From an uncultured Gammaproteobacteria bacterium (lineage in GTDB: Bacteria; Patescibacteriota; Microgenomatia; UBA10105; UBA927), in contig CAYGFH010000001.1 in assembly GCA_964349125.1 (NCBI GenBank), forward strand, positions 459,502 through 523,501: DNA of 64,000 nucleotides. Reading direction: 5' to 3'. Within the stretch, counting starts at the first letter, position 1. The number at the start of each line of letters is the position of its first letter. The notes under the pieces are model-generated. The model was not told where the DNA came from and searched no databases. It saw only the letters and a list, made by a program, of their open reading frames with translations. Shown piece by piece: positions 1 to 64,000 of this stretch. The position numbers and the translations under genes were made by a program.

Positions 1-9
1 AAATTGCAA

Positions 10-2949
10 TTAACTCCATGCTTCGCAGATCAGACGGAATTCGCAAAAATCACAGTGCTTTCCGGGCGTTGGCGCAAAATTGCTTCGCGTAATATCCTCT
101 ATCGTTTGGGCAACTTCTTTCTTTGCCTCTTCTATTTGTAGAGCGGAGCGTGTTGCCGATACTTTTTCCTGGCCTTCCAAAAAATAAAATGATACGAGCA
201 CCTGTTCTGGTTTCTTCTTATAGACGCCTTCCTGTGCTGCGCTCATCGCGTAAATCGTCAACTGCGGATCTTTCGATACATCGCGTGTCTTTGTGGCTTG
301 CCCGGTTTTATAATCTATGATTTCTATCGTCCCATCTTCATGCGTGTCAATCCGATCTATCTTCCCGCCCAATGTCACCTCGGGAGTGATTTTTATCTTA
401 AACGGTTCCTCAATCGCTGTCGGGATAACACCGGGTGAGTACCCTTTATCATAAAACTCCCGAAGCAAGTCCACGCCGTGAGCTTTCATTTTTTCCTCAT
501 ACTGTTTGTTCCCATAACCCAACGAAACCCACTGGTTGGTATAGATGGTAAGTAAATCATCTACCGTCGGGGTCTCTCTGTTTTTAACCCGCGTATAGAA
601 CGCCTGCAATGTTTTGTGCACAACATCACCGAACGATAATGCGGCGCTGGTAGGAGCGGGAATTTTTATCACGTATCGGTACTTATATTGAAGCGGACAT
701 GTTTGGAAGCTGGAAAGTTGTGAATAGGATATATAAGAAATATGTTGCTTTATTTTTTGCAAATCGCTGACTTCCTCATCCTGTTTAAAATCCAAAAAGC
801 TCAGCTGCGAGGAAGCATGTTGTGAATAGAGGACTTCAGGTATGGTTGCCAGTTCCCCGATTGCTTCATAGATAAACGGTGATAATTTCTTTACCCGTTT
901 CCCCTCTCCATAATATTTTGCCGCGGTGAGGTACAGATGATCACGTGCCCTCGTCATTCCTACATAAAATAACCGTCGCTCTTCCTGTGTGTGGATGTCC
1001 CCTGTTGTAGGAATTTCTTTCATGAGCTCTTCGGGAACGGGGATTTGTTCTTTGCGCTCTGTACTGGGAAACCGTTGGGAAACCAGATTGACAAGAAATA
1101 CGATCGGAAACTCTAGGCCTTTTGATGAGTGAATCGTCATAATGCGCACCGCATTGTCCAGAGACCAATCTGTGTCTGACGCCATCGGAGATTCTCCGAG
1201 CTGCATGGACATATCAATCCAATCTACAATCGTAAAAACGCTTGCATCGTCATGTTCCGATTCATATGTTTTCAGTTTTCCGAAAAACTTGGAGATGTTC
1301 AGCGCAACTGTCTCATCTTTCGTGTTTGCATACTGCGCGAGCGACTGCAATAATCCTGTCTTTTCCAGAAACGAGTAGAGTATCTGACCTGCTGTATCTT
1401 TTTTTAACTTTCCCAGATGCTCGTGAATCATGTGCACAAGTGATTGTATTTGTATTGTTGTCTGATCACCCACGGAAGGCTTTGGTACAGAAGAAATTGT
1501 GACATCCCGAGATATCAACTCGCACACCTCAAACAGAGATAACCCATATTTTTTTGCGGCGTTAGATATAACAGCAACGTCTCGACTTGGTAGTTTCAAC
1601 CAGTCCATAACAAGGACACGATACATTGCGATGTTATCCTCAAAATTGTATAGCACTTTAAGATACGCTATCAGGTCCTTCACTTCGGGTTTTCTGTACA
1701 ATTGTCCCGGCCCCAAAAATTGATACGGGATCCCTGCACGGGATAGTGCACGGGAAAATGGTTCTGCATGCGCGTTAGCTCTGACAAGTATGGCGACATC
1801 GCTCCATTGGTACGTATGGGGATCTGAGGTCTCTATGAGTCGCTTAATTGCCAGTGCCACAAGTTCCGCTTCATACTCAACCCTCTCGGCGTACAATACA
1901 TCTATAGGTGTCCCATTCACCCGTCTCATACTTTCCAGTTTTTTGTCTATGTTTTCCGCCACCTCTAGGCGATCGGGATTATTTTTCTGAATCAAATCAT
2001 AAGAACGGTCAAGAATCTCTTTTGTGGAGCGGTAGTTTTTTGTCAAAACGACAATGGCAGTTTTTGGAAACGTTGCTCGAAACTGAATCATGTTCGATAC
2101 TGCAGCCCCACGCCATCTATACACTGCCTGATCATCATCTCCCACCACCGTGATGTTTTTCTTTTTCCCCGCAAGCAGCACCGCAAGTGAGTTTTGTGCA
2201 AAGTTTGTATCCTGAAATTCGTCTATAAGAATATACGTAAACTGTTCTTGGTATTGCTTCAATATGTGCGGTCTTTTTTTAAAGACGGTAAGCGTATGAG
2301 AGATGAGATCTGAATAGTCAGCAACACCTTCCTGAATTTTTAATTCTTCGTACTTTTGGTAGGCGCCCGCCAACTCTGTATACATATCTAACTCCTGTTT
2401 TTCCTCATCTGTAAGCTTTGCTTTTCTTTTTCGTTTCTCAATCCATTCAGTGTACTGTGACGGGGACACTTCTTCGTCCTTTAAACGGCTAAAGTGTTGT
2501 ATCATCCCTCCAATAAATTTATTTGGATTCCCAAGCGGGCGAAAATTTTTGAGATGAAACGAGTGGATATGCTTTCGGAAAAACAATATGGCATCAGCCT
2601 CACTCATGAGAATATATCCGGGATTAACACCGATGTGTATGGCTTCGCTTCGGAGTATCCTGTCACAAAACGCGTGGAATGTGGAAATCCACATCTGTGT
2701 TATGCCATAGGGCATCGCCTTATCCACCCGCTCCTCCATCTCGCGAGCGGCTTTTTCCGTAAATGTGAGGGCCAGAATTTCCTGTGGTTTTGCTAAATTA
2801 CCGGCAATCAGGTATTTGATGCGTTCGGTAATTACGGTTGTTTTTCCGGTTCCTGCCCCGGCAATGATCATAAGCGGTCCTTTGCCATGCTCCACCGCTT
2901 TTTTCTGCTCGGCGTTTAACTGGCGATTATCTACAGATACGTTTGTCAC
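10..2949 (-). CDS. UvrD/PcrA-family SF1 helicase fused to a C-terminal PD-(D/E)XK (AddB/Cas4-like, 4-Cys) nuclease domain
   Basis: N-terminal Walker A 'IIAGAGTGKTT' and UvrD-type helicase motifs over ~650 aa; C-terminal ~250 aa carries Cys cluster 'QTCP ... HCDFCEFRLIC' (C-x2-C-x5-C plus an upstream Cys) typical of Fe-S PD-(D/E)XK nucleases. Confidence 0.85.
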   Translation of the reverse strand: MTNVSVDNRQLNAEQKKAVEHGKGPLMIIAGAGTGKTTVITERIKYLIAGNLAKPQEILALTFTEKAAREMEERVDKAMPYGITQMWISTFHAFCDRILRSEAIHIGVNPGYILMSEADAILFFRKHIHSFHLKNFRPLGNPNKFIGGMIQHFSRLKDEEVSPSQYTEWIEKRKRKAKLTDEEKQELDMYTELAGAYQKYEELKIQEGVADYSDLISHTLTVFKKRPHILKQYQEQFTYILIDEFQDTNFAQNSLAVLLAGKKKNITVVGDDDQAVYRWRGAAVSNMIQFRATFPKTAIVVLTKNYRSTKEILDRSYDLIQKNNPDRLEVAENIDKKLESMRRVNGTPIDVLYAERVEYEAELVALAIKRLIETSDPHTYQWSDVAILVRANAHAEPFSRALSRAGIPYQFLGPGQLYRKPEVKDLIAYLKVLYNFEDNIAMYRVLVMDWLKLPSRDVAVISNAAKKYGLSLFEVCELISRDVTISSVPKPSVGDQTTIQIQSLVHMIHEHLGKLKKDTAGQILYSFLEKTGLLQSLAQYANTKDETVALNISKFFGKLKTYESEHDDASVFTIVDWIDMSMQLGESPMASDTDWSLDNAVRIMTIHSSKGLEFPIVFLVNLVSQRFPSTERKEQIPVPEELMKEIPTTGDIHTQEERRLFYVGMTRARDHLYLTAAKYYGEGKRVKKLSPFIYEAIGELATIPEVLYSQHASSQLSFLDFKQDEEVSDLQKIKQHISYISYSQLSSFQTCPLQYKYRYVIKIPAPTSAALSFGDVVHKTLQAFYTRVKNRETPTVDDLLTIYTNQWVSLGYGNKQYEEKMKAHGVDLLREFYDKGYSPGVIPTAIEEPFKIKITPEVTLGGKIDRIDTHEDGTIEIIDYKTGQATKTRDVSKDPQLTIYAMSAAQEGVYKKKPEQVLVSFYFLEGQEKVSATRSALQIEEAKKEVAQTIEDITRSNFAPTPGKHCDFCEFRLICEAWS

Positions 2950-2970
2950 AATAAATTAGGTAAAAAAACA

Positions 2971-3507
2971 CTATGTAATAAGACTCAATAATAGAGGGAA
3001 TTCAACATATCCATCTCTTGCCATAAAATGACCAGCATTCGAGACAGCAACAAATGTCGCATCGAGCCTCATTGCTAATTTTTTTGACTTCTCAAAATCG
3101 ATCCATGGATCAGTCGTGGAGTTTATGATCGTAATTGGCACACTCTTTTTTTTAATACGTTCGTAATCGAATCCCTGTTCAAAAAATGTGATATGAAATT
3201 CACGAACGCTTTCAAGCAACCAGTCCCAAGCTGCAACACAAAATACTCCGCGTATTCGTACATCTGTTTGCTCTATGAATTTAAGGAGTAATGCATTCGA
3301 TAATGAGTGTCCTATAAGTACGGTATTCTCGTCTGGTGATAGCGACTTCAACGTATCCATCCATTCAGATAATTTTGGTTCTTTTGTATTTGGCATTTCA
3401 GGCACATCAACTCGCCAGCCATTCAATTCCAATTTTTCTTTTAACCACGGTAGCCATTGCCCGCTCGGGTTTTCTTCCCATGCATGAATAATAATTGCCC
3501 GTTTCAT
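2971..3507 (-). CDS. alpha/beta-fold serine hydrolase, RBBP9/YdeN-like
   Basis: 178 aa, 'LIGHSLS' nucleophile-elbow (GxSxG-like) motif, size and layout of YdeN/RBBP9 hydrolases. Confidence 0.6.
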   Translation of the reverse strand: MKRAIIIHAWEENPSGQWLPWLKEKLELNGWRVDVPEMPNTKEPKLSEWMDTLKSLSPDENTVLIGHSLSNALLLKFIEQTDVRIRGVFCVAAWDWLLESVREFHITFFEQGFDYERIKKKSVPITIINSTTDPWIDFEKSKKLAMRLDATFVAVSNAGHFMARDGYVEFPLLLSLIT

Positions 3508-3512
3508 ACTAT

Positions 3513-4541
3513 TTATTCTTTTGGTTCTATCAAAATCTCACTAGTATCTTTTGAACTATTGATCTTCTGACCTAAGACCTGGAACCCACCACTGAGCGTA
3601 CCAAATGCATTATATGCATTTCCCACATGCTTTCCAAGCACACCAAACTGTTCATTTATTTTTTCATAATCTTTCTGGATGGCACGGAATAATCGGAATA
3701 ATTCTCGTGATTTTTGTTCCATCTCTTTCCCCTGATAGCTTAATAACAGCACTTGGAGATGCGCATACAGGGTGTTTGGAGAAACAGGATAAACGCGTTC
3801 TTTTCTTGCGTACTCCATAAGGTCATTCATATTGGCGATATCGTAATACACCGATTCAGAGGGAATATACATCAGTGCAAAGTCCATAGTCCCTTCCTCA
3901 GGAAGTATATATTTTTTGCTGATATCACTTATGTGTTTTTTTACATCGGATATAAAATCTTTTTTGGCACTGGATCGTATCACCTCTGTTTCCCCTCCAT
4001 GCATACGGGTGAAATTCTCCATCGGAAATTTTGAATCTATACACAACAGTCCTGCATCAGTTTTGAGTACCGCATCGACTTTCATACCGGATTTAAATGC
4101 ATATTGCATATGAAATGAATTTTTCGGAAATGATTGTCCAATCATATCCTTCAGCACCTGTTCACCAATGTTTCCCCGAAGTTTCGGCGACTGTAGAAAC
4201 TCCTGCAGTGATTTTATTCCTTTTCCCATTTCCGACATCTCCCCCACATGAGTGTTGAGCGCTCCGATCACCCTAGCGGCTTCGTCCAACCGTTCGTTTA
4301 ACTGTTTCGTATTATTCTGCAATGTACGGGTCATTTCGCTTGTCGAACCCCGCATTGCTTCATTCAGCGTCTTATTGGTCACCTGTATCGTTCCCTGCAT
4401 CGATTTGAGCCATTCAATAAGCGCTGCATCATCAGGTTTTTTGAGATTTGTTAGCTCCTTCTTTATACTCCAACCCAGAAATATAAATCCGATAATAAGC
4501 GCAAGTAATATGAGTATGAGGTCAGGTTGCATAGCTACCAC
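3513..4541 (-). CDS. rmuC: DNA recombination protein RmuC
   Basis: N-terminal TM helix, long coiled-coil region, then 'KLRGNIGEQVL' and a C-terminal nuclease-like domain as in the RmuC family. Confidence 0.8.
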   Translation of the reverse strand: MVAMQPDLILILLALIIGFIFLGWSIKKELTNLKKPDDAALIEWLKSMQGTIQVTNKTLNEAMRGSTSEMTRTLQNNTKQLNERLDEAARVIGALNTHVGEMSEMGKGIKSLQEFLQSPKLRGNIGEQVLKDMIGQSFPKNSFHMQYAFKSGMKVDAVLKTDAGLLCIDSKFPMENFTRMHGGETEVIRSSAKKDFISDVKKHISDISKKYILPEEGTMDFALMYIPSESVYYDIANMNDLMEYARKERVYPVSPNTLYAHLQVLLLSYQGKEMEQKSRELFRLFRAIQKDYEKINEQFGVLGKHVGNAYNAFGTLSGGFQVLGQKINSSKDTSEILIEPKE

Positions 4542-4597
4542 ACAATATCATATCAGGAGGCTTACAACAATCAAAAACGATATCTGTTACTACATAT

Positions 4598-4951
4598 ATG
4601 GATAGACGCTATAATAGAGATATGTTGCAGCGGTTTTCGTATAAATTCCAGTCTCAGATAAACGTACTATGGTTGCTATTAGCAATAACAGGAATAAGCG
4701 CAGTAGGATGGATGATGCACTCCGTATATCCAGGTTCACCAATCATTATATCCATTCTCTTTTTTTTGGTTGCCATAACGGTTTTTAGCGGACTCTATTA
4801 TCTGACAAATAATCTCAGACGTTCTATCATGCTTTGTAGTGGGGTACTTATCTTTCTCTTCCTTCGTCTCATCGGCTTGCACGATGTGTACTATATCGCG
4901 CTCCTTGGAGGTTGTATTTTTTCCCTTGAGCTCTACTTTCAAAAACGCTAG
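4598..4951 (+). CDS. small 4-TM membrane protein, unknown function
   Basis: 117 aa with four clear hydrophobic helices; ends 10 nt before metG on the same strand; the overlapping antisense ORF 4736-5071 runs into the metG start. Confidence 0.45.
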   Translation: MDRRYNRDMLQRFSYKFQSQINVLWLLLAITGISAVGWMMHSVYPGSPIIISILFFLVAITVFSGLYYLTNNLRRSIMLCSGVLIFLFLRLIGLHDVYYIALLGGCIFSLELYFQKR

Positions 4952-4960
4952 AATGAGCAT

Positions 4961-6454
4961 ATGAACGCGAAAAAATTCTATGTCACCTGTGCAATCCCCT
5001 ATGTAAACGCCGCCCCGCATATCGGTCATGCGCTCGAATTTATACAAGGTGATGTCATAGCCAGATATCATGCGTTATTGGGTGAGGAAACGCTTCTTTT
5101 GTCCGGAGGAGATGAAAACGCTCTGAAAAATGTACAGGCAGCGGAAAAAGCTGGACTCCCGCTTCAGGAATTTATCGATACCAATACAGATAAATTCCAT
5201 ACGCTTACCAACGCCCTTGGTTGTCGGTTTGACGTGTGGCAAAAAGGCAGTGATACCGACCATCATTTTAAAGCAAGTCAAAAGTTGTGGAACCTCTGTA
5301 AAAAAGATGATATTTACAGCAAGTCATACGAAGGCCTGTACTGCGTCGGGTGCGAGACCTTCTATGCACAGGATGAACTAAATGACAACGGTGAGTGTTT
5401 TGAACATCCCGGCAAAAAATTGGAGTCAGTCAAAGAAACAAATTATTTTTTCCGCCTTAGTGACTACCAAAAAGATATCCTTAGGATACTTGAAACGGGA
5501 CAATTGAAGATTGTACCGGAGAAACGGAAAAATGAGGTTATAGCATTTGTGAAACGTGGACTTGATGATATAAGTATTTCCAGAAGTAATGCGCGGGCAA
5601 AAAACTGGGGAGTCCCGGTTCCGGGAGATGACACGCAGCGCATGTATGTATGGTTCGATGCACTCAATATTTATCAAAGTGGTGTGGGATTTGGATGGGA
5701 TGAAGAAAAATACAATACATGGTGGCCTGCTGATGTCCATGTGATAGGAAAAGGCATAACACGTTTTCACGCGGTGTATTGGCCGGCGTTTCTTCTCTCC
5801 GCGGGACTACAACTGCCGAAAGCAATATTTGTCCATGAATACTTCACTGTGAATGGACAAAAGATGAGTAAGACGCTTGGCAATGTTATTGATCCGATTT
5901 CCCTTATAGAAAAATATGGAGCAGAACCGCTCAGGTATTATTTCCTGGCAAAATTCTCACCGTTTAACGACGGTGACTTCTCCGAGGATGAATTTAAAAA
6001 AGTGTATAACGCGGATCTGGCAAACGGATTGGGTAATCTTGTTGCACGTGTAGCGAAGTTATGTGAGAGTTTGCCGCAGAATTATGCGGTACACGAACTG
6101 CGCACCGCATTCGATACAGATGCACACAAAGGAAGATCAGCCACTTTATCCGAATACGAAAAGAAATTTGAAGACGCTATGAATCGATTTGCATTTAATG
6201 ACGCACTCTCATCATTATGGGAAGAAATAAAGAAACTGGATGCGGAGATATCCGACGTAAAGCCGTGGGAGTATGCAAAAAAGCCGGAACGGATAAAAGA
6301 GATTCAGGCATTCTTAGTATCTACAGTAGCCACGATAAAAAAGATAGCCACACATCTCAAGCCATTCATGCCCATTACCGCACAGAAAATTATTGAACAA
6401 TTTAGCGGACCGACCATAGCGTCACAAACTCCGTTGTTCCCGCGCATCTCATAA
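4961..6454 (+). CDS. metG: methionyl-tRNA synthetase (short form)
   Basis: Class I HIGH motif 'PHIGHA', KMSKS motif 'KMSKT', Zn-knuckle 'CVGCETF', MetRS-specific sequence throughout. Confidence 0.95.
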   Translation: MNAKKFYVTCAIPYVNAAPHIGHALEFIQGDVIARYHALLGEETLLLSGGDENALKNVQAAEKAGLPLQEFIDTNTDKFHTLTNALGCRFDVWQKGSDTDHHFKASQKLWNLCKKDDIYSKSYEGLYCVGCETFYAQDELNDNGECFEHPGKKLESVKETNYFFRLSDYQKDILRILETGQLKIVPEKRKNEVIAFVKRGLDDISISRSNARAKNWGVPVPGDDTQRMYVWFDALNIYQSGVGFGWDEEKYNTWWPADVHVIGKGITRFHAVYWPAFLLSAGLQLPKAIFVHEYFTVNGQKMSKTLGNVIDPISLIEKYGAEPLRYYFLAKFSPFNDGDFSEDEFKKVYNADLANGLGNLVARVAKLCESLPQNYAVHELRTAFDTDAHKGRSATLSEYEKKFEDAMNRFAFNDALSSLWEEIKKLDAEISDVKPWEYAKKPERIKEIQAFLVSTVATIKKIATHLKPFMPITAQKIIEQFSGPTIASQTPLFPRIS

Positions 6455-6482
6455 TTCGGTTTACGAATGTACGGATAACTAT

Positions 6483-7262
6483 ATGTATATAGATACCCAT
6501 TGTCATTTGCAATTTGAACAATACAACGGTGACAGGAATACTGTGCTTCGTGATGCCCTTAAAGCGGGAGTGACCCAGTTCATTGTCCCTGCTGTCGACC
6601 CATTATCCTGTACGCTCGCACTTGATCTCGCCAAAGAGCATCCAGGAGTCGTCTATGCAAGCATCGGGTACCATCCATATGAAGCATCACATGCACCGGA
6701 TATAAGATATCTGGAAACACTCATACAACACCATAGACAGTCAATCGTGGCAATCGGAGAGATAGGACTCGATTATCACCTGTTTAAAGGAGAGCAAGCG
6801 CTCGGAAAAAAACAGGAACAAAAACAGTTTTTCGAGGATCAACTCCATCTCGCAGCATCACACAAATTACCCGTTATCATGCACTGTCGTGATGCATATG
6901 AAGATTTTTTTTCTGTACTAGATTCACTTCCGGCACTACCACACGGCGTTATACATTGTTTCTCAGGCGGGTTGCAGGAACTCAGGTTTGCAAAAGAGAG
7001 GAATTTATTTGTCGGCATAGATGGAAATATCACGTATGCAAAAAATCTTCAGGCGACGCTTCTTCACATACCATTGCCCATGATGCTCCTGGAAACAGAT
7101 TCTCCCTACCTTACTCCTTTACCGCACAGAGGTCAGAGAAATGAGCCAAAACATATTCCCCTTATCGCCGCACATATCGCCATGAGCATCAATGCCGATG
7201 TGGGACAGGTGGCATCGCAAACGACAGCCAACGCAAAACTCCTCTTTGAAATATACGTGTAA
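6483..7262 (+). CDS. tatD: TatD-family metal-dependent deoxyribonuclease
   Basis: 'IDTHCHL' N-terminal metal-binding motif, TIM-barrel hydrolase signature; classic metG-tatD adjacency. Confidence 0.9.
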   Translation: MYIDTHCHLQFEQYNGDRNTVLRDALKAGVTQFIVPAVDPLSCTLALDLAKEHPGVVYASIGYHPYEASHAPDIRYLETLIQHHRQSIVAIGEIGLDYHLFKGEQALGKKQEQKQFFEDQLHLAASHKLPVIMHCRDAYEDFFSVLDSLPALPHGVIHCFSGGLQELRFAKERNLFVGIDGNITYAKNLQATLLHIPLPMMLLETDSPYLTPLPHRGQRNEPKHIPLIAAHIAMSINADVGQVASQTTANAKLLFEIYV

Positions 7263-7306
7263 TCATGAAATGATATAATAGAATAGTATTTCCCGAGACC
7301 GCCATT

Positions 7307-8788
7307 ATGCGCCGTTTTTTAGCACTCTATCCTGAGAAGTCCACAAGACTTCTTGAAATATTTATCCCGAGTCTTTCGTGGCTGCTTATCACAATGCCGC
7401 TGTGGCTGTCATTTTGGCATCCCGCACTCGTAGCCTATCTGATTATCACGTTTGACATATACTGGTTCTATAAATCATTCACCCTCGGCATTCACGCAAT
7501 ACGATCATTTGTCACCATGAATGCGCATGTAAAAATTGACTGGCTCACATTGGCGAGAATCCAGGATAGGTTTGACGATTTGCACCATATAATTATAATT
7601 CCTGAGTACAAAGAACCGATGCATATTCTCGAGCGCACACTCGATAACCTGATGAACCAGGACTATCCAAAAGAGAAAATCATCGTGGTACTGGCCACAG
7701 AACAAAAAGATACTGATTCGGCAAGTACGATCAAAACACTTGAACAGAAATATGGTAAACACTTCGGACGGTTCGTCGGGACCACGCACACCTTGAAAAC
7801 CGGTGAAGTCGTGGGGAAATCTTCAAACATGGCGCATGCGGCACGTGAAGTGTATGAGATGTGTAAAAAATGGAATATCAATCCTGAATTCACTACGGTC
7901 ACATCATGTGATGCGGATGCGCTGATACATCCGAAATATTTCTCTTATATGGCACACTCGTTCTTATCTGATCCAAACCGGAAGTATAACTTCTATCAGG
8001 GAGCCGTACTTTTTTATAATAATATTTGGCGCATTCCCCTCCCAAGCCGTGTTGTAAACACAATGTTCAGCATTGCAAACCTTTCGATGCTCTCCCAAAA
8101 AAGCAAACTTATCAATTTCTCCACTTATTCACTCTGTCTTCAAACCGCGAAAGATGCCGGGTTTTGGGGCGTTGATGTAATCCCCGAGGACTATCATATG
8201 TTTTTCCAGGTGTACTTCACCTATGGAGAACGTGTCAAAGTTCAAAGTATTTTTTTGCCACTCTTAATGGATTCCGCTGAAAGCCACGGCTTCTGGAAAA
8301 CCATGATAAATCAGTATGAACAATCCAAGAGATGGGCATGGGGCATCTCCGATATCCCGTATGTGATAAAAAATGCAGTGCTGCACACGGAAATATCAGC
8401 ATTGGACAGAAGCAGAAAAGTGCTTCATCTATTGGAGCAGCATGTATTTTGGCCTTCAAATTGGTTTATCCTTACCATAGGAAGCGTTATCCCACCACTC
8501 GTAAACCCGGCATTTAGCCGTACGGTATTAGGACATAATTTGTCACAGCTATCGTCAGGGATACTTACTCTGTCAATGACATTCATGTTGGTAATCATCA
8601 TTTTGGATGCCAGAACAAAACCGCCGAGGCCCAAGGAATTTTCTGCATGGAAACTGCCATTTCTCTACTTACAGTGGTTATCGTTGCCGATAGTTTCGTT
8701 TTTTCTGAACGCATTACCGGGACTAGATGCGCATACAAGAATGATACTTGGGAAGCGATTGGAATACCGTGTCACGGAAAAGGTATAA
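7307..8788 (+). CDS. membrane-embedded processive family-2 glycosyltransferase (CesA/NodC/HAS-like)
   Basis: N-terminal TM helices, 'DAD' motif ('TSCDADALI') and processive-GT2 'QxxRW' motif ('EQSKRWAWG'), further TM helices at the C-terminus. Confidence 0.75.
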   Translation: MRRFLALYPEKSTRLLEIFIPSLSWLLITMPLWLSFWHPALVAYLIITFDIYWFYKSFTLGIHAIRSFVTMNAHVKIDWLTLARIQDRFDDLHHIIIIPEYKEPMHILERTLDNLMNQDYPKEKIIVVLATEQKDTDSASTIKTLEQKYGKHFGRFVGTTHTLKTGEVVGKSSNMAHAAREVYEMCKKWNINPEFTTVTSCDADALIHPKYFSYMAHSFLSDPNRKYNFYQGAVLFYNNIWRIPLPSRVVNTMFSIANLSMLSQKSKLINFSTYSLCLQTAKDAGFWGVDVIPEDYHMFFQVYFTYGERVKVQSIFLPLLMDSAESHGFWKTMINQYEQSKRWAWGISDIPYVIKNAVLHTEISALDRSRKVLHLLEQHVFWPSNWFILTIGSVIPPLVNPAFSRTVLGHNLSQLSSGILTLSMTFMLVIIILDARTKPPRPKEFSAWKLPFLYLQWLSLPIVSFFLNALPGLDAHTRMILGKRLEYRVTEKV

Positions 8789-8802
8789 TAAATAGACCAC
8801 GT

Positions 8803-10152
8803 ATGATTGACGCGATCTTTAGTTCTGCACCACTAATATATCTGACTCAAAGCGTTTGGAGAGATGAGGCGTATTCCATACTCATCGCACAAACGCCAAT
8901 CAGTACCTATTTTCAACTGAGCTTTGAGCCCCCACTGTATTACACTCTCCTTCACTTTTGGATACAGATTTTCGGGACTTCGGAAGTCGCCGTCAGAAGT
9001 CTTTCTGTGTTTGCTTTTTTTATTGCCATATTCTTTGTCGCAAAATTAGCTCTAAAATTATTTGGAAAAAGTTGGGTATCTTGGTATTTACCTGTATTTT
9101 TCGCACTGAACCCAATGCTTTTGTACTACGCATTTGAAGCGCGATCGTACGGCTTATATATCGCTTTTACGGTGATGTCCACCTATTTTTATCTGGAAAA
9201 AAAGTGGCTCTGGTACACAATCACCTCAACGCTTGGTCTATACACACACGCATACATGGTATTTGTACTTCTCACCCAGGCAATTCATTATCTGTCCACA
9301 CAGGTACGGTATAGATACATACATATAAATAAATTTCTTCGTGACCCGATGGTTTTATCTTGTTTTGCTATACTCCTTTTATACAGTCCATGGCTCACAA
9401 AAATGTATCTGGATATACCGCGGCTCAAGCAGTCATGGTATTTCCCGGTGGATATGCAGCTATTTAAATCGGTGCTGGGAAATATTTTTTTAGGATACGA
9501 AGGAACTCCGTGGAATCTTTGGAAGTTTACCGCCCGCATTTCTGTAGTCATATTTTTCATTACCATGGGCAGTATGCTACGTAAACACAACAGATCTTTG
9601 TCATGGTACTTTCTCATACTTCTCTACTTGCCACTTTTCGTTATACTTGCGGCTTCAGTCTACAAACCGTTGTATGTCATGCGATATATGATACCTTCGA
9701 CTATTGCCCAAATAATGCTTATAGGTATAGCTCTTCATGCAATATCTAACAGACTTCTACAGAAATTCGTCGGAGCGAGCATGCTGTGCTTTGTTATCGG
9801 TTTTTCAATCTGGAATACTCAACATCATAAGAAGATAGATATGAGAAATATATTGGCACAGATTAATGCACTCCAGAGAGAACGTGATGTCATCTTGGTG
9901 GACGATGCGCTCATACTCTATGAAACAATGTACTACAATTCCTCAAATTCACCAGTTTACTGGTATAATCCACGTGGAGATGCATTCCCATGGTATATCG
10001 GAGATCATATTATTACAGAGTCGCAAATAGTCAAAGATGTCCCTCCGTATCCGCAGCGAGGATTTCTTATACATCTTGATGGAACATATAGTATTGTATA
10101 TAACGCACCAATATCTAGAAAACAACCCGGGTATAAAAATCAACAACTATGA
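8803..10152 (+). CDS. GT-C fold glycosyltransferase (GT39/ArnT/PMT_2-like; polyprenyl-phosphate-sugar dependent)
   Basis: ~450 aa polytopic membrane protein with the N-terminal loop pattern of ArnT/PMT family. Start moved to the ATG at 8803, just after the stop of the GT2 gene, because the longer track ORF from 8647 overlaps that gene by 140 nt. Confidence 0.7.
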   Translation: MIDAIFSSAPLIYLTQSVWRDEAYSILIAQTPISTYFQLSFEPPLYYTLLHFWIQIFGTSEVAVRSLSVFAFFIAIFFVAKLALKLFGKSWVSWYLPVFFALNPMLLYYAFEARSYGLYIAFTVMSTYFYLEKKWLWYTITSTLGLYTHAYMVFVLLTQAIHYLSTQVRYRYIHINKFLRDPMVLSCFAILLLYSPWLTKMYLDIPRLKQSWYFPVDMQLFKSVLGNIFLGYEGTPWNLWKFTARISVVIFFITMGSMLRKHNRSLSWYFLILLYLPLFVILAASVYKPLYVMRYMIPSTIAQIMLIGIALHAISNRLLQKFVGASMLCFVIGFSIWNTQHHKKIDMRNILAQINALQRERDVILVDDALILYETMYYNSSNSPVYWYNPRGDAFPWYIGDHIITESQIVKDVPPYPQRGFLIHLDGTYSIVYNAPISRKQPGYKNQQL

Positions 10153-10526
10153 AATTTCTTTTTATAAGTAAACCACAGCAGGAATGGATACTTATTCGGA
10201 CAAACTGGCTTATCCAAGTAAGCCATAAATTCGTAGCGCTTCTGGCTGTTGCTTCTATCATCATGATTGCTGTGTATTGGAAAATGCTTCCTCCACTCGT
10301 ACCTCTGTGGTATTCACGCCCGTGGGGATCTGATCAACTCGCCACTCCAATATTTCTGTTTTTCCTTCCTATATCTAGCATTACCATACATCTTATTAAC
10401 CTGGCGTTTGCGATGTATATAACAACTGAGTATCTGGTGTTCACACAGTCGCTATTTCTCTCATCACTCATCGTTTCGTTACTGTCGTTTATCGCCGTGA
10501 TAAAAATTATTTTTCTCGTCGTGTGA
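10149..10526 (+). CDS. small multi-TM membrane protein, unknown function
   Basis: 125 aa, 3-4 hydrophobic helices; 4-nt ATGA overlap with the upstream GT-C gene suggests translational coupling in the glycan operon. Confidence 0.5.
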   Translation: MKFLFISKPQQEWILIRTNWLIQVSHKFVALLAVASIIMIAVYWKMLPPLVPLWYSRPWGSDQLATPIFLFFLPISSITIHLINLAFAMYITTEYLVFTQSLFLSSLIVSLLSFIAVIKIIFLVV

Positions 10527-10530
10527 TTAT

Positions 10531-11610
10531 ATGAATTTTTTTGTTAATTTCCTCGTAGCGTTCATAGCCACTTGTGCCGTGACACCTCTGGTTATATCTC
10601 TCGCAAAAAAATACAATCTGGTAGATGATCCAAAAAACAGATTTCATCCCGCCCATACTCACAAAGGCATCATACCGAGGGCAGGTGGCGCAGCAATATT
10701 TGCAGGAATATTTATTGCGACATTTATTTTCGTTCCTATGTCCAGTCTCGCGGCAAGTATTTTGATAGGGTCACTCCTATTGGTTATTGTCGGGATCATA
10801 GATGATATTCATGATGTAAACCCATATATCCGCCTTGGCACAAACGCTATAGCCGCACTTCTCGTGGTATTTTCTGGTGCGGGCGTGCCATATATCACAA
10901 ACCCGCTCGGAGGAGTTATTCATCTGGACACGATTAAAATCGTCGTCCCTTTTTTAAATAACTATACCATCTTGGTGCTTGCCGATCTTTTTGCCTTTTT
11001 GTGGATTATGTGGACGATGAATATCATAGGATGGTCTGCGGGAGTGGATGGTCAGATGCCCGGTTTTGTTGCAATCAGTGCACTGACATTAGGAATACTG
11101 TCTATGAGATTTGCAGTTCATGACATCACACAGGTCGCGGTCACCACACTCGCATTCATTGTGGCGGGTGCATTCGCGGGATTTCTTCCCTGGAATTATT
11201 TTCCTCAAAAAATTATGCCAGGCTATAGCGGGAAAACACTTGCAGGATTTTTACTCGCACTCCTAGCTATTCTCTCATATGGGAAGGTGGGAACGGCACT
11301 GTTGGTCCTAGGAGTCCCGATGATGGATGCAGTATATACGCTACTTCGAAGAATCGGATCAAAAAAATCGCCAGTACTTGCCGATCGAGGACATTTACAC
11401 CACAGATTATTGGACCTTGGATGGAGTAAAAGAAAAATCGCCTTGTTTTACTGGAGTGTGTCAGCTATACTGGGTGCGGTTGCACTAACTGTCACTAGCC
11501 AGCAAAAATTTTTCGCTTTTTTGGTAGTCGCGGTTGGGTTTGGAGGATTTTTACTATGGGTGGCATTCTTTTCTCAATTTTCAAATCCGCAAGACCAAGA
11601 CAATGGCTGA
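10531..11610 (+). CDS. polyprenyl-phosphate N-acetylhexosamine-1-phosphate transferase (WecA/TagO/MraY family, Glycos_transf_4)
   Basis: 'LVDDPKNRFHPAHTHKGIIPRAGGAAIFAG' matches the WecA cytoplasmic-loop motif (DDxxxRKxH...P..GG); 10-11 TM helices. Confidence 0.85.
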   Translation: MNFFVNFLVAFIATCAVTPLVISLAKKYNLVDDPKNRFHPAHTHKGIIPRAGGAAIFAGIFIATFIFVPMSSLAASILIGSLLLVIVGIIDDIHDVNPYIRLGTNAIAALLVVFSGAGVPYITNPLGGVIHLDTIKIVVPFLNNYTILVLADLFAFLWIMWTMNIIGWSAGVDGQMPGFVAISALTLGILSMRFAVHDITQVAVTTLAFIVAGAFAGFLPWNYFPQKIMPGYSGKTLAGFLLALLAILSYGKVGTALLVLGVPMMDAVYTLLRRIGSKKSPVLADRGHLHHRLLDLGWSKRKIALFYWSVSAILGAVALTVTSQQKFFAFLVVAVGFGGFLLWVAFFSQFSNPQDQDNG

Positions 11611-12491
11611 AGAATCTCGCGTTATTCTCGACTATTCTTGTCACCGGTCACTTATTTAACCCACAATCTTTCAATGCATCCCTATTGGGATTTATTTCGT
11701 TTTGTCTGTTATCTTCTTCAAACTATATATTTAATGATGTCATGGATGCGGATAAAGACAGAAAGCATCCGTTTAAAAAATTTCGTCCTGTGGCAAGTGG
11801 CGCTCTCTCAAAAAATGTCGCTTTAACAACATCACTTCTGTTTGCTATTGCAGGACTGGGGATTAGTTATACATTGGGTGGGACGTTCTTCTTCCTCTCT
11901 GTGGTATTTATCGCTCTGGAGTATTCATATACGCTGTACTTTAAGCATGTATCAGTAATCGATATATTGGCTATTACGACCGCGTACTTTATCCGTGTCT
12001 ACGCTGGTGAAGCTGCCACAGGGTATCATATATCTGTCTGGCTGGCACTAGCGGTATTGTCACTAGCCTTGTTTCTTGCCATTGGAAAAAGGAGAGCGGA
12101 GCTTACACTTATGCAGGGATATAAGGTTGGAGCCAGTGATACCAGAGCCAGCCTGTCACATTACTCAGAAAAGCTACTGGATACATACACTGCAATGTTT
12201 GCTAACTCCACGTTCATTACCTACTCGTTTTACACATTTTTGGAAAAGCCGGTTATGCAGGGATTGTTTTTCCGCGGGTACAGTGAGTTTGCCGCAGATT
12301 TGCCCGGTCGGAAATGGATGATGCTTACTATTCCGTTTGTACTCTACGGTATTATGCGGTACATGCAATTGATTTACGAGGGCAAAGGAGAATCACCGGA
12401 ACAAATCCTTACTTCTGATATGCCACTGCTCACAACCGTTATTCTCTGGTCTATTACGGTGCTTCTGGTTGTCTACGGTATAGGAGGATAA
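11556..12491 (+). CDS. UbiA-family prenyltransferase, decaprenyl-phosphate 5-phosphoribosyltransferase-like (DPPR synthase)
   Basis: N-terminal 'ARPRQWLKNLALF' signature of Rv3806c-type enzymes, Asp-rich motif 'NDVMDADKDRKHP', 8-9 TM helices; 55-nt overlap with the upstream gene. Confidence 0.8.
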   Translation: MGGILFSIFKSARPRQWLKNLALFSTILVTGHLFNPQSFNASLLGFISFCLLSSSNYIFNDVMDADKDRKHPFKKFRPVASGALSKNVALTTSLLFAIAGLGISYTLGGTFFFLSVVFIALEYSYTLYFKHVSVIDILAITTAYFIRVYAGEAATGYHISVWLALAVLSLALFLAIGKRRAELTLMQGYKVGASDTRASLSHYSEKLLDTYTAMFANSTFITYSFYTFLEKPVMQGLFFRGYSEFAADLPGRKWMMLTIPFVLYGIMRYMQLIYEGKGESPEQILTSDMPLLTTVILWSITVLLVVYGIGG

Positions 12492-12578
12492 ACGGGTTCT
12501 ACATCAATAAATCTTGGAATGTTGCAATCACATCTCTCATACTTTTTGTGAAGGACGTACTTAATTAAGAGGCGGTGC

Positions 12579-13496
12579 TTACTCTACTTTATCAGCGTAT
12601 TGTCCTGATACCCATCCCGTGTTTTTTCCGTCAAACTTAATTTCATACCAGCCACTCTTGGTGTCCAGAAGCGAGAATTTCTCGCCGGGGTTCACTCTCC
12701 CTGCCTCTGATGCCGAGGTAGACGGTTCAATCCGTACTCGAAGGAATCCAGTTGGCGTGTCTTTGATAACGACAAATGGTTTTTCTGGGTCAAGTGTGGT
12801 TGAACCGTTTTTCACTGTCGGAGTCGGTGTGAGTTTTCCGGTAGGTGATACTTTTTCTGTGGGTGTGACAGTCAGTGAGGCAGATTCCGAAGCGGTTTCG
12901 GAGGCTGCGAGATTTTGTGCTGAGCCCGACAACGCCAGCTTCAAGTTGGCAATTACTCTATAGCCCGCCGTGGTTTTAATCTTAATTGATCTAGTAAGGA
13001 ATCCTATGTTTGTGACGCTGATGGAATGATCTCCCGGGGATATATCCTGAACTGATAGTGGCGTCACGCCGCGCGAGACATCGTCAACCAGGATGGTAGC
13101 TCCATCAGGTGTTGTTGTGACTGACAGCTCAGATTGCTTACTGGTTATTTTCTCCAACCAAACGACATCAACAGCGGTGGTCAGATCAGTGTCGCTCAGG
13201 TTCGCATTTACGAAGGTAAGCAGATTCTGTCCGACAGCAATTTTCCCCTGCCATGTCGCAAGTTGGCTAGCAGTGGAGTCAGACACCAATTTTATCGTAT
13301 ATTCGCCGGTGGCGACTTTATCTTTATAAGGAGTCTTTCCGATATTTTTATTATCCAGGAATACGGTCGCGGGGGTTTGGCTGTCCACACGTAGCTCTCC
13401 GTATTTAGGACCGCGATTGCTTAAAAAACGGACGAGAGTGAATCCAAGAATCAAGATTCCGAGTATCCCCACTATGAATAGTATCTTACGCTTCAT
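12579..13496 (-). CDS. membrane-anchored PEGA-repeat protein with C-terminal SH3b-like domain
   Basis: Signal-anchor 'ILFIVGILGILILGF', two PEGA-like repeats ('IGKTPYKDKVATGEYTIKL', 'SRGVTPLSVQDISPGDHSISV'), C-terminal 'GWYEIKFDGKNTGWVSG' SH3b-like; start set at the Met preceding the TM helix. Confidence 0.6.
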   Translation of the reverse strand: MKRKILFIVGILGILILGFTLVRFLSNRGPKYGELRVDSQTPATVFLDNKNIGKTPYKDKVATGEYTIKLVSDSTASQLATWQGKIAVGQNLLTFVNANLSDTDLTTAVDVVWLEKITSKQSELSVTTTPDGATILVDDVSRGVTPLSVQDISPGDHSISVTNIGFLTRSIKIKTTAGYRVIANLKLALSGSAQNLAASETASESASLTVTPTEKVSPTGKLTPTPTVKNGSTTLDPEKPFVVIKDTPTGFLRVRIEPSTSASEAGRVNPGEKFSLLDTKSGWYEIKFDGKNTGWVSGQYADKVE

Positions 13497-13535
13497 GAGA
13501 GTTACATCATAGCACATCAAATCAGCTTGAAGCAA

Positions 13536-14266
13536 TTATTTGAGGCTATACCCACCATCCACCACGAGCATTTCGCCAGTGATATAACTTGCATCCTGGG
13601 ACGCCATAAATGCCACAGCTTTTGCAATCTCTTCGGGATCTGCAATCCGCTTCAGTGGAGTTTGCTCTGTGAAGTATGTGATCAACTCCGGTCCTGCGCT
13701 TTTTGTCATATCGGTCTTTACGTTACTTGGGGCAACGGCATTCACACGGATACCGGGTGCCAATTCTTTGGCAAATGATTTCGTAAGGGTTATCAGTCCG
13801 CCTTTCGCGCTCGTGTACGCGATGACGGGTGCCGCACCCAAAAATCCGTATACCGATGATATGTTTACGATAGTTCCTCCAGTTTTTTGCATATGTGGCG
13901 CAACTCACGGATCATAAGCCATGCGCTCGTCAGATTTGAATCGATCGTATGGTTCCAGGCGCTCACATCTGTCTTCCAACCGCGTTCTCCTATCTCGCCT
14001 GCGTTATTTACGAGCACATCTATCCTCCCGTAGGTATCCATAACCCGTGATACCAATGACGCCACATCACTTTGGTTTGATACATCGGCTTGTATCGCAA
14101 CTGCATGTTCCTTGCCTATTGTTTTCACCACCTCTTGGGCCAAAAGTTTGTTGGACTTATAGTTCACGACTACGGTAGCTCCCTCCTGTCCCAATTGTAG
14201 AGCGGTAGACCTCCCTATTCCCCGCGATCCTCCCGTAACAATCGCTATCTTATTTTTGAACCTCAT
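13536..14266 (-). pseudogene. short-chain dehydrogenase/reductase (FabG-like) interrupted by a -1 frameshift in an A6 homopolymer (could be a sequencing error)
   Basis: N-terminal ORF (13865-14305) carries the Rossmann 'TGGSRGIG' and 'NNAG' motifs. C-terminal ORF (13536-13892) carries the catalytic 'YTSAKGG' (YxxxK) motif. They overlap at 13865-13892; adding one A to the A-run at 13883-13888 (minus-strand view) gives a continuous '...RHICKKTGGTIVNISS...'. Confidence 0.6.
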
Positions 14267-14597
14267 ACCCCTCCATTTCGCTGACCAACCACTGATAATA
14301 TGCACCTGATATGTTATCTACCCGTAGGGAAAATATACACGGATTTGAGTCACTGTGCAGTTGTTTTACTTCTGTTTCTATGGACTGAAATTTTGATGTT
14401 ACTGATTTAAGAAGCAGTACGGCACCGTGTATCACCTCTTCAATTTCTCCGCTCTTTGGTGGCCAAAATGCAGCCGACTGCATATCTGGCAGAATATTGT
14501 AACAGGGCGCAAGTCGCTTTTTCATCACTGCCAATCCGATCTTTTTTGCTTCTTCGATAGCTACGCAGGGAATGTATATCACAATCATTGTATCCAT
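14250..14597 (-). CDS. cutA: divalent-cation tolerance protein CutA
   Basis: 115 aa; 'LAPCYNILPDMQSAAFW ... YQWL' matches CutA1 family pattern. Confidence 0.8.
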   Translation of the reverse strand: MDTMIVIYIPCVAIEEAKKIGLAVMKKRLAPCYNILPDMQSAAFWPPKSGEIEEVIHGAVLLLKSVTSKFQSIETEVKQLHSDSNPCIFSLRVDNISGAYYQWLVSEMEGYEVQK

Positions 14598-14600
14598 AGA

Positions 14601-15980
14601 TTATTTTGCAACACAAATATACTTCAATTGCGCCAGTTCCCGAAAGCCTTCAATACCATATTCGCGACCGAGCCCGCTTTTTTTGTATCCCCCGATAGGA
14701 CTGTCGGGATTATAAGAAATATCCATATTAACGGATATCCCACCAGCCTGTATCTGCGAAGCGACTCGGTTTGCTTTGCTGAGATCTCTGGTAAAAATTT
14801 CCGCTGTCAATCCATACGGAGTCTTATTGGCAAACTCAACTGCCTCTTGTTCCGTTTCAAATGGAATAATAGGTAACACGGGGCCGAAAACCTCTTCAGT
14901 CAGTACTCGCATGTCTGGTGCTATATTCGTCAAGATTGTCGGAAGAAAGTAATTGCCGTTCAACATCGTTAAATCAGTTGGTTTCATTCCTCCTACCACA
15001 ATATGCGCGCCTTTTTGTACAGCGTCATCAACTTGAGATACTAACAGCTCAAGTTGTTTTTTTGTTACCAATGGCCCAAACTCAACATCCCCTTCGGGAT
15101 TCCCAATTCGGGGATTTTGAATTGTTTTGGCAAGTGCAGCTACAAATTGGTCAAAGAGAGATTTTTCTACGTATAATCGTTTCACAGAAGAGCACACTTG
15201 TCCGCTATTAAAGTAGCGAGCTGATTTGATGGTTGCCACTGTTTTTTCCACATCACAATCTGCAAACACTATAGCTGGAGAGGATCCTCCAAGTTCCAAT
15301 AATGGCTTTATAAATTTTTCTGCGCATTTTTTATAAATCTGTTGGCCTACTGCTGTGCTTCCGGTAAACCATATCAGATCAATATCGCTGTCAATGAGTG
15401 CTGCTCCTACATCGCCGGCCCCGATGACACACTGCAAAACTCCTTCCGGAAGCCCGGTCTGATTAAACAGATCAACAAACAGTTTTTGAGAAAGTGTAGA
15501 ATTTTCTGATGGTTTGAATATCACAGTATTTCCGGCAAGAAGTTGTGCAGTTATGCCCGTAGATGCCATGGTAATCGGAAAATTCCAGGGTGCAATAGAT
15601 GCACAAACACCCCAGGGCTCATATACCGTTTTATAAATGGCAGTGGCATCCTCTTTTACAATTGTTTCTCCCAGTGCCTTCTGAACGTTATCAGCGTACC
15701 ATTTGATAAATTCAACTTCAAATTCTATATCTTCACGAGCTTCATGAAGCGGCTTACCCATTTCCCGGGTAGTGAGTAGCGCAATCTCGTCTTTCTTTTG
15801 GCTCAACAAATTAGTGAGTTTCCGTGCATACGATGCACGTTTATCCATTGAAACATTCTTCCAGGATTGAAATGCTTTTTTTGAAGTTGACACGATCATC
15901 GCTAATTCTTCTGATGAGGTTACGGAAGTTTCTCCGACTACTTCCTGCGTTGCAGGATTTATTGATTGTATTGTATTCAT
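14601..15980 (-). CDS. NAD(P)+-dependent aldehyde dehydrogenase
   Basis: ALDH glutamate motif 'ELGGSSP', catalytic Cys motif 'GQVCSSVKRLYV', NAD-binding 'FTGST'; start set at the second Met to avoid overlap with the upstream gene. Confidence 0.9.
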   Translation of the reverse strand: MNTIQSINPATQEVVGETSVTSSEELAMIVSTSKKAFQSWKNVSMDKRASYARKLTNLLSQKKDEIALLTTREMGKPLHEAREDIEFEVEFIKWYADNVQKALGETIVKEDATAIYKTVYEPWGVCASIAPWNFPITMASTGITAQLLAGNTVIFKPSENSTLSQKLFVDLFNQTGLPEGVLQCVIGAGDVGAALIDSDIDLIWFTGSTAVGQQIYKKCAEKFIKPLLELGGSSPAIVFADCDVEKTVATIKSARYFNSGQVCSSVKRLYVEKSLFDQFVAALAKTIQNPRIGNPEGDVEFGPLVTKKQLELLVSQVDDAVQKGAHIVVGGMKPTDLTMLNGNYFLPTILTNIAPDMRVLTEEVFGPVLPIIPFETEQEAVEFANKTPYGLTAEIFTRDLSKANRVASQIQAGGISVNMDISYNPDSPIGGYKKSGLGREYGIEGFRELAQLKYICVAK

Positions 15981-15988
15981 ATGTGCAA

Positions 15989-16861
15989 TTATAGCCCTTT
16001 CATCCATTCAATAATACATTTTGCGAGTATTTTTTCTTTCCCATCAAACCCGTGATTCGCATCAGAAATAATAACGCTTTTATAGCTCGAGGACTTTTGA
16101 TGACTATCAAACTGTTTTTTAATAGTCGCAATATCTCTATCGGCAAGTGTATCCTCCTCTCCGAAAATTACTAATAGTGGCTGGAGAATACGAGAAAATC
16201 GCTCGAGACACGGCTCAGAATCGCCATAGTCAAAAACATCCTCCTGTGATCTTTTAGAAATCAGACTTAAAAATCGGTTAACTGTACCGGGGAAATACGC
16301 ACTGGTGGTAATTAATCTTTCTCCCAATCCTAACAACTGTAATAAATGCAAATACAGTTTCTTATGAAACGCGATATTCGCTGTCAATCTGTCGGATAAT
16401 GGTGATAAAAGTACAACACCTTTTATGTTAGGATTTCTTGAAGATGTACTAACATATACCGCTTTATTCGCGCCCGTACTTGAACCTATCAAAAATATCT
16501 CTGTAAACCCTTTAGAAACCAGGAATGCAATTGATGCTTCAATGTCATAAATAGACTCTTCGAAATGCTCTACGCCTGATCCGACAGTTGTATATGAATA
16601 TCCTGATTTGCTTTTTTTATCCAGACGATGAGCACTCGCTAACATATCATGTCCACGATTATTAAAAGATGCAAAACCGATCCCGAAGGTATCGCAGAGA
16701 GTAACTATTTCATCAATTCTTTTAATACTGCTATAAAAATTGCTCGTTAATCCGTGAATCCATAAGAATGCTCTTTTACCTCGTTTTTTGGGACAAAAAT
16801 ACATCCCATGATGAATGATTCCGTCACTTGTTTGTATTTCCGAGATTAAGAATGGTTTCAT
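15989..16861 (-). CDS. alpha/beta-fold hydrolase (serine esterase-like)
   Basis: 290 aa, 'WIHGLTSNFY' oxyanion region, nucleophile elbow 'GSSTG', C-terminal His. Confidence 0.7.
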   Translation of the reverse strand: MKPFLISEIQTSDGIIHHGMYFCPKKRGKRAFLWIHGLTSNFYSSIKRIDEIVTLCDTFGIGFASFNNRGHDMLASAHRLDKKSKSGYSYTTVGSGVEHFEESIYDIEASIAFLVSKGFTEIFLIGSSTGANKAVYVSTSSRNPNIKGVVLLSPLSDRLTANIAFHKKLYLHLLQLLGLGERLITTSAYFPGTVNRFLSLISKRSQEDVFDYGDSEPCLERFSRILQPLLVIFGEEDTLADRDIATIKKQFDSHQKSSSYKSVIISDANHGFDGKEKILAKCIIEWMKGL

Positions 16862-17090
16862 ACACTACGCTTTTTTAACCATAACCCGCCAGTAACTAGT
16901 AGATAGAATATCATATGAATACTAATTGTGAGAAATACGTATCCGTTTAGTATGAGGTATCCGAATACTATCCACATCGGGATACTCCAATAGACAAAAA
17001 ATATCGTTTCTTTTTTTCCATAAACAACAGGTTGGCAACGTGAAGCACTATGTTACCTATGAAAAACCAAAATAATTTTTGTATATCTGA

Positions 17091-17525
17091 TTACCCCTGC
17101 AGTACCACGGAGAGCACATACACAAAGAGTCCCTGCTGACAGAGAATTTCAAAATACTTGGCAAATACCACGCTTGGAGTGAAATACAACAAAAAATTTG
17201 GAGACGATTCTGACATGAGTTTTTTGGGCTCTTTTCCATACCGGCGTACTATCCACGGAAATGCAAACCATACAGCTGTTGTGAGAATAAATAGCGGGAT
17301 AAGCGAATAATTAACCGACAAAGATTGCCATGAAGGGATAAAAAATATGAGCACAAAGGCGCACATCCAAACGCCCACGAATATCGCATATTTCGGTTGA
17401 GTTGCGATCCGACGCTTATTCGCACGCGACTTATAAACCAGGTTTGCCAGAGATATGCAGAGAAGCGCGTATACAATAGTGTTCATGCTGGTAGCATTGC
17501 AAAAGCGTTCCCTATCATCTGACAA
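17091..17525 (-). CDS. membrane protein, unknown function
   Basis: 144 aa, 3-4 TM helices, 11-nt overlap with upstream CPBP gene. Confidence 0.4.
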   Translation of the reverse strand: MSDDRERFCNATSMNTIVYALLCISLANLVYKSRANKRRIATQPKYAIFVGVWMCAFVLIFFIPSWQSLSVNYSLIPLFILTTAVWFAFPWIVRRYGKEPKKLMSESSPNFLLYFTPSVVFAKYFEILCQQGLFVYVLSVVLQG

Positions 17526-18153
17526 TCCAGTTTGTGAAGTTCCAGAGTGTGTGGGCTATAACCGTTGGAATTATTGACCCTGTTTCCAGAAATATGTACC
17601 CATAAAAAAATCCCAATATTCCCAACTGCATCGAATACAGCAAGGCATCAGAGACACCATAGTGCAAGACAAATAAAATAATCGGCACATGGATTAACAC
17701 AAAGACTATCGCTTGAAGTATCGTGGCGACTAATGCACCTGCCGTTATATCTGCTATACGCCTGGTGAAGTATCCTCTATAGACCAGTTCTTCACTAAAC
17801 CCGGTGGCAAGAGAGATAAAAAAAGGCAACAGCGAGCCCTGTAGAGATATGCTGAGTGATCCGTATTTCAGCCGCTGCATAAGCAGTGACTCCGCGACCA
17901 AAAATGCTCCGGCAGCAAGTCCGATACCGATATGAAACAGTGGTGTTTTTGATCCGATGGAGAGTGAGGACAGTGATTTCTTTTCCAGAAATACGACAGT
18001 GAGAATAATAGGCAGTATCTGAAGCAGCGGTTTGGCTATAAACTCATCCACCCATTCTGGAGAAGTTACGAAATATCGGTAGAGTGTCCAGGAAATAAGT
18101 ATAACGATATATACATATATCCATTGATATTTTCCTGAAGTGAATGTGGACAT
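17515..18153 (-). CDS. CPBP-family intramembrane metalloprotease (CAAX protease/Abi)
   Basis: Polytopic; motif 1 'FSEELVYRGYF' (EExxxR), motif 'FVLIHV', C-terminal 'AHTLWN'. Confidence 0.75.
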   Translation of the reverse strand: MSTFTSGKYQWIYVYIVILISWTLYRYFVTSPEWVDEFIAKPLLQILPIILTVVFLEKKSLSSLSIGSKTPLFHIGIGLAAGAFLVAESLLMQRLKYGSLSISLQGSLLPFFISLATGFSEELVYRGYFTRRIADITAGALVATILQAIVFVLIHVPIILFVLHYGVSDALLYSMQLGILGFFYGYIFLETGSIIPTVIAHTLWNFTNWIVR

Positions 18154-18240
18154 AGTTTGAGTATATCAAACATCAAATCATCATAATCCGGGAGTATAAC
18201 AATGCCACCTCGGAGGTGGTATTCTGTATTTGATTTCCAC

Positions 18241-18266
18241 CAAAACCCCGCCTTTCGGCGGGGATT
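18241..18266 (-). terminator. rho-independent terminator downstream of groEL
   Basis: Perfect 7-bp stem 'ccccgcc/ggcgggg' (18245-18262) with 4-nt loop; on the minus strand it is followed by a T-run; second hairpin 'ccacctcggaggtgg' at 18205-18219. Confidence 0.55.
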
Positions 18267-18303
18267 TGGTTAATTACGTTTTAGTATCTTTTTTTGGATT
18301 AGA

Positions 18304-20278
<1,975 letters not shown>

Positions 20279-20415
20279 AAAGACCTCCTTATTTTGGTAA
20301 TTCGATATGCAAATGTACAAATCTAATTGGTATAGCGCGCTAAAGTCTACCAACAGATTTTTTCACTCACATCTCGATATTTTTACGTTATCACTCAATC
20401 GAAGTGACTGCTATT

Positions 20416-21315
20416 TTATCTGCAGTAAAATACAATGTCAAGGGGTATGTTCCGCTTTTTTAATCGTTTTTCCAGAGCTTTTTTAATCCACACTCTTGCA
20501 TCACGAGGATGAAACCGTAACACGCTATTAGTCACAATTTCGTTCGTCCGTCGCTTCGACATATACCATAGTTGAGCATAACGAGCAGGCAACTCAAAAC
20601 ACCGAAGGATAGTTCGAGAGACATGTGTCCACCAGTGTGAAACTTTCGGATGTTGGTTACGACCGACTTTCTTTATATCCCACGCAACCGGAAGATATTG
20701 TTTTGTCCAACTGTTTGCCTGCAAGAACCTTCTATAGGTATCTTTTCGTGACCAAAGCGGCTCCATTTGGAGGACTTCATGTGCTGAAAACAAATCCTGT
20801 TCAGAGACAGGAATTTGCATACTATCGTCCCCAATAAACATATTTAGGCAAATAAGATTCGAGACGCGGCGGATCCCTGGAGTACGCCGTTTTGCAAATA
20901 GCGCCGCTATAATTGTTACCAACAATCTGGTAATCCAAACTGTGCCACTGGAAGTTATGAAAAAAAGATCAATATCATCAGTGACAGCTGCATTATTTAC
21001 GGCAAGACCCCCTGTCACACCAACCAAATATATAGTTGGGATAATGCGGAATTTAGCGGCGATCTCGCGGGCGATTTTCCATTTCTGTTTTGAATGATCC
21101 CGACGCTTAATATATGTTTGTACAATGTCATCACGACCTTTAAGGAAACGGAAATAATTACTTTTCTTTACACCTCTTATGACTCTGTTTCTGATATTTT
21201 TCCCCGGCACGTATCTGATACTCCGGAAATAAATATCATCATCAGTTAGTGGATAATCGAATATATCCGCATAACACACTGTCGCGTACAAATAGTCTGC
21301 TCGTGATAAACGCAT
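20416..21315 (-). CDS. hypothetical protein with Pol-beta-type nucleotidyltransferase motif
   Basis: 299 aa; 'VGVTGGLAVNNAAVTDDIDLFFIT' fits minimal NTase motif hG[GS]-x10-DhDh; no other recognisable domain. Confidence 0.4.
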   Translation of the reverse strand: MRLSRADYLYATVCYADIFDYPLTDDDIYFRSIRYVPGKNIRNRVIRGVKKSNYFRFLKGRDDIVQTYIKRRDHSKQKWKIAREIAAKFRIIPTIYLVGVTGGLAVNNAAVTDDIDLFFITSSGTVWITRLLVTIIAALFAKRRTPGIRRVSNLICLNMFIGDDSMQIPVSEQDLFSAHEVLQMEPLWSRKDTYRRFLQANSWTKQYLPVAWDIKKVGRNQHPKVSHWWTHVSRTILRCFELPARYAQLWYMSKRRTNEIVTNSVLRFHPRDARVWIKKALEKRLKKRNIPLDIVFYCR

Positions 21316-21318
21316 ACC

Positions 21319-22905
21319 TTATGGAGTAGTCTTTGGGGCAGATCCAGTAGATAATCCAAAATTCCCTAACACTTGTGCAAACCCATTGGCTGCCGTTCCC
21401 AGTACTTCTGTTGGAGACGATCCCTGTGAAACACCATTTATGGCATCTTCCAAGTATTTGATCAGATTGGTATTGATACCGTTATCAAATGTGCGAGACG
21501 CCAATGGAAAGGATTTAGCAGTGGGTGCCTGCTTCACGAACGCCCCCACATACGGGTCCTCGGAAATCAATGATGCCATATCCACCCTAGCGTACGGTTC
21601 ACCAAATAATCTGGTTTTGGATGCTTCCGTATACATTTTTATAGTAGTTTCCCGACTTGTCATAAACTTCACGAGTTCCCATGCAGCCGCTGCATTTTTG
21701 CTTTTTGCCGAGACCCCCTCCACCCAATACGACGCCCAGGTAACAGTGTTGCCAGGCAGTTGAGGCATTGGGACTACCTTAAATCTGAGCGAAGGGCTAG
21801 TCTGTTTTATATCAAATACTCTCCACGACGGAGCCAAAATCATGGCAACTTTCCCAGATGAAAATGCGTAAATAGAATTATCCATAGAATCATTCCATGT
21901 GTATACAGGGTCAGAGGTGGTAGAGAATTTCTTGTAAAACGTGAGGGCCTCTTCAGCTTGTTGCCCGGTCGGAATAGAGAGTTTTGCACCGTTTTGCATC
22001 ATCATGGTAGCAAGAATATCACTGAAATGCTCAACGTTTCCGGTGGTTCCCAGTGCGATTGCCGAGGTAATGATGGTGTTATCACTTCTCACAGTTAATT
22101 TCGGGACAATGTTCAGTACATCTTCCCAAGTTGTGGGTGGAGCCACCCCGGCCGCTGCAAATAAGTCTTCATTATAAAACAATCCCAACCCGTCAATTTC
22201 CATTGGCACTCCATACACATACTGGCCACCGACCAAATCTGCATTTGCAACAGGATAAAATGATGTGGAAAACTCTTGCGCGCTCATGACAGTGGATGGT
22301 GCGGGAGATAATTCATTGCGAAGCATTGGAACCCACGTATTATGGAAACGAAATACATCAGGGCCTTCCCCTTTGGCGATAAACGCCTGCAGCCGTTCCC
22401 GATACTGCTTTGGATTTTGCTTTATGTACTGAACTTTTATCGTAGGGTGAGTCGCTTCAAACTCAGACAGCACGGCTCGAACAGTTGCATCATTTTCCCA
22501 CAGGCCCCAATACACAAGTGATGCTGATTTCGATCCGGTGATCCCTCCCGTTGCTGGATTGTTTCTCCCCAGTATACTTCGGATTCCAAAAAATCCAGCA
22601 ACGGCAACAAGCAGTACTATGAGTATGATCATGATTCGTTTTCCCATGGAATTGCCCCCTGGTCCGACCGTTCCGGTAGTGGTTGTGTCCGTGTTCTGGT
22701 ACTCCGGAGTTATTTGCGGGATGAACGGATTCACATTGCTTGAAGCCGCGGGGGAAACGACGAATGGCTGTTCTTGATTGACGGCAAATGACTGTGGAGC
22801 AGATGAATCGATTGTATAGCTCTGTTCCGGAGGCGGCCCCATTGGAGGCGCATCAGGAGGAGGTGGGGGGGTACCAACCTGAGGTGGTAATGATGTATCA
22901 TCCAT
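21319..22905 (-). CDS. membrane-anchored extracellular solute-binding protein (ABC transporter SBP family 1-like) with proline-rich N-terminus
   Basis: N-terminal 'PPQVGTPPPPPDAPPMGPPPE', TM anchor 'IMIILIVLLVAVAGFFGI', then ~400-aa periplasmic-binding-protein-like domain ('YWGLWENDAT ... GEGPDVF'). Confidence 0.7.
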   Translation of the reverse strand: MDDTSLPPQVGTPPPPPDAPPMGPPPEQSYTIDSSAPQSFAVNQEQPFVVSPAASSNVNPFIPQITPEYQNTDTTTTGTVGPGGNSMGKRIMIILIVLLVAVAGFFGIRSILGRNNPATGGITGSKSASLVYWGLWENDATVRAVLSEFEATHPTIKVQYIKQNPKQYRERLQAFIAKGEGPDVFRFHNTWVPMLRNELSPAPSTVMSAQEFSTSFYPVANADLVGGQYVYGVPMEIDGLGLFYNEDLFAAAGVAPPTTWEDVLNIVPKLTVRSDNTIITSAIALGTTGNVEHFSDILATMMMQNGAKLSIPTGQQAEEALTFYKKFSTTSDPVYTWNDSMDNSIYAFSSGKVAMILAPSWRVFDIKQTSPSLRFKVVPMPQLPGNTVTWASYWVEGVSAKSKNAAAAWELVKFMTSRETTIKMYTEASKTRLFGEPYARVDMASLISEDPYVGAFVKQAPTAKSFPLASRTFDNGINTNLIKYLEDAINGVSQGSSPTEVLGTAANGFAQVLGNFGLSTGSAPKTTP

Positions 22906-22961
22906 AAATAATCAAAAAAGACTCGCATTTAGTATAGATTATCGAGTACAATTATCATATC

Positions 22962-24383
22962 ATGCACACAAGAAAGAACAAGGATGACAATGAACAGCAT
23001 ATAGCAATGATCCGTTCGCACAGACTGTTGAGATCGTTGGTAGCCGGTGCACTTTTTTGTATCGGAGCTTTATCTCTGGCAATTTTCTTCTTTGAGCGCG
23101 CCTATGATGGTAAGATTTACCCAAATGTGACTATAAACGGCCAGCCGTTTGGAGGCAAAACAAAAAATGCGGTTGCATCCTATTGGAACGCAAAAAATAC
23201 TCCGTTTGAGACAGCACAGTTTGAGCTTGTTTTTGAAGATAAGATAGCCACTATTTCAGGAAGTGACATAGGGTTGGGATATGATGCAGATTTGTCAGCC
23301 ACTCAGGCATATCTCGTAGGACGGTCAAGTGGTTTTTTCACAAATTTATATCAGAAATTTTTTACCAAGAATATAAATCTTGAGCCTTATTTTAGATGGA
23401 AAGAAGATATGACAAATAGCGTTGTATCAAATCTCTCCGATCAGATAGATATACCTGCAGAAGACGCATTGTTTCGATTTGAAGACAATAAGGTGACACA
23501 GTTCAGGCCGTCAAAAGATGGACGACAATTACACGTGGCAGCTACAAAATCGCAGTTAAAAGCTGCCTTTTCCGAGGTGGCGTCATCCAGCAGGCAGCGC
23601 ATATCCATACCTTTATCAGTGGGAGTCCTACATCCATCTGTCACCACAGATACTGCCAATACGTATGGTATAAAAGAATTGATAGGTCGGGGCTATTCAG
23701 AATTCTCAGGATCAATTCCGGGAAGAATCCACAATGTAGCTCTTGCCTCCTCCAGGTTAAACGGAGTGCTCATAAAACCAGGGGAAACATTCTCATTTGT
23801 AGATGCCCTGGGAGATATTTCAGCCGCAACAGGGTACCAATCTGCATACATTATTAAAGACGGGAAAACCATACTTGGTGACGGCGGCGGAGTGTGCCAA
23901 GTCTCAAGCACGTTGTTTCGTGCGGCTATGGACGCTGGGCTACCTATTGTAGAACGACACTCCCATGCGTATAGGGTACATTACTATGAAGAAGGTGGAT
24001 TTAAGCCGGGAATCGATGCGACTGTTTTTAGTCCATCTGTCGATTTAAAGATAAAGAACGATACAACTTCCTATATTCTTATCCAAACAAAACCGGATAC
24101 AAAAAATCTCACACTTATATTTGAACTCTATGGTACAAAAGACGGCAGAAAAGCGGAACTACTTGACCATAAAGTGTGGGGCGAATCCCCTCCTCCTCCA
24201 CCGCTTTATCAGGAAGATCCCACATTACCAAAAGGTGTGACAAGACAGGTTGATTGGGCGGCGTGGGGTGCAAAGGCATCATTTCAGTATAAGGTGACAC
24301 GAAATGGAGAAGTTCTGCAGGATACGACATTTTATTCAAATTTCAGACCATGGCAAGCTGTATACTTAACAGGAACAATGTAA
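22962..24383 (+). CDS. VanW-family protein
   Basis: N-terminal TM anchor; C-terminal VanW core 'GYSEFSGSIPGRIHNVALASSRLNGVLIKPGETFSF ... GGGVCQVSSTLFRAA'. Confidence 0.8.
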   Translation: MHTRKNKDDNEQHIAMIRSHRLLRSLVAGALFCIGALSLAIFFFERAYDGKIYPNVTINGQPFGGKTKNAVASYWNAKNTPFETAQFELVFEDKIATISGSDIGLGYDADLSATQAYLVGRSSGFFTNLYQKFFTKNINLEPYFRWKEDMTNSVVSNLSDQIDIPAEDALFRFEDNKVTQFRPSKDGRQLHVAATKSQLKAAFSEVASSSRQRISIPLSVGVLHPSVTTDTANTYGIKELIGRGYSEFSGSIPGRIHNVALASSRLNGVLIKPGETFSFVDALGDISAATGYQSAYIIKDGKTILGDGGGVCQVSSTLFRAAMDAGLPIVERHSHAYRVHYYEEGGFKPGIDATVFSPSVDLKIKNDTTSYILIQTKPDTKNLTLIFELYGTKDGRKAELLDHKVWGESPPPPPLYQEDPTLPKGVTRQVDWAAWGAKASFQYKVTRNGEVLQDTTFYSNFRPWQAVYLTGTM

Positions 24384-24389
24384 TAAGCT

Positions 24390-25115
24390 ATGTCTGACAA
24401 ACAACTCGAAATAATGACAGAGATAGTAGGCTTAAATATTGGCATTGGAATCAAAGATGTAGTTCCAACCGAAGATAATACTTCCGCTCATAATATATTG
24501 CTAAACAGTGGACACTCTTTAAATGAATTTTTACCTAAAGGAATTAAATTTATAGTCGATAAAGAAGATCCAGCCGCTTTTTCACCATTGAAAAATATTA
24601 TATATTTCAATCCTGATTTGTTAAGAAACCCGAACTATCTAGCGATGTTAGCTCATGAATGTGGACATTCTTTAGTGAAAAATCCAAAAAAAACACATCT
24701 AGATTACCTACAAACCGGTCACGAAATTGTTTACGATATTCGTTTCAAAACACTTCCATTAAGTGATCGTCTTAAAAAGATATTTTCCTTAATGAAACTT
24801 GATTTAGATAACGAAATTGAAGCATCACACAATGGTAAAATCGTGGCAGATTTATTGGGTGCTGATCCCATTGCTTATGAAGATATGATATCAATTTCGT
24901 TAAAAAATCACTTTTGGTTCAACATGCTAAGCACTCAAAAACTCTTCGAGTTATCATGTCCTGATATTAAAGATGACACTCTAGTGGAATATTATAATCC
25001 GTTTACACAAGATGTCATACAAATTTCATATGGAGAATTCAGAAAAATAAGTATGAAATCAAAAGATGAAAGTGCAAAGACTATGGTAGAAATTCGAAAT
25101 AAAGTAAATATATGA
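24390..25115 (+). CDS. hypothetical protein with HExxH motif (putative zincin-like metallopeptidase)
   Basis: 241 aa; 'LAHECGHSL' followed 19 aa later by 'GHE'; no other recognisable motif. Confidence 0.35.
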   Translation: MSDKQLEIMTEIVGLNIGIGIKDVVPTEDNTSAHNILLNSGHSLNEFLPKGIKFIVDKEDPAAFSPLKNIIYFNPDLLRNPNYLAMLAHECGHSLVKNPKKTHLDYLQTGHEIVYDIRFKTLPLSDRLKKIFSLMKLDLDNEIEASHNGKIVADLLGADPIAYEDMISISLKNHFWFNMLSTQKLFELSCPDIKDDTLVEYYNPFTQDVIQISYGEFRKISMKSKDESAKTMVEIRNKVNI

Positions 25116-25534
25116 ATAAAAAAATAATTCTTGTTGGAGGATGCTTTGATTTGTTACATTTTGGTCATATCTCTTTCCTGGAAAGCGCAAAAGCACTCGG
25201 CACCTACTTGATTGTTGCACTTGAATCAGATGCAAACGTACGGTATGCAAAAGGTTCAAGCCGTCCTATTCATACACAAAAACAAAGAAAACAAATGCTC
25301 TCAGCACTGTCATTCATTGATGAGGTTATAGAACTTCCGCTCATGAAAACAGATAGTGAGTATAACGATCTTGTCTCCCGCATTCGGCCGAATATCATAG
25401 CTGTCACCCAGGGAGATCCAATAAAAGACAAAAAAGAAAAACAAGCTATAGCAATTGGTGCATCTCTTGTGGAAATTCCTAAAATCCATACTCCCTCAAC
25501 ATCACAATTAGCGAAACTGCTCGGACTGGAATAA
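25112..25534 (+). CDS. cytidylyl/adenylyltransferase-like nucleotidyltransferase (RfaE domain II / TagD-like)
   Basis: 140 aa; 'ILVGGCFDLLHFGHISFLESAKALG' (HxGH motif) and overall likeness to heptose-1-P adenylyltransferase domain; ATGA overlap with upstream gene. Confidence 0.65.
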   Translation: MNKKIILVGGCFDLLHFGHISFLESAKALGTYLIVALESDANVRYAKGSSRPIHTQKQRKQMLSALSFIDEVIELPLMKTDSEYNDLVSRIRPNIIAVTQGDPIKDKKEKQAIAIGASLVEIPKIHTPSTSQLAKLLGLE

Positions 25535-25540
25535 TACACA

Positions 25541-26680
25541 ATGACTACGCAAACACGCTACAGAAGAATATTGGCAATCGAGTCCAGTTGTGATGAAACA
25601 GCAGCAGCTGTCGTTGAAAATGGCACACGAATCATCAGTTCTTCGATTGCATCATCTACAACGCTTCATGCTAAGTACGGTGGAATTGTACCTGAAATTG
25701 CGGCCCGTGAACAACTTGATTATATAATTCCCACTATCATTGAAGCGCTCAAACCAATCTCACCATCCAAATCAACTGATTATCTGTCAAATATCAACGA
25801 ATATATAGATGCTATAGCAATAGCGCACGGGCCAGGGCTAATCGGATCGTTGCTCATAGGCGTGGAAACAGCAAAGACTCTGAGTGCTGTGACGGGAAAG
25901 CCGCTTATTCCCGTCAACCATGTTCTGGCACATATGTATGCGAATTTTGTGGACAGTTCACAGCTCACGGCTCATAACCCAAAAAGCACTCATCAACCGG
26001 TAACCATGAATCATGAATCAATTCAATTTCCTGCCATATCCCTCGTCGTTTCCGGCGGGCACACTGAGCTGTATCTCATACAATCAGAATCAGATATCTG
26101 TTGGCTTGGCGGCACTTTAGATGACGCAGCAGGAGAGGCATTTGATAAAACAGCAAGACTGCTTGGATTTGAAAACCGGGGAGGTCCGGCCATCCAGGCC
26201 GCCGCACAAACTCATACTCCAGTATCAACCAAGGGCCCCATGAGACTGCCAAGACCCATGCTTGACCGGGACAATCTTTATAATTTTTCATTTAGCGGGC
26301 TGAAAACCGCCATATCCCGAGAGGTCGCAGCAAATATAGAAAAGGGTACATTCTCCACCGGGGATATCGCTGCGCTTGCCTATGAAGTACAGGAATCTAT
26401 AACAGACGTACTGGTAAAAAAAACACTGCGCGCTGCAGAAGAATTTGGTGCCGCATCCATTTTGATATCAGGCGGGGTTGCTGCTAATTTGATATTGAGA
26501 GAAAAATTTTTGTCACGTATTCAAGGCGACCACCCACACCTGCAGTTTTTTGTACCACCGGTTTCGCTCTGCACCGACAATGCGGTATACATAGCAAGCT
26601 ATGCATATTTCAGAGGCACACCCGTAGACTGGCATGAGGTAACAGCGGTACCGGATCTGAATGTTGAAGTGACTGCTTAA
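25541..26680 (+). CDS. tsaD: tRNA N6-adenosine threonylcarbamoyltransferase TsaD (Kae1/YgjD)
   Basis: 'ILAIESSCDETAAAVV', 'HAKYGGIVPEIAAREQ', His-His metal site; longer than typical due to insertions. Confidence 0.9.
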   Translation: MTTQTRYRRILAIESSCDETAAAVVENGTRIISSSIASSTTLHAKYGGIVPEIAAREQLDYIIPTIIEALKPISPSKSTDYLSNINEYIDAIAIAHGPGLIGSLLIGVETAKTLSAVTGKPLIPVNHVLAHMYANFVDSSQLTAHNPKSTHQPVTMNHESIQFPAISLVVSGGHTELYLIQSESDICWLGGTLDDAAGEAFDKTARLLGFENRGGPAIQAAAQTHTPVSTKGPMRLPRPMLDRDNLYNFSFSGLKTAISREVAANIEKGTFSTGDIAALAYEVQESITDVLVKKTLRAAEEFGAASILISGGVAANLILREKFLSRIQGDHPHLQFFVPPVSLCTDNAVYIASYAYFRGTPVDWHEVTAVPDLNVEVTA

Positions 26681-27210
26681 TGTTTTGGAGTAAGGGAAGT
26701 AAGTGAATTTAATATTTTCGCCTCTTCTTTACACCACGGGGAATATATCTCTGGATGAGTATCTATATCGAGTAAAAAATCTTCCCATGTAATCCATTTC
26801 CAATCATCTACCTCCTTAGGATCAGGGGTAGGCTGGCAATCTGTAAACCCGATACATATGGGACAAATTTCATTTTCAACTATCCCGTTTTTGTCCGCAA
26901 ACCGGTATCGGTATGGAGCTACCTCAGATATCTTCGCATCAGAAATACCCATTTCCGCCGATACTCGTCTTATTGCGGCGTTAATGGTTGATTCTCCTGG
27001 CGCCGGATGGCCACATACAGAATTTGTCCAGACACCCGGGAACGTCTTTTTTGAGCTCGCTCTTTTTGTAAGGAGCAATTCATTTTGCTCGTTAAATAGA
27101 AACAGTGAAAACGCACGATGTAGGGGTGTGTCAGTCGTATGGACTGTCGCTTTAGGGGCGGTTCCGACGGGTGTATTATCTTCACTGACCAATACAACGA
27201 GTTCTTCCAT
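26677..27210 (-). CDS. idi: isopentenyl-diphosphate delta-isomerase, type 1 (Nudix)
   Basis: 'RAFSLFLFNEQNELLLTKRASSKKTFPGVWTNSVCGHP' matches IDI-1 (NxxCxHP catalytic Cys), Nudix fold. Confidence 0.85.
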   Translation of the reverse strand: MEELVVLVSEDNTPVGTAPKATVHTTDTPLHRAFSLFLFNEQNELLLTKRASSKKTFPGVWTNSVCGHPAPGESTINAAIRRVSAEMGISDAKISEVAPYRYRFADKNGIVENEICPICIGFTDCQPTPDPKEVDDWKWITWEDFLLDIDTHPEIYSPWCKEEAKILNSLTSLTPKH

Positions 27211-27246
27211 GTGTTTTTTTGTTCTCTCTATTTACAGGATCCTGTT

Positions 27247-27318
27247 AATTATGCTGTGGGCGAGGATGGGATCGGACCATCGACATCTACTTTATAAGAG
27301 TAGCGCTCTGCCACTGAG
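27247..27318 (-). tRNA. tRNA with anticodon UAU (tRNA-Ile, AUA-decoding) by manual folding
   Basis: Reverse complement of 27247-27318 folds as a cloverleaf: acceptor GGGCGAG/CTCGCCC, D-arm GCTC-AGTGGCA-GAGC, anticodon stem CTACT/AGTAG, loop CTTATAA (U33, anticodon TAT, A37), T-arm GATGG-TCCGATC-CCATC, discriminator A; CCA not encoded. Confidence 0.75.
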
Positions 27319-27401
27319 CTACTCGCCCTATCGTTTGCGCGGATATTTAGAATATATGACCCATACACCCGAACGATGTTGTTATTATAACAAAAGAAGC
27401 G

Positions 27402-28796
27402 CTATGGACGAAGTAGCTGTTCCATATGACTTTCAATTTCATATGCACGTTTCTTATTCTTCCCGAAAATGATGTATGCGAGTTTATGATAAGAGAGCAG
27501 ATTCTCCGATATTATTATTAATCCCTCATTGGTATGTTTATCAAATAAGATTGGCCGTAACGTATCTAGCATTTCACTAAAAGAGTACTCGTGTGTTAGT
27601 GATAAATCATAATTATTAAATGACAGGATATATGTCAGATACATAAAATCTTTTCCGAATAATTTTTCTGCAACGGTATGCACATGAGTTCCACCCGTCC
27701 TTCTAACATTTGACTCGGTCACATATAATTGCCCATTTTTTGCGGCAACAAAATCGACATCAAAATATCCTCTGTATCCATTTGCCCGATATTGTTCAGC
27801 TATGTGAAATCCTGTATCTACCATTCTTGCTGTAAGTTGATCAGATATCACTTCATTGTTGATTTCCATGCCTCGAAAGACACCATCTTTTGCCATTCTC
27901 ATTCCGCCCGAAAACAAAAATTCAACATGTCCATTTTTTTGAATATGATATTCGACATTAGGAAATCCGCCGCCAACGGCATAGTTAATGGAGATCAACG
28001 ATTCAATAATTATCGGAAATAACCTCCAATAATCGTCTTTTTTAAGAATATTTAATATTTTCTTCTGACATGCCCCGAAATCGAGTGGCAATTCTCCTTC
28101 ACGAAGAATCAAAACACCCAATCCTGCATGGCCTTTATTTGTTTTTATAACCACGCCGTGTTCCTTTATGTATTTGTTTGCTGCAATTCTAGATGCGTCA
28201 ATAATACCGCTTACCACAATACCGTCCGGCATCATCAGGTCAGGCTCTGCTGCCCTATTTAACTGCGCAAGCTGTCGAATGCCTGATTTACTTCCGTAGA
28301 AATTCACTGTCCAGGCATCTTCCTCTTCCGGAGCATCAGGAGTGAACACAGTAAGTCCTTTTGAACGCAATACCCCTACTAGGTTGATAAACTGTTCCGA
28401 GGTTGAATAACTTTTAATTGTGAGCCGTTTCTGACCGTTCGCTGCTACTATCAGTGCCTCCATAATTGAATCGTCACGCAGGATGTCATCACAAATGATT
28501 CCACTATGGGAATTGGGAACAAGAAATCTGAAATTTTTCTTCCCGAAAAGTTGGTAATAATATTCCAAAAATTGCACATCAATTGCGTGAGGCAGAACAA
28601 AAATCATATTTTCCTCATCGCAAAAAGAAAACAGATCTCGGTCACCCAAATCAGCATTCTCTTCTATCTCCTGATGACGAGCCTCTTTGCTAGAAAACGC
28701 AGCGATAAACGACCAAACATCTTCCGACATATTGAAAATGTAGACGGTGTTATTTGATATTTTGAGCGGCCCGGAAGGGCTTGGGGATACATCCAT
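27402..28796 (-). CDS. ATP-grasp superfamily carboxylate-amine ligase, unknown substrate
   Basis: 464 aa; C-terminal half has ATP-grasp signatures 'HGVVIKTNKGHAGLGVLIL' and 'GYRGYFDVDFVAAKNGQLYVTESNVRRTGG'; ~200-aa N-terminal domain of unknown type. Confidence 0.7.
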   Translation of the reverse strand: MDVSPSPSGPLKISNNTVYIFNMSEDVWSFIAAFSSKEARHQEIEENADLGDRDLFSFCDEENMIFVLPHAIDVQFLEYYYQLFGKKNFRFLVPNSHSGIICDDILRDDSIMEALIVAANGQKRLTIKSYSTSEQFINLVGVLRSKGLTVFTPDAPEEEDAWTVNFYGSKSGIRQLAQLNRAAEPDLMMPDGIVVSGIIDASRIAANKYIKEHGVVIKTNKGHAGLGVLILREGELPLDFGACQKKILNILKKDDYWRLFPIIIESLISINYAVGGGFPNVEYHIQKNGHVEFLFSGGMRMAKDGVFRGMEINNEVISDQLTARMVDTGFHIAEQYRANGYRGYFDVDFVAAKNGQLYVTESNVRRTGGTHVHTVAEKLFGKDFMYLTYILSFNNYDLSLTHEYSFSEMLDTLRPILFDKHTNEGLIIISENLLSYHKLAYIIFGKNKKRAYEIESHMEQLLRP

Positions 28797-28864
28797 GAAG
28801 TTTTTATAAATTGATCACATAAAAAGAATACAGTATTTAAGCGGGATGTAAAGAGGGATAAATA

Positions 28865-31225
28865 TTATAATCGTGCACGGTGCACTATTTCAGCCTCAAC
28901 CAGCTCTCTGGATCGTCCATATTTCAATCTGGATAATTGAATAATTGCCTCGGCAACTTTTTTATTTTTTTGCGCATTTACTTTTGTCATGTCTTTTGTC
29001 AAATCTATACTAAATGGTTTTACGGGTTCGTTGCGCACACTTGTTTTGACATACGCGTTAAATTTATCAATATTTATGAGATCAGCTTCATTGAATGTCG
29101 GTTGAAATTCATGTTGCAGATAATTGGCATCGGTGACTCCGACCCGGAATGATGCCACTGTTCCTACGTTGCCAAATACAGCATTTTTCACTTCTTCTTC
29201 CATCTGTCCGATAAATTGATTTGCAACGATAAGATTTAATCTGTATTTACGGGCTTCGGACAATATTTGGGCAAAATCCGGTGTAGCAAAATTCTGAAAT
29301 TCATCAACATATAGGAAGAAATCTCTTCGCTTGTCTTCAGGAATTTCCTGCCGGCTCATGGCAGAAATCAAAATTCTTGGTACCAAAATGAGCCCCAAGA
29401 AATTACTGTTTTCTTCACCGATTTTACCCTTCGCTAAATTGATCAGCAATATTTTCCCCTCATCCATGACATTTCTAAAGTTATAGCTGGATTGGGATTG
29501 TCCTATGATATTCCGCATCATTTTATTGGTGACAAACCGGCCGAACTTTGAAACGATGTAATCGAGGACCTCAGACTTATGAAAATCTGCGGTTTGTGCG
29601 ATTTGATCTGTCCAGTACCGTTTAATGATAGGATCCGTTAATTTGGGTAACAGTTCTTGTACAAAAGCTGCATCCGTTAGCACACGGACCACTTCGATGA
29701 ATGTATTTCCCGGTTCTACCATAACAGTCAACATCGCGTTTCGAACCGCATGTTCAAAGCGTGGACCTATAATACCTGTTTTTTGAGGGTCGTACAGTTT
29801 GTACATAAGCCCTACGATCGATGTGACTACGAAATGCTTTTGCTCTTCGGTGGAGGCTTCAAGCATGTTTAGCCCCATTGGCCGCTCAAGATCAGATGGG
29901 TCAAAATAAATAACATCTTCGGCGCGTTCCGGAGGAATACGGTTAAGAACCCCTTCTACCAAATCTCCGTGTGGATCAACAACCGCAACCCCTTTGCCGT
30001 CACGGATGTCCTGAATAATCATCTCTTCCAATAACTGCGATTTTCCAGTACCAGTTTTTCCAATCACATACATATGTCTTCGTCTATCATCATCTCCAAT
30101 ATAGATTGGACGTTCTACTCCGCGATACCTCGAGGTGCCCAAAAACATGCCGCTCATTGGGATTTGTGAGGGCGCCGGCGCCCGTTTTGCATTTAGCCAA
30201 AAAATGTGCGCGGTTTCGATAGACTTGTTCGGAAAATGGAAAATGGTTGCAAGTTCGTCGCTGTTTAGCACGCTATACTGACGAAATAATGGCACGTTCA
30301 TAATTGGGAAGTAGCGGTAGATAAAATCAACAATAAACAAATGCTTAAACGGCATTTTTACTTTTGTAAAATGATTGTAATCAGATGCGAACTGACTGAA
30401 ACTCGTCAATATGTTATCCAAATGCATATGCGAATCCTCTTTTGTATTTGCTGACACGACACATCGGATGACAACATTAAATCCGGGTTTCCCAGTTTTT
30501 TGTTCTATAGCCTCGAGTGATTTGGGATCCACCTTAAAACTTGCTTTCTCAGGGTTTGATTCATCTTTTTTCACATGCGATATATATGACCGTCCCTGAT
30601 CTCTCCATTTTCCATCAGCAGGTTGCACTAAAATCTGGATAGCAGCTCCTTCACCTGGTTTCATTTTTGCCATAACGGAGGTAATAGATGACAACGGATC
30701 AGTCGGCAAATCTCGATATATTCGAAGTGGATTATAATCACTTGAGCTTAAACAAAGAGCAGCAAACGACACCTTCCCCTGCTCACTAAATATTGAATAC
30801 TCTTCCACGAGCTTTATATCGGCCCCGGGGTATGCACCATGAATTTGTTTTTCCACCAAATCCATAAGTTTTTTGGGAACTGCAACATAGAACCGAATAT
30901 CTTCGGATCTCGCTACTATTTCAAATGATAAATGCTCTTTTGGTTTCAGAAATGACCACATATCCGAATGCGCAATACTATGCAAACTGGAAAAAAGCTG
31001 CTCAGCAACATCAATTTTCACTTCGTTATCACGCGGAACGGCCACCTGCAAAAGCACTGTTTCAAGAGAATGCTCCTCACGGTTGCGGTATTTCCATAGG
31101 AGAAACACTATGTATCCGATCAGTGCGAGGATACCGACAAAAAATAGTATTAGACCCAGACTAATTCCAAGCATTTGAAGCCTATACGTGAGATCCGCGA
31201 GTTTTTCCGTCATCTGTGTATCCAT
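28865..31225 (-). CDS. membrane-anchored VirB4/TraC/HerA-superfamily (DUF87-type) ATPase
   Basis: N-terminal TM helix 'ISLGLILFFVGILALIGYIVFLLW', ~350-aa non-ATPase domain, then Walker A 'YVIGKTGTGKSQLL', 'VDPHGDL' motif, Walker B 'FLYVDEFQNF' and 'ARKYRLNLIVANQ', as in VirB4/HerA/TraD-type translocation ATPases. Confidence 0.7.
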   Translation of the reverse strand: MDTQMTEKLADLTYRLQMLGISLGLILFFVGILALIGYIVFLLWKYRNREEHSLETVLLQVAVPRDNEVKIDVAEQLFSSLHSIAHSDMWSFLKPKEHLSFEIVARSEDIRFYVAVPKKLMDLVEKQIHGAYPGADIKLVEEYSIFSEQGKVSFAALCLSSSDYNPLRIYRDLPTDPLSSITSVMAKMKPGEGAAIQILVQPADGKWRDQGRSYISHVKKDESNPEKASFKVDPKSLEAIEQKTGKPGFNVVIRCVVSANTKEDSHMHLDNILTSFSQFASDYNHFTKVKMPFKHLFIVDFIYRYFPIMNVPLFRQYSVLNSDELATIFHFPNKSIETAHIFWLNAKRAPAPSQIPMSGMFLGTSRYRGVERPIYIGDDDRRRHMYVIGKTGTGKSQLLEEMIIQDIRDGKGVAVVDPHGDLVEGVLNRIPPERAEDVIYFDPSDLERPMGLNMLEASTEEQKHFVVTSIVGLMYKLYDPQKTGIIGPRFEHAVRNAMLTVMVEPGNTFIEVVRVLTDAAFVQELLPKLTDPIIKRYWTDQIAQTADFHKSEVLDYIVSKFGRFVTNKMMRNIIGQSQSSYNFRNVMDEGKILLINLAKGKIGEENSNFLGLILVPRILISAMSRQEIPEDKRRDFFLYVDEFQNFATPDFAQILSEARKYRLNLIVANQFIGQMEEEVKNAVFGNVGTVASFRVGVTDANYLQHEFQPTFNEADLINIDKFNAYVKTSVRNEPVKPFSIDLTKDMTKVNAQKNKKVAEAIIQLSRLKYGRSRELVEAEIVHRARL

Positions 31226-31226
31226 A

Positions 31227-31712
31227 TTATTCTTTCACACGGATAAATTTGCCATGTACATTTTTGAGTGTTATATGCAAAAATTTAAGTCTCCTCACAC
31301 ACCATTCAGCTAGCCAGCGCATGGAATTCGTTACTTCCTGATGTAAACCGACAGCAATCTGATCATCAGATAACGGTAATACAACTGTAGACGTTGTTTG
31401 CACTGGAATGTTAGCACCGGATGCTGATACCCCCAATTTCGCGATCGGAGGCGGTATTGGAATTGTCGTGGGTTGTATGCGAACGCCGGCTGACTGCACC
31501 TCCTTTGGTAATTCAAACTCTTGACCACTTGCATTAGACAACACTTCACGCTGGTCTGGCATCCCGCTTACTGGCGCCGTTTCTTTGCTCCCGTGAGAAA
31601 TCGCCCCACCGGAAGTAGGTTCATCAGATGATTTCCGCGTATTTCCCGCAACTACCGGCTGATTTGGAGATGATGAAATTGGAGGTGAAGCTATATTTGG
31701 CAGGTCATTCAT
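31227..31712 (-). CDS. Pro/Ser-rich low-complexity protein, unknown function
   Basis: 161 aa; 'PPISSSPNQP ... TIPIPPPIAK'; stop/start overlaps with both neighbours suggest operon membership. Confidence 0.45.
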   Translation of the reverse strand: MNDLPNIASPPISSSPNQPVVAGNTRKSSDEPTSGGAISHGSKETAPVSGMPDQREVLSNASGQEFELPKEVQSAGVRIQPTTIPIPPPIAKLGVSASGANIPVQTTSTVVLPLSDDQIAVGLHQEVTNSMRWLAEWCVRRLKFLHITLKNVHGKFIRVKE

Positions 31713-33811
31713 AGTTCTATCATAGCATGACTAAACGCATAAATAACACCACTAGGTACTGTGATATTTCCGGGTGTCCGTATTCCAATGGATACTGTGT
31801 TGGGATATATTTTTTTATCTTTTTTCTTTTTTGTCTTTTGCTTGTTTGTGCCTGTGGACTGCGCAAAACCCTGCTCGCGAATCATAGCCAAATGCCAGAT
31901 GATCGCAAAAAGCAACCAGGAAGAGGGTTCTTTTCGGATAATACCATCAGGTGAATCCTTTATGGATTCATACAGCGACATGGGAGATGTGGCTGTATCT
32001 GTACCGTGTTCACGTTGCCGTTGTAGTACTGATTGAATCTTTTCCAGGGATGAAAAATAGTTCATATATTTATATAGCAGCATCACGGTTACGGCAAAAG
32101 AAAATTGTCTGACATGCTGAGCTTCTGAGATAGACTCCGATGCGCGTCTTGTATCATTGATTTCTCTGTCTGTATACGCACGCGGCACTGCTGTTGGTTC
32201 AGAGTTCTGATTATGATGGATAAGATCAAGAAGTATCTCATGCAGCGATTCTATCCGTTCTTGCACATGCTTTTTTTCTGTGGTGACAATGTGCATCCGC
32301 TCTGATTGTGACGCCTGGTGCAATATTTGAAGCATATCAACTGTCAGTATCAGCGTTTCATAATCCACGGATGATGAATCATTGACACCGGATTTCTGTT
32401 GTTCCAACAGTTCATTCGTTACTTCTATTAATTCAGCTGATATTCCTTTTTCTTCTAATATATGTGTTGTTTTATCCTCCTTTATGATCACGACAGGAAC
32501 ACTACTATCTTCCGAATTTTCATTATGTGATTCCGCAGCAGTCGGTACCTGGTGTTCTATGGAGAATTCCTCCATATTTCCTGATAGCACATCCAAGGCA
32601 AAAAGCGCGCCTCCTATTGGCATGGATTCATCCGAGATACTTCGCACCAGAATTTGCTCTGCTGTTTTGGTTATTTCATACGCTTCTTGCACGTCTGTAT
32701 ATAGGAAATCTGATTGTTCTGTAGATAGCTGCAATGAATCCTTGGCGATTTGCTTCCATACTGATACCAATTCAGATTCAGAGAGATGCAGTGATTCATC
32801 CGGCTCTGTTGATAACAGGAGCAACGATTCTGTATGCTCTTGCTGCATAAGTAAAGCTTCAACAGTGGAAGGGATTACCCAATCTTCATTACTAAATTCA
32901 GGCGCGATGATGGATCTCGATTCATCATCATGTCTCTTGGAAATATACTCAAACACACCACTAATCGTTTCGACAGAACCCTCATAGATATGTTTTGCCG
33001 TGGAATCTGTCGTCTGGCTTGCCAGTTCGATGACGCCGAATACTGCCATAGCCAATCCCTGTCGCACATTTTCCTGTGCCAACATGGTTTCCAACGCTTT
33101 AGCAGCGTACTGTTCCACTTGCCTATTTCGTTCCTCAAGAAGTAATGGATATGCTGATGTTGACCGGGATAATCTATCTAAATACTCGTTTTGTGATGAA
33201 TCACCCGATAAACTATTTTTTGCTTCCTCGAAAATCTGATTGACACCAACTTCCTTTGTGAAAAAAAGGGCCTGATTTTGGTCAGCACTCTTAGATATAT
33301 CTGCCCCACCTTGCAATCCAAGTCCGGTAAAGAATCTCTGTAACTGAGCATCTGTACCTTTGAATTCAACCGCTAACGCCTTAATCGTATTATTTTCTCC
33401 TCTTGAATATAAGTAGACAAAACTTCTTCCATATCCTAAATCAGGACTTATTGTTGCAGCCATTTTTACATCTGGATTGCTCATGAGCCCGGACTCTGCA
33501 TGGAGCGTTCTTCCAATTCTGTCGCCGCCAATATCATTGGGATCATTGAGTTCTTCAACTGTTTTTCCACCACCATCAACCCATCGTCCTGCTTCGTTTA
33601 TATTATAATCAAATGGAATTAACGGTTGATGCAAAATAAATTCGTGCTGCCAACCGACTGCATCCTTCGCAAGCGCTTTGGACGCTGCATCCATCGATGC
33701 TCCCTGCTGGAGAATACCACTTAAGTAATCTTGTGACTTATCATCATTCCATTCGTGACTCATAATGACCAAAAAAAACTTCTCAGGTACTCGAGAAGTG
33801 TATATAAACAT
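31709..33811 (-). CDS. large hypothetical protein (700 aa), no recognisable domain; Lys-rich C-terminal tail
   Basis: Long ORF with coding-like composition, co-directional and overlapping (ATGA) with the downstream gene; acidic/Ser-rich middle, 'KQKTKKKKDKK' near the C-terminus. Confidence 0.6.
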   Translation of the reverse strand: MFIYTSRVPEKFFLVIMSHEWNDDKSQDYLSGILQQGASMDAASKALAKDAVGWQHEFILHQPLIPFDYNINEAGRWVDGGGKTVEELNDPNDIGGDRIGRTLHAESGLMSNPDVKMAATISPDLGYGRSFVYLYSRGENNTIKALAVEFKGTDAQLQRFFTGLGLQGGADISKSADQNQALFFTKEVGVNQIFEEAKNSLSGDSSQNEYLDRLSRSTSAYPLLLEERNRQVEQYAAKALETMLAQENVRQGLAMAVFGVIELASQTTDSTAKHIYEGSVETISGVFEYISKRHDDESRSIIAPEFSNEDWVIPSTVEALLMQQEHTESLLLLSTEPDESLHLSESELVSVWKQIAKDSLQLSTEQSDFLYTDVQEAYEITKTAEQILVRSISDESMPIGGALFALDVLSGNMEEFSIEHQVPTAAESHNENSEDSSVPVVIIKEDKTTHILEEKGISAELIEVTNELLEQQKSGVNDSSSVDYETLILTVDMLQILHQASQSERMHIVTTEKKHVQERIESLHEILLDLIHHNQNSEPTAVPRAYTDREINDTRRASESISEAQHVRQFSFAVTVMLLYKYMNYFSSLEKIQSVLQRQREHGTDTATSPMSLYESIKDSPDGIIRKEPSSWLLFAIIWHLAMIREQGFAQSTGTNKQKTKKKKDKKIYPNTVSIGIRTPGNITVPSGVIYAFSHAMIEL

Positions 33812-33918
33812 CTCCTTATACCCGAAGGATTGTACGAACTCATCAAAAGACTGCGATCTGGCTTTAACAGTTGCGGTACAGCTCCCGAGTTACACGGAAT
33901 TCGGATCTTTTGATCGTA

Positions 33919-34506
33919 TTATTTTTTAGATTGCTTCGAAATCCCCGACCATAACAGTTCGAACACTGAAGCGTCCTTATTTATATAGCGTGCGAGCACA
34001 AAAAGCAAATCGGATAATCTGTTTACATACTGGATTACTGTGTTCCATTCCAGCGCTGTCAAATGATCCCAAGGCGCATCAGCTTTGCTATGTGTCTCAC
34101 GCAATTTCACTATCTGGCGTTCTACTCTTCTTGCGATTGCACGGGCAAGGTGGACAAATGAAGCTGGCTCTGTGCCCCCTGGTAATATAAAATGAGTCAG
34201 CTGGGGAAGTGTTTTTTCCATTGCATCAATGCGCACTTCCATATCTTCCGAGCATACTGTCAGGTTCTGTGCTCCCCCTTTTTTCCATCCCGCAAACATG
34301 CTACCGATCACAAATAAATCCGCCTGTATGTCCTGTAAAAAACACTTGGTATCTTCATCTGTTATCTGCGTGGCGGCAAGCCCAATCCAACTGTTCAATT
34401 CATCTATGGATCCGTACACATCAACCAGTTCTTCACATTTCAACACACGCGTGCCGCCAAAGAGTGCTGTTGTTCCATCATCACCGGTCCGAGTATATAT
34501 TGGCAT
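33919..34506 (-). CDS. PduO-type ATP:cob(I)alamin adenosyltransferase (MMAB family)
   Basis: 'MPIYTRTGDDGTTALFGGTRVLKCEELVDVYGSIDELNSWIG' is the PduO/MMAB N-terminal signature; start set at this Met. Confidence 0.85.
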   Translation of the reverse strand: MPIYTRTGDDGTTALFGGTRVLKCEELVDVYGSIDELNSWIGLAATQITDEDTKCFLQDIQADLFVIGSMFAGWKKGGAQNLTVCSEDMEVRIDAMEKTLPQLTHFILPGGTEPASFVHLARAIARRVERQIVKLRETHSKADAPWDHLTALEWNTVIQYVNRLSDLLFVLARYINKDASVFELLWSGISKQSKK

Positions 34507-34584
34507 ATGTTTAATTCTCAAATCACAAATCCCAAATTCCAATCAAATTGATTGGTCATTGAGATTTGAATTTTATGACGTATA

Positions 34585-36981
34585 TTAGCACTCTGAGTAT
34601 CCGCAGCTATAACATTTTTTGCACCCCTCTTCGAATACCAAACTTGCTTCACCACATCCGGGGCAAAGATCAACGGTTACCATGCGTTGCTTCTTTATAA
34701 TCGGCATCTGTGGAACGTCAACAGTCGCCACCGCTGCGTGAGTAGTCACCTGAGAGACTTTACTGTCCGCATGGACGGTTTCGTCTGCTGCAACCGCGTT
34801 TTCCAAGCGGTGTTTCGCAAAGAATCCGAAATGTCTGTCTATCACTTTTGCGACCGCATCAGGCAAGCTCCGCACGCGATTTTCACCAAATCCCATTGAT
34901 CTGGCGCCTCCAATACCGACTAATTCCGCCGCGACTTTTCGTGCCCGATCCAAAGCGGAAACCGGAGATGAAAGTCGGAAGATAAGCGATGTCAATCTGC
35001 CAACTGCTTCAGCCATTGCAGTTACATCACTTCCCGCTTTACCGACGTTTACAAACATTTCCAGGGGTTGGTTTCCACCGTTTGTATTGATGGTCACATA
35101 GGCCTGACCAAGCGGAGTTTCCACCTGATATGTGGATCCATGAACCACCATAGGACGTGGCTTTACTTCAGGCATAACCTGTTCAACTGGCTTTTTCACT
35201 TCTTCTGCTTTTGGTTCTTCCTTGCGGGTCAATACTCCTGCTCTGCTTCCCTCTCGCATATAGGCGATTCCCTTGCATCCCTGCTCGTATGCAAGCGTGT
35301 ATAAGCGCTTTACATCCTCAACAGTATGAGTTGCGGGAGCATTTACAGTCTTACTGATGGATGCATCCACATACTTTTGAATAGTAGCCTGTACATAGAC
35401 ATGATCCTCAGGAGTCAGGTCATTTGCCGATACAAAATACTCTGGTCGTTCTTCTTTTGTCGGTTCTCTACCATTTGTTTTTTTAAATTCATCAAACCAG
35501 GCATCATACAACGGATGCCGCAGGATATGTTCACCGAGCCTGTCACGTCGTATGAACTCAAATTCATATACGGGTTCTATGCCGCTGGATACACCGGACA
35601 ACAATGATGTGGATCCAGTCGGCGCCTGTTGCAGCAACATGCTGTTTCGGATACCGTGTTTCTTCAATTTCTTTTTGACTGAATCCGGCAATTGGCTTAC
35701 GAAATATCCATCCAAATGCTTTTTGATATCAATCTTCGGAAACGCCCCTTTTTCTTCCGCTATATCGACTGATGCATCATATGCTGCATCGCGTATGGTT
35801 TTATAGATCCGGTCAATTACTGGCAGACTCTCGGGAGATCCGTATCGTATTTTCATTTTGATTAGCGCATCCCCGAGGCCCATGGTTCCCAATCCAATTC
35901 GGCGTTCGCCCTGTTGCTGTACTTTTCTGATTTCCTCAAATACATAGAAATCCGCGTCGATGACATTGTCTTGGAATCTCACGCCGATTCTGGCAATTTC
36001 TGCGAGACGCTCAAAATCCATCTCTCCGTTTTCGTTCACAAGCGCGGCTAAATTAATAGAGCACAAATTGCACACTCCCCAGCTTGGTAACCCCTCTTCT
36101 CCACAAGGATTTACACAGTTTACATATTCATAATAGTAATTGTTAAACCACTTGTTGTACCGTTCCATAAATACCACTCCCGGTTCTGCACTTCTCCATG
36201 CTGCGGTAGCAACCAGATCCCACAGAACACGTGCTTTTATGGTTTTATATACAATGGGTTTTTTCCCAAGAGCCAACCAATTTGGCATATATCCGTCCCA
36301 CTTTTCGTCATAATCAGGATCATCCTTATCAGGAAATACCAAATCCCAATCTGCATCATTTTTTACGGCTTCCATAAATGTGTCAGACACGCAGACAGAG
36401 AGATTTGCTCCGTTTATTCTTGCAAGATCCTGTTTAACGGTAATGAATTCTTCGATATCCGGATGCCAGTCCCAGAGCATCAACATGAGCGCCCCTCGCC
36501 TGCTTCCTCCCTGTTGGATAATATCTTTTGTCGCGACACTGAAGAGTTCGGCCCAGTTACACGGACCCGAAGAAAATCCGTTCACTTTTGTTACTCTCGC
36601 ACCTCGAGGTCTGAGACTTGAAAGGTTTATCCCCACTCCGCCTCCGCGGGACATGATCTCTATCATTTGGGTGAGAGTTTTTAAAATTCCCTGGCGTGAA
36701 TCATGAGGGCTCGGAAGCACAAAACAATTGTAGAATGTCACCTTGTATCCGGTTCCGGCACCCGACAATATACGCCCGCCGGGAACCAATACGAAATCCT
36801 GCATGGCACCGTAGAATTTATCTTCCCAGTGCGCACGTTTATTCTTTGGCTCAATGAGAGAAACAGCGTGAGCAATCCGTCGCCACATTTCTTCAGGAGT
36901 TTTTTCCACAGCGGTTCCCTGTTCATCCTTCAATGCGTATCTATCTAAAAAAACTGTGTTACGGATTCCTGTAAGTTGCAT
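34585..36981 (-). CDS. nrdJ: class II (adenosylcobalamin-dependent) ribonucleoside-triphosphate/diphosphate reductase
   Basis: 798 aa monomeric RNR with class II signatures, catalytic Cys residues, C-terminal Zn-ribbon 'CPGCGEASLVFEEGCKKCYSCGY'; adjacent to nrdR and a B12 adenosyltransferase. Confidence 0.9.
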   Translation of the reverse strand: MQLTGIRNTVFLDRYALKDEQGTAVEKTPEEMWRRIAHAVSLIEPKNKRAHWEDKFYGAMQDFVLVPGGRILSGAGTGYKVTFYNCFVLPSPHDSRQGILKTLTQMIEIMSRGGGVGINLSSLRPRGARVTKVNGFSSGPCNWAELFSVATKDIIQQGGSRRGALMLMLWDWHPDIEEFITVKQDLARINGANLSVCVSDTFMEAVKNDADWDLVFPDKDDPDYDEKWDGYMPNWLALGKKPIVYKTIKARVLWDLVATAAWRSAEPGVVFMERYNKWFNNYYYEYVNCVNPCGEEGLPSWGVCNLCSINLAALVNENGEMDFERLAEIARIGVRFQDNVIDADFYVFEEIRKVQQQGERRIGLGTMGLGDALIKMKIRYGSPESLPVIDRIYKTIRDAAYDASVDIAEEKGAFPKIDIKKHLDGYFVSQLPDSVKKKLKKHGIRNSMLLQQAPTGSTSLLSGVSSGIEPVYEFEFIRRDRLGEHILRHPLYDAWFDEFKKTNGREPTKEERPEYFVSANDLTPEDHVYVQATIQKYVDASISKTVNAPATHTVEDVKRLYTLAYEQGCKGIAYMREGSRAGVLTRKEEPKAEEVKKPVEQVMPEVKPRPMVVHGSTYQVETPLGQAYVTINTNGGNQPLEMFVNVGKAGSDVTAMAEAVGRLTSLIFRLSSPVSALDRARKVAAELVGIGGARSMGFGENRVRSLPDAVAKVIDRHFGFFAKHRLENAVAADETVHADSKVSQVTTHAAVATVDVPQMPIIKKQRMVTVDLCPGCGEASLVFEEGCKKCYSCGYSEC

Positions 36982-37114
36982 ACTGTTCCTTTTTTTAAAT
37001 GGTTTATATATACCTGATAATTTCAGCCGATCATATCGTATAGCCGGAAACTGACCTACTCAGGTTATTTCACAATACGGGTTGGGTAGTCTAATTTTTC
37101 CGTATTGCTCACTC

Positions 37115-37561
37115 TTACAAAAGCTTTTTTACTTCCCGTTCAAAATCTTCAATATCAACGAATTGTCTAAATACGCTGGCAAACCGTATATATGCAATCT
37201 TATCTATTTTTTTAAGTCGCTTTCCTACGAGTTCGCCAATTTTTTTACTCATTACCTCTGTACTCTCGCCTCCTATTAATTCTCTTTCAACCTCATCCAC
37301 AATTCTGTCTATATCTTTTGCGGTTACCGTAGTCTTTCCGCTTGCCCTCCAAATCCCACGTCGTAATTTCTCCCTGTCAAATGTTTCTCTTCTGTCATCT
37401 TTTTTCACTACTGTAATTGGAACATTTTCAACTCGCTCATATGTAGTAAACCGTTTCTCACATTTTGTGCAATTTCTTCTGCGCCGCGTGACAGATAAAT
37501 CTTCGTTATCTCTCGTCTCAAGCACATCAGTATTTTCAAAATTACAATATGGACATTTCAT
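37115..37561 (-). CDS. nrdR: transcriptional repressor NrdR
   Basis: 'MKCPYCNFENTDVLETR ... CTKCEKRFTTYE' Zn-ribbon followed by ATP-cone domain; start set at the MKCPYC Met. Confidence 0.92.
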   Translation of the reverse strand: MKCPYCNFENTDVLETRDNEDLSVTRRRRNCTKCEKRFTTYERVENVPITVVKKDDRRETFDREKLRRGIWRASGKTTVTAKDIDRIVDEVERELIGGESTEVMSKKIGELVGKRLKKIDKIAYIRFASVFRQFVDIEDFEREVKKLL

Positions 37562-37822
37562 GAAATCTTTGGTCGCCAGCATTTCATGTGTGAAATACTA
37601 AACGCTACCTATGGTGCCAAAACAAATACTAAGACACTAAATAGAGAGCGTCAACTAGAAACTTCTATATCAAATGTGAACAGGCAGAAATTCTAGCCTC
37701 AATAGATAAAGCTTGAGGAAAATCTACGGTAATATAGTAGCATCCTCAGGAGCAGTGTGTAGTGTTAGTACTCGAATTTTGAGAATTGATAGCCAGTTTT
37801 CTGACAAACACCTAAGTGCTAT

Positions 37823-38407
37823 TTATTTCAGACTATCTATATCAGCTTTGATTGTAGATAATTTTCCCAAACTCGATGCAAAAAACTGAGCATCTGACTT
37901 CTCAGATTTTTCCTCAAGCGATCGTTGTATATCTGCCTGCTTACGAATAGAATGCGTCAATTTTTCAACTAAAAATCCGGGAATCTCTTTCCCCTGTTTT
38001 TTTATCTCTTTTGCTTGAGAAATTGCCTTTTGTTTAAATCCAATCGCCCGATCTATAGATTGTGTTATATACGTGTTCTTATTTTTCATACGCAAAAAAT
38101 CGGCTGCACTGATCTCTTTATCACTTTGCAAAATATAAAATTCCACTTTTCTGACAGAATCAGAGATAAGCATTTCTAATATGGAATCCCGAAATTTTTT
38201 GAATATATATAACGGATGATCTGGTAGGATACCAGGATATGGCAACATATACTCATCACTCCCATTGGTAGTCAGATCGCTACTGGTAGATGCAACAGAC
38301 ACGGGAAGAGGAACAGGGTCAGATGTTATATCCGTTTCAGCAAAAGTCATGCGGGGAGCAATTAACACAAAACAAACAGCAAAAAATATTCTAATGATTT
38401 TTTCCAT
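37823..38407 (-). CDS. secreted hypothetical protein
   Basis: 194 aa, signal peptide 'IIRIFFAVCFVLIAPRMTFA', charged/coiled C-terminal region. Confidence 0.5.
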   Translation of the reverse strand: MEKIIRIFFAVCFVLIAPRMTFAETDITSDPVPLPVSVASTSSDLTTNGSDEYMLPYPGILPDHPLYIFKKFRDSILEMLISDSVRKVEFYILQSDKEISAADFLRMKNKNTYITQSIDRAIGFKQKAISQAKEIKKQGKEIPGFLVEKLTHSIRKQADIQRSLEEKSEKSDAQFFASSLGKLSTIKADIDSLK

Positions 38408-38464
38408 ACCTGCATCCTTTCCTACGTTGGGTAAGTATAGCGTACTTTTTGAAAAGTTACCATG

Positions 38465-39010
38465 CTATTCCAGATATGATCTGATTAAACGTGGATCCAA
38501 CTGAATATATGAAAATATTTCAGTTTCCAGTTTTTTTACCATCGGATAACATAAGTTCATTTTTTCTATGCTTTCTCTCGGCAACTGTTCATTTTTCCAC
38601 AAAGCAAAGCGCTCATCTACTGTGATTATTTCGTATTTAACCATCTTATCTGATAAATAGAGTACTTTTTCTTCCCATTTTTTGGGCATAATTCCCGCAT
38701 CCAAAATAGCATATAGTGAGTGGGTTTTTACAATATTTGCTACTTCATTCAATCCCTCTTGTCGCAGGATTCTAACGGCTGCATCGGGATGTGTTTCGTT
38801 CGGGAGAAACTGCACATTACTATCTATATCATGAAGCAGAGCTGCTGTCCGAAGCATAGAAAGATCGATGTGAATATCCGAGAAAGAAGCACTGAGCCTG
38901 CACGCTAAAAAATCTGCCACCTTTGCGACTAACGTGACATGCACACGTTTTTTTGATGAAAGTGCATATTTTTCCCAAAGCATATATACGATTCGATCTG
39001 TGGATTGCAT
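38465..39010 (-). CDS. HD-domain metal-dependent phosphohydrolase
   Basis: 181 aa; His ... 'LLHDID' HD motif, downstream conserved His/Asp. Confidence 0.7.
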   Translation of the reverse strand: MQSTDRIVYMLWEKYALSSKKRVHVTLVAKVADFLACRLSASFSDIHIDLSMLRTAALLHDIDSNVQFLPNETHPDAAVRILRQEGLNEVANIVKTHSLYAILDAGIMPKKWEEKVLYLSDKMVKYEIITVDERFALWKNEQLPRESIEKMNLCYPMVKKLETEIFSYIQLDPRLIRSYLE

Positions 39011-39051
39011 AGTGTATTGTTATGTAATATAAAATACGTTACTATAACCGT

Positions 39052-39882
39052 ATGTTACCTTCTCTTCTTATCACATTTCGCGAGGTTCTGGAAGCGTCAC
39101 TCATAGTGGCGACAATTCTCGGAATTTTATCGAAAATTGGACAAAAAAAAGAGATAGCCATTGTATGGTCAGCAACTGTGCTCGCAGGCCTGGTGAGTGT
39201 CGGTATAATTATAGTTTCTAGTATTTTTGGATTCAATCTAGCCAACACGTATAAGGGTAGTATTGAAGAGACAATTGAAGGATCGCTTATGATTCTTTCA
39301 GCAATATTTATAACTTGGGCTGTGTTTTTTCTTCATACCCACTTTGGCAAGCATAAAACCCGATACCTTTCCACCTTGAAAGACACAATCGAAAAGGAGG
39401 AAAAACGAGGACTGTTTATTCTCGTATTTACCGCCGTGTTTCGTGAGGGATTCGAAATTATACTTTTTTTATCAACATTATATTTTTCGTCAAACCCTTC
39501 AGAAATTTTAGGGGGATTCTCTATCGGGTTTGTACTGGCGATAGGGTTATCTTTAGGATTATTCAGTGCTACTGTACGAATGCCTGTGTATTGGGCATTT
39601 CGAACAACAAGCATAATGCTAATTTTATTTGCTGGAGGACTACTCGCACGTGGAGTCCACGAATTCTCCGAAGTGGGTGTGATTCCTGAATTTTCAAAAA
39701 TTACGATATGGCTACTCCCCCAACAACCGACAATAGCCACTGATATTATCAAAAGCATTTTTGGCATTACCAGGACGATGGATATGCTTCAAATTGCCAG
39801 CTATTTGCTTTATACTTCCGTGATGATTTGGTGGGTATTTTTTAGGAAAACTAGCCAAGAAGACACAATTCAAAACAAATAA
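39052..39882 (+). CDS. FTR1/EfeU-family high-affinity iron permease
   Basis: Two RExxE motifs in TM helices ('REVLEASL' and 'REGFEIIL'), 6-7 TM helices. Confidence 0.8.
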   Translation: MLPSLLITFREVLEASLIVATILGILSKIGQKKEIAIVWSATVLAGLVSVGIIIVSSIFGFNLANTYKGSIEETIEGSLMILSAIFITWAVFFLHTHFGKHKTRYLSTLKDTIEKEEKRGLFILVFTAVFREGFEIILFLSTLYFSSNPSEILGGFSIGFVLAIGLSLGLFSATVRMPVYWAFRTTSIMLILFAGGLLARGVHEFSEVGVIPEFSKITIWLLPQQPTIATDIIKSIFGITRTMDMLQIASYLLYTSVMIWWVFFRKTSQEDTIQNK

Positions 39883-39887
39883 CCTTC

Positions 39888-40475
39888 CTATTTTTCGCTG
39901 CACAGAATCCCAATGACCATATCCAACGTTTCCTTTGGTCCTGTGGAGTATGTGTTTACCACGAGATCATAATATTTCGGATCCCAAAAATCAGTAACAC
40001 CATACATTCTTTCCCATTTGGTAAAGTTCGCAGTTTGTCTTGCATGAATGTGTGCTTTTGCTTCATCAACCGATAAATTATCCCTATTTACCAACCTGTC
40101 GATGCGAAGTGAGTCATCACACTGGAGAAGCACTTTAAAGACATGCGGAAGCCCGCGCATATTCCAACCTGCTATCCAGGATTCTATGGCATAATGTGCG
40201 TTTTTGTCGGATAGCTTCTCCCTCATTTTTGCATCGATCTCATGATCGATATCATCGCTATAATCCGTTGCCATATGATGGGTTTTGTCTTTCGCATCGT
40301 GCTTGCCGTTTTCGATTGCAAAGGATCTCGCCCATTCCCCACCTGAAAATGTTTTCCATCCCCACGACGTCACAATAGGCTGCAGATTTCGAAGGAGTGT
40401 CGATCTCCCGGCTCCTGGGGGGCCGGATATGGCAATGCTACTGTACAGTGTTGGCTGTTGTATGAGGGTATCCAT
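39888..40475 (-). CDS. P-loop kinase-like protein (cytidylate-kinase-like/AAA_18 family)
   Basis: Walker A 'GPPGAGRSTL' near N-terminus, 195 aa. Confidence 0.55.
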   Translation of the reverse strand: MDTLIQQPTLYSSIAISGPPGAGRSTLLRNLQPIVTSWGWKTFSGGEWARSFAIENGKHDAKDKTHHMATDYSDDIDHEIDAKMREKLSDKNAHYAIESWIAGWNMRGLPHVFKVLLQCDDSLRIDRLVNRDNLSVDEAKAHIHARQTANFTKWERMYGVTDFWDPKYYDLVVNTYSTGPKETLDMVIGILCSEK

Positions 40476-40560
40476 GTTCCTATTATATTGATCGATTCAG
40501 GATTGCACAAGTAAACATTGACTCATTGACATGTAATCGGATCGAATTTAATAATACGGT

Positions 40561-41139
40561 ATGGCAATTGACTACCTTCCGGTCTCATGGGAGAAGTATC
40601 ACACACTGACGCGATCACTTGCTTCGCATGTATTGGACGACCAACTCCATATTGATGAAATAGTTGCCATATCCCGAGGTGGCCTGACCCTGGGACATCT
40701 TCTCACTGACCTCCTACGCGTACCTATCTCTACGTTCACAATCCAAAGTTACACCAATATTCAGGAACAGGGTGCAGTAAAAATCACCAAACCGCTGACT
40801 GTTCCGCTGGATGGGAAAACTATTTTGTTGGTCGACGATGTTGCAGATCGAGGTACAACTATGGTGAGGGCGATTGAGTACCTCAATATGTTTACACCAA
40901 AAAAGATCTATTCACTGACGCTGTATTATAAACCGCATTCAGTGTACAAGCCTGATTATTTTTCCCAATCAACATCCGCGTGGATTTTATTTCCCTACGA
41001 ACCGACGGAAATGATAGCAAACATCATGGGGAGTATGAAAAAAGAAAACAAATCGGATGAAGAGATCCAACAATTTCTGCAAAGCCTTCAGTACAACACA
41101 GATCAGATAGAATTTGTAAAAAAGTTCTATAGTAAATAA
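40561..41139 (+). CDS. purine phosphoribosyltransferase (hypoxanthine-guanine PRTase-like)
   Basis: Type I PRTase PRPP-binding motif 'ILLVDDVADRGTTM', 'ISRGG' loop, ~190 aa. Confidence 0.75.
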   Translation: MAIDYLPVSWEKYHTLTRSLASHVLDDQLHIDEIVAISRGGLTLGHLLTDLLRVPISTFTIQSYTNIQEQGAVKITKPLTVPLDGKTILLVDDVADRGTTMVRAIEYLNMFTPKKIYSLTLYYKPHSVYKPDYFSQSTSAWILFPYEPTEMIANIMGSMKKENKSDEEIQQFLQSLQYNTDQIEFVKKFYSK

Positions 41140-41182
41140 TCCCCTTGACGCATTCACCTCTTGCGGAGTATAAGGAAATAAG

Positions 41183-41210
41183 TAGGGCTTGATTAGCGCC
41201 CTATTTTTTT
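41183..41210 (+). terminator. rho-independent terminator after PRTase gene
   Basis: 6-bp stem 'tagggc/gcccta' (41183-41188 / 41198-41203) followed by T7 run 41204-41210. Confidence 0.5.
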
Positions 41211-41241
41211 GTCCAATTTTCTGTATGGCGCATATACGAAA

Positions 41242-41487
41242 ATGGAGAGAATCTACTATCACCCGACAGCAGCAGGAGGAGGGACTGGGTCTCTTGTTCC
41301 TGACCACCTCAGAGATATCAAAAGCCCAATAGACCCGGAGACCGGCACTGGGTTAGAGCCTGGTACAATTACACCTCCCCCCACAGAAATACCTCTACAA
41401 CCAAAAGTACGGTCTGTTTTTGATGGACCGGGGTTTCATTATGAGAAAGGTTCACGCGGAGAAAGAGTATTAGTGATTGATCAATAA
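41242..41487 (+). CDS. small Gly/Pro-rich hypothetical protein (81 aa from the ATG; the track ORF begins at a TTG inside the terminator T-run)
   Basis: ORF on the same strand as flanking genes in a 640-bp gap; 'MERIYYHPTAAGGGTGS ... GPGFHYEKGSRGERVLVIDQ'. Confidence 0.3.
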   Translation: MERIYYHPTAAGGGTGSLVPDHLRDIKSPIDPETGTGLEPGTITPPPTEIPLQPKVRSVFDGPGFHYEKGSRGERVLVIDQ

Positions 41488-41510
41488 TATTGTAGTTGAG
41501 TGTGTCACTT

Positions 41511-41756
41511 ATGAATGCAAACGAAGGCGATTCAAAGAGAAACTCAAATAGGGGTATGTCTTTCTGGACAGGTCAAGGAAGAGGTGATCCCATACCTCCT
41601 CCACACTACGAACGGCCCGTCTTTGGCACACCAACGTCCAGTACAGGCGATCTGTTTAAAAACGTTACTGTGTATATAGGAGCAGATATCCCCGCACCTA
41701 CTGAAGGTGAAGAAGCGCCACCAGATGATGTCCCGCCAGCTGGTACAGACACCTAA
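41511..41756 (+). CDS. small Gly/Pro-rich hypothetical protein (81 aa from the ATG)
   Basis: 'MNANEGDSKRNSNRGMSFWTGQGRGDPIPPPHYERP ... EEAPPDDVPPAGTDT'; same length as the preceding small ORF. Confidence 0.3.
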   Translation: MNANEGDSKRNSNRGMSFWTGQGRGDPIPPPHYERPVFGTPTSSTGDLFKNVTVYIGADIPAPTEGEEAPPDDVPPAGTDT

Positions 41757-41781
41757 AGGTTTAAACATGGTACAATAGTGT

Positions 41782-42420
41782 ATGGCAGCGAATATTCTCA
41801 CTTCTGAGCTTGCCTTTCTCCAAGAAGAGTTTTTGCGTGATGCAAAAGTAATCAATCCAGAACGCGGATACATTTCTGTTTCATCTTTTAACCTCCGCAT
41901 GAAGCCCAAAGTGCTCAAATCTGCAGCCAGGGCAATCTGTGAAGTATTCAAGGAAGATACAATCGATACTATTCATGGAATCCCACATTCGGGAAACTAT
42001 CTGGCAACAGCAGTGGCACTCAGTTTAGATTCCCCCACACATTTACACGCATCCCGAAAGGATCAGAATATTCCGTCTAACTGGAAGGACGTCTACAGAG
42101 AGGAAATCAGATCGTTTACCACCAGCAATGAATCTATGACTGTATTTTCGGGTATCAACCTTTCATTCGTAAAAAAGGGAGATCGGGTACTCTTACTGGA
42201 CGATGTGTGCGCGACAGGAGAAACGGGGTACCAACTGGTTGCCGGACTGCAGGAACGAGGTGTCACTGTTGTCGGATTCGCAGTTTTATTTGACAAAGTT
42301 TTTCAGGGAGGATTGGAACATATAGCATCACTCGGAGTAAAAACATTTTCCTGTGTCCGTGTTATGGAAATCGGAAAGCAGGACAAAGTCGTTCTTGCAA
42401 AAACAGATGAAGTTGTATAA
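41782..42420 (+). CDS. type I phosphoribosyltransferase (Apt/Xpt-like)
   Basis: PRPP-binding motif 'VLLLDDVCATGETG', 212 aa. Confidence 0.7.
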   Translation: MAANILTSELAFLQEEFLRDAKVINPERGYISVSSFNLRMKPKVLKSAARAICEVFKEDTIDTIHGIPHSGNYLATAVALSLDSPTHLHASRKDQNIPSNWKDVYREEIRSFTTSNESMTVFSGINLSFVKKGDRVLLLDDVCATGETGYQLVAGLQERGVTVVGFAVLFDKVFQGGLEHIASLGVKTFSCVRVMEIGKQDKVVLAKTDEVV

Positions 42421-42429
42421 AACAAGCAT

Positions 42430-43950
42430 ATGATCATTGTCGTTGATTTCGGATCACAAACCGCTCACCTTATCGGCAGAAGACTCCGGCAGATCGGAGT
42501 GGAAGTCGTATACACAAATCCTGAGGACGCAATCACGACTATAGAAACCACGCACCCGAAAGGAATTATTTTTTCCGGCGGACCCAATGATATAAGTTAC
42601 GACAATGCAACACTATCCATAGATAAAAAAGTGTTTTCCTTCGGGATACCGATACTTGGGATTTGTTATGGTTGGCAACTTATCGCCTATCTGCTTGGCG
42701 GTGAGGTACAACACTCCAAGAAAGAATTCGGACCGGAGGATATAATTTTTGATTCGCAACCGGATATCTTTGCTCTTCCCGAAAAACAATTTTCAGTCAT
42801 TATGTCCCACGGTGATACCGTTACAAAGCTTCCTGAAGGATTCGTCCGCATGGGGCACACTCAGCAGGTTGAGTACGCTGCTGTAATGAACAAAGAAAAA
42901 CGCATATATGGTATACAGTTTCACCCCGAGGCATACCATTCTACCCACGGCATGGAATTCTTAAAAAACTTTGTGGTGCTCTCGTGTAATGAATCGCTCC
43001 ACCCATTTATCCTTGATCCGCAAAAATGTATAGATGCAATACAGAAGACTGTGGGGAAGCACAAGGTCATCGGAGCGGTTTCAGGGGGTGTGGATTCCAC
43101 TGTTGCCGCATTCCTTATTGGAAAAGCCATCGGTAAGAATCTGATTCCGGTATATGTGGATAGCGGTCTTATGAGACCGGACACAGATGTCAGGGTAAAG
43201 CACATATTCACAAAGTTGATTCAGGCAGATCTCGTCATTGTTGATGCAAAAAAACGATTCTTATCAGCGCTTGAAGGTATTACGGATCCGGAAGAAAAAC
43301 GCAAAACCATCGGAAAACTCTACATCGATATTTTTAATGAGGAAGCCGCCAAACACGCGGATGCCACATTTCTGGCACAAGGAACAATATACTCCGATGT
43401 CATTGAATCCAAGGGTAGTAAACACGCGTCAAAAATAAAATCTCACCATAATGTCGGAGGGCTTCCGGAGAATTTGAAATTTACACTCCTGGAACCTATG
43501 CGAGAATTTTATAAGGATGAAGTTCGTGAATTGGGGCGATTGTCAGGAATACCAGAAGACCTTGTTATGCAACAACCGTTCCCCGGACCGGGATACGCGG
43601 TGAGGATACGCGGTGAAGTCACGGATAAACGCTTGGCACAGGTGAAAATAGCCGATGCTATCGTCATTGAGGAAATGAAAGCTGCCGGTTTGTACGATAC
43701 GGTTTTTCAATGTTTTGCGGTTATGTCAGGTGCGTTTTCAACAGCAGTGAAAGGTGACGGCCGGGTATTTGCTGAGGTTGTCGCTATTCGTGCATATGAA
43801 TCCCATGATGTCATGACTAGCCGTTGGGCGCACATCCCCTACGAAGTCCTAGGGAAAATATCGTCCAGAATAGTCAATGAAGTACCAAACGTTTCCCGTG
43901 TAGTCTATGATATAACCACAAAACCACCCGCAACCATGGAGTGGGAATAA
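42430..43950 (+). CDS. guaA: GMP synthase (glutamine-hydrolysing)
   Basis: N-terminal class I GATase ('GICYGWQL', catalytic Cys/His), ATP-PPase 'SGGVDSTV' P-loop, C-terminal dimerisation domain ending '...ATMEWE'. Confidence 0.95.
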   Translation: MIIVVDFGSQTAHLIGRRLRQIGVEVVYTNPEDAITTIETTHPKGIIFSGGPNDISYDNATLSIDKKVFSFGIPILGICYGWQLIAYLLGGEVQHSKKEFGPEDIIFDSQPDIFALPEKQFSVIMSHGDTVTKLPEGFVRMGHTQQVEYAAVMNKEKRIYGIQFHPEAYHSTHGMEFLKNFVVLSCNESLHPFILDPQKCIDAIQKTVGKHKVIGAVSGGVDSTVAAFLIGKAIGKNLIPVYVDSGLMRPDTDVRVKHIFTKLIQADLVIVDAKKRFLSALEGITDPEEKRKTIGKLYIDIFNEEAAKHADATFLAQGTIYSDVIESKGSKHASKIKSHHNVGGLPENLKFTLLEPMREFYKDEVRELGRLSGIPEDLVMQQPFPGPGYAVRIRGEVTDKRLAQVKIADAIVIEEMKAAGLYDTVFQCFAVMSGAFSTAVKGDGRVFAEVVAIRAYESHDVMTSRWAHIPYEVLGKISSRIVNEVPNVSRVVYDITTKPPATMEWE

Positions 43951-43962
43951 CGGAACATTCCT

Positions 43963-44838
43963 ATGGTCAAAAAAAAATTGCCTGATCCATACTCACAACA
44001 CGTTACTGAAGCCGCCGGCTTTATACAGACGATCATTGGAGATACCGGTTTTGTACCAAATGTCGCACTCACACTCGGATCAGGACTTAATACCCTCGCG
44101 GATCTCATACAACCTGTTGCTGTGATTCCCTATACCAACATCCCCCACTTCCCGGCGTCCACAGTCCCGGGTCATGAGGGAACTCTGATAGTCGGATATC
44201 TTGAAGGTGTCCCGATGATTGGATTTAAAGGAAGAAAGCACTTTTATGAAGTTGCCAATCAGCAAAACCCGATGGATATTGTCACATTTTCTGTGCATGT
44301 GGCTGCCTCACTGGGGTGTTCCCTCTATATTGCCACGAACGCGGCAGGAGGCCTAAATCAATCGTATGCGATTGGTGATCTTATGATGATTCGCTCGCAT
44401 ATTGGATTGTTCATCCCCAGTCCTCTGACAGGCACTCATCATGACTTCGGCAACAACGCATTTTTTCAACCACAAAACGCCGAGTACTCTCCAAAATTGC
44501 GAAAAATATTTTCCACACTGGACCAGTCAATACGGGAAGGTGTCTACGTTGCGGTCAGCGGCCGCGCATATGAGACACAGGCCGAGTGTCTCATGCTTCG
44601 CGCATTGGGTGCAGATGCAGTGGGTATGTCCACGGTTCCAGAAATTATCGTTGCCGCCAATCGCGGAATGGAAACATTCGGTGTTTCTATGATCACCAAT
44701 ATGATCGCACAGGACGGAACAAATGCCACAAATCATGAGGAGGTTATGGCGATACTAAGCAGCAAATCCACCGAAGAGAAACTGTTTGGCGTATTTAGGG
44801 AATTTTTTAGAGCCCTACAGAATCATTCAGCTGTTTAG
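43963..44838 (+). CDS. purine nucleoside phosphorylase (PNP/MTAP family)
   Basis: 'TVPGHEGTLIVGYLEGVPMIGFKGRKHFYE' and 'GMSTVPE' motifs of trimeric PNP/MTAP. Confidence 0.85.
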   Translation: MVKKKLPDPYSQHVTEAAGFIQTIIGDTGFVPNVALTLGSGLNTLADLIQPVAVIPYTNIPHFPASTVPGHEGTLIVGYLEGVPMIGFKGRKHFYEVANQQNPMDIVTFSVHVAASLGCSLYIATNAAGGLNQSYAIGDLMMIRSHIGLFIPSPLTGTHHDFGNNAFFQPQNAEYSPKLRKIFSTLDQSIREGVYVAVSGRAYETQAECLMLRALGADAVGMSTVPEIIVAANRGMETFGVSMITNMIAQDGTNATNHEEVMAILSSKSTEEKLFGVFREFFRALQNHSAV

Positions 44839-44883
44839 ACAGGTAGTGTTGCCCGCGAGACAAAATACAATACTGAGGCGATA

Positions 44884-45915
44884 TTAGCGGCGTATTCGTA
44901 TGTGTAGATCAAATGGTGTTTCTTTTTTCGCTGGGTGTTTCAGTACGAGGAAATATCTCCCAGCAACAGGCACTCTCATTTCCAAATTTGATTCGTGGCG
45001 TAACACTGTAGGTCCATAACTGTATAGTTCAACAGTGGCTTCAATGCCATCAAGACTAACAGGTTTTCGTACAGTAAATGTGACAACATCCCCTTTAAAT
45101 GCAACAAAAGTATACGCAGCAAATGATTCCGAATACGCTTGAGTTGTTTTAAATACGCCGCCACGGATTACAGAGTGCGAATATATATCAATATCCTGGA
45201 ATTCTATCCCGTGGTACGGCACTTGCGGTGATGGGACGCCGGTATATGCGTCCATAGACCCAATAAATGTGGGCGCTCCGGTATAAAATTCCAGAGAACC
45301 CACAATTTCATCGGATAGAGTTTTATACTCGGGTGAGATGACAGTCACGCCCACTTCATAGAATAATTGGGGCGTTTCTATATAATAGTATTTCGTCGTA
45401 TAGTCGGAGTATGCGACTGTGTGAATAACAACGGGGTGAATACCTAATGTCCCGTATGAACAACCATATACACGTTTGAGAAAGCCAATAATATTTGTCA
45501 CTGGTTTTCCGGAGTGATCCGGCATAGATGCATGTCTCGAGTAGCTGGTGATACCAATTGCAGCGCCATTCTTTCCATATCCATGGAATTGTATGTTTGG
45601 ATTGTTCACACAGTACTCTTCTCTGCAGGAATCATTTCGAACCCAATCGCCCGGTATCGTCATACGAAAACCTAATTCATCGCTTGAGATCACTTTGGGG
45701 TTTTGGATTGACGATGTTCCGATAGATAATCGCTTGGGAACTATAAATAAGGGCTCCCTGCACTGCTCCAGTTGTATACGTGAAAATCCCGACAATCCAA
45801 ATTTATTGTGAAGCTTTGCCCAATACAGAAATGTGGCCACACAACAAACGATAAGGATGGAAGATAAAAGCAGAAACGTTCTCGAAATTGTTCTCTTGGT
45901 GTTGTGTGCGCGCAT
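44884..45915 (-). CDS. membrane-anchored extracytoplasmic hypothetical protein
   Basis: 343 aa; signal-anchor 'FLLLSSILIVCCVATFLYW'; Tyr/Thr-rich beta-rich C-terminal region; no known motif. Confidence 0.5.
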   Translation of the reverse strand: MRAHNTKRTISRTFLLLSSILIVCCVATFLYWAKLHNKFGLSGFSRIQLEQCREPLFIVPKRLSIGTSSIQNPKVISSDELGFRMTIPGDWVRNDSCREEYCVNNPNIQFHGYGKNGAAIGITSYSRHASMPDHSGKPVTNIIGFLKRVYGCSYGTLGIHPVVIHTVAYSDYTTKYYYIETPQLFYEVGVTVISPEYKTLSDEIVGSLEFYTGAPTFIGSMDAYTGVPSPQVPYHGIEFQDIDIYSHSVIRGGVFKTTQAYSESFAAYTFVAFKGDVVTFTVRKPVSLDGIEATVELYSYGPTVLRHESNLEMRVPVAGRYFLVLKHPAKKETPFDLHIRIRR

Positions 45916-45925
45916 ACCCTCCCAG

Positions 45926-47410
45926 TTACTGGGGTTTATTTATGACTACGGGTTTAATGCGGCTTAACGCTTCGAGGGAGTACCGTACACCCTGAACTCC
46001 TATTCCTGACTGTTTAACTCCGAGAAATGGGAAATGATCTGGACCCCGTTGTGGTGATCCGTTAATCTGTACAGTGCCGACATTGAGAAGGTCTGCATAC
46101 TTTAAGCCTGTTCCCTCATCTTTAGTAAATACACACGCCTGTAGTCCGAATCTCTGGCCGTTCACCACCCGTGCAGCTTCGTCCATATCTGCGACCGGAA
46201 TAAACGATATGACGGGACCAAACACTTCCGTAGAAACGATTTTCATTGACGGCTTTACGTTCGTCAGAATTGTCGGTTCTATGTATGCATCTTTTCTGTG
46301 GCCACCGGTTGCGACTGTTGCACCCTCTGCAATTGCATCCTGTATGTGTTTTTCAATTTCTTCAGCTACTTTGAGTGTTACAACAGGTCCTACGAGTTTT
46401 GTTGTTTCCTCACGAGGATCTCCCATGTGCACTAATTCTTTCATCTGTTCCAGTACAATAGGAAGGAGCTGATCCAACACATTTTGTGCACCCATCACAT
46501 ATTTGATAGCTGTACATCGCTGACCTGCAAATGATAATCCGCCTTTTATAATTTCCTTTGCAGTCAGGTTCATATCCGCATCAGGAAATACGATAGTAGC
46601 GTTGTTACCGCCGCATTCAAACAACAGAGGCTTCATTGGAGCTTTACTGGCAATTGCCATACCGACATCGGAGCTTCCGGTGAAGGCAACCATGGTAGTG
46701 TTCTTATGACTCACAAGATAATCACCAATATCATGACCTCCACCTGTCAGACAGGTTATGACACCCTCCGGCACACCGGCTTTTTCAAAAATACTTGTCA
46801 AATGCAGACCACTGATACTTCCCTGTGTCGGTGGTTTAAATACCACACTGTTACCCATCAGGAGCGCAGGAGCGATTTTACTGCCAGCAAGATTGACTGG
46901 GTAATTAAACGGAGCAATGGCAAGAACGACACCGTGTGCAACACGATTTATCACTGCGATGCTGTCTTTTTTGTATCCGGGGAATTTATCACTCTCCAAT
47001 GTTTCACCGCGAATCGACTGCACCTCATCAGCAAAATAATCAGTCAGTTCTGCTGTCCTTTTTATTTCACTCTTTGCTTCACCCATGCTTTTCCCTACTT
47101 CCCGGGCGAGCAGCGCCGCAAGGTAATCCAGATAATGCATGGTCCAGTCAGCTGCCAGATGAACAATTTTCACCCGCTCATTTAACGGAGTTGCCTCCCA
47201 CTTTTTTTGTGCATCTACATTTCGCTGCAAGGCCTCATCTATTTCCTCTGTGGTGACAACTTGAATTTCGCCTACGACGGAGCCGTCTATCGGGGATACT
47301 ATTGAAGTTCTTTTTCCGCTTTTACTCTCCACCCATTCTTTTCCGTTGAAATAACGGTACACCGGAGGGGTAGCATTATTACTAATGGCTTCAAATAAAT
47401 CGGCAGGCAT
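45926..47410 (-). CDS. gapN: non-phosphorylating NADP-dependent glyceraldehyde-3-phosphate dehydrogenase (GapN-type ALDH)
   Basis: ALDH fold with 'FECGGNN', catalytic 'AGQRCTAIKYV', and GapN-typical C-terminus 'RGPDHFPFLGVKQSGIGVQG'. Confidence 0.8.
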   Translation of the reverse strand: MPADLFEAISNNATPPVYRYFNGKEWVESKSGKRTSIVSPIDGSVVGEIQVVTTEEIDEALQRNVDAQKKWEATPLNERVKIVHLAADWTMHYLDYLAALLAREVGKSMGEAKSEIKRTAELTDYFADEVQSIRGETLESDKFPGYKKDSIAVINRVAHGVVLAIAPFNYPVNLAGSKIAPALLMGNSVVFKPPTQGSISGLHLTSIFEKAGVPEGVITCLTGGGHDIGDYLVSHKNTTMVAFTGSSDVGMAIASKAPMKPLLFECGGNNATIVFPDADMNLTAKEIIKGGLSFAGQRCTAIKYVMGAQNVLDQLLPIVLEQMKELVHMGDPREETTKLVGPVVTLKVAEEIEKHIQDAIAEGATVATGGHRKDAYIEPTILTNVKPSMKIVSTEVFGPVISFIPVADMDEAARVVNGQRFGLQACVFTKDEGTGLKYADLLNVGTVQINGSPQRGPDHFPFLGVKQSGIGVQGVRYSLEALSRIKPVVINKPQ

Positions 47411-47460
47411 ATAGTCAGTATAGTGTTACAAATTGCTGTTTGTAAAGCACTACTTCCCTC

Positions 47461-48168
47461 TTACAATTTCTTAATCACACAGACAGTCTTACTTCCCTTA
47501 CTGCCACGCTCTAAAGCCTTCTCCAGAAGAAAAATAACGCCTTTCATGCAGGACTCCTGAGTTGCCCCTGTTTCCTCGGAAGCGATACGGATATCATCTT
47601 CTGTTATAACGCGAGACACACATACTGATGCGAGGATGAGTACATCTCCCGGTACGATAGTCTCAGCTATAGTCTCAGGAATTGCACCAGATCTGGCAAA
47701 CCCGAGAGCGCGAATTGTAGATATCTCGGAGTTTTCTGTTTTGTACGTCAAATCGTCTACCAGACCTTCCCGGACAAAATACAGACCAATATTCCCTATC
47801 GATCCTATCCAAATTTTACGCACACCCAATAGAACCACGCTGAATGTGCAGGCAAGTCCTTCGGAAAAAGTCGGTTCTTTTCGTTTCTGCCAGAGTGACA
47901 GGTTAGTGGTACGAAACATGCGTTCTATCAATTTGCCTTTATCCTCCCAATAGTATGGGCGTTGGCGAACATGCCGATAGCACCACAGAGCTGTTTCAGA
48001 TGCAAATTGTGAGGCAACATCAGGGTGAGGAAGTGTCACTACACCGGTCGAGAGTGCAACGCACTCGTTTCCAAGTAGGGAGATACTGTCTGTATGTCCT
48101 GATACTTCATCAGGCAGTTGACTGTACGCCACTATATACCCACAGGAAAAAGCGTCGGACATACGCAT
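47461..48168 (-). CDS. PP2C/SpoIIE-like domain protein with substituted metal-binding residues (possibly inactive)
   Basis: 'IWIGSIGNIGLYFVREGLVDDLT' aligns to the PP2C 'VGDSRAYLLR.G.L.QLT.DH' motif but lacks the Asp; 'VPGDVLILASVCVS' stands in place of the 'GD.LLLCSDGL' motif without the catalytic Asp. Confidence 0.45.
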   Translation of the reverse strand: MRMSDAFSCGYIVAYSQLPDEVSGHTDSISLLGNECVALSTGVVTLPHPDVASQFASETALWCYRHVRQRPYYWEDKGKLIERMFRTTNLSLWQKRKEPTFSEGLACTFSVVLLGVRKIWIGSIGNIGLYFVREGLVDDLTYKTENSEISTIRALGFARSGAIPETIAETIVPGDVLILASVCVSRVITEDDIRIASEETGATQESCMKGVIFLLEKALERGSKGSKTVCVIKKL

Positions 48169-48188
48169 GTGTAAGAGCGACTCACCTA

Positions 48189-48794
48189 TTAGAGCGCCGC
48201 TTGAAATCGTTTTTCAATTTCCGCCCAATTGACCACATTCCACCAATTTTTTATGTACTCAGCTCTGACATTTTTGTATTTGAGATAGTAGGCGTGTTCC
48301 CAGACGTCTATACCTAACAGGGGCATTCTTCCCTCCATAAGGGGAGAGTCCTGGTTCGCAGTATCTTCAATAACTAACCGCCCTTTATCAACACTGAGCC
48401 ATGCCCAACCGCTACCAAACCGGGCCATGGCACTGGAAGCAAATTTTGCCTGAAACGTCTCAAAATTCTCAAATGTGGCATCTATGGCTTTTTTTAATTC
48501 TCCTGTTGGTGTGCCACCGGCTTTCGGAGCCATACTTTCCCAAAACATTGTATGGTTGGCGTGACCACCACCATGATTTCGGACTTTACCCCGTAGTTCT
48601 TCGGGTACCCGCAACAAATCCGCGATGAGCTCTTCAACAGGCAGCGACAGCAGTTCTTCATGTCCTGCCAGTGCATCGTTTAAGTTTTTTACATATGCAG
48701 CATGATGTTTTTCATGGTGGATATGCATCGTCTCCTCATCGATAAACGGCTCGAGTGCATTGTACGCGTACGGTAAATCTGAAACGGTAAACAT
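48189..48794 (-). CDS. sodA: Fe/Mn superoxide dismutase
   Basis: '[25 protein letters not shown]', 'DVWEHAYY' metal-ligand motifs; start at the MFTV Met. Confidence 0.92.
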
Positions 48795-48889
48795 AGTGTC
48801 CTCCTTATTTAACATTGAAATTCACTTCCTACCTATATATATCATATACCATACCGAGAGAATATCAGGAAAACTGATATAATAGAAAA

Positions 48890-51130
48890 GTGAAACAAAA
48901 GAAAATAAAACCGGTATTACTTTTACCCAAAGTGGCAGCCTCTGCCGATCTCCCCCCGGCTCCTGCAACGCATCGCCTGAAATGGACATATATATTTTGG
49001 GTGATACCTCTGAGTATTATTATTGCAATATATGTACTTATATTTCGGGGCCTCCCTTCCCCTACGTCACTCGGCACATATGAGATACCGCTTGCAACCA
49101 AAGTATATGATCGAAACGGTAAACTGCTCTATGATATTTTTGCTGATCAAAACAGGACGGCCGTACCGCTATCGAAAATTCCAAAGCACTTACAACATGC
49201 AACTATAGCAATTGAAGATAAGGATTTTTATAACCATCAGGGTATTAATCCCGTGGGAGGAATGCTTCGTGCCGTTACCGCAACCATTACAGGGAGAAAA
49301 CTTCAGGGAGGATCCACCATCACCCAACAGCTCGTGAAATCTGCACTTCTCACGCCTGAGAGAACAGTGATCCGCAAAGTAAAGGAAATTATTCTGGCAA
49401 TTTGGGTAGAAGCAATATATTCGAAGGATAAAATCCTGGAGTTATATCTAAATCAGGTTCCGTACGGCGGAACTGCATGGGGAGTCGAATCAGCTGCAGA
49501 GCGTTACTTTGGCAAAAAAGTCGAAGAACTCACGCTTGCCGAATCGTCCCTTTTGGCAGGACTGCCACAAGCACCGACCCTCTATTCCCCGTTCGGAACC
49601 CATCCGGATTTGGCAAAAAACAGGCAGCGAGACGTGTTAAAACGCATGGTGACAGACAAATATATTACACAGGAGCAAGCTGATGCGGCGGCTAAAGAGG
49701 AACTTGTATTTAAAAGGGATATTGGACTGAAAGCCGGACATTTTGTCATGTATGTGAAAGATCAGCTGGTCCAAAAACTGGGTGAAGCGGTTGTGGAAAA
49801 AGGTGGTTTGAAAGTTATCACAACCCTTGATCTGGAGCTCCAAGAATACGCGCAGGCAACAGTTGCAGCAGAAGTTGAGAAAATCAAATACCTCAGGGTT
49901 GGAAATGGCGCGGCACTCATCACAAAACCGGCAACAGGAGAGATACTCGCCATGATAGGCAGTACAGACTATTTTGCCACACCGTCGGGAAGCTATAATG
50001 TCACGACAGCGCTTCGACAACCGGGATCATCGATTAAACCTATTAACTACGCTATCGGCATAGAAACAAAAAAAGTTACGCCAGCAACAATTTTTCTTGA
50101 TATACCGACCTGTTTTGGCGTCGTGAACCAATCGTCCTACTGCCCAAAAAATTATGACGGTAAATTTCATGGGCCGGTTGCCCTTCGTATGTCTCTCGGC
50201 AATTCTCTAAACATACCAGCCGTAAAAATGCTGAAAATTAACTCAGTTGAAACAATGATTGCATCAGCAAGCGGCTTTGGGCTTGACACGTTGAAAGATC
50301 CGAAGCAGTACGGACTATCGCTCACACTCGGTGGCGGTGAGGTGCATATGACTGATATGGCTGAAGCATTTGGCGTATTTGCAAATGGCGGTATACGAAA
50401 AAATCTTGTTTCAATACTAAAAGTTACCGATAAAAACGGTAAGGTTATCGAAGAATATAAAGATCAAAACCTTAAGCAGGAAATACCATCACAACTACTG
50501 CTTCGTGGACCTCGGGTGCTTTCGCCCGAAACGGCGTTTCTTATCTCGCACATGCTTCTGGACAACAACGCGCGCATGGGGGCATTCGGTCCAAATTCAG
50601 AACTGGTAATTCCAAAACATGCGGTATCGGTAAAAACAGGCACCACAGATGATTTGAGAGACAATTGGACAATTGGATATACACCGCAATATTTAGTCGC
50701 AACATGGGTCGGCAATAACGACAATTCCCCGATGAATCCGTCTCTTGTATCAGGTGTCACGGGTGCGGCTCCAATATGGCATAAGCTCATGCAAAAAATG
50801 CTTGAAGGAAAGAGCGATGTATGGCCAAAACAACCGGATGGGATCGTTGGGGCAAGGGTATGCTCGCTTTCAGGATTACTCCCACCGAATGATGGAGACG
50901 ATCCAGGATGTGCCATACGGTTCGAGTATTTTATAAAAGGGACAGTGCCGACAGAGCGTGAACAACTAAAAAAATCAGTTCTTATTGACAAAGATACCGG
51001 AGATATCGTTCAACCGGGCAAAGCGGGAGCGAATGTTGAACCCCAGGAGAAGCTAATTTTGAAGGATCCGCTCTCTGAATATTGCCTTGATTGCCAACAC
51101 CCGGAAAACACCAGAACCTACATAAAATAA
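48890..51130 (+). CDS. class A penicillin-binding protein (bifunctional glycosyltransferase/transpeptidase, PBP1A)
   Basis: Signal-anchor, GT51 motifs 'ATIAIEDKDFYNHQGIN' and 'GGSTITQQLVKS', transpeptidase SxxK 'GSSIKP', SxN 'LGNSLN', KTG 'KTGTTDD'. Confidence 0.92.
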   Translation: MKQKKIKPVLLLPKVAASADLPPAPATHRLKWTYIFWVIPLSIIIAIYVLIFRGLPSPTSLGTYEIPLATKVYDRNGKLLYDIFADQNRTAVPLSKIPKHLQHATIAIEDKDFYNHQGINPVGGMLRAVTATITGRKLQGGSTITQQLVKSALLTPERTVIRKVKEIILAIWVEAIYSKDKILELYLNQVPYGGTAWGVESAAERYFGKKVEELTLAESSLLAGLPQAPTLYSPFGTHPDLAKNRQRDVLKRMVTDKYITQEQADAAAKEELVFKRDIGLKAGHFVMYVKDQLVQKLGEAVVEKGGLKVITTLDLELQEYAQATVAAEVEKIKYLRVGNGAALITKPATGEILAMIGSTDYFATPSGSYNVTTALRQPGSSIKPINYAIGIETKKVTPATIFLDIPTCFGVVNQSSYCPKNYDGKFHGPVALRMSLGNSLNIPAVKMLKINSVETMIASASGFGLDTLKDPKQYGLSLTLGGGEVHMTDMAEAFGVFANGGIRKNLVSILKVTDKNGKVIEEYKDQNLKQEIPSQLLLRGPRVLSPETAFLISHMLLDNNARMGAFGPNSELVIPKHAVSVKTGTTDDLRDNWTIGYTPQYLVATWVGNNDNSPMNPSLVSGVTGAAPIWHKLMQKMLEGKSDVWPKQPDGIVGARVCSLSGLLPPNDGDDPGCAIRFEYFIKGTVPTEREQLKKSVLIDKDTGDIVQPGKAGANVEPQEKLILKDPLSEYCLDCQHPENTRTYIK

Positions 51131-51176
51131 AATGAGCCTTGTTACTAGCCTATAGATTATGGTATAAACACATTCT

Positions 51177-53726
51177 ATGGATCGTCATAGCAGTGTGAAC
51201 AGCGAAAAGCAGCCTCAAATACCATTTTATATATTCCCTATTATCGTACTTATATGGGTATTTATAGCCATAGGATCCTTAGTCAGACGGACAATAAGCG
51301 CGCTTTTCTACCCTTTCGTACTGGCTTATAGCACTGTAAAAACATTGTTGTATGAGCTGGTAGCCGGCATACGAAGCTGGATTCAGGAAAAAAAACATCT
51401 CCGCGCGAGCAAAAAACAGATAAAACCCCCATCTGTTGAAGCAATTCGCAGACAACAGGTCCAATTAGGGTACAAAAGCTCAAAACTATCGCTTACAGAG
51501 CAATTTAACCTTCTCAGAGAGGCAACCCGAAGCACGTTTATATCACTGAAGCAGAAGATTTCATTGCACCAACAGGCCAAGAGAGAAAGATTGGCACGAA
51601 AGAAAGAGAAAATGAAGCAGGTTTCCATCGCACAAAAAGAGATACCACGCACCGGGCATTTTCAGGCATTCAAGAGTTGGTTTTCAGGATTAGCCGTCCA
51701 CAAGCACCAAAGAAGTGTACCAGATACTGGCAGTATGCAGATTCCAACCAAAGGCACGTCCATTGATATGTGGAAGTCGTTTATCACGGGAATTGCCTGC
51801 ACAATTATTTTTGTATTTGCACCATACGAAGGGTATCACTGGCTTATGGCGCTTCCAAACCCGCAACTGCTTTCCAGGCGCGATCTTCAGGTAACCACGA
51901 AAATTTTTGATAGAAAAGGCGTGCTTCTCTACGAGATCTATCAGGACCAAAATAGAACGCCCCTTCCGCTTGAATCAATACCAAAAACTATTATACATGC
52001 GACTATTGCTATAGAAGATAGAGATTTTTACAGACATCAAGGCATATCACTCAAGGGCATCATACGTGCGTTTAGAGAGACCGTATTTAACAAGCGTGTT
52101 CAGGGAGGATCTACTATCACACAACAATTGATAAAATCAGCGCTCCTGTCCCCTGAAGTAAAAATAACAAGGAAAATTAAAGAGGTATTATTGGCGTTTT
52201 GGGCTGAGAGACTGTATTCGAAGGACGAATTACTGGAAATGTATCTTAATCAGGTTCCATATGGAGGGACTGCATGGGGCATCGAAGCCGCAAGCCAAAC
52301 ATTTTTTGGCAAAAGCGCAACCGAATTAAATCTAGCAGAGGCGAGCTTACTCGCAGGTCTTCCCGCAGCACCTACAGAGTACTCCCCGTTTGGCTCGCAT
52401 CCCGAAAAAGCATTTGACAGGCAAAAAGAAGTGCTTCGTCGGATGCAGGAGGACAGATATATCACTAAGGAACAGGCAGATGAAGCACGTGAAACACAAA
52501 TAGTGTTTGCTACACCAAATACGGCTATTCGGGCACCCCACTTTGTTATGTATGTAAAAGAACTGCTTGAAAAGCGGTATGGACAGAGACTGGTAGACCA
52601 GGGAGGATTGCAGATAAAAACATCACTAGATATATCCCTTCAGGAGAAAACTGAAGAACTTGTTTCAAAACATATTGATGCACTTGCATCACTCAATGTA
52701 GGTAATGGCGCCGCACTGGTTACTAATCCAAAAACAGGAGAAATTCTCGCAATGGTAGGAAGCAAAAATTACTTTGATTTAGAATCAGACGGAAACGTAA
52801 ATGTGACAACGTCACTGCGGCAACCGGGATCATCCATAAAAGTTGTTAACTACGCAGCCGCGCTCGAGAACGGCTACACTGCTTCAACAATTATCGATGA
52901 TTCTCCGATCACGTTTCCAAATGTGGGAAGCACTCCGTACGCTCCAGTCAATTATGACGGCAGATATCACGGAGCGGTTCCGTTTCGCTATGCGCTAGCA
53001 AATTCGTACAATATTCCTGCTGTTAAAATACTCGCCAAAATTGGCGTACCGACTATGATTGCAGCCGGAAAAAATATGGGAATTTCAACATGGAACGATG
53101 AAAATAGATTTGGGCTGTCACTCACACTCGGCGGAGGTGAGGTCACTATGCTTGATATGACAAAAGTCTATGGCACGCTGGCAAATGAGGGTAGAAAGAC
53201 AGAATTGCACCCGATTCTTGAGGTCACAGACTACGCGGGTCGCGTGTACGAAAGAAATACTTCTCCTCGAAGTGTCCAGGCACTGAAGCCTGAAACCGCT
53301 TGGATTATTTCAAACATCTTAAGTGATAATACGGCAAGAATTCCTGCATTTGGTCCAAATTCAAGTCTCGTTATACCGAACAAAACAGTATCAGTAAAAA
53401 CGGGAACCACGGACAATAAGCGTGACAATTGGACTATCGGGTACACGCCATCATATGTTGTCTCCGTATGGGTGGGAAATAATGATAACACGCCAATGAA
53501 TCCGTATCTCACTTCAGGGATTACGGGAGCAGCTCCGATTTGGCATGATATAATGGTCGAATTGCTGAAAAATTCGCCGGATGAAGTGGCAAAAAAACCT
53601 GATACTGTTGTTTCAATCCCCTGTTATTTCGGGCGAACAGAATTTTTTATCCAAGGAACACAACCGCAAAGTGGCAGGTGCGCGCCGATGCCGACCCCTA
53701 GCGTATCTACAACACCAACACCCTAG
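51177..53726 (+). CDS. class A penicillin-binding protein paralog with ~230-aa two-TM lysine-rich N-terminal extension
   Basis: GT51 'ATIAIEDRDFYRHQGIS', 'GGSTITQQLIKS', TPase 'GSSIKV', 'LANSYN', 'KTGTTDN'; N-terminus has TM1 (~res 18-38), K/R/Q-rich segment, TM2 (~res 200-220). Confidence 0.9.
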   Translation: MDRHSSVNSEKQPQIPFYIFPIIVLIWVFIAIGSLVRRTISALFYPFVLAYSTVKTLLYELVAGIRSWIQEKKHLRASKKQIKPPSVEAIRRQQVQLGYKSSKLSLTEQFNLLREATRSTFISLKQKISLHQQAKRERLARKKEKMKQVSIAQKEIPRTGHFQAFKSWFSGLAVHKHQRSVPDTGSMQIPTKGTSIDMWKSFITGIACTIIFVFAPYEGYHWLMALPNPQLLSRRDLQVTTKIFDRKGVLLYEIYQDQNRTPLPLESIPKTIIHATIAIEDRDFYRHQGISLKGIIRAFRETVFNKRVQGGSTITQQLIKSALLSPEVKITRKIKEVLLAFWAERLYSKDELLEMYLNQVPYGGTAWGIEAASQTFFGKSATELNLAEASLLAGLPAAPTEYSPFGSHPEKAFDRQKEVLRRMQEDRYITKEQADEARETQIVFATPNTAIRAPHFVMYVKELLEKRYGQRLVDQGGLQIKTSLDISLQEKTEELVSKHIDALASLNVGNGAALVTNPKTGEILAMVGSKNYFDLESDGNVNVTTSLRQPGSSIKVVNYAAALENGYTASTIIDDSPITFPNVGSTPYAPVNYDGRYHGAVPFRYALANSYNIPAVKILAKIGVPTMIAAGKNMGISTWNDENRFGLSLTLGGGEVTMLDMTKVYGTLANEGRKTELHPILEVTDYAGRVYERNTSPRSVQALKPETAWIISNILSDNTARIPAFGPNSSLVIPNKTVSVKTGTTDNKRDNWTIGYTPSYVVSVWVGNNDNTPMNPYLTSGITGAAPIWHDIMVELLKNSPDEVAKKPDTVVSIPCYFGRTEFFIQGTQPQSGRCAPMPTPSVSTTPTP

Positions 53727-53735
53727 AACAAATCC

Positions 53736-54227
53736 TCAACGGACAACCGTAACACTCCCGCTGTCTTTAGGAGACATATCATTCTGATACTTCCACGTAC
53801 CCTCAGATTCAAATGTGTACTCATATACACCGCCCTTGGATACCGCTTTTATTTGGACAAAGCTCGGTAACACCTGATGAGTAGGATATGATGCGGATGC
53901 CACGAGCATTTGGGACCCTGATTCGTTTACGAACACTACAGTCGTGCCCTTTTTAACTGTTATAGGAGAGGGCGAAAATCCCGTATCTGTATACGTCACT
54001 ACGGAGCGTTCACTAACTCCGCCTTTTTCCTGAGACGGCTGTCCCATACTTCCGTACTCACCCTCTGAGACCGTATTTTTGGGTACACGAGGTGTCACTG
54101 AAACAGTAGGCACACTATCTCTCTTTGGTAGGATATCACTCAGAGAATTCCTGCTACCAAGAACGTACCACCCGAGCAATATACCCACTGCCAATACTAT
54201 CATACCAACAAATAGTTTAGTATTCAT
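53736..54227 (-). CDS. secreted/membrane-anchored hypothetical protein (possible cupredoxin-like beta-sandwich, no Cu ligands)
   Basis: 163 aa, N-terminal anchor 'LFVGMIVLAVGILLGWYVL', C-terminal 'ITVKKGTTVVFVNES' beta-strand pattern; lacks Cys/His/Met Cu site. Confidence 0.45.
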   Translation of the reverse strand: MNTKLFVGMIVLAVGILLGWYVLGSRNSLSDILPKRDSVPTVSVTPRVPKNTVSEGEYGSMGQPSQEKGGVSERSVVTYTDTGFSPSPITVKKGTTVVFVNESGSQMLVASASYPTHQVLPSFVQIKAVSKGGVYEYTFESEGTWKYQNDMSPKDSGSVTVVR

Positions 54228-54293
54228 GCTACCTCCTATATCCTGTAATACTGCCTCATACTAACAAATCCTGTCACACAAGGCAAATAATCC

Positions 54294-54324
54294 ACAAAAA
54301 AACCCCGCGGTATGCGGGGTTTTT
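54294..54324. terminator. bidirectional rho-independent terminator
   Basis: A-run (54294-54302), perfect 6-bp stem 'ccccgc/gcgggg' with 5-nt loop (54303-54319), T-run (54320-54324); sits just downstream of the minus-strand RRM gene. Confidence 0.6.
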
Positions 54325-54340
54325 ATGTATTCATATCGAG

Positions 54341-54607
54341 TTACTGTTGTGGTCTGTCCTCACGAGGCCGTGATTCATTTACCACCAATGGTCTCCCATC
54401 GACATCTTTACCGTTGAACAGTTCAATTGCTTTTTTTGTCTCTTCTTCTGATGACATCTCTACAAATCCAAATCCGCGTGATCTCCCGGAATATTTATCC
54501 GATATGATTTTCGCTGAAATAACTGTTCCTGCGGCCGCGAATAATTCTCCGAGCTTCGCACTATCGTATGAGTATGGGAGATTTCCTACAAATAAATTCG
54601 TCGCCAT
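54341..54607 (-). CDS. RRM-type RNA-binding protein
   Basis: 88 aa; RNP2 'LFVGNL' and RNP1 'RGFGFVEM' motifs of the RNA recognition motif. Confidence 0.85.
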   Translation of the reverse strand: MATNLFVGNLPYSYDSAKLGELFAAAGTVISAKIISDKYSGRSRGFGFVEMSSEEETKKAIELFNGKDVDGRPLVVNESRPREDRPQQ

Positions 54608-54750
54608 ATATTTTTCCTTTCTGCCTGAGAGATAAAGATATCCTTTTCTTCAAGTTAAAAATGAGTATATCATACGAGCTATTTTGGAGCAAAAGGACAA
54701 TATAAACATACCCACTGCACATTATAGAAAGACTGTTGTATGATTAGCAG

Positions 54751-55527
54751 ATGACGTGGCTACATGTGATTATCCTCGCAATTATAGAAGGCGTAACTGA
54801 ATTTCTTCCGATATCAAGCACCGGCCATCTCGTGTTGGCAGGCAGTATGCTGAAAATCCAGGATACCGAATTTATAAAAAGTTTTGAGATTATCATACAG
54901 CTCGGAGCGATAGCTGCAGTTTTTGCCCTGTATATCAAAAAAGTGCTGGCTGATGTCTCTATACTCAAAAAGATACTTATTGGATTCGTACCCACCGCGA
55001 TTGTTGGATTCACGCTCTACCGTATCATTAAGCAATTCCTTCTCTCTAACCCATATATAGTTATATATTCACTATTCTTCGGCGGTATTTGTATTATCAT
55101 TTTGGAACTTCTTCACAAAAGGAGTGACCAAATAGATGAACCTCAAGCATCCATTACTTCACGTCAATCTTTTTTGGTTGGTATATTTCAGGCAATCTCC
55201 ATTATCCCCGGAGTATCCAGATCGGCGGCCTCAATTATAGGTGGTCAACTCACGGGGCTTTCCCGAAAACAGGCGGTTGAATTCTCATTTCTCTTGGCTG
55301 TACCTACCATGGCAGCAGCTACAGGTTTGGATCTAATCAAAAGCGATATATCTTATTTCACCGCCACGCAATGGCAATATCTTTTTGTAGGGACATTCGT
55401 TTCATTTATTACTGCACTCGCCGTTGTTCGCGGCTTCGTTCGGTTCGTAGAGAAACATTCATTCATTGCATTTGGCGTCTATCGTATTTGTCTTGCTGTC
55501 TTCATGTTTATAGTCAGACCATTTTGA
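54751..55527 (+). CDS. uppP: undecaprenyl-diphosphate phosphatase (BacA/UppP)
   Basis: 'AIIEGVTEFLPISSTGHLVL' and 'PGVSRSAASIIGG' UppP signature motifs, 8 TM helices. Confidence 0.92.
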   Translation: MTWLHVIILAIIEGVTEFLPISSTGHLVLAGSMLKIQDTEFIKSFEIIIQLGAIAAVFALYIKKVLADVSILKKILIGFVPTAIVGFTLYRIIKQFLLSNPYIVIYSLFFGGICIIILELLHKRSDQIDEPQASITSRQSFLVGIFQAISIIPGVSRSAASIIGGQLTGLSRKQAVEFSFLLAVPTMAAATGLDLIKSDISYFTATQWQYLFVGTFVSFITALAVVRGFVRFVEKHSFIAFGVYRICLAVFMFIVRPF

Positions 55528-55622
55528 AGCCAGAGTGAGAAACACGCACGCATCTACCCTTCAGACCTGTGTAAAACACGTAGTTACATATATAGGCAGG
55601 TATAAGCATGGCTCCCTCAACC

Positions 55623-55650
55623 AAAAAGCGCCCCTCAGGGCGCTTTTTTG
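55623..55650. terminator. bidirectional rho-independent terminator between convergent uppP and pilin genes
   Basis: A-run, 7-bp stem 'agcgccc/gggcgct' (55627-55644) with loop 'ctca', followed by T6 (55645-55650). Confidence 0.6.
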
Positions 55651-55671
55651 GATAACAGTATGTGAATACTA

Positions 55672-56130
55672 TTATCTTGTTACTGAAATTGTTGCTCCTA
55701 GCTCTGCTGCCGGCGCTGATACCGTGATACGGTTGTCTGCTGCGCTTCTCACTACTGTGTATGCAGTATCATATGCCGCTGTACAATCCGTAACAGGTGC
55801 TCCGTTATTTGTTAATGGATCGACAGGTAATGCAGCCAGATATTGCGTCATAAGGGAAGAACAGATATCCGCCCCTGTGTTTGCGACATTCTGCGAGGCC
55901 GTTGTAATGCCTGTTGGCAATGTGCCCCGATTATCAGCGGCGAACTGTCCGATGGCATTCAAAATCGCGTTTACGTCACTGGCGCGTTTTGTATTATTTG
56001 CCTGCGAGAACTGACGAGCAGGATTTATGGCGATTAATGTGATTGCCAAAAGTACCGCCAAGATACCGATGACAACGAGCAACTCGATGAGCGTAAAACC
56101 TTTACGCCCCATAGGCAGTGTGTTTTTCAT
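55672..56130 (-). CDS. type IV pilin (probable major pilin, PilA-like)
   Basis: Class III signal 'MKNTLPMGRKG/FTLIELLVVIGILAVLLAI' (prepilin cleavage/N-methylation motif with Glu+5); 152 aa; two C-terminal Cys (disulfide loop). Confidence 0.85.
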   Translation of the reverse strand: MKNTLPMGRKGFTLIELLVVIGILAVLLAITLIAINPARQFSQANNTKRASDVNAILNAIGQFAADNRGTLPTGITTASQNVANTGADICSSLMTQYLAALPVDPLTNNGAPVTDCTAAYDTAYTVVRSAADNRITVSAPAAELGATISVTR

Positions 56131-56181
56131 ATACTTTTACCGTATCTTACTTTCTATTTCCTTGTCAATAGTGACAATAGA

Positions 56182-56868
56182 TCAGCGATACTGCAGATAC
56201 ACCACGACACTTAGAGCCAGAAGAAGAAAACCGAACACAGATAGCAATAATGGCAGACTGGATTTTTTTGTCGAGGGTGAGTTAACATCTCCGGTAGAGA
56301 TATTCGTACTGGGTGCACTGTATTCGAATGAATCGAGTATATTAAATTTCGACAACTGATCAAGATGTTCCGTAATATATGTGGCGAGAGGAACATTTAA
56401 CGCATGTTCTTTTTCATACTGCCCCAACGCAAAAGCAGGAATGATTGATTTAACAGGTAACCCCTGAAGCAGAAACCCTTGGTGCATCCCATCAAAGAAC
56501 GCTTTATTAAACGCAATGGCTCGTTTACCATTTTTTATCGGGTACACTTTTGACCAAATCAACTCATATGGCACCATATCGAAGAATTTCAGGATTTGTG
56601 TTTCCATTTGTGGAAATTCCGATGCCAAGAATATTTTCTCAAAATATACTGATTCAGAGAAGATAAAGACGATCTGTGATCCTACTAACCCATATTGCTT
56701 TACCCATTGCTTAATCAAGGAATAGAGACCATCCTTCGATAAAATTTCAAAGTCCGAAACAATTGTGTTCGGTATTTGCACCGTAATAATTCCTGGCGCT
56801 CCTCCACCATACATATAGATCGCAAATCGATCAACAAATATTAACAATAATGATTTTTGATTAAACAT
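56182..56868 (-). CDS. hypothetical protein with C-terminal TM anchor, pilus-locus associated
   Basis: 228 aa; C-terminal 'LPLLLSVFGFLLLALSVVVYL'; located between pilin genes in the same orientation. Confidence 0.4.
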   Translation of the reverse strand: MFNQKSLLLIFVDRFAIYMYGGGAPGIITVQIPNTIVSDFEILSKDGLYSLIKQWVKQYGLVGSQIVFIFSESVYFEKIFLASEFPQMETQILKFFDMVPYELIWSKVYPIKNGKRAIAFNKAFFDGMHQGFLLQGLPVKSIIPAFALGQYEKEHALNVPLATYITEHLDQLSKFNILDSFEYSAPSTNISTGDVNSPSTKKSSLPLLLSVFGFLLLALSVVVYLQYR

Positions 56869-56902
56869 ACGTCAGATAAGTATACGATACTAGTATAAGT
56901 TA

Positions 56903-57295
56903 TTATATTTCCTGCCAGGAAATTAAGTTCAATACCCCATTTGTAAATGTAGCAGTGACGCGCAACGCCTTTTGATACGAACCTCGTGTTCCGGTGGAAA
57001 TAATGGTTTTGGTTGACCCACCCGTGACAGAAATCATTACGGAATCATCCCCAATTGACATCGTCTCTCCACTATACGTCGTATCTCTCAGAAGTCGCAA
57101 CAATGCATTTTCCACACCATTTTCCGCCAATTCCAGAGCGTGATTTCCTTCCTCTTCCTGCATAGTGTTAAAAGAGCTCGACACAGTAAGGGCAACCGCT
57201 GTGGTTACAAGAGTCACAGCTATAACCATATAGAATAACAAGATGATAAGAGCCTGACCAGACTCTCTACTAATATGATTTAGATCAAATTTCAT
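56903..57295 (-). CDS. PilX-like minor pilin / pseudopilin (atypical N-terminus)
   Basis: 130 aa; N-terminal hydrophobic 'SGQALIILLFYMVIAVTLVTTAVAL' like PilX-type pseudopilins, lacking the canonical Glu+5. Confidence 0.45.
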   Translation of the reverse strand: MKFDLNHISRESGQALIILLFYMVIAVTLVTTAVALTVSSSFNTMQEEEGNHALELAENGVENALLRLLRDTTYSGETMSIGDDSVMISVTGGSTKTIISTGTRGSYQKALRVTATFTNGVLNLISWQEI

Positions 57296-57298
57296 ATG

Positions 57299-57793
57299 CT
57301 ATCTCAACGCAAAAGTTGTACTGAATGAGCGATTTTCTACTCCTTGTCTTCGCGTAATCAAGCTGGTGAGCGTGAAATCAATTTTAATACTCTGTTTACC
57401 TCCGCTAGTACCCAAGCGTTGAAATGTCATATTGGATACCGATGTATCTACATTATTTAAACGTATCGTCCCCAGAGCATTGGTTACCTCAAAATTACCA
57501 TTATTTGCTGCATATGTATGAGAATTTCCGTTAATTGTCAATTGTAATACTCCCGAAGAGCTTGCAAGAGTGTCTGGAATAGTAATGCCAGAGGCTCGCC
57601 CCATATCATAGGATAATCTCGAAAAAACATATCGCCCGTCCTGCGCCAGTGAAGAGTGTGATTCAGATGATAATTGAGTCTCGATAAGTGATGAGAACAA
57701 CGCAGTAAGTACCGCTAAAAATGACATAAGTATTGCCCCATATATCATCATTTCAACGAGTGTAAAACCAGATTGAGCATGCGTATGTTTCAT
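57299..57793 (-). CDS. type IV minor pilin (PilW/PilV-like)
   Basis: Prepilin motif 'AQSG/FTLVEMMIYGAIL'; 164 aa. Confidence 0.8.
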   Translation of the reverse strand: MKHTHAQSGFTLVEMMIYGAILMSFLAVLTALFSSLIETQLSSESHSSLAQDGRYVFSRLSYDMGRASGITIPDTLASSSGVLQLTINGNSHTYAANNGNFEVTNALGTIRLNNVDTSVSNMTFQRLGTSGGKQSIKIDFTLTSLITRRQGVENRSFSTTFALR

Positions 57794-57796
57794 AGT

Positions 57797-59737
57797 TTAA
57801 GGCGAGTAGTTTATGACAATATCCTCAAAAATCGGTGATTGCAGCCGATCCAGCGTATCAAAATACACTTTATATCTAAGACACTGGGCGGGATTTTTAT
57901 ATGGACCCGAGGAACTCAGCGGCAACGCGCTAGACGTTGCAAAAAACGTTGTATCTGTTTTATCCGGTCCGATAAAAGTATAAGCTGCATTACTGCAGCT
58001 ACCTGACACCGCATCGGTTATTGCAAACTGGTATCTGATGTTAGTCTGATTCGGAATAGTTGATTGGACATCAAACCGATTAAATGTAGCTGATTTTGTA
58101 GCATCAAATATGGAAGAGGTAAATGTCCCTGACACCGCATACTGACCCCCGGGACCGCCCTCTATAATCTTCAGCTCACTGCTTGAATCGCCAGTAATGA
58201 TATATGAATAGGCATCTCCGTCAGATTCAAGAATCGATGACACTCCGTTCACTCCACTATCAATGTTTAGCCCACCACAATATGATGGATTTGCCTCATT
58301 GACGATATTGATCGCCTGATACTCTTCTCCGCCTATACCCACGATAATTGCTTTATTTCCCGGAACAATAGTTATACCCTTTGGGTTCATGCCGCTGGTA
58401 TCGTAACTTCCGATCGGAGTATGGTTTCCTGATTTAGTGCTTATATCGAGAATGAACAATTCTCGTTGTGTGAACGAGGTTTTTGTTGCAAGATACGCTC
58501 GGGTTGCGGTCGGGTTCACAAATACATCAATTCCCTCCTGGGCAGTAAGCTGGGCTTGTCCGACGACTACAAGGTTTGAGGTATTGCTTACATCAAGAAT
58601 TTGCAATTGAGTTGATGTTGAATTTACTGCCACATACGCAAACGTCCCGACAACCATTATCTTATTTCCTATACCAGCAAGCGTCACACCATCCGCATCC
58701 AGCGCGTTTCTCGAACCTGACTTACTGGATAGATCAAATGTATATAACGTATTGCCAGCGGTCATGTACCCGGTGTTCCCAGAAACATACACACTGTTTC
58801 CATTCCCATTTCCCGGCGCATTAAAGTATCCGGACTCGCTATATTTTCCTGTGGAGGGATTGTATGAGGTTAAATCTATGATTTCTATCTCTTTTGTGTT
58901 CGTATCCGTCGCCAGGTATGCGTAATTCGATTCACCGAACACACCATTTGTTTTATATCCGTCAAACTCACCCGCAATGCTCGCGACAGGAGGACGATCA
59001 TTACTGATCATAACATTTGCAAACGAGACCCCTGATGCGTTGTCACCGGTCCCGGCAAACACTCTCCCCTCAATAGATGTCACAGCATTTGCTACACCAC
59101 TTTTAGGCAAATCGTGAGCAGCGATAGATAAGTTAGGAGAACACCAATCCCCGCCGCCCCCGGCACCAAGCGTTACTTCCCCACCGTTTGTATTTGTGAT
59201 TGTCGAATTCACAAGTGCTCCTGAAGAAAAATCAGATTGAGATGATTGCGTATACACCTGATTAGTAAATCTTGATATATACAGTTGCGATGTGACAGAG
59301 TAAGGAAACAATGCTGACCAAGCGACTGTAATGGTAATCGCTTTGGTAGATGGATCTATTGTTCCTCCCTGTGAGACAAGCGATCCCGATTCATCTCGAT
59401 ACGCATCTGCAATTTCAATCGATCTTGTTTGAGAGTTGATCGTTTCTGCACCTGGAACCAAAATCCAATCTGATCCTGATACTACAGGATGATATGTCCC
59501 GTTTGCGGAAATATATTCCCATCCTCGCTCACGGATTATGCGCAAAGCCTCACGAGCCTCTCTGACAAGCATGGTTGCCTGAGATCGTTCGATTTGTTGA
59601 ACTTTTCCTTGACTGGCACTCACAAATCCGGTAATAAGCGCCGGCAATAACACTGTCGTCAATGCCAGCGCAAGCAACAGCTCCACGAGTGCGGCGCCAC
59701 GTTGCACATGTACTCTATGATTCTTGCGTTTCTCCAT
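57797..59737 (-). CDS. giant minor pilin / pilus-tip adhesin candidate (646 aa) with prepilin-type N-terminus
   Basis: 'QRGAALVELLLALALTTVLLPAL' pilin-like N-terminal helix followed by ~600-aa Gly/Thr/Ser/Asn-rich beta-rich domain. Confidence 0.7.
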   Translation of the reverse strand: MEKRKNHRVHVQRGAALVELLLALALTTVLLPALITGFVSASQGKVQQIERSQATMLVREAREALRIIRERGWEYISANGTYHPVVSGSDWILVPGAETINSQTRSIEIADAYRDESGSLVSQGGTIDPSTKAITITVAWSALFPYSVTSQLYISRFTNQVYTQSSQSDFSSGALVNSTITNTNGGEVTLGAGGGGDWCSPNLSIAAHDLPKSGVANAVTSIEGRVFAGTGDNASGVSFANVMISNDRPPVASIAGEFDGYKTNGVFGESNYAYLATDTNTKEIEIIDLTSYNPSTGKYSESGYFNAPGNGNGNSVYVSGNTGYMTAGNTLYTFDLSSKSGSRNALDADGVTLAGIGNKIMVVGTFAYVAVNSTSTQLQILDVSNTSNLVVVGQAQLTAQEGIDVFVNPTATRAYLATKTSFTQRELFILDISTKSGNHTPIGSYDTSGMNPKGITIVPGNKAIIVGIGGEEYQAINIVNEANPSYCGGLNIDSGVNGVSSILESDGDAYSYIITGDSSSELKIIEGGPGGQYAVSGTFTSSIFDATKSATFNRFDVQSTIPNQTNIRYQFAITDAVSGSCSNAAYTFIGPDKTDTTFFATSSALPLSSSGPYKNPAQCLRYKVYFDTLDRLQSPIFEDIVINYSP

Positions 59738-59738
59738 A

Positions 59739-60302
59739 CTATTGAACTTCGGTTATAACACCATATGCATTTATATATATAGTCTTCGTCACACTACTGT
59801 TGGATTCACTGAGTGACACGGTATTTGCACCCTGAGTATATCCTGCTATCTCGCCGCTTCCGGACAAAAAAACAATTGACTGACCGGGGAATCCGATAAA
59901 ATTCGCATACACAGGAGTTTTAAATTGAATAACGGTATTTGTCGGATCGCTTTGGGTATATGATATCCCAGAAAACAAAGTGTATTGATTTGATGCAATA
60001 TGTACTCCATATCCAGGAGAAACAATACCATTATTTGTCTTACCCATCATTGCTTTTGATTGCTGGCTTCTCAAATCAGCTATAAAAATGTCAACAGCTT
60101 CCGTTAAATTCGCTGACCGCTGTGAACCAAGTACGCTCATGGTAGCAAGACTTAAAAGTGTAAGCATAATACTGATAACTACTAATGTTTCCACAAACGT
60201 AAATCCCAGTCTCCGAATACTGCTTTTTCTATATGAAGAACAATTGATATATCCGTATATTTCTTTTACATCCGCATTACCAGCATGTGTGAGTGAAGAC
60301 AT
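59739..60302 (-). CDS. type IV minor pilin (FimT/GspH-like)
   Basis: 'RRLG/FTFVETLVVISIMLTLLSL' prepilin motif; the track ORF has an unusually long 33-aa leader, so the true start may be an internal non-ATG codon. Confidence 0.7.
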   Translation of the reverse strand: MSSLTHAGNADVKEIYGYINCSSYRKSSIRRLGFTFVETLVVISIMLTLLSLATMSVLGSQRSANLTEAVDIFIADLRSQQSKAMMGKTNNGIVSPGYGVHIASNQYTLFSGISYTQSDPTNTVIQFKTPVYANFIGFPGQSIVFLSGSGEIAGYTQGANTVSLSESNSSVTKTIYINAYGVITEVQ

Positions 60303-60303
60303 A

Positions 60304-61356
60304 TTATCTGGTACCTACCTGACTGATTAAACCGTATATTGGTGAAATAATCGCGAGCATCATACCTCCAACTGCAAGCCCTACAAATACCAATAAAATT
60401 GGCTCGAGAAGGGCCGTAAGTGTTTTTAATGTATTGGATACCTGATACTCAAAATAATCAGAAATATCCTGCATGGATTTATCGAGAGAACCAGTTTTTT
60501 CTCCCGCTTCCATAAGCTTAATCATGATGGATGGTATATACCCTTTGGCAGCACGAAACCCTTCAGATAATGACTTCCCTGAAAAAACCATGTCACGCGA
60601 CTGCGCAATAATCTTTGAGGTACGCTCCTTAACGACCACATCCTTCGTCAGTTCCAGTGCTTGAGTTATGGGAAGACCGGAAGATAACAGTAGATATAAA
60701 CTTCTAGAAAATCTTGTGATATCAATTTGCTCAACCAGTGTGGAGATAATTGGTAATGAAAAAAAGAAATTCAAAAATATTTTTTTTTGTTTTTTGTACA
60801 ACAAATAGAACAGGAAAAAAACTACTATAGTACCAAGAAGAACGGGTATAGTCTGTTTTAAAAGAAGATCTGAAACAAACATCATCATTCGGGTTGGAAG
60901 GGGCAACGTAATATGCATTCGTAAAAATACTGTACTTATTTTCGGAACAACAAACGTAAGTATCATCAAAAGCACTCCGGTGAAAACCACAACGATAAAC
61001 GAAGGGTACATCATTGCTGAGCGAATTTTATCGTTGAATTCAATGTCCTTTTGTACTGTTCGCTTGAGGTCCCGTAGGGTAACATCCAGTGTTCCTGCTT
61101 CTTCAGATGCTTTTATTACATTTACGGTAACTTTATCAAAAACCTGAGGGAACTTGATAAGTGTTTGATGCATATGTTTTCCTTGCATCAGATCATCATA
61201 CATAGTGTCCAATATTATCTTTTGCCCGCCCTTCATATCTTCTCTGAGAGAATTAACTACTTCCAGGATTGGAATACCGGCGGTAAGCATGGTAGATAAA
61301 CTGCCGACAAATTCCAATTTTTCACTGCTGCTGATCGTAACTTTATCTTCTCTCAT
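60304..61356 (-). CDS. pilC: type IV pilus assembly platform protein PilC (GspF family)
   Basis: Two T2SSF repeats, three TM helices, 350 aa; 4-nt overlap with upstream pilB. Confidence 0.9.
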   Translation of the reverse strand: MREDKVTISSSEKLEFVGSLSTMLTAGIPILEVVNSLREDMKGGQKIILDTMYDDLMQGKHMHQTLIKFPQVFDKVTVNVIKASEEAGTLDVTLRDLKRTVQKDIEFNDKIRSAMMYPSFIVVVFTGVLLMILTFVVPKISTVFLRMHITLPLPTRMMMFVSDLLLKQTIPVLLGTIVVFFLFYLLYKKQKKIFLNFFFSLPIISTLVEQIDITRFSRSLYLLLSSGLPITQALELTKDVVVKERTSKIIAQSRDMVFSGKSLSEGFRAAKGYIPSIMIKLMEAGEKTGSLDKSMQDISDYFEYQVSNTLKTLTALLEPILLVFVGLAVGGMMLAIISPIYGLISQVGTR

Positions 61357-63038
61357 AAATTTTCCACTTTTGTGACACGTAATACTTCTTCGATTGTGGT
61401 AAATCCTTTTTTCACTTTATCCAGACCATCATCTAACATGGTATTCATACCTTCAGCTATTGCCTGTTTATTTATTTCATCCGAATCGCTGTTGAGAGAG
61501 ATAAGCCGCTTAATTTCTTTTGATACCTCAAGTACTTCAAATACACCGAGACGTCCTAGATACCCTGTTTTGTGACAGACTTTGCATCCGGCGCCAGCAT
61601 AGAGTGAGACCGTTTCGCCAGATCCGAAGTGTGAGTCGATCATATGGGGGGCAATGTGTTTTTCCAGTTCGGCTCGCGGCATCGTAATTTGAGCTTTACA
61701 TGAATCGCATATTTTTCGAAGTAACCTTTGGGCTATAATCAGATTCACAGTTGATGCCACAAGAAACGGTTCAACCTTCATATCGCTAAGTCTTGGTATT
61801 GCGGTTGCAGCATCATTTGTATGAAGTGTTGAAAGCACCAAATGTCCTGTCAGAGCTGCGTTTACCGCGATAGCTGCGGTTTCACTATCACGGATCTCTC
61901 CGACAAATATTATATTCGGATCCTGTCTCAGGATACTTCGTAGACCGTTCGCAAAAGTCAGGTTGGTCTTCACGTTTACCTGTACCTGACTCGCACCTTT
62001 TACTCTATATTCCACCGGATCTTCAATTGTTGTGATATTTTTATCACGGGTATTTAATATTTTTAAAATTGCATATATTGACGTGGTTTTTCCGGACCCT
62101 GTCGGGCCGGTGGATAAAATCATGCCGTACGATTTACTGTATGCGTTATTCACCTTTTTCAGATCGGGTTCATTCATGCCTAAATCCGCGAGTGAATACT
62201 CCCTCGAGTTTGAAGACAGAATACGGAGCACCGCCTTTTCCCCTTCCGAAACTGGGAGGATTGAGACACGTATATCAATTTGCTCCTCTTCAAGAGCAAT
62301 CCGCATTTTGCCGTCCTGTGCGCTTAAATGTTCATCCGTTCGAAGGCTGGAGAGTACTTTTATGCGTGTCATTATCCGGTCGTGTAATGCCTTTGGAACA
62401 CGAAGTACATCATGTAGGACACCATCTATACGAAACCGTATGAGGGAGTTATTCTCTTCAGGTTCTATATGAACATCCGATGATTTATCCTGATACGCAC
62501 TATCCAGTAACACATCGACAATTTTTGCGATAGGTAAATCATCTGAAACCAGTGTCGTTGCTTTTTTAATATCTTCGCGGAGCAATTCATCTATAGTCTT
62601 CTGGAGAACTTTTTTGTAAATCTGGAGCGTATTTTCCACATCCCTCTCGGTGGCATAGTATATGATTACTTTCTGATTCGTTTTTTTGGCTACCATGTCT
62701 ACCAGATCGGTAATTTTTGGATCGATCATGGCAATCTGCACACCATCCGGTACTCTGCCAAATACAACGGTTTTATACTTTCTGGCAATTTTTTCAGGTA
62801 TTATATGGAATACCTCTTCGGGGATAGCAACCTTTGATAACACGACAAACGGAACTTTGAGATACGATGCCACTATGGCACCAATTTGATCGTCAGAAAC
62901 CACCCCTTTATCTATTAGTTCATTCACAAAAGATCCGTGTGAAGCAATAGACTGATCTCGAACCTCCTGTATACGTTCTTGCGGCGCCACAGAATGTTCG
63001 ACTAGCAATGATTGAAGCTGGTCATCGGGCAGTATCAT
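61353..63038 (-). CDS. pilB: type IV pilus assembly ATPase PilB (GspE family)
   Basis: Walker A 'GPTGSGKTTS', Asp/His boxes, tetracysteine Zn site 'CDSCK...CKVCHKTGY', N1 domain. Confidence 0.93.
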   Translation of the reverse strand: MILPDDQLQSLLVEHSVAPQERIQEVRDQSIASHGSFVNELIDKGVVSDDQIGAIVASYLKVPFVVLSKVAIPEEVFHIIPEKIARKYKTVVFGRVPDGVQIAMIDPKITDLVDMVAKKTNQKVIIYYATERDVENTLQIYKKVLQKTIDELLREDIKKATTLVSDDLPIAKIVDVLLDSAYQDKSSDVHIEPEENNSLIRFRIDGVLHDVLRVPKALHDRIMTRIKVLSSLRTDEHLSAQDGKMRIALEEEQIDIRVSILPVSEGEKAVLRILSSNSREYSLADLGMNEPDLKKVNNAYSKSYGMILSTGPTGSGKTTSIYAILKILNTRDKNITTIEDPVEYRVKGASQVQVNVKTNLTFANGLRSILRQDPNIIFVGEIRDSETAAIAVNAALTGHLVLSTLHTNDAATAIPRLSDMKVEPFLVASTVNLIIAQRLLRKICDSCKAQITMPRAELEKHIAPHMIDSHFGSGETVSLYAGAGCKVCHKTGYLGRLGVFEVLEVSKEIKRLISLNSDSDEINKQAIAEGMNTMLDDGLDKVKKGFTTIEEVLRVTKVENL

Positions 63039-63112
63039 ACCATACTCATCATAGCATCACCGGAGCACAAATTACATGATGTGAACAAGGCTTCAATGAG
63101 GATTAGTTCACA

Positions 63113-63727
63113 CTAAAACCCTACGGACTCTTTGATAAAGACCACAGTGATCCGTGCCGGGTTTACCTCTTTTGTAATGATGAGCAGTTTGCTGACGTTG
63201 CTGGCCGGCACGCCGTAAGCAGCGTGCGCCCGCTCACTTTCCAACGGCAGAACATACTGGTAAATACGATCCATAGCATCATCAAGTGTCGGGACGATTT
63301 TTTGTGCCCCTACGACAATCACCACATGTGATGATCCGTATGCGTACGCAGGCAATTGGCTTCCAGTGTTTGATGCCACAACAAGCTTTCCATCTTCTGT
63401 CACGGCATGAACGCTTCCAATGGCATACTCTGGCGCTGCACCCATTTTTTGCATCTCGCTACCCTGAGTAGTCCGATCCAGTGCATAGAGTTTGGGCTTT
63501 ACAGCGGCATACTCGCCTGATGCATTTATGGCAGGTTCTATGCCTGTCTTCTCAAGCGTTACTGATGTCATAGTCATTACTTCAGAATGTTTCGGGATCA
63601 GAGATAATGCCGCTGACTTTGCCTCAGCCACTGAACCGACAACCATTGCTGAAATGCCGTTTTCTTTCAGCGCGGCTATTGTTTTTTCTATCGCTCCATC
63701 TGTTGCGATTGTATTCCATGTCGTCAT
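63113..63727 (-). CDS. LUD-domain protein (LutC/YkgG, DUF162 family)
   Basis: 204 aa; matches LutC-like 'lactate utilisation' domain layout ('MVVGSVAEAKSAALSLIP', 'VVIVVGAQKIVPTLDDA'). Confidence 0.7.
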   Translation of the reverse strand: MTTWNTIATDGAIEKTIAALKENGISAMVVGSVAEAKSAALSLIPKHSEVMTMTSVTLEKTGIEPAINASGEYAAVKPKLYALDRTTQGSEMQKMGAAPEYAIGSVHAVTEDGKLVVASNTGSQLPAYAYGSSHVVIVVGAQKIVPTLDDAMDRIYQYVLPLESERAHAAYGVPASNVSKLLIITKEVNPARITVVFIKESVGF

Positions 63728-63771
63728 AGGTACTCCTTTTAAATAGATATATATTTTGTTATACTTGCTAT

Positions 63772-63790
63772 ATAGTAATCGTATTACTAT
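63772..63790. promoter_or_regulatory. candidate operator: 8-bp inverted repeat ATAGTAAT-cgt-ATTACTAT in divergent promoter region
   Basis: Perfect palindrome arms at 63772-63779 and 63783-63790; extra 'atagta' direct repeats at 63798 and 63811-63820, just upstream of the HxlR-type regulator start. Confidence 0.3.
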
Positions 63791-63820
63791 ATTTTGTATA
63801 GTAGTTACAAATAGTATAGT

Positions 63821-64000
63821 ATGAAACAGACAAATAAAGCGTGTGTATCAACGACCCTAAAGATTATAGGTAGGAAGTGGACTCCTCTGCTGCTTCGGGA
63901 GTTATGCGAGAGCACCAGAAGGTTTGGAGAGCTTCAACGAGCGCTCACCGGAATAAGCCCGCGAACATTGTCCCTCAGGCTGCAGCAGCTGGAAAAAGAT
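63821..64000 (+). CDS. HxlR-family winged-helix transcriptional regulator (5' part; runs off window end)
   Basis: Translation 'MKQTNKACVSTTLKIIGRKWTPLLLRELCESTRRFGELQRALTGISPRTLSLRLQQLEKD' matches the HxlR-type HTH signature. Confidence 0.8.
   Translation, partial: MKQTNKACVSTTLKIIGRKWTPLLLRELCESTRRFGELQRALTGISPRTLSLRLQQLEKD

Follow-up and report, generated by a model that had tools for sequence, protein, structure and literature searches.

A Gottesmanbacteria operon that may build a cell-surface glycopolymer and decorate it with a lipid-carried ribose-type sugar

Introduction

Pentofuranosylation by a UbiA-type polyprenyl-phosphate 5-phosphoribosyltransferase (PPPRS) and a GT-C transferase is widespread, Gram-positive bacteria included (Kelly et al. 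2024, PMC11127046), and this paradigm includes a GT-C promiscuous for Ribf and Xylf (PMC11127046). In the Citrobacter youngae O1/O2 systems (ORF15-ORF14-ORF12) a PRPP-using PPPRS, a GT-C and a small membrane protein share a glycan locus, and ribofuranose is the default sugar without an epimerase (PMC11127046). The mycobacterial decaprenyl-P-arabinose/arabinogalactan pathway comprises Rv3806c, Rv3807c, DprE1/E2, Rv3789 and the Aft/Emb enzymes, together with WecA and GlfT2. Pseudomonas aeruginosa Pa5196 has a PPPRS, DprE1/E2 homologues and the GT-C enzyme TfpW, which is reported to arabinosylate pilin with a PPPRS-derived donor (bioRxiv 10.1101/2020.04.19.049825; PMC11127046). In Salmonella O:54 (WbbE/WbbF; PMC2841628) a WecA-type initiator works with one membrane GT2 synthase, which does both the polymerisation and the export of an Und-PP-linked glycan. 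An uncharacterised EPS locus on the Lactococcus cremoris plasmid pF27D is annotated as a hypothetical protein of 462 aa, a DPPRS, a HAD-IB phosphatase and GtrA, and in Chondrinema the PPPRS adjoins DprE1/E2-like genes and a GT39. The three-component Gtr, Arn and CsbB-GtcA-YfhO systems for hexose (or Ara4N) modification are also among the closest known; their gene orders are GtrB-GtrC-GtrA, ArnC-ArnT-ArnE/F and CsbB-YfhO.

Here we analyse a tightly packed five-gene operon. We give an even chance to the reading that its products make a sugar polymer of the cell surface, to which a lipid-carried ribose-type sugar is then added as decoration.

Results

The window, that is, the whole 64-kb stretch of DNA analysed, comes from Candidatus Gottesmanbacteria, an uncultured phylum of the CPR, in agreement with the CPR-like organism proposed in a preliminary description. 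Five plus-strand ORFs at 7307-12491 form a tight operon in the order GT2, GT-C, small protein, GT4 and UbiA, listed here with two flanking features:

7271..7279, plus strand: extended -10-like element TGATATAAT in the 44-nt TatD-GT2 spacer (read directly)
7307..8788, plus strand: membrane-embedded cellulose-synthase-like GT2, 493 aa (motifs, Pfam)
8803..10152, plus strand: GT-C-fold glycosyltransferase, 449 aa (database protein, motifs, structural matches)
10149..10526, plus strand: small membrane protein with some three hydrophobic segments, 125 aa (75-orthologue alignment, hydropathy profile)
10531..11610, plus strand: WecA/TagO-like polyprenyl-phosphate sugar-1-phosphate transferase (GT4), 359 aa (Pfam, TIGR02380)
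11556..12491, plus strand: UbiA-superfamily polyprenyl-phosphate 5-phosphoribosyltransferase (PPPRS/DPPRS type), 311 aa (NCBIfam, PDB 8j8j)
12579..13535, minus strand: PEGA + SH3b protein, anchored in the membrane, its linker rich in Ser/Thr/Pro (Pfam PEGA 7e-18, SH3_3 3.6e-13)

Read directly, the junctions agree with the near-zero or overlapping spacing described before: 14 nt separate the GT2 stop from the GT-C start, GT-C and the small gene overlap in ATGA, and 4 nt lie between the small gene and GT4. The GT4-UbiA overlap of 55 nt was measurable in 76 related loci and is conserved in each of them. The mechanical ORF of GT-C starts at 8647; we place the true start at ATG 8803 because the database holds an exact 449-aa protein (P0121) and the relatives measure 438-451 aa. 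The element TGATATAAT weakly suggests a possible operon promoter and ranks only as a lead, since a consensus scan of the region found 13 promoter-like sites against 18.3 expected, with no excess.

The same gene order, with MetRS-TatD and PEGA/SH3 flanks, recurs in every long-enough locus from 80 species-representative genomes and is therefore not due to chance; the operon is present in essentially every Gottesmanbacteria genome. Median identities are 69.6% for UbiA, 65.1% for GT2 and 64.1% for GT4, against 61.9% for MetRS; within Gottesmanbacteria UbiA thus ranks first in conservation among the operon proteins. Even in a deeply divergent cluster (L087; 37% identity for GT2, 50% for UbiA) UbiA keeps its position. 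Three sister-lineage clusters (L163, L164, L167) read MetRS-TatD-GT2-GT-C-small-GT4-PEGA without a UbiA gene; L092 lacks UbiA alone, and L091 lacks GT4, the small protein and UbiA while the GT2-GT-C pair persists. Among the loci compared, GT-C adjoins GT2 in 62 of 62 and UbiA in 36 of 41, and the minimal conserved unit is GT2 plus GT-C. Since orthologous clusters without UbiA exist, a PPPRS in the same cluster cannot be a requirement of GT-C in every lineage.

In GT2 a GT-A domain lies between two N-terminal helices and a set of C-terminal ones; the protein matches Pfam Glyco_tranf_2_3 and Glyco_trans_2_3. Across 36 homologues D202-A-D204, P293-E-D295 and Q339-S-K-R-W343 do not vary, and the C-terminus carries a gating-loop-like Y487-RVTEK-492. 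All cellulose-synthase signatures are present, which is consistent with the processive enzyme (DAD + QxxRW) first proposed, and the protein aligns far better to BcsA and HAS than to GtrB, DPMS or ArnC. We count against our main reading (see Discussion) the low confidence of the structure model in the C-terminal membrane part, and the occurrence of QxxRW in non-processive lipid glycosyltransferases as well. An additional small soluble GT2, which the present window lacks, lies directly upstream in 26 related loci. The small membrane protein, found in all loci of sufficient length, has a conserved loop (LPPxVPLWYSxPWGxEQLAxP); it matched no Pfam family, one orthologue giving a sub-threshold DUF1648 match, and a comparison with Lactococcus GtrA and SMR proteins found no similarity. 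It could be a GT-C partner or a lipid-sugar translocator.

GT2, GT-C and the small protein might instead be the core, a self-contained Gtr/Arn-like trio, a tentative possibility that we hold somewhat unlikely: GT2 would synthesise a polyprenyl-P-hexose or other lipid-linked sugar and might translocate it too, GT-C would transfer it outside with the small protein as flippase or subunit, and PPPRS would be a later add-on providing a second donor for the same GT-C or for a transferase elsewhere. The invariant GT2-GT-C adjacency, persisting in L091, L092 and the sister lineages, speaks for it, as do the parallel of the order GT2, GT-C, small membrane protein with the Arn, Gtr and CsbB-YfhO systems and the extra soluble GT2, suggestive of more cytoplasmic steps. 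However, GT2 has the full processive-synthase motifs, QxxRW and YRVTEK included, and is nearer to BcsA and HAS, the small protein, of about three TM segments, resembles neither GtrA nor SMR proteins, and UbiA both holds its place in the most divergent cluster and is the best conserved of the set.

The GT-C protein is the only polytopic GT-C-like protein of the window. Invariant positions are the acidic motif W19-R-D-E22, after the first helix, and the pair R294-Y295; towards the C-terminus the protein forms a mixed alpha/beta domain. Its PMT_2 match is weak (Pfam, E=0.004), but the GT-C fold of the GT-C/PMT-like transferase proposed earlier is shown by the best structural matches, ALG12, ArnT and PMTs, all users of polyprenyl-P-sugar donors. 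The structure lies closer to hexose/Ara4N transferases than to Aft/Emb enzymes, and no sequence similarity was detectable to the GT-C genes adjoining PPPRS in Lactococcus and Chondrinema; we count both against our main reading.

In each of 85 loci the convergent, opposite-strand neighbour of the cluster is the PEGA-SH3 gene, which holds this place in the UbiA-less L163, L164 and L167 too. The Ser/Thr/Pro content of the encoded linker reaches a median maximum of 0.55 per 40 aa over 107 orthologues; 12 other proteins of the window give 0.25-0.53. The gene product may be a functional partner or acceptor. GT-C could accordingly be a PMT/TfpW-like O-glycosyltransferase of Ser/Thr-rich surface proteins (the PEGA-SH3 protein, type IV pilins), using a PPPRS-derived pentofuranose or another lipid-linked sugar, with no polysaccharide as target. 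The invariant neighbour with its ever-present linker, the TfpW precedent and a type IV pilus locus within the window favour this view, which we nevertheless consider doubtful: such linkers are frequent in secreted proteins and hence unspecific, the pilus genes lie >40 kb from the operon, ALG12 and ArnT score above PMTs as structural matches, and the view does not account for a WecA-like enzyme and a GT2 of the synthase type as obligatory companions of GT-C.

GT4 matches Pfam Glycos_transf_4 (3.6e-22) and scores 98.4 bits with the wecA model TIGR02380, 65.3 with archaeal MraY and 53.8 with mraY, all below the equivalog cut-offs; the lead of wecA over mraY agrees with the WecA-type enzyme first described. 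Its sole PDB sequence match is MraY (5jnq, E 7e-09), and it carries the motifs D91-D-IHD95, N164...AGVDG174 and H288-LHH291.

The UbiA protein (Pfam UbiA 1.6e-23; homologues at 70-86% identity) scores 204.3 bits with the NCBIfam DPPRS model NF008978 (cut-off 207) and 202.2 with NF008977 (cut-off 234). Models of quinone, heme, chlorophyll and GGGP prenyltransferases reach at most 51 bits. The only strong PDB match is 8j8j (Rv3806c; E=2.2e-34, 29.6% identity), in which I21-RPRQWVKN-29 aligns to A12-RPRQWLKN-20 here. Of the 12 residues through which Rv3806c contacts PRPP or Mg (roles in PMC10994848), ten are identical here: R13, K19, Y57, N60, D64, K74, R77, Y125, K130 and Y144 correspond to R22, K28, Y70, N73, D77, K87, R90, Y138, K143 and Y157. 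K28, Y70 and Y157 are phosphoribose-specific contacts not conserved in prenyltransferases (PMC10994848). These features support membership of the DPPR-synthase (Rv3806c) subfamily, as first proposed. The generic Pfam assignment, the DPPRS scores just under their cut-offs and the JGI records that name some homologues 4-hydroxybenzoate polyprenyltransferase would suit a conventional prenyltransferase of aromatic or lipid substrates (quinone, heme O, GGGP-type) with no sugar role, but this is highly improbable and effectively refuted by the lead of the DPPRS models over all other UbiA subfamilies (about 150 bits at least), the Rv3806c match, the kept contacts and the setting within a glycan operon.

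Discussion

In our preferred reading, a decorated surface polymer, the WecA-like enzyme would, judging from its family, make a lipid-PP primer or anchor by loading undecaprenyl phosphate with a sugar-1-phosphate, probably HexNAc-1-P. GT2, by its fold and motifs, would extend the glycan and thread it through the membrane, for which the WecA-primed synthase-dependent O-antigen route is a precedent (PMC2841628). UbiA very probably moves 5-phosphoribose from PRPP to polyprenyl phosphate, as the residues contacting PRPP, Mg and the 5'-phosphate are conserved. We would guess that a phosphatase encoded elsewhere strips the 5'-phosphate and that lipid-P-ribofuranose crosses to the outer face, possibly via the small 3-TM protein. 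GT-C would then use a polyprenyl-monophosphate donor to place a sugar on the exported polymer or on a wall protein. The window also encodes an undecaprenyl-PP phosphatase (BacA) and class A PBPs, which implies Und-P-based wall metabolism. In favour of this reading we count the PPPRS assignment, the GT-C fold, the tight operon, its constraint, the single GT-C candidate, the L087 linkage, this wall metabolism and the published paradigm with its Lactococcus and Chondrinema examples. Besides the points on GT2 and GT-C given above, we count against it the UbiA-less clusters, the minimal unit of GT2 plus GT-C, and the lack of a phosphatase, transporter and epimerase in the sampled DNA.

Neither a DprE1/DprE2-like or other epimerase, nor a phosphoribose phosphatase (HAD or PAP2), nor a GtrA, EmrE or MATE-type transporter was found in the window or in about 1.56 Mb of orthologous neighbourhoods, so that the epimerase pair or phosphatase looked for on the advice of the preliminary description is missing from both. 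Of the two sugars it had proposed, arabinofuranose is left unsupported, and D-ribofuranose is likelier because a cluster-linked epimerase is absent. That GT-C uses the PPPRS product, which had been read from their adjacency, is plausible given operon membership and the published paradigm, but the UbiA-less clusters make it not obligatory.

Like the Citrobacter youngae systems, the operon joins a UbiA-type PPPRS, a GT-C and a small membrane protein, and D21/E22 and R294-Y295 here recall D31/E34/Y35 and R349/Y350 of ORF12, a comparison with the published text rather than an alignment (PMC11127046). Here, however, the HAD phosphoribose-phosphatase domain or gene is absent, no kinship to EmrE/ArnEF-like or GtrA-type transporters is detectable for the small protein and its roughly three TM segments, GT-C carries no CBM, orthologous clusters without PPPRS occur, and the genes form a phylum-wide core operon, which also encodes a WecA-like enzyme and a GT2 of the synthase type, instead of a variable serotype locus. 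With mycobacteria the operon shares a UbiA homologous to Rv3806c and the logic of a WecA-type initiator, a GT2 polymerase and a lipid-linked-pentofuranose GT-C serving a wall polysaccharide in a peptidoglycan-containing cell. It differs in that DprE1/E2, the PAP2 phosphatase and the GtrA-like Rv3789 were not found in the DNA sampled, in a GT-C closer to ALG12, ArnT and PMT than to AftA, AftB, AftD or Emb, in one GT-C in place of a battery, and in a membrane-embedded synthase-type GT2 where GlfT2 is soluble. Lactococcus pF27D also has a PPPRS homologue in a monoderm surface-glycan locus without an epimerase, but that locus is plasmid-borne and strain-variable, has the phosphatase and GtrA genes absent here, and its putative GT-C has no sequence similarity to ours. 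Salmonella O:54 shares the initiator and the single synthase and lacks PPPRS and GT-C; the extra soluble GT2 of the 26 related loci sits where a WbbE-like adaptor glycosyltransferase would be expected, and such a small adaptor GT2 is missing in our window. Pseudomonas aeruginosa Pa5196 likewise combines PPPRS and GT-C in a type IV pilus organism, its protein acceptor paralleling the possible PEGA-SH3 acceptor, whereas here GT-C does not adjoin pilin genes and epimerases were not found in the sampled DNA.

The preliminary description held this chemistry to be undescribed for such bacteria. Its kind is already known (Kelly et al. 2024, PMC11127046), and in NCBI and JGI records the Gottesmanbacteria protein already bears the name decaprenyl-phosphate phosphoribosyltransferase; our literature search found no biochemical data on any CPR homologue. 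The chemistry is known from mycobacteria and O-antigens, not from Gottesmanbacteria, in which, if our main reading holds as a whole, a matter we judge evenly poised, the operon would be vertically inherited and strongly constrained for making an envelope glycopolymer.

A conserved five-gene operon in Candidatus Gottesmanbacteria

The open reading frames and their junctions bear out the tightly spaced, same-strand arrangement of five genes reported in the preliminary description:

7307-8788, + strand: GT2 glycosyltransferase, 493 aa
8803 (start ATG), + strand: GT-C protein, 449 aa, beginning 14 nt past the GT2 stop codon
10149-10526, + strand: small membrane protein, 125 aa
10531-11610, + strand: GT4-family phosphotransferase, 359 aa
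11556-12491, + strand: UbiA-family protein, 311 aa

The mechanical ORF of the GT-C gene begins at 8647, within the GT2 gene; we place the true start at ATG 8803 because an identical 449-aa protein is present in the databases (P0121) and its relatives measure 438-451 aa. The GT-C and small genes meet in an ATGA overlap, a 4-nt spacer separates the small gene from the GT4 gene, and the GT4 and UbiA genes overlap by 55 nt, an overlap kept in 76 of the 76 loci where it could be measured. The 44-nt spacer 5' of the GT2 gene contains a TGATATAAT element. A generic promoter scan of the region was uninformative, promoter-like sites not being in excess, and the matches of a terminator scan were all intragenic.

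The nearest homologues of all three proteins searched belong to Candidatus Gottesmanbacteria (Microgenomates group, Patescibacteria), and the window sequence is matched by an ENA contig of ~0.81 Mb. A one-genome-per-species scan yielded 80 loci, all from Gottesmanbacteria or Patescibacteria MAGs. The order MetRS-TatD-GT2-GT-C-small-GT4-UbiA, followed by an opposite-strand PEGA/SH3 gene, was found in every locus long enough to display it. All sampled Gottesmanbacteria genomes have the cluster, whose UbiA, GT2 and GT4 proteins are more conserved than methionyl-tRNA synthetase. The operon thus belongs to the core, is strongly constrained and is no chance juxtaposition; given its presence in all sampled genomes and this constraint, its product is likely a core part of the envelope and not an antigen that varies.

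Table. Median identity to the window protein
UbiA, 69.6%
GT2, 65.1%
GT4, 64.1%
MetRS, 61.9%
TatD, 56.8%
Small protein, 46.3%
GT-C, 43.9%

Dozens of the species-representative MAG records that carry the cluster (related loci L008-L087) are titled 'uncultured Gammaproteobacteria bacterium'. Their proteins are 60-86% identical to those of Gottesmanbacteria, and the titles are evidently wrong. In 26 Gottesmanbacteria loci an extra gene for a soluble 232-aa GT2 (PF00535, 1e-30) lies between TatD and the synthase gene (for example L031 4995-5693 and L017 4897-5628); its product may serve as an adaptor glycosyltransferase or make a lipid-P-sugar, and the window has no such gene. The convergent neighbour of the operon, found in 85 of 85 loci and also in lineages that lack the UbiA gene, may be a wall-binding partner or a target for glycosylation:

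12579-13535, - strand: PEGA + SH3b protein, membrane-anchored, its linker rich in Ser/Thr/Pro

The UbiA-family protein as a predicted phosphoribosyltransferase

The UbiA-family protein scored 204.3 and 202.2 bits against the NCBIfam DPPRS models NF008978 and NF008977, marginally missing their equivalog cut-offs (207 and 234, respectively). Its best score outside DPPRS-like models was 51.1 bits, and the ubiquinone, menaquinone, heme O, chlorophyll and GGGP models each gave ~51 bits or less. The only strong match in the PDB was mycobacterial Rv3806c (8j8j, E=2.2e-34), and PGAP names close homologues DPPRS, although the window protein itself scores below the cut-offs. The N-terminal motif on which the preliminary description had based its assignment to the DPPR-synthase type is real, A12-RPRQWLKN-20 aligning with I21-RPRQWVKN-29 of Rv3806c.

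The substrate contacts listed in the Rv3806c structure paper (PMC10994848) were transferred to the window protein by MAFFT alignment, and R22, K28, Y70, N73, D77, K87, R90, Y138, K143 and Y157 (Rv3806c numbers) are identical. Seven of the nine Mg2+/pyrophosphate/ribose contacts (R22, N73, D77, K87, R90, Q135, Y138, K143, K208) are thereby retained. Q135 is replaced by E122, the consensus of our alignment of Gottesmanbacteria UbiA proteins (A3) showing Q in most of the group, and K208 by A198; both positions are variable also in the Lactococcus and Chondrinema polyprenyl-phosphate phosphoribosyltransferases (PPPRS). K28, Y70 and Y157, which bind the 5'-phosphate of PRPP and are not conserved in prenyltransferases (PMC10994848), correspond to K19, Y57 and Y144, invariant in A3. 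Because of these scores and the conserved 5'-phosphate contacts, the protein does not group with quinone or GGGP enzymes, and its sequence predicts a PPPRS with high confidence. A quinone or heme prenyltransferase was rejected on the model scores. Plasmids of rhizobia, cyanobacteria, Bacteroidota, haloarchaea, actinomycetes and Lactococcus commonly carry PPPRS homologues.

The GT-C protein

The window GT-C protein matches Pfam PMT_2 at E=0.003 (18.1 bits, below the gathering score of 26.1), and 14 of 42 relatives match it at E of 0.01 or better. Searches of the PDB, with the single sequence and with a profile, gave no meaningful match, and fold comparison alone succeeded.

Table. Fold comparison of the GT-C protein
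ALG12, 22.3
ArnT, 21.6
Pmt4, 19.5
ALG9, 17.7
AglB/STT3/PglB, 15-17
AftA, 15.0
AftB, 13.7
AftD, 13.1
EmbA, 8.7

The best fold matches are all users of polyprenyl-monophosphate sugar donors, and the Aft/Emb arabinofuranosyltransferases are not the closest. Besides the fold, the protein has the polytopic membrane core and the acidic motif in the first extracytoplasmic loop of a GT-C enzyme: W19-R-D-E22 stands right after the first helix, the usual site of the GT-C catalytic acid, and it is invariant, as is R294-Y295, even in relatives of only 24-45% identity. Searched with a profile, 1.84 billion representative proteins gave 285 matches at E<=1e-30 and 29,500 at E<=1e-3, which places the protein in a subfamily of its own within a very large superfamily; PGAP names one distant relative GT39. 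The preliminary description had considered that this protein might be a plain ArnT; we reject this, since CPR bacteria lack lipid A and the sequence shows no detectable similarity to ArnT. Comparison of the GT-C profile by hhalign with the GT-C proteins that adjoin PPPRS in Lactococcus and Chondrinema, as well as with that of the divergent L087 cluster, gave probabilities of <=1.3%; the templates were single sequences with little power, and these negatives are therefore weak.

Putative synthase, WecA-like enzyme and small membrane protein

All four motifs of processive synthases (D, DxD, (T)ED and QxxRW) occur in the GT2 protein; DxD/ED/QxxRW are invariant in 36 homologues and present in 104-105 of 105 unique orthologues. 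Its D202xD204, P-E294-D295, Q339xxR342W343 and C-terminal Y487-RVTEK-492 are kept in 101-105 of the 105, and the last of these resembles the FxVTxK gating-loop motif of BcsA. The D202-A-D204 and Q339-SK-RW343 motifs noticed earlier are thus genuine, and a processive synthase is the best reading of the sequence. A profile search of the PDB was uninformative for this protein.

The GT4 protein is a PNPT (PF00953, Glycos_transf_4, 3.6e-22) and, as had been proposed, it is WecA-like, with 98.4 bits against the wecA model and 54-65 bits against MraY models (mraY 53.8). It falls far below the equivalog cut-offs (98.4 vs 326 for wecA), and it was rejected as the cell's MraY (54 bits vs a cut-off of 192). 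It has the motifs D91-D-IHD95 and H288-LHH291; the latter appears similar to the HIHH motif of WecA, and its AGVDG motif to that of eukaryotic and archaeal GPT.

The small protein has ~3 hydrophobic segments and a conserved loop, LPPxVPLWYSxPWGxEQLAxP. Searches against Pfam and NCBIfam assigned it to no family (one orthologue had a sub-threshold match to DUF1648), and no similarity to GtrA was found.

Search for phosphatase, transporter and epimerase genes

Pfam gene lists covering nearly the whole window contain no DprE1/E2-type FAD-oxidase/SDR pair, no PAP2, no HAD phosphatase and no second GT-C protein. They do include BacA (Und-PP phosphatase), two class A PBPs and a type IV pilus locus. 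The following genes were recorded elsewhere in the window:

13536-13892 and 13865-14305, - strand: SDR split between overlapping ORFs of 118 and 146 aa, each matching adh_short
27402-33811, - strand: large genes (464, 161, 700 aa) without Pfam assignment and, adjoining them, a ~782-786-aa gene with DUF8128, DUF87 and TrwB-like ATPase matches
~41200-41700 (L006 66-580): two tandem 81-aa ORFs of no family, between two Pribosyltran genes
48890-53726, + strand: tandem pair of class A PBP genes (746 and 849 aa)
54751-55527, + strand: BacA/UppP gene
55672-63038, - strand: type IV pilus block with N_methyl pilin, T2SSF, T2SSE, and several unannotated ORFs, among them one of 646 aa that faintly matches LVIVD

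The genes at 27402-33811 may be a conjugation or DNA-transfer-like module; a database look-up of the gene at 28865-31225 gave no record.

As queries for tblastn we used two reference PPPRS loci, those of Lactococcus cremoris pF27D (hypothetical 462 aa, DPPRS, HAD-IB, GtrA) and Chondrinema litorale (DPPRS, FAD oxidoreductase, SDR, acyltransferase, GT39), against 1.56 Mb of sequence comprising the window and 87 related loci, ~20 kb per genome. These reference sets detected PPPRS itself and weak generic SDR matches only. In this 1.56 Mb the Lactococcus HAD-IB phosphatase was not found, the Chondrinema DprE1-like protein had 0 matches, and the DprE2-like protein had weak generic SDR matches (at best 1e-14, in a single locus, and 0.005 within the window). 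The Lactococcus set lies in a dairy-strain EPS locus (L089 6587-9706) and is compact; it is likely a ribofuranose side-chain system of a culturable monoderm, and a convenient comparator.

The split SDR downstream of the operon was rejected as DprE2, because its match is weak (E of 0.005), other genomes do not keep the gene beside the cluster, and it is frameshifted. An independent ENA contig (L005) shows the same split, so we regard the gene as either a pseudogene with a frameshift or an assembly error common to both. Since no DprE1/E2 type was found in the window and ~20 kb per genome of related loci, arabinofuranose, one of the two pentoses suggested in the preliminary description, is unsupported, and ribofuranose becomes the default.

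Sister lineages and the partner of the GT-C protein

Sister loci were collected by scanning metagenomes with a diverse GT-C alignment and by look-ups of distant GT-C relatives. GT-C was accompanied by GT2 in 62/62 loci, by GT4 in 48/49 and by UbiA in 36/41. The following loci lack UbiA:

L163 6479-11638, L167 6472-11604 and L164: metagenome loci
L092 6520-12071: GT2-GT-C-SHMT-small-GT4
L091 6404-9401: GT2-GT-C pair alone, beside SecE-NusG

In L163, L164 and L167, GT2 is 43-46% and GT-C 35-36% identical to the window proteins and the block is syntenic, including MetRS, TatD and PEGA; the mapped ORFs of L163 and L167 place the PEGA gene directly after GT4, with no space for a UbiA gene. In L087, the most divergent cluster (GT2 37%, UbiA 50% identical), UbiA occupies its usual place. 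Together, L087 and the UbiA-less sister loci indicate that the PPPRS association is old, mostly retained and losable. The invariant core is GT2 + GT-C, not UbiA + GT-C. The pairing of PPPRS with GT-C on which the preliminary description had built its pathway therefore stands as a shared operon in ~80 genomes, but orthologous GT-C clusters do without PPPRS in these five loci.

Discussion

Three-component extracytoplasmic pentofuranose systems combine a PPPRS and its HAD phosphatase with a small transporter, a GT-C enzyme and optional epimerases (Kelly et al. 2024, PMC11127046). As in those systems, PPPRS and GT-C share one operon here, in ~80 genomes. In contrast to them, neither a HAD nor a PAP2 phosphatase appears in the Pfam lists of the window, nor a HAD-IB match in the 1.56 Mb. 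A 125-aa membrane protein of ~3 TM, with no Pfam family and no GtrA match, comes after the GT-C protein. In the window and ~20 kb per genome, no phosphatase, transporter or epimerase is recognisable. The GT-C protein is of a separate sequence family, with no similarity seen to two other PPPRS-adjacent ones (Lactococcus, Chondrinema), the module is fused with a synthase GT2 and a PNPT as a phylum-wide core operon, and PPPRS is dispensable in sister lineages. In its logic the proposed pathway resembles the synthesis of mycobacterial arabinogalactan as well as the WecA-primed, synthase-dependent route to O-antigens (PMC2841628).

The analysis shows the enzyme families and folds, the conserved catalytic residues and the structure and conservation of the operon; the donor and acceptor of the GT-C protein, the processivity of the GT2, the sugar of the GT4 enzyme and the role of the small protein are inferred. 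The best-supported model, to which we give an even chance, combines WecA-like priming, a GT2 polymer, a PPPRS donor and pentofuranosylation by GT-C outside the membrane. The WecA-like enzyme would prime on Und-P, and the synthase-type GT2 would lengthen and export the glycan. PPPRS, whose gene appears translationally coupled to that of the other Und-P-consuming enzyme (GT4), would form Und-P-Ribf-5-P from PRPP. A phosphatase encoded elsewhere and a translocation step would follow, and GT-C would then put the pentofuranose on the polymer outside the membrane.

The universal pairing of GT2 and GT-C would also fit a Gtr/Arn-like trio of GT2, GT-C and small protein to which PPPRS is an add-on, an arrangement that we consider unlikely in view of the synthase signatures of the GT2. 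PMT/TfpW-like O-glycosylation of proteins, for example of the PEGA-SH3 protein that always adjoins the cluster and has a linker rich in Ser/Thr/Pro, seems to us quite improbable. Equally doubtful is a more far-reaching proposal, an essential secondary wall polymer made by these five genes as a minimal set, with the WecA-like primer enzyme and a cellulose-synthase-like exporter as its builders, GT-C adding Ribf or Ribf-5-phosphate on the outer side of the membrane, and the conserved 3-TM protein acting as translocator or GT-C subunit. If there were truly no phosphatase, Ribf-5-phosphate would yield a teichoic-acid-like anionic wall. No envelope glycopolymer pathway would have been defined in a CPR lineage before this one; PRPP-derived glycosylation would gain a new architecture, and the 3-TM protein would be a new kind of lipid-sugar translocator or GT-C subunit.

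The preliminary description had regarded this chemistry as undescribed for such bacteria. As for the literature this holds: our search found no paper joining CPR/Patescibacteria to decaprenyl-phosphate phosphoribosyltransferase, arabinofuranose or DprE1, the literature on Gottesmanbacteria and glycosyltransferases gave a passing mention in one paper only, and no follow-up on GT136 was found. However, NCBI and JGI already annotate the Gottesmanbacteria protein as decaprenyl-phosphate phosphoribosyltransferase. The principle will not surprise a glycobiologist; still, the operon is a concrete, testable way into the envelope chemistry of a CPR phylum, and the invariant GT2 + GT-C core is a separate lead on the cooperation of synthase-type GT2 and GT-C enzymes. 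Almost nothing is known experimentally of CPR/Patescibacteria envelopes, though the surface is where these episymbionts contact their hosts. If the model of WecA-like priming, synthase-made polymer and pentofuranosylation by GT-C is true, PRPP-derived, lipid-linked pentofuranose glycosylation would reach a third major context, after the walls of Mycobacteriales and the side chains of O-antigens or EPS, with a reduced parts list that has no recognisable phosphatase, transporter or epimerase, and CPR wall chemistry would become heterologously testable with five small genes and known assay formats.

Follow-up and report, generated by a model that had tools for sequence, protein, structure and literature searches.

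A chromosomal T4CP-like DUF8128 ATPase gene with a small partner and a fast-diverging large partner in Patescibacteria

We found a three-gene locus in a patescibacterial genome that encodes an ATPase and two partner proteins. The evidence supports the ATPase as a membrane-anchored RecA-like enzyme of the FtsK/HerA/VirB4/VirD4 superfamily, and sequence comparison places it nearest, among characterised proteins, to the type IV coupling proteins (T4CPs; TrwB, VirD4, TraD and DotL). Its gene is a chromosomal core gene, vertically inherited and evolving very slowly. We tentatively explain the locus, with somewhat less than even confidence, as a domesticated translocase that resembles coupling proteins and works with an adaptor and a polymorphic client, docking to a type IV secretion system (T4SS).

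Gene organization of the locus

The window, i.e. the whole analysed stretch of 64,000 nucleotides, contains three tightly packed genes, all on the minus strand, encoding proteins of about 684–700, 161 and 786 aa. The coupling described in the first-pass annotation was confirmed: the 700-aa and 161-aa frames overlap by 4 nt, and a 1-nt spacer separates the 161-aa and 786-aa frames. Homologues of each were found, and the three ORFs are real genes. The features are listed below.

27402..28796, minus strand: context gene, ATP-grasp-like, 464 aa, 68 nt downstream of the ATPase gene (Pfam PreAtp-grasp, 3.7e-5)
28865..31225, minus strand: whole gene of the DUF8128 plus T4CP-like ATPase, 786 aa (ORF, Pfam, more than 7,900 homologues)
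28868..29005, minus strand: conserved C-terminal tail of the ATPase (LSR..YGR....VE.EI), predicted helical with low confidence (alignments, members 30–40% identical)
29006..30118, minus strand: RecA-like motor domain with GKTGTGKS, VDPHGD, VDEFQNF and RKYRLNLIVANQ, and a helical insertion at about residues 450–590
30131..31063, minus strand: DUF8128 (PF26449) cytoplasmic alpha/beta domain, about residues 55–365 (precomputed Pfam on homologues)
31094..31162, minus strand: single N-terminal transmembrane (TM) helix, about residues 22–44 (Kyte-Doolittle maximum 3.02 at residues 25–43)
31227..31712, minus strand: small partner gene, 161 aa (ORF, 119 homologues)
31709..33763, minus strand: large partner gene, 684 aa from the likely start M17; the ORF extends to 33811 (700 aa)
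31712..31939, minus strand: conserved C-terminal module of the large protein, with hydrophobic helix WLLFAIIWHLAMIREQG, a Lys/Arg-rich stretch and terminal GVI[YF]A (alignment)
33032..33763, minus strand: N-terminal domain of the large protein, 'N1' type (MSHEW..., LIPFDY, SPDLGYGR.YVYLYSRGE; alignment)

M17 is the most likely start of the large gene because MSHEW is invariant among all homologues of the large protein. The GC content of the locus (0.41–0.43) is typical for the window. Promoter-like and terminator-like sites at the locus showed no excess over shuffled sequence, and no terminator-like fold was found in the 68-nt spacer (z = -0.61). The ATP-grasp-like gene behind this spacer is conserved downstream of the ATPase only in Gottesmanbacteria-type loci.

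Domains and family of the ATPase

The 786-aa translation contains all the motifs quoted in the first-pass annotation (Walker A GKTGTGKS, VDPHGDL, Walker B LYVDEFQNF and RKYRLNLIVANQ), and the single N-terminal TM helix claimed there agrees with the hydrophobic maximum. The helix is predicted to be oriented N-out/C-in, from the KYRNRE following it and from the requirement that the ATPase face the cytoplasm. The N-terminal domain of about 350 aa, formerly regarded as unknown, turned out to be DUF8128; the assignment comes from precomputed Pfam for homologues at 77–96% identity, and a Wolfebacteria homologue carries the UniRef name 'DUF8128 domain-containing protein'. Motifs of this region are strongly conserved in the homologue alignment, and a sequence search of it against solved structures gave no match.

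The earlier placement in the VirB4/HerA superfamily holds for the superfamily, but by sequence the protein is a relative of the VirD4/TrwB/TraD type and not of VirB4 or CedB. Pfam scores passed the gathering cut-offs of TrwB_AAD_bind (31.6 against 20.5 bits), TraG-D_C (23.6 against 22) and DUF87 (32.1 against 23.2), and the top NCBIfam matches were TraD and VirD4-like models, with the T4CP equivalog cut-offs widely missed (52.9 vs 366 bits). In the sequence search of solved structures, only TrwB (3.9e-6) and DotL were significant. Homologues are annotated as 'TraG/TraD family ATPase VirD4' and 'type IV secretion system DNA-binding domain-containing protein'. VirB6, VirB8, relaxase and integrase were indeed not found in the scanned ORFs of the window; the accompanying claim of no VirD4 nearby was wrong in one sense, since the ATPase gene itself is VirD4-like.

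With the T4CPs (TrwB of R388, VirD4, TraD/TraG, DotL/IcmO) the ATPase shares an N-terminal membrane anchor, a RecA-like nucleotide-binding domain with 'GxTGxGKS ... VDPxGD' and 'DE ... RK...L...Q' motifs, and a helical insertion in this domain. It differs in the extra DUF8128 of about 300 aa between anchor and nucleotide-binding domain, and in having one TM helix where T4CPs have two or more. Relaxase or T4SS genes are not adjacent, and the gene is chromosomal and near-universal, whereas T4CPs are mobile and fast-evolving.

Other assignments were rejected. For VirB4, the families CagE_TrbE_VirB and AAA_10 were absent from the Pfam hits even at E<=1, and hhalign to VirB4-like proteins covered only the P-loop surroundings. 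The CedD score was 20 bits against a cut-off of 600, which speaks against a CedB/Ced type, and HerA was set aside, the sequence being closest to T4CPs. To an ordinary FtsK/SpoIIIE division translocase we give scarcely any credence: it would belong to the same ASCE superfamily and be membrane-anchored, but the weak FtsK_SpoIIIE match (E 0.018) covers 26 P-loop residues below the Pfam cut-off (15 vs 24 bits), FtsK structures are absent from the solved-structure matches, the 4-TM and gamma domains are missing, and DUF8128 is foreign to FtsK. At the level of family membership this identity is refuted.

Structure prediction gave a low-confidence model of the ATPase (pLDDT 58.6), whose best resemblance was full-length VirB4, and an unusable model of the large protein (46.6). 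These low-confidence models and the missed NCBIfam cut-offs also count against the T4SS-docked translocase.

Partner proteins

The 161-aa protein is Pro/Ser-rich as claimed before (16 P, 18 S), with a disordered N-terminus and a conserved C-terminal segment, LPL.D.QI..GLH.....S.RWLAEWC.R. No TM helix was found in it, unlike VirB3, and Pfam, NCBIfam and PDB searches gave no match. In 80 of 84 loci, Microgenomates-wide, its gene immediately precedes that of the ATPase. In Parcubacteria-like loci a different, unrelated small protein occupies this slot, and about 30 loci have it as a fusion with the ATPase. It shares homology with the N-terminal extension seen in ATPase forms of about 920 aa (hhalign 98.4%, E 6.6e-15), which have no TM helix. 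Homology between the two small proteins was not detected (hhalign E 0.35), so the fusion is evidence by analogy and not for the 161-aa protein itself.

The large protein was found only in Gottesmanbacteria-type loci (ATPase identity 70–96%), with 8 homologues and further divergent syntenic copies, located upstream of the small gene and ranging from about 560 to 810 aa. The three-gene arrangement is kept in these loci, but beyond them only the small protein accompanies the ATPase, across Microgenomates. At loci with ATPase identity of 77–86%, large-protein identity is 25–41%. Compared with locus L004, whose ATPase is 96% identical, residues 304–684 of the large protein alone align (31%), and dN is 0.85 for the large protein and 0.034 for the ATPase, a divergence about 25-fold faster.

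The C-terminal module is the only constant part of the large protein, and its HMM matches 32 loci. The Lys-rich tail of the first-pass annotation is real (KQKTKKKKDKK), but it is not the extreme tail, as about 25 further residues follow and end in the conserved GVI[YF]A; the claimed length of 700 aa is likewise probably 684. N-terminal domains are of type N1 in 6 loci and N0 in 20, distributed independently of ATPase relatedness and shuffled also relative to the C-terminal types; N0 is also joined to a different C-terminus (hhalign 90.7%, E 1.2e-6). As claimed earlier, the protein has no recognisable domain: Pfam, PDB, PADLOC and PHROG searches gave no match, and recognisable enzymatic, toxin or immunity domains were not found.

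Conservation and genomic context

At E<=1e-30 the ATPase family comprises at least 6,821 clusters (50% identity) and includes Parcubacteria and Anaerolineae; two exact ATPase peptide motifs are present in at least 587 species-level genome hits. ATPase identity within Microgenomates is 66–96%, with a mean of 75.8%, compared with 73.5% for ribonucleotide reductase (RNR), 65.6% for TsaD and 54% for adenosyltransferase. The ATPase is as conserved as RNR and NrdR, and more than TsaD. Conservation at the RNR level is unusual for a secretion component and counts against the T4SS-docked translocase. The neighbours of the ATPase are housekeeping genes, syntenic among related loci.

In Quinonero-Coronel et al. 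2025 (PMC12102498), VirD4-type T4CP homologues are counted in 2,918 of 3,035 Patescibacteria genomes (96%, vs 80% for VirB4), only 148 of the 5,713 copies are located close to virB4, and the authors suggest exaptation of these homologues. Our ATPase, which like these orphans lies away from virB4 and is near-universal, is almost certainly one of them. Orphan T4CP homologues are thus already reported in Patescibacteria.

Another explanation, possible but on the whole unlikely, is a T4SS-independent housekeeping translocase, the DUF8128 ATPase being exapted for a core membrane task such as DNA handling at division (FtsK-like, with Xer) or importing DNA for nucleotide salvage. On this view the small protein would have a regulatory part, and the large one would be an accessory specific to its lineage. 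The conservation level, the 96% vs 80% occurrence and the exaptation raised in PMC12102498 argue for it. In non-Gottesman Microgenomates a Xer-type tyrosine recombinase and DivIC/FtsB come after the ATPase, its flanks in various lineages hold nucleotide/DNA genes (RNR/NrdR, adk, pyrH, ndk, dnaX), and some ATPase forms wholly lack the membrane anchor. However, these neighbours are lineage-dependent, like ordinary housekeeping synteny, with no recurring single functional partner; the ATPase has the FtsK differences given above; FtsK is present in Saccharibacteria according to the literature; and all characterised relatives act in conjugation-type transfer. Moreover, a Southlakia t4cp homologue, which may or may not be of DUF8128 type, is reported as non-essential and the T4SS genes as essential (PMC12102498). 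This observation and the commoner occurrence of T4CP homologues than VirB4 also count against the T4SS-docked translocase.

Across about 160 CPR loci, the genes that recur around the ATPase included none for a T4SS, a relaxase, a pilus or competence (ComEC), so any T4SS link rests on homology. The window contains a type IV pilus cluster about 25 kb from the locus, and a role with these pili had been suggested, but no link to pilus genes emerged in those loci. Very improbable, and already weakened, is the self-sufficient reduced Ced-like or VirB4-like device for DNA or protein uptake or export, possibly working with the pilus, that the first-pass annotation had in mind. The tight coupling of the three genes and the pilus cluster would fit it; the three proteins, however, have one TM helix in total, that of the ATPase, and no channel is encoded, which makes a self-contained device unlikely. 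The VirB4 and CedD results above and the restriction of the large partner to Gottesmanbacteria-type loci weigh against it too.

Homologues on plasmids and phages

Distant full-length homologues, DUF8128 included, are carried by plasmids of Bacillus and Clostridium (B. subtilis NRS6107_2 and FUA2231, C. botulinum pCBH), aligning over ATPase residues 99–739 with 27% identity (E 2e-48). Further DUF87/DUF8128 examples with the same two-domain architecture are found in Bacillus phages (G gp156, SPO1 gp27.4) and haloarchaeal or Sulfolobus plasmids. Each of the 3 plasmid copies examined lies directly upstream of a replication-relaxation protein, to which the CPR partner proteins are unrelated; on both B. 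subtilis plasmids it is followed by TcpE, VirB4-like and further genes of conjugal transfer, and phage G gp156 adjoins a VirB-like protein. These copies link the family to coupling proteins outside CPR. On Gram-positive plasmids the DUF8128 ATPase and a separate VirB4 stand side by side, a further difference from VirB4, whereas the CPR copy has no replication-relaxation, conjugal-transfer or VirB-like neighbours.

These mobile copies, together with matches to PHROG phrog_5156 (E 4.6e-96) and, for the ATPase core, PADLOC mad8 (E 1e-17), could point to an integrated mobile element remnant or an anti-phage defence ATPase (HerA-like or MADS mad8-like). We consider this highly improbable, as housekeeping chromosomal synteny is kept across classes, composition is uniform, no integrase, relaxase or other mad genes were found nearby, conservation far exceeds that of mobile or defence genes, and an IMG/VR search with the family's own motifs gave no close relative.

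Possible function

For the T4SS-docked translocase we infer the following mechanism. The ATPase would form a membrane-tethered hexameric ring, like T4CP, VirB4 and HerA, and at the cytoplasmic membrane ATP would drive the recruiting or threading of a macromolecular substrate. Bound to the N-terminal region of the ATPase, the small protein may act as a stoichiometric adaptor or regulator. The large protein may be a polymorphic client, either substrate or substrate-recruiting adaptor, recognised via its conserved C-terminal module; its architecture and evolutionary rate suggest such a client or effector role. Recognition would parallel the reading by T4CPs of C-terminal, often positively charged signals, e.g. 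XVIPCD. XVIPCD-type T4SS effectors of Xanthomonas combine variable N-terminal regions with a conserved C-terminal module recognised by the VirD4 coupling protein. The large protein follows the same architectural logic and lies next to a VirD4-like gene; toxin and immunity domains were not found in it, and similarity to those effectors in sequence is not expected. As no channel is encoded at the locus, the motor would need machinery encoded elsewhere. The most plausible docking partner would be the patescibacterial VirB4-type T4SS, whose own clusters have no coupling protein, as in Southlakia, where none is recognisable (PMC10633639).

The available part of PMC12102498 counts orphan T4CPs, and makes no mention there of the DUF8128 architecture or the degree of conservation, of the small partner and its fusion, or of the hypervariable Gottesmanbacteria partner. 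The ATPase family itself is already catalogued, as near-universal, secretion-coupling-like motor proteins of the ultra-small (CPR) bacteria.

Organization of the three-gene locus

Three consecutive genes were found on the minus strand, followed downstream by an ATP-grasp-like gene:

31709-33811, minus strand, large-protein ORF, 700 aa
31227-31712, minus strand, small partner, 161 aa
28865-31225, minus strand, ATPase, 786 aa
27402-28796, ATP-grasp-like gene, downstream of the ATPase after a 68-nt spacer

The genes are tightly packed as the first-pass annotation had described, with a 4-nt overlap between the large and small genes and a 1-nt spacer between the small gene and the ATPase. The start of the large gene is almost certainly M17 (31709-33763, 684 aa), because the MSHEW motif at this position is invariant across the aligned homologues. 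We found the single strongly hydrophobic N-terminal helix expected in the 786-aa protein (residues 25-43, KD 3.02), and its translation contains all the motifs quoted earlier; the hydrophobic helix scan revealed none in the small or large partner. The local GC content of the locus is typical for the window. Promoter-like and terminator-like sites at the locus were not enriched over shuffled sequence, and the 68-nt spacer before the ATP-grasp-like gene showed no significant fold. The earlier observation as a whole was confirmed, while its interpretation was supported in part only.

Family assignment of the ATPase

The first-pass annotation proposed a kinship with VirB4, HerA and CedB, but searches of Pfam, NCBIfam and solved-structure sequences place the ATPase nearest to coupling proteins. 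In Pfam it matched TrwB_AAD_bind (31.6 bits, cut-off 20.5), DUF87 (32.1, cut-off 23.2) and TraG-D_C (23.6, cut-off 22); the coupling-protein matches are short, comprising the P-loop region and residues 638-700. Most close homologues carry a precomputed PF02534 match. The best NCBIfam matches were TraD and VirD4-like models, all far under the curated cut-offs; the equivalog/subfamily cut-offs were missed by SXT_TraD (52.9 bits vs 366) and by the CD1115-family VirD4-like model (34.8 vs 250). Among solved-structure sequences only TrwB (3.9e-6) and DotL were significant, with a single-sequence or a profile query alike.

The N-terminal domain, previously described as unknown, is already catalogued as PF26449 (DUF8128). 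This family is precomputed on 120 of the 120 listed homologues (77-96% identical) over the N-terminal ~300 residues, and the UniRef name of a homologue corroborates it. DUF8128 was assigned to the window ATPase via close homology, because its own Pfam scan at E<=1 did not report PF26449. A literature search for DUF8128 found no paper, and the DUF8128 profile matched no solved-structure sequence.

We class the ATPase as a distant member of the T4CP family that carries DUF8128 as an additional domain, and not as VirB4, HerA, FtsK or Ced. For VirB4/TraC/CagE, CagE_TrbE_VirB and AAA_10 were missing from the Pfam matches at E<=1. Comparison of the ATPase family profile by hhalign reached E 0.02 with a plasmid VirB4-like protein and E 5e-5 with gp155 of phage G, both covering the P-loop surroundings only, and DUF8128 alone gave no signal as a VirB4 N-terminal domain (E 0.28-0.64). 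HerA was rejected with HerA_C under its threshold (E 0.073), NCBIfam HerA at 17.4 bits vs 970 in the P-loop only, and no NurA-like neighbour. An ordinary FtsK/SpoIIIE was also rejected: PF01580 matched residues 379-404 only, at 15 bits (cut-off 24), one TM helix is present and not four, and no gamma-domain family was among the matches. The suggested Ced-like device fared no better, since NCBIfam CedD gave 20.1 bits vs 600 and no polytopic CedA-like partner was found, both partners being without a TM helix. The MADS candidate was dropped as well; mad8 matched the ATPase core only (PADLOC, E 1e-17), three neighbouring proteins had no PADLOC match, and no other defence genes were found near the locus.

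The AlphaFold model of the ATPase has a mean pLDDT of 58.6 because the alignment is shallow, so fold searches with it are only indicative. Foldseek with this low-confidence model placed full-length TrwK/VirB4 first (E 1.2e-12, ~778 aligned columns, TM-score 0.23), with Cag-beta and HerA behind, and on this model the overall layout may be VirB4-like.

The ATPase keeps the N-terminal membrane anchor of coupling proteins, followed by a presumably cytoplasmic NBD. The linkage to relaxase or T4SS genes is missing around it, both in the window ORFs scanned and among the recurrent neighbour families of ~160 CPR loci, whereas it is present for distant plasmid homologues.

Conservation and distribution of the ATPase

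A word-indexed search gave 7,961 ATPase homologues, the best 120 of which are 77-96% identical and belong to Gottesmanbacteria and other Patescibacteria. At least 587 relatives were confirmed in species-representative genomes; the best 80 of these are full length with 66-96% identity, from Gottesman-, Levy-, Curtiss-, Woese-, Beckwith- and Chisholmbacteria. The exhaustive profile search detected 24,953 clusters (50% identity) at E<=1e-3 and 6,821 at E<=1e-30, including Wolfebacteria (Parcubacteria) members. Mean identity to the window over the same loci was 75.8% for the ATPase, 75.4% for NrdR, 73.5% for RNR, 65.6% for TsaD, 62.3% for NUDIX, 59.3% for ATP-grasp and 54.0% for the adenosyltransferase. 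The analysis shows that one patescibacterial VirD4-like gene ranks with the best-conserved genes of these genomes.

Several family members are much longer. P0327, P0340 and their cluster members (~1,440-1,510 aa) have TPR/ANAPC3 matches in a ~1,000-aa N-terminal region with the ATPase at the C-terminus, and one ~1,500-aa member of the TPR type comes from an Anaerolineae (Chloroflexota) MAG. Others reach 1,700-2,000 aa through C-terminal extensions.

Many GTDB representatives (loci L004-L007, L015, L016, L020-L025 and others) are titled 'uncultured Gammaproteobacteria bacterium' or 'Pseudomonadales'. Their loci are clearly Gottesmanbacteria-like, with the ATPase 75-96% identical and synteny shared, and the titles look like mislabelling in third-party assemblies.

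Relatives on plasmids and in phages

Using tblastn, we found full-length homologues spanning DUF8128 and the ATPase at 20-30% identity in 322 plasmid records (Streptomyces, Bacillus, Staphylococcus, Clostridium, Sulfolobus and haloarchaea), 266 of them typed non-mobilizable, and in 48 phage records including Bacillus phages G, SPO1 and SP-10. The PHROG family phrog_5156, annotated as 'unknown function', matches the ATPase at E 4.6e-96. No close relatives were found in the viral contigs searched.

The gene immediately after the homologue encodes a 'replication-relaxation family protein' in C. botulinum pCBH and in two B. subtilis plasmids; in both B. subtilis plasmids, conjugal-transfer, TcpE and VirB4-like genes come next. 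BLASTP aligned the window ATPase with the B. subtilis plasmid protein over residues 99-739 (27% identity, E 2e-48). The phage G homologue, gp156, adjoins a 'VirB-like' protein. Therefore, from these gene neighbourhoods, the DUF8128 plus ATPase architecture outside CPR sits where Gram-positive transfer systems have their coupling protein. None of the CPR partners resembled a divergent replication-relaxation protein, and this candidate was rejected.

The phage G locus (L170, gp155-gp156) is a two-ATPase secretion-like pair inside a phage genome, and the SPO1 homologue is gp27.4 (L165). In haloarchaeal megaplasmids (L167, Natrinema versiforme pNVE500, 6884-11123) the match is split between two annotated genes, one for a 395-aa 'hypothetical protein' and the other for a 1,030-aa 'TraM recognition domain-containing protein', and the pair adjoins a second, 1,102-aa T4SS-DNA-transfer family protein.

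The small partner and its fusions

Conservation of the three-gene arrangement in relatives had been proposed as a check. It held for the small partner, which immediately precedes the ATPase in 80 of 84 loci; the large partner is restricted to Gottesmanbacteria-type loci, in which the ATPase is 70-96% identical to that of the window. Of the four exceptions, two had incomplete upstream sequence, one carried an in-frame fusion ORF and one a 154-aa ORF without a match. The fusion, L021:123-2936 (Gottesmanbacteria-type), joins the small gene and the ATPase in a single 937-aa ORF, and is either a real fusion or an assembly/sequencing error at the stop codon.

For the 161-aa protein, 119 homologues were detectable. 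Low-complexity sequence fills its N-terminal half, and the conserved part reads LPL.D.QI..GLH.....S.RWLAEWC.R; its profile matched no solved-structure sequence. In 80 metagenomic loci gathered around a Wolfebacteria member, the Microgenomates small-protein profile had no match upstream of the ATPase. Another small upstream ORF, bearing the motif NP.L.D.FHD.L.D, is present in 25 of these 80 loci. It is homologous (hhalign 98.4%, E 6.6e-15) to the N-terminal extension of ~920-aa ATPase forms, which lack the TM helix and occur in about 30 other Parcubacteria-like loci. The ~920-aa form is a genuine gene fusion of a small partner with the DUF8128 ATPase family. Because the Microgenomates and Parcubacteria-like small proteins are not detectably related (hhalign E 0.35), the fusion supports the putative partnership of the window small protein only by analogy.

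Loci with the fused form include L106, L108, L110, L112, L114, L115, L120-L146 and others (e.g. L134:5566-8334), and it usually lies between adk/pyrH/map and ndk.

The hypervariable large partner

Only eight homologues of the large protein were obtained by the word-indexed search. Iterated HMMs on the fetched loci extended this to 34 loci, all with the ATPase 70-96% identical. Where the ATPase is 77-86% identical, the large protein shows 25-41%. Against L004, the closest locus (ATPase 96% identical), only residues 304-684 of the large protein align, at 31%, and dN was 0.85 for the large protein, 0.34 for the small protein, 0.057 for RNR and 0.034 for the ATPase. Only relative dN is reported and no dN/dS, because synonymous sites are saturated (pS ~0.8) even against L004.

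A constant C-terminal module, composed of WLL.AIIW.L.MIREQG, a Lys/Arg-rich stretch and then GVIF, was found in 32 loci. The N-terminal regions form at least two types unlinked by BLAST (20 and 6 loci) plus singletons, and their distribution does not track ATPase relatedness. One type, N0, also occurs with a different C-terminus (protein cluster c38), as detected by hhalign after splitting into domains (90.7%, E 1.2e-6). As whole proteins, clusters c7, c16, c38 and c41 showed no remote homology by hhalign. N0 and N1, the type of the window, were not significantly related (E 0.11), and N1 against c16 was borderline (E 0.025) and unproven. No variant had a Pfam, PDB, PADLOC or PHROG match, and the large-protein profile matched no solved-structure sequence. 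The structure model (pLDDT 46.6) was unusable and kept out of the fold search.

Elsewhere the upstream slot is occupied by c16, a protein of ~350-450 aa that carries a zinc ribbon at its C-terminus, by other uncharacterised proteins (c41 and singletons), or by plain housekeeping genes, among them those for pyruvate kinase, a MIP channel and the B12-related DUF4430/DUF6580 pair. The c16 proteins terminate in a CxxC...CxxC zinc ribbon and lie upstream of the small partner in Levybacteria-type and some other loci (L038, L044, L050, L062, L066, L072, L075, L079).

Genomic neighbourhood

The ATPase locus is set in ordinary chromosome. NrdR, class II RNR and a PduO-type adenosyltransferase are located upstream, and ATP-grasp, NUDIX and TsaD downstream; the rest of the window contains housekeeping genes and a type IV pilus cluster ~25 kb off. 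Among the window ORFs that were scanned, none encoded VirB4, a relaxase or FtsK, which agrees with the first-pass annotation in that no relaxase lies nearby. Across ~160 CPR loci, T4SS, pilus, ComEC and relaxase families were absent among the 25 most frequent of 67 matched neighbour families. The recurrent neighbours across two locus sets are lineage-specific housekeeping genes, which in Parcubacteria-like loci are adk, pyrH, map, ndk, dnaX, GtrA, PMT_2 and MreB. A nucleotide-metabolism neighbourhood was rejected, as the census gives heterogeneous housekeeping genes.

A Xer-type tyrosine recombinase encoded on the opposite strand (cluster c5, L017:7709-8620 and 31 other loci) and then DivIC/FtsB come after the ATPase in non-Gottesman Microgenomates; cluster c8 belongs to this arrangement too. 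These neighbours prompted the idea of an FtsK analogue. However, they are not conserved across lineages, and FtsK itself is found in Saccharibacteria according to the literature; the idea is retained only within the main rival explanation, a T4SS-independent housekeeping role of the ATPase, which we consider rather unlikely.

Other features of the region were also recorded. The upstream B12-related block (33919-37582, minus strand) comprises NrdR, a class II RNR with a TSCPD domain and the PduO-type adenosyltransferase. In L009:2227-3264, L012, L034, L049, L051 and L064 the DUF4430 and DUF6580 pair separates this block from the ATPase module; our guess is that the pair acts in cobalamin uptake. 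The sole tRNA of the window is a tRNA-Ile with anticodon TAT (UAU) at 27256-27328 on the minus strand (ARAGORN and Rfam, 68.4 bits). A UAU isoleucine tRNA is uncommon in bacteria, the usual one being the lysidine-modified CAU. Although the CPR genome is small, class A penicillin-binding proteins are encoded twice in tandem at 48890-53726 (plus strand; 746 and 849 aa), and aldehyde dehydrogenase occurs as two paralogues at 14601-16007 and 45926-47410 (both minus strand). No Pfam match at E<=0.001 was found for the ORFs at 8647-10152 (plus strand, 501 aa), 44884-45915 (minus strand, 343 aa) and 20416-21315 (minus strand, 299 aa).

Possible function and implications

Quinonero-Coronel et al. 2025 (PMC12102498) report VirB4 in 2,417 of 3,035 Patescibacteria genomes, and 5,713 VirD4-type T4CP homologues in 2,918 of the 3,035 genomes (96%); only 148 of these homologues are near virB4. 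In Microgenomatia they place VirB4-type T4SS genes near dnaA. They also report the Southlakia t4cp homologue as non-essential, and leave room for exaptation of t4cp. Southlakia is the one genetically tractable CPR member, whose T4SS is essential for epibiotic growth, and Wang et al. 2023 (PMC10633639) described its essential T4SS cluster without recognisable coupling and relaxase proteins. Because of these surveys, orphan T4CP-like genes in CPR are already known. The present analysis adds the DUF8128 architecture with its plasmid and phage relatives, the housekeeping-level conservation, the constant small partner and its fusion, and the hypervariable, mosaic partner of Gottesmanbacteria.

We tentatively propose, with somewhat less than even confidence, that the ATPase would be a hexameric translocase of a coupling-protein-like kind, domesticated and held at the membrane. 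The small protein would be its adaptor, and the large protein a polymorphic client in this lineage, recognised via the conserved C-terminal module. The ATPase would probably cooperate with machinery encoded elsewhere, most plausibly the patescibacterial T4SS, in putative substrate recruitment. Our confidence in the family assignment and in the conservation results is much greater than in this mechanism.

A bolder statement, which we regard as improbable, is that the ATPase is either the long-missing substrate receptor of the patescibacterial T4SS, with polymorphic effectors in Gottesmanbacteria, or a T4SS-independent, near-universal CPR housekeeping translocase. If the latter were true, the DUF8128 ATPase family would have been given a housekeeping role found in no other bacterial phylum, which would be equally novel. 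If the former were true, the Gottesmanbacteria upstream gene would be the first polymorphic effector family delivered by CPR episymbionts to their hosts, with variable N-terminal 'warheads' and a conserved C-terminal recognition module.

A considerable part of bacterial diversity belongs to CPR/Patescibacteria, whose host exploitation is poorly understood. The results provide testable hypotheses (adaptor, client and T4SS docking) and define a protein set on which structural and interaction studies can build; should the hypervariable protein turn out to be a secreted client, effectors of uncultured CPR could be sought by this route.

Follow-up and report, generated by a model that had tools for sequence, protein, structure and literature searches.

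Layout of the locus

Eight ORFs lie on the minus strand of the window, the whole 64-kb stretch of DNA that was analysed, and are packed into a single operon (Table 1). The eight co-directional genes described in an earlier note on this DNA are thereby confirmed, and the CPR origin claimed there is supported as well, the locus being Microgenomates/Gottesmanbacteria-like. In operon order, the intergenic gaps are -4, 1, 1, 3, 3, 34 and 51 nt. The first of these is an ATGA overlap of 4 nt shared by the stop of the PilB gene and the start of the PilC gene, and the two genes are translationally coupled. At the other end of the operon, a GC-rich hairpin separates the major pilin gene from the convergent bacA gene and is likely a two-way intrinsic terminator that ends the operon. 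The hairpin is revealed by RNAfold and was overlooked by the promoter scan, which returned 22 sites against 23.7 in shuffled sequence, so that no promoter is claimed. Within the locus Rfam gave no RNA family, and repeats are no more frequent than expected by chance.

Table 1. Features of the operon and of its downstream end, in order of transcription
Feature	Position	Strand	Basis
Extension ATPase, PilB type, 561 aa	61353..63038	-	Pfam, NCBIfam and PDB matches, motifs
Platform protein, PilC/GspF/ComGB type, 350 aa	60304..61356	-	Pfam, NCBIfam
Minor pilin, 187 aa, G33/FTFVE; H-type by weak similarity	59739..60302	-	N_methyl motif, weak ComGD/GspH
Modular giant minor pilin, 646 aa, G14/AALVE; proposed tip binding subunit	57797..59737	-	
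Minor pilin, 164 aa, G9/FTLVE; J-type	57299..57793	-	Position, weak ComGF match
K-type (PilX/GspK/ComGG-like) pilin-like protein, 130 aa, G13/QALII	56903..57295	-	Alignment, weak GspK
Tail-anchored GspL/PilM-like assembly protein, 228 aa	56182..56868	-	Fold
Major pilin, 152 aa, G11/FTLIE	55672..56130	-	N_methyl, GspG best NCBIfam match
GC-rich hairpin flanked by A6 and T5	55621..55649	.	RNAfold of downstream region

The eight-gene order recurs in six complete genome-derived loci, with two further loci truncated and one rearranged. It is also present in almost all of the ~60 Microgenomates metagenome loci long enough to judge. A profile scan of genome contigs with the alignment of the 228-aa protein gave 8 loci only, its patterns being too specific.

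Assembly proteins, pilins and absent components

The window has 284 ORFs of 50 aa or more, and the extension ATPase is the only one of them that belongs to the T2SSE family of ATPases. It matches Pfam T2SSE at 1.2e-127 (426 bits against a cut-off of 24.9), begins with an MshEN/T2SSE_N domain (Pfam MshEN, 4.3e-10) and carries the Walker A motif GPTGSGKT at residue 311 and a tetracysteine site at C444/C447/C485/C488. These motifs, along with the coordinates, confirm the tetracysteine-bearing PilB and its overlap with PilC as first noted. The best NCBIfam model is type_IV_pilB (TIGR02538), which aligns over the full length at 527 bits, below its cut-off of 675.65; GspE (508 bits, cut-off 630.25) and ComGA (250 bits, cut-off 300) also fall short, and the ComGA model of 267 positions leaves the long PilB-type N-terminal region uncovered. 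The best PDB matches, Geobacter PilB, Thermus PilF and Myxococcus PilB, extend over residues 7-558. Alignments with GspE begin only at residue 113-165, and it is PilB, not the GspE N1E domain, to which the N-terminus aligns. The platform protein matches Pfam T2SSF (1.8e-46, 157.6 bits) in two stretches that represent the duplicated T2SSF domain. Its NCBIfam matches are GspF (228 bits, cut-off 424), the Thermus PilC model (204 bits, below cut-off) and ComGB (137 bits, cut-off 240), the last of which aligns end to end (residues 12-344 with 2-331 of 332).

Turning to the 228-aa protein, an actin-like cytoplasmic domain (residues 5-175) leads through a disordered linker to KKS and the sole hydrophobic segment, a transmembrane (TM) helix (202-228) at the extreme C-terminus, which bears out the C-terminal anchor of the earlier description. 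Long-form relatives have the GspL architecture of a cytoplasmic domain, a TM helix and an outer domain; the protein described here ends directly after the helix. Its predicted fold suggests a PilM/GspL-class component. Sequence searches with a profile built from 63 family members did not retrieve GspL or PilM, and the link is therefore one of fold only. That the protein might be an unrelated membrane anchor was rejected in view of its conserved, confidently folded 170-residue domain and its fixed place in the operon. In known machines, GspL holds GspE and PilM holds PilB.

A class III signal occurs in four of the 284 window ORFs, confirming three minor pilins and one major pilin. While all four had been credited with G/FTLxE and do carry a prepilin signal, the motif common to them is G/xxxxE, with Phe+1 in three. 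The homologue alignments show no exception to Glu+5 in any of the four families, and Gly-1 varies in just one of them, the 187-aa family, where one homologue has Ser at -1. The 187-aa pilin has an unusually long leader of 33 aa with no alternative ATG, GTG or TTG ahead of the cleavage site, and its residues 33-102 match ComGD (4.6e-7) and GspH (1.1e-6), both below cut-off. The 164-aa pilin, in which G9 and E14 are invariant among orthologues, matches N_methyl (1.9e-4) and, with its N-terminus only, ComGF (E 0.008). The 130-aa protein had been called PilX-like, and a PilX/K-type subunit is supported: all 9 orthologues keep G13, and at position +5 they have I, V, M or T but never Glu. It also has a conserved AExGxENA helix and a C-terminal WxE, and matches GspK weakly at the N-terminus (E 0.047). 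A minor-pilin tip complex with a Glu5-less cap is established for type IV filaments, and because it is the Glu5-less subunit that caps such complexes (PMC10191384), the 130-aa protein is proposed, by analogy, as the cap.

With the major pilin included, HMM assignment thus returned ComGD/GspH, ComGF, GspK and GspG matches, all weak or below cut-off. In PDB profile searches with the 130-, 152-, 164- and 187-aa families only the shared N-terminal pilin helix was matched, and consequently the H/I/J/K classes are not assignable by sequence. Sub-threshold HMM matches, gene order and the Glu5 rule weakly suggest the H, J and K assignments.

The major pilin has an 11-aa leader, an N_methyl match of 1.7e-8 and invariant Cys90 and Cys116. 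GspG is its best NCBIfam match at 38 bits (cut-off 88.85), and ComGC reaches 25 bits (cut-off 75). No other protein of the operon is as conserved: its median identity in 29 complete related loci is 68%. Such very high conservation of a major subunit is more typical of T2SS and Com than of exposed adhesive pili.

The 646-aa protein combines a pilin module (helix 11-71, sheet 80-155) with a seven-bladed beta-propeller at ~200-526, which has LVIVD-type repeats, and a C-terminal beta-sandwich at 536-645. Four Cys are invariant, and the family profile gave no meaningful PDB sequence match. In close relatives, the central propeller is strongly diverged with insertions and the pilin and C-terminal modules are retained, a pattern that would fit a ligand-binding module. 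The protein is probably the tip binding protein. The PilT-less T4P-2 of the Saccharibacteria TM7x uses a minor pilin with a beta-propeller as its host-binding adhesin (PMC11623550).

As for absent components, none of PilT, PilD, PilN, PilO, PilP or PilQ was found among the window ORFs and no GspD secretin, GspC or GspM was recognised there, so the reported lack of a secretin and of PilT in the window stands. The wider claim that PilM, PilN, PilO and PilQ are missing holds for the last three, but the 228-aa protein is itself PilM/GspL-class by fold; in place of a PilM-PilN-PilO(-PilP) sub-complex there is this single protein. Partial Pfam scans of the window recognised no prepilin peptidase (Peptidase_A24) and showed no comEA, comEC or dprA. 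In the ~10 kb examined around ~60 related operons, no flank holds a second T2SSE ATPase (PilT), and Peptidase_A24, PilM/N/O, GspC and a secretin (GspD) are absent from the 25 most frequent Pfam families among 147 flanking ORFs of the metagenome loci. It is possible that PilT acts in trans.

Proposed function and alternative readings

[quoted passage not shown] It represents a lineage-specific, conserved version of a known machine in an ultra-small CPR bacterium and does not amount to a new kind of system. The earlier type IV pilus assignment is thus safe as a type IV filament; in the T4aP sense it is not borne out by the evidence. New here are the modular 646-aa pilin, a gene order that recurs in ~60 loci and a major pilin that is the most conserved protein. 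The pilin-type proteins number five, with one major and three minor pilins having class III signals and one protein lacking Glu5.

Cleavage of the leaders behind the Gly would fall to a prepilin peptidase encoded elsewhere. Within the membrane, a priming complex of the H-I-J-K type could form in advance from the four minor subunits, with the 187-aa pilin as the H-like subunit, the 646-aa pilin in the I position, the 164-aa pilin as the J-like subunit and the Glu5-less 130-aa protein as the K-like subunit that caps it. The 228-aa protein may keep PilB, by its N-terminal domain, at the membrane beside PilC, as in the GspL/GspE and PilM/PilB pairs, and ATP-driven movement of PilC would insert 152-aa major pilin subunits below the tip complex. 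Since the minor subunits would be pre-assembled and the major pilin added beneath them, the 646-aa pilin would present its beta-propeller and beta-sandwich at the filament tip and bind a target there. The most likely target would be a host or other cell-surface ligand, and the main alternative would be DNA. All this would be served without a dedicated retraction motor in the operon.

The earlier note had named a T2SS or Com pseudopilus as the finding that would overturn its type IV pilus reading, and on this the evidence is mixed. The end-to-end alignment of the ATPase with T4aP PilB structures speaks against T2SS and Com. On the Com/gsp side are the E-F-H-I-J-K-L order, the GspL-like protein, five pilins, a conserved GspG-like major pilin, a platform of ComGB length and no neighbouring PilT or PilMNO. 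It is possible, if rather doubtful, that the operon defines a separate CPR-specific type IV filament clade that is neither T4aP, Com nor T2SS. This monoderm machine may have kept the comG/gsp-like E-F-H-I-J-K-L order, with a single tail-anchored GspL-like protein replacing PilMNO and a tip adhesin fused to the I-position pilin.

It is possible, if somewhat doubtful, that the operon encodes a Com-type DNA-uptake pilus, whose tip captures DNA for ComEA/ComEC and so feeds a nucleotide-auxotrophic CPR cell. Streptococcal Com pili retract without PilT, and no PilT lies near any related locus. The platform has ComGB length and an end-to-end ComGB match, ComGD and ComGF are among the pilin matches, and a conserved major pilin and tip protein would fit a universal ligand such as DNA. 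Furthermore, the parts list resembles that in PMC10191384, and DNA uptake is an existing hypothesis for the role of CPR pili (PMC6744442). However, the ComGA, ComGB and ComGC models all stay below cut-off, the ATPase has a long PilB-type N-terminal region outside the ComGA model, and comEA, comEC and dprA were not seen in the partial Pfam scans of the window. Com machines are also without a membrane accessory protein, whereas a GspL-like one is present here and conserved in the operon, and a propeller that is swapped or diverged between close relatives would be odd for a DNA receptor.

An unlikely reading is that of a canonical retractile T4aP, in which the locus is the pilB-pilC-pilin part, PilT, PilD and PilM/N/O are encoded elsewhere, and the pilus serves twitching and host attachment. 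It draws on the PilB structures and the best NCBIfam model of the ATPase, as well as on a major pilin whose short leader, Phe+1 and pair of invariant Cys recall a T4a D-region. PilT, PilM, PilN and PilO are commonly encoded in CPR genomes (PMC6744442), and the pilus locus of another Microgenomates genome has PilT, PilD and PilM (PMC7143001). Against this, none of PilT, PilD, PilN and PilO is in the window or recurs within ~10 kb of the ~60 related operons, and the operon has a PilM/GspL-class protein of its own. In addition, PilB falls below the type_IV_pilB equivalog cut-off, and the most conserved gene of the operon is its major pilin, unlike typical T4a pilins.

Finally, a T2SS-like endopilus, a short non-exposed filament whose piston-like action drives folded proteins across the cell wall, would account for the E-F-H-I-J-K-L order of pul/eps and other gsp operons, the GspL-like fold with its GspL-architecture relatives, GspG and GspF as best matches of major pilin and platform, the highly conserved major subunit and the lack of PilT, but it is very improbable in a monoderm host with no outer membrane to cross, with secretin, GspC and GspM absent, an ATPase N-terminus of PilB rather than GspE N1E type, the GspE, GspF and GspG models all below cut-off and a propeller-bearing tip pilin that suits binding better than secretion.

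Comparison with known systems

CPR pili are already well known, and CPR/Patescibacteria are believed to rely on them for contacting hosts and for scavenging DNA. To our knowledge, CPR pilus machines have been studied only in Saccharibacteria. The minimal filament machine proposed here is a compact module with every part save a prepilin peptidase and is common to hundreds of Microgenomates. Three features stand out: there is one GspL-like protein in place of PilMNO, the propeller at the presumed tip is fused to a pilin, and the major pilin is unusually conserved. For work on reconstituted filament assembly the module supplies a short list of parts, and for an uncultivated lineage it provides a concrete candidate for the subunit that binds host or DNA. 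If a PilB/PilC phylogeny placed it near the Com/T4aP/T2SS split, the operon would bear on the origin of GspL (PilM-PilN-like) and on the minimum accessory protein that a filament machine needs.

The Com pilus of monoderm Firmicutes (comGA-GG; Bacillus subtilis, Streptococcus) is alike in its monoderm host, a single operon led by ATPase and platform, the lack of secretin and PilT, a platform of ComGB length and five pilins. The operon differs from it in a full-length PilB-type ATPase with an N-terminal MshEN-class domain, the extra GspL/PilM-like membrane protein, a major pilin gene that is last rather than third as in comG, the 646-aa modular I-position pilin and sub-threshold matches to the ComG NCBIfam models. 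With the T2SS (gsp/pul/eps) it shares a collinear E-F-(G)-H-I-J-K-L order, a GspL-fold cytoplasmic domain and TM helix encoded after the K-type gene, the lack of a retraction ATPase and a conserved major subunit with GspG as best match. The differences lie in the absence of GspD, GspC, GspM and an outer membrane, the PilB-like ATPase N-terminus, a GspL-like protein that ends after its TM helix and a beta-propeller on the tip subunit.

The type IVa pilus (PilB/PilC, PilMNOPQ, FimU-PilVWX-PilY1) likewise has a tetracysteine PilB-type ATPase, a PilC platform, a short-leader Phe+1 major pilin with a Cys pair, a minor-pilin set and, in PilY1, a beta-propeller at the tip, the presumed location here. 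In contrast to it, the operon lacks PilN/O/P/Q, has no PilT in the window or beside related operons, holds all genes together and fuses the propeller to a class III pilin instead of a separate PilY1. The T4P-2 of Nanosynbacter lyticus TM7x, with PilX2, is alike in its CPR host, a machinery locus without PilT, minor pilins resembling T2SS pseudopilins and a large minor pilin with a seven-bladed beta-propeller, which in TM7x is a host-binding adhesin (PMC11623550). TM7x has separate PilM2/N2/O2 genes, pilins in other loci and a PilX2 with RCC1 repeats and no canonical PilD signal (PMC11623550), whereas the machine described here is encoded in one operon with a GspL-like protein only and has a propeller pilin with canonical Gly-1/Glu+5 and LVIVD-type repeats.

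Layout and conservation of the operon

The pilus locus consists of eight minus-strand genes arranged as ATPase (E), platform (F), H-like, I-position, J-like, K-like, L-like and major pilin, and all eight open reading frames listed in the earlier note were recovered at their coordinates. From PilB to the major pilin, the intergenic gaps are -4, 1, 1, 3, 3, 34 and 51 nt; the 4-nt overlap of PilB and PilC is thus real, with the stop codon of the first and the start codon of the second both contained in one ATGA. Immediately 3' of the last gene, between the major pilin gene and a convergent bacA, lies a GC-rich hairpin that has an A-tract on one side and a T-tract on the other. A LUD-domain gene in the same direction is located 74 nt upstream of PilB, an adjacency kept in the closest relatives only. 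Six-frame searches across the window identified one T2SSE-family ATPase and four ORFs with a class III signal (the prepilin cleavage motif, with Gly-1 and Glu+5), all four in the pilus locus. Within the locus, no RNA family was found in Rfam and repeats are at chance level.

Features of the pilus locus, its surroundings and related loci (median identity to the window proteins over 29 complete loci)
Feature	Position	Strand	Length (aa)	Median identity
PilB	61353-63038	minus	561	63%
PilC	60304-61356	minus	350	56%
187-aa pilin (H-like)	59739-60302	minus	187	35%
646-aa pilin (I-position)	57797-59737	minus	646	54%
646-aa model: pilin-type helix	residues 11-71
646-aa model: small sheet	residues 80-155
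646-aa model: ~28-29 strands	residues 202-526
646-aa model: C-terminal beta-sandwich	residues 536-645
164-aa pilin (J-like)	57299-57793	minus	164	39%
130-aa protein (K-like)	56903-57295	minus	130	40%
GspL-like protein	56182-56868	minus	228	25%
Major pilin	55672-56130	minus	152	68%
Hairpin	55621-55649
Tandem penicillin-binding proteins	48890-53726	plus	746, 849
Coupling ATPase region	28865-33811	minus	786
Giant pilins of closest relatives	L002:6664-9105; L004:6572-9019; L010:6648-9131		813-827
Split operon	L011:1-11206

The window lies on an 809-kb ENA metagenome contig (ERZ27247837:k141_2193826). Genomes and exact-protein look-ups gave six complete loci with the order PilB-PilC-187-646-164-130-228-152, besides two truncated loci and one rearranged locus; a Gottesmanbacteria MAG is the source of one locus in this set. 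Scanning metagenomes with the 646-aa family as seed added 80 loci, and nearly every one of sufficient length has the same order. No flank of these metagenome loci contains a second T2SSE ATPase. In the 147 flanking ORFs, Response_reg (17) and Hpt (9) recur more often than any other Pfam family, and Peptidase_A24, PilM/N/O, T2SSE and Secretin fall outside the 25 most frequent families listed.

Several variations accompany this conserved plan. Small genes for Hpt-domain and response-regulator receiver proteins, absent from the window, lie directly upstream of pilB in a subset of related operons (for example L025, L039, L045, L051, L053, L056 and L012/L013), which suggests that a phosphorelay controls the filament there. 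The major pilin gene, single in the window, is present as two or three tandem copies at the downstream end of the operon in L039, L045, L051 and L056. The operon of L011 is split: its 164- and 130-aa genes come first, and PilB-PilC-GspL-like-major pilin follow ~6 kb downstream, after unrelated genes on the opposite strand. Several GTDB-representative MAGs with a clearly CPR-type operon (among L006-L008 and L011-L013) are titled 'uncultured Gammaproteobacteria' or 'Pseudomonadales', titles that are probably either placeholders or taxonomic errors.

Two tandem class A penicillin-binding proteins adjoin the locus (Transgly and Transpeptidase in their orthologues); in close relatives their genes, bacA and a gene for an RRM-type RNA-binding protein are syntenic with it. 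Elsewhere in the window, a TraG/VirD4-like coupling ATPase (TrwB_AAD_bind, DUF87, TraG-D_C) is preceded by co-directional genes for 700- and 161-aa proteins with no Pfam match. This region may represent a DNA-transfer module of CPR type or a remnant, and it could bear on DNA traffic.

ATPase, platform and GspL-like protein

PilB matches Pfam T2SSE (1.2e-127) and MshEN and contains a Walker A motif (GPTGSGKT) and the tetracysteine site ascribed to it earlier, at C444/C447/C485/C488. Residues 7-558 align with the solved T4aP PilB structures of Geobacter, Thermus and Myxococcus; with GspE structures, the alignment does not begin until residue 130-165. The NCBIfam scores of 527 (type_IV_pilB), 508 (GspE) and 250 bits (ComGA) are all below the curated cut-offs. 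By these alignments and scores, the protein classes as a PilB-type ATPase but as the equivalog of no curated family. PilC contains two T2SSF domains and matches the NCBIfam models for GspF (228 bits), Thermus PilC (204) and ComGB (137). Its matches skip roughly the first 60-70 positions of the GspF and PilC models but cover ComGB end to end, so that the platform has a short, ComGB-like length.

The tail-anchored 228-aa protein belongs to a family of 1219 clusters (profile search, 1.84 billion representatives) with two main length classes of ~220-230 and ~350-375 aa. In the long form, a LytR_C domain follows the TM helix, so that the protein is built like GspL, with a cytoplasmic domain, a TM helix and an outer domain. 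Since the broad family profile detects neither GspL nor PilM by sequence, the relationship to GspL/PilM is one of fold and architecture only. Among the pilus components of CPR bacteria, Méheust et al. include a 'GspL domain PilM' family, possibly the same as the 228-aa family (PMC6744442). The claim that PilM, PilN and PilO are missing therefore holds for PilN and PilO and fails for PilM, as the 228-aa protein is of PilM/GspL class by fold.

The pilin set and its modular giant

Five pilin-type proteins are encoded, one major and four minor, which corresponds to the H-I-J-K-plus-major set of the T4aP, T2SS and Com machines. Cleavage motifs are G33|FTFVE (187 aa), G14|AALVE (646 aa), G9|FTLVE (164 aa) and G11|FTLIE (152 aa). 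Across the four homologue alignments Glu+5 never varies, and Gly-1 is invariant in three, the exception being one 187-aa homologue with Ser at -1. In the 130-aa protein, QALV/I comes after an invariant Gly, and position +5 is never Glu; its other features are a C-terminal WxE and a conserved AExGxENA helix. The major pilin has an 11-aa leader, a nearly invariant N-terminal helix and two invariant cysteines. In exposed T4a pili, a major pilin more conserved than the ATPase is unusual, and the ranking found here is nearer to GspG or ComGC behavior. By HMM, the best model for the major pilin is GspG, sub-threshold; the 187-aa pilin matches ComGD and GspH over ~70 residues (E ~1e-6, below cut-off); and the 164-aa pilin matches ComGF weakly. 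Against PDB sequences, the pilin-family profiles matched nothing beyond N-terminal helices, and the H/J/K labels consequently draw on weak matches, gene order and the Glu5 rule. The 187-aa pilin has a 33-aa leader in which no in-frame ATG, GTG or TTG precedes the Gly|Phe site, and the closest orthologues begin only 4-5 residues ahead of that site (MNQRG|F). Either this leader is of unusual length or translation starts at a non-canonical codon, for instance the ATT at codon 29.

More than 844 homologues of the 646-aa pilin were found at 55-60% identity, the taxon-named ones mostly from Candidatus Gottesmanbacteria and Levybacteria, and its family includes variants of ~1020 aa. Its structure model (pLDDT 83.8) has four parts. 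In the closest relatives, where PilB is 79-92% identical, the longer orthologues are just 33-37% identical overall; the N-terminal pilin and C-terminal modules are conserved, and the propeller region is divergent with large insertions, a pattern that would be expected of a ligand-binding module. More distant genomes retain the 646-aa type at 51-60% identity, and the propeller seems to have been exchanged, or to be evolving rapidly, in one sub-lineage.

A proposed minimal filament compared with known machines

The best reading of the operon is a minimal monoderm type IV filament. The earlier interpretation stands as to a type IV filament of a CPR monoderm and falls as to a T4aP-type pilus without PilM. 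The analysis establishes the genes, motifs, folds and synteny; the subunit interactions, tip location and ligand we infer as follows. The pilins would be processed by a peptidase encoded elsewhere; four minor subunits would prime assembly and finish at the tip, capped by the 130-aa protein, which lacks Glu5. In type IV filaments, the minor-pilin tip complex is capped by a pilin-like subunit without Glu5 (PMC10191384). The GspL-like protein would tether the N-domain of PilB to the membrane, and PilB and PilC would then polymerize the 152-aa pilin. At the tip, the 646-aa pilin would expose its propeller and sandwich for binding to a target.

A cell-surface ligand is the favored target because of the propeller divergence and a precedent in Saccharibacteria TM7x, where the host-binding adhesin of the PilT-less T4P-2 is a large minor pilin with a seven-bladed propeller (PMC11623550). 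DNA capture by the filament is a serious alternative, and a secretion piston is unlikely. CPR pili, their absence of secretins and propeller-bearing minor pilins are already known (PMC6744442, PMC11623550, PMC7143001), so the operon is a lineage-specific form of a known machine; its main value lies in a compact, widely conserved parts list and the GspL-like tail-anchored component.

The comG operon runs A-B-C-D-E-F-G and the gsp operon E-F-G-H-I-J-K-L. The pilus operon is collinear with both, except that its major pilin gene has shifted to the operon end, and compared with gsp it is missing GspC, D, M and O. Set against the minimal Com set (PMC10191384), the parts list is equal, with one GspL-like protein added and the peptidase subtracted.
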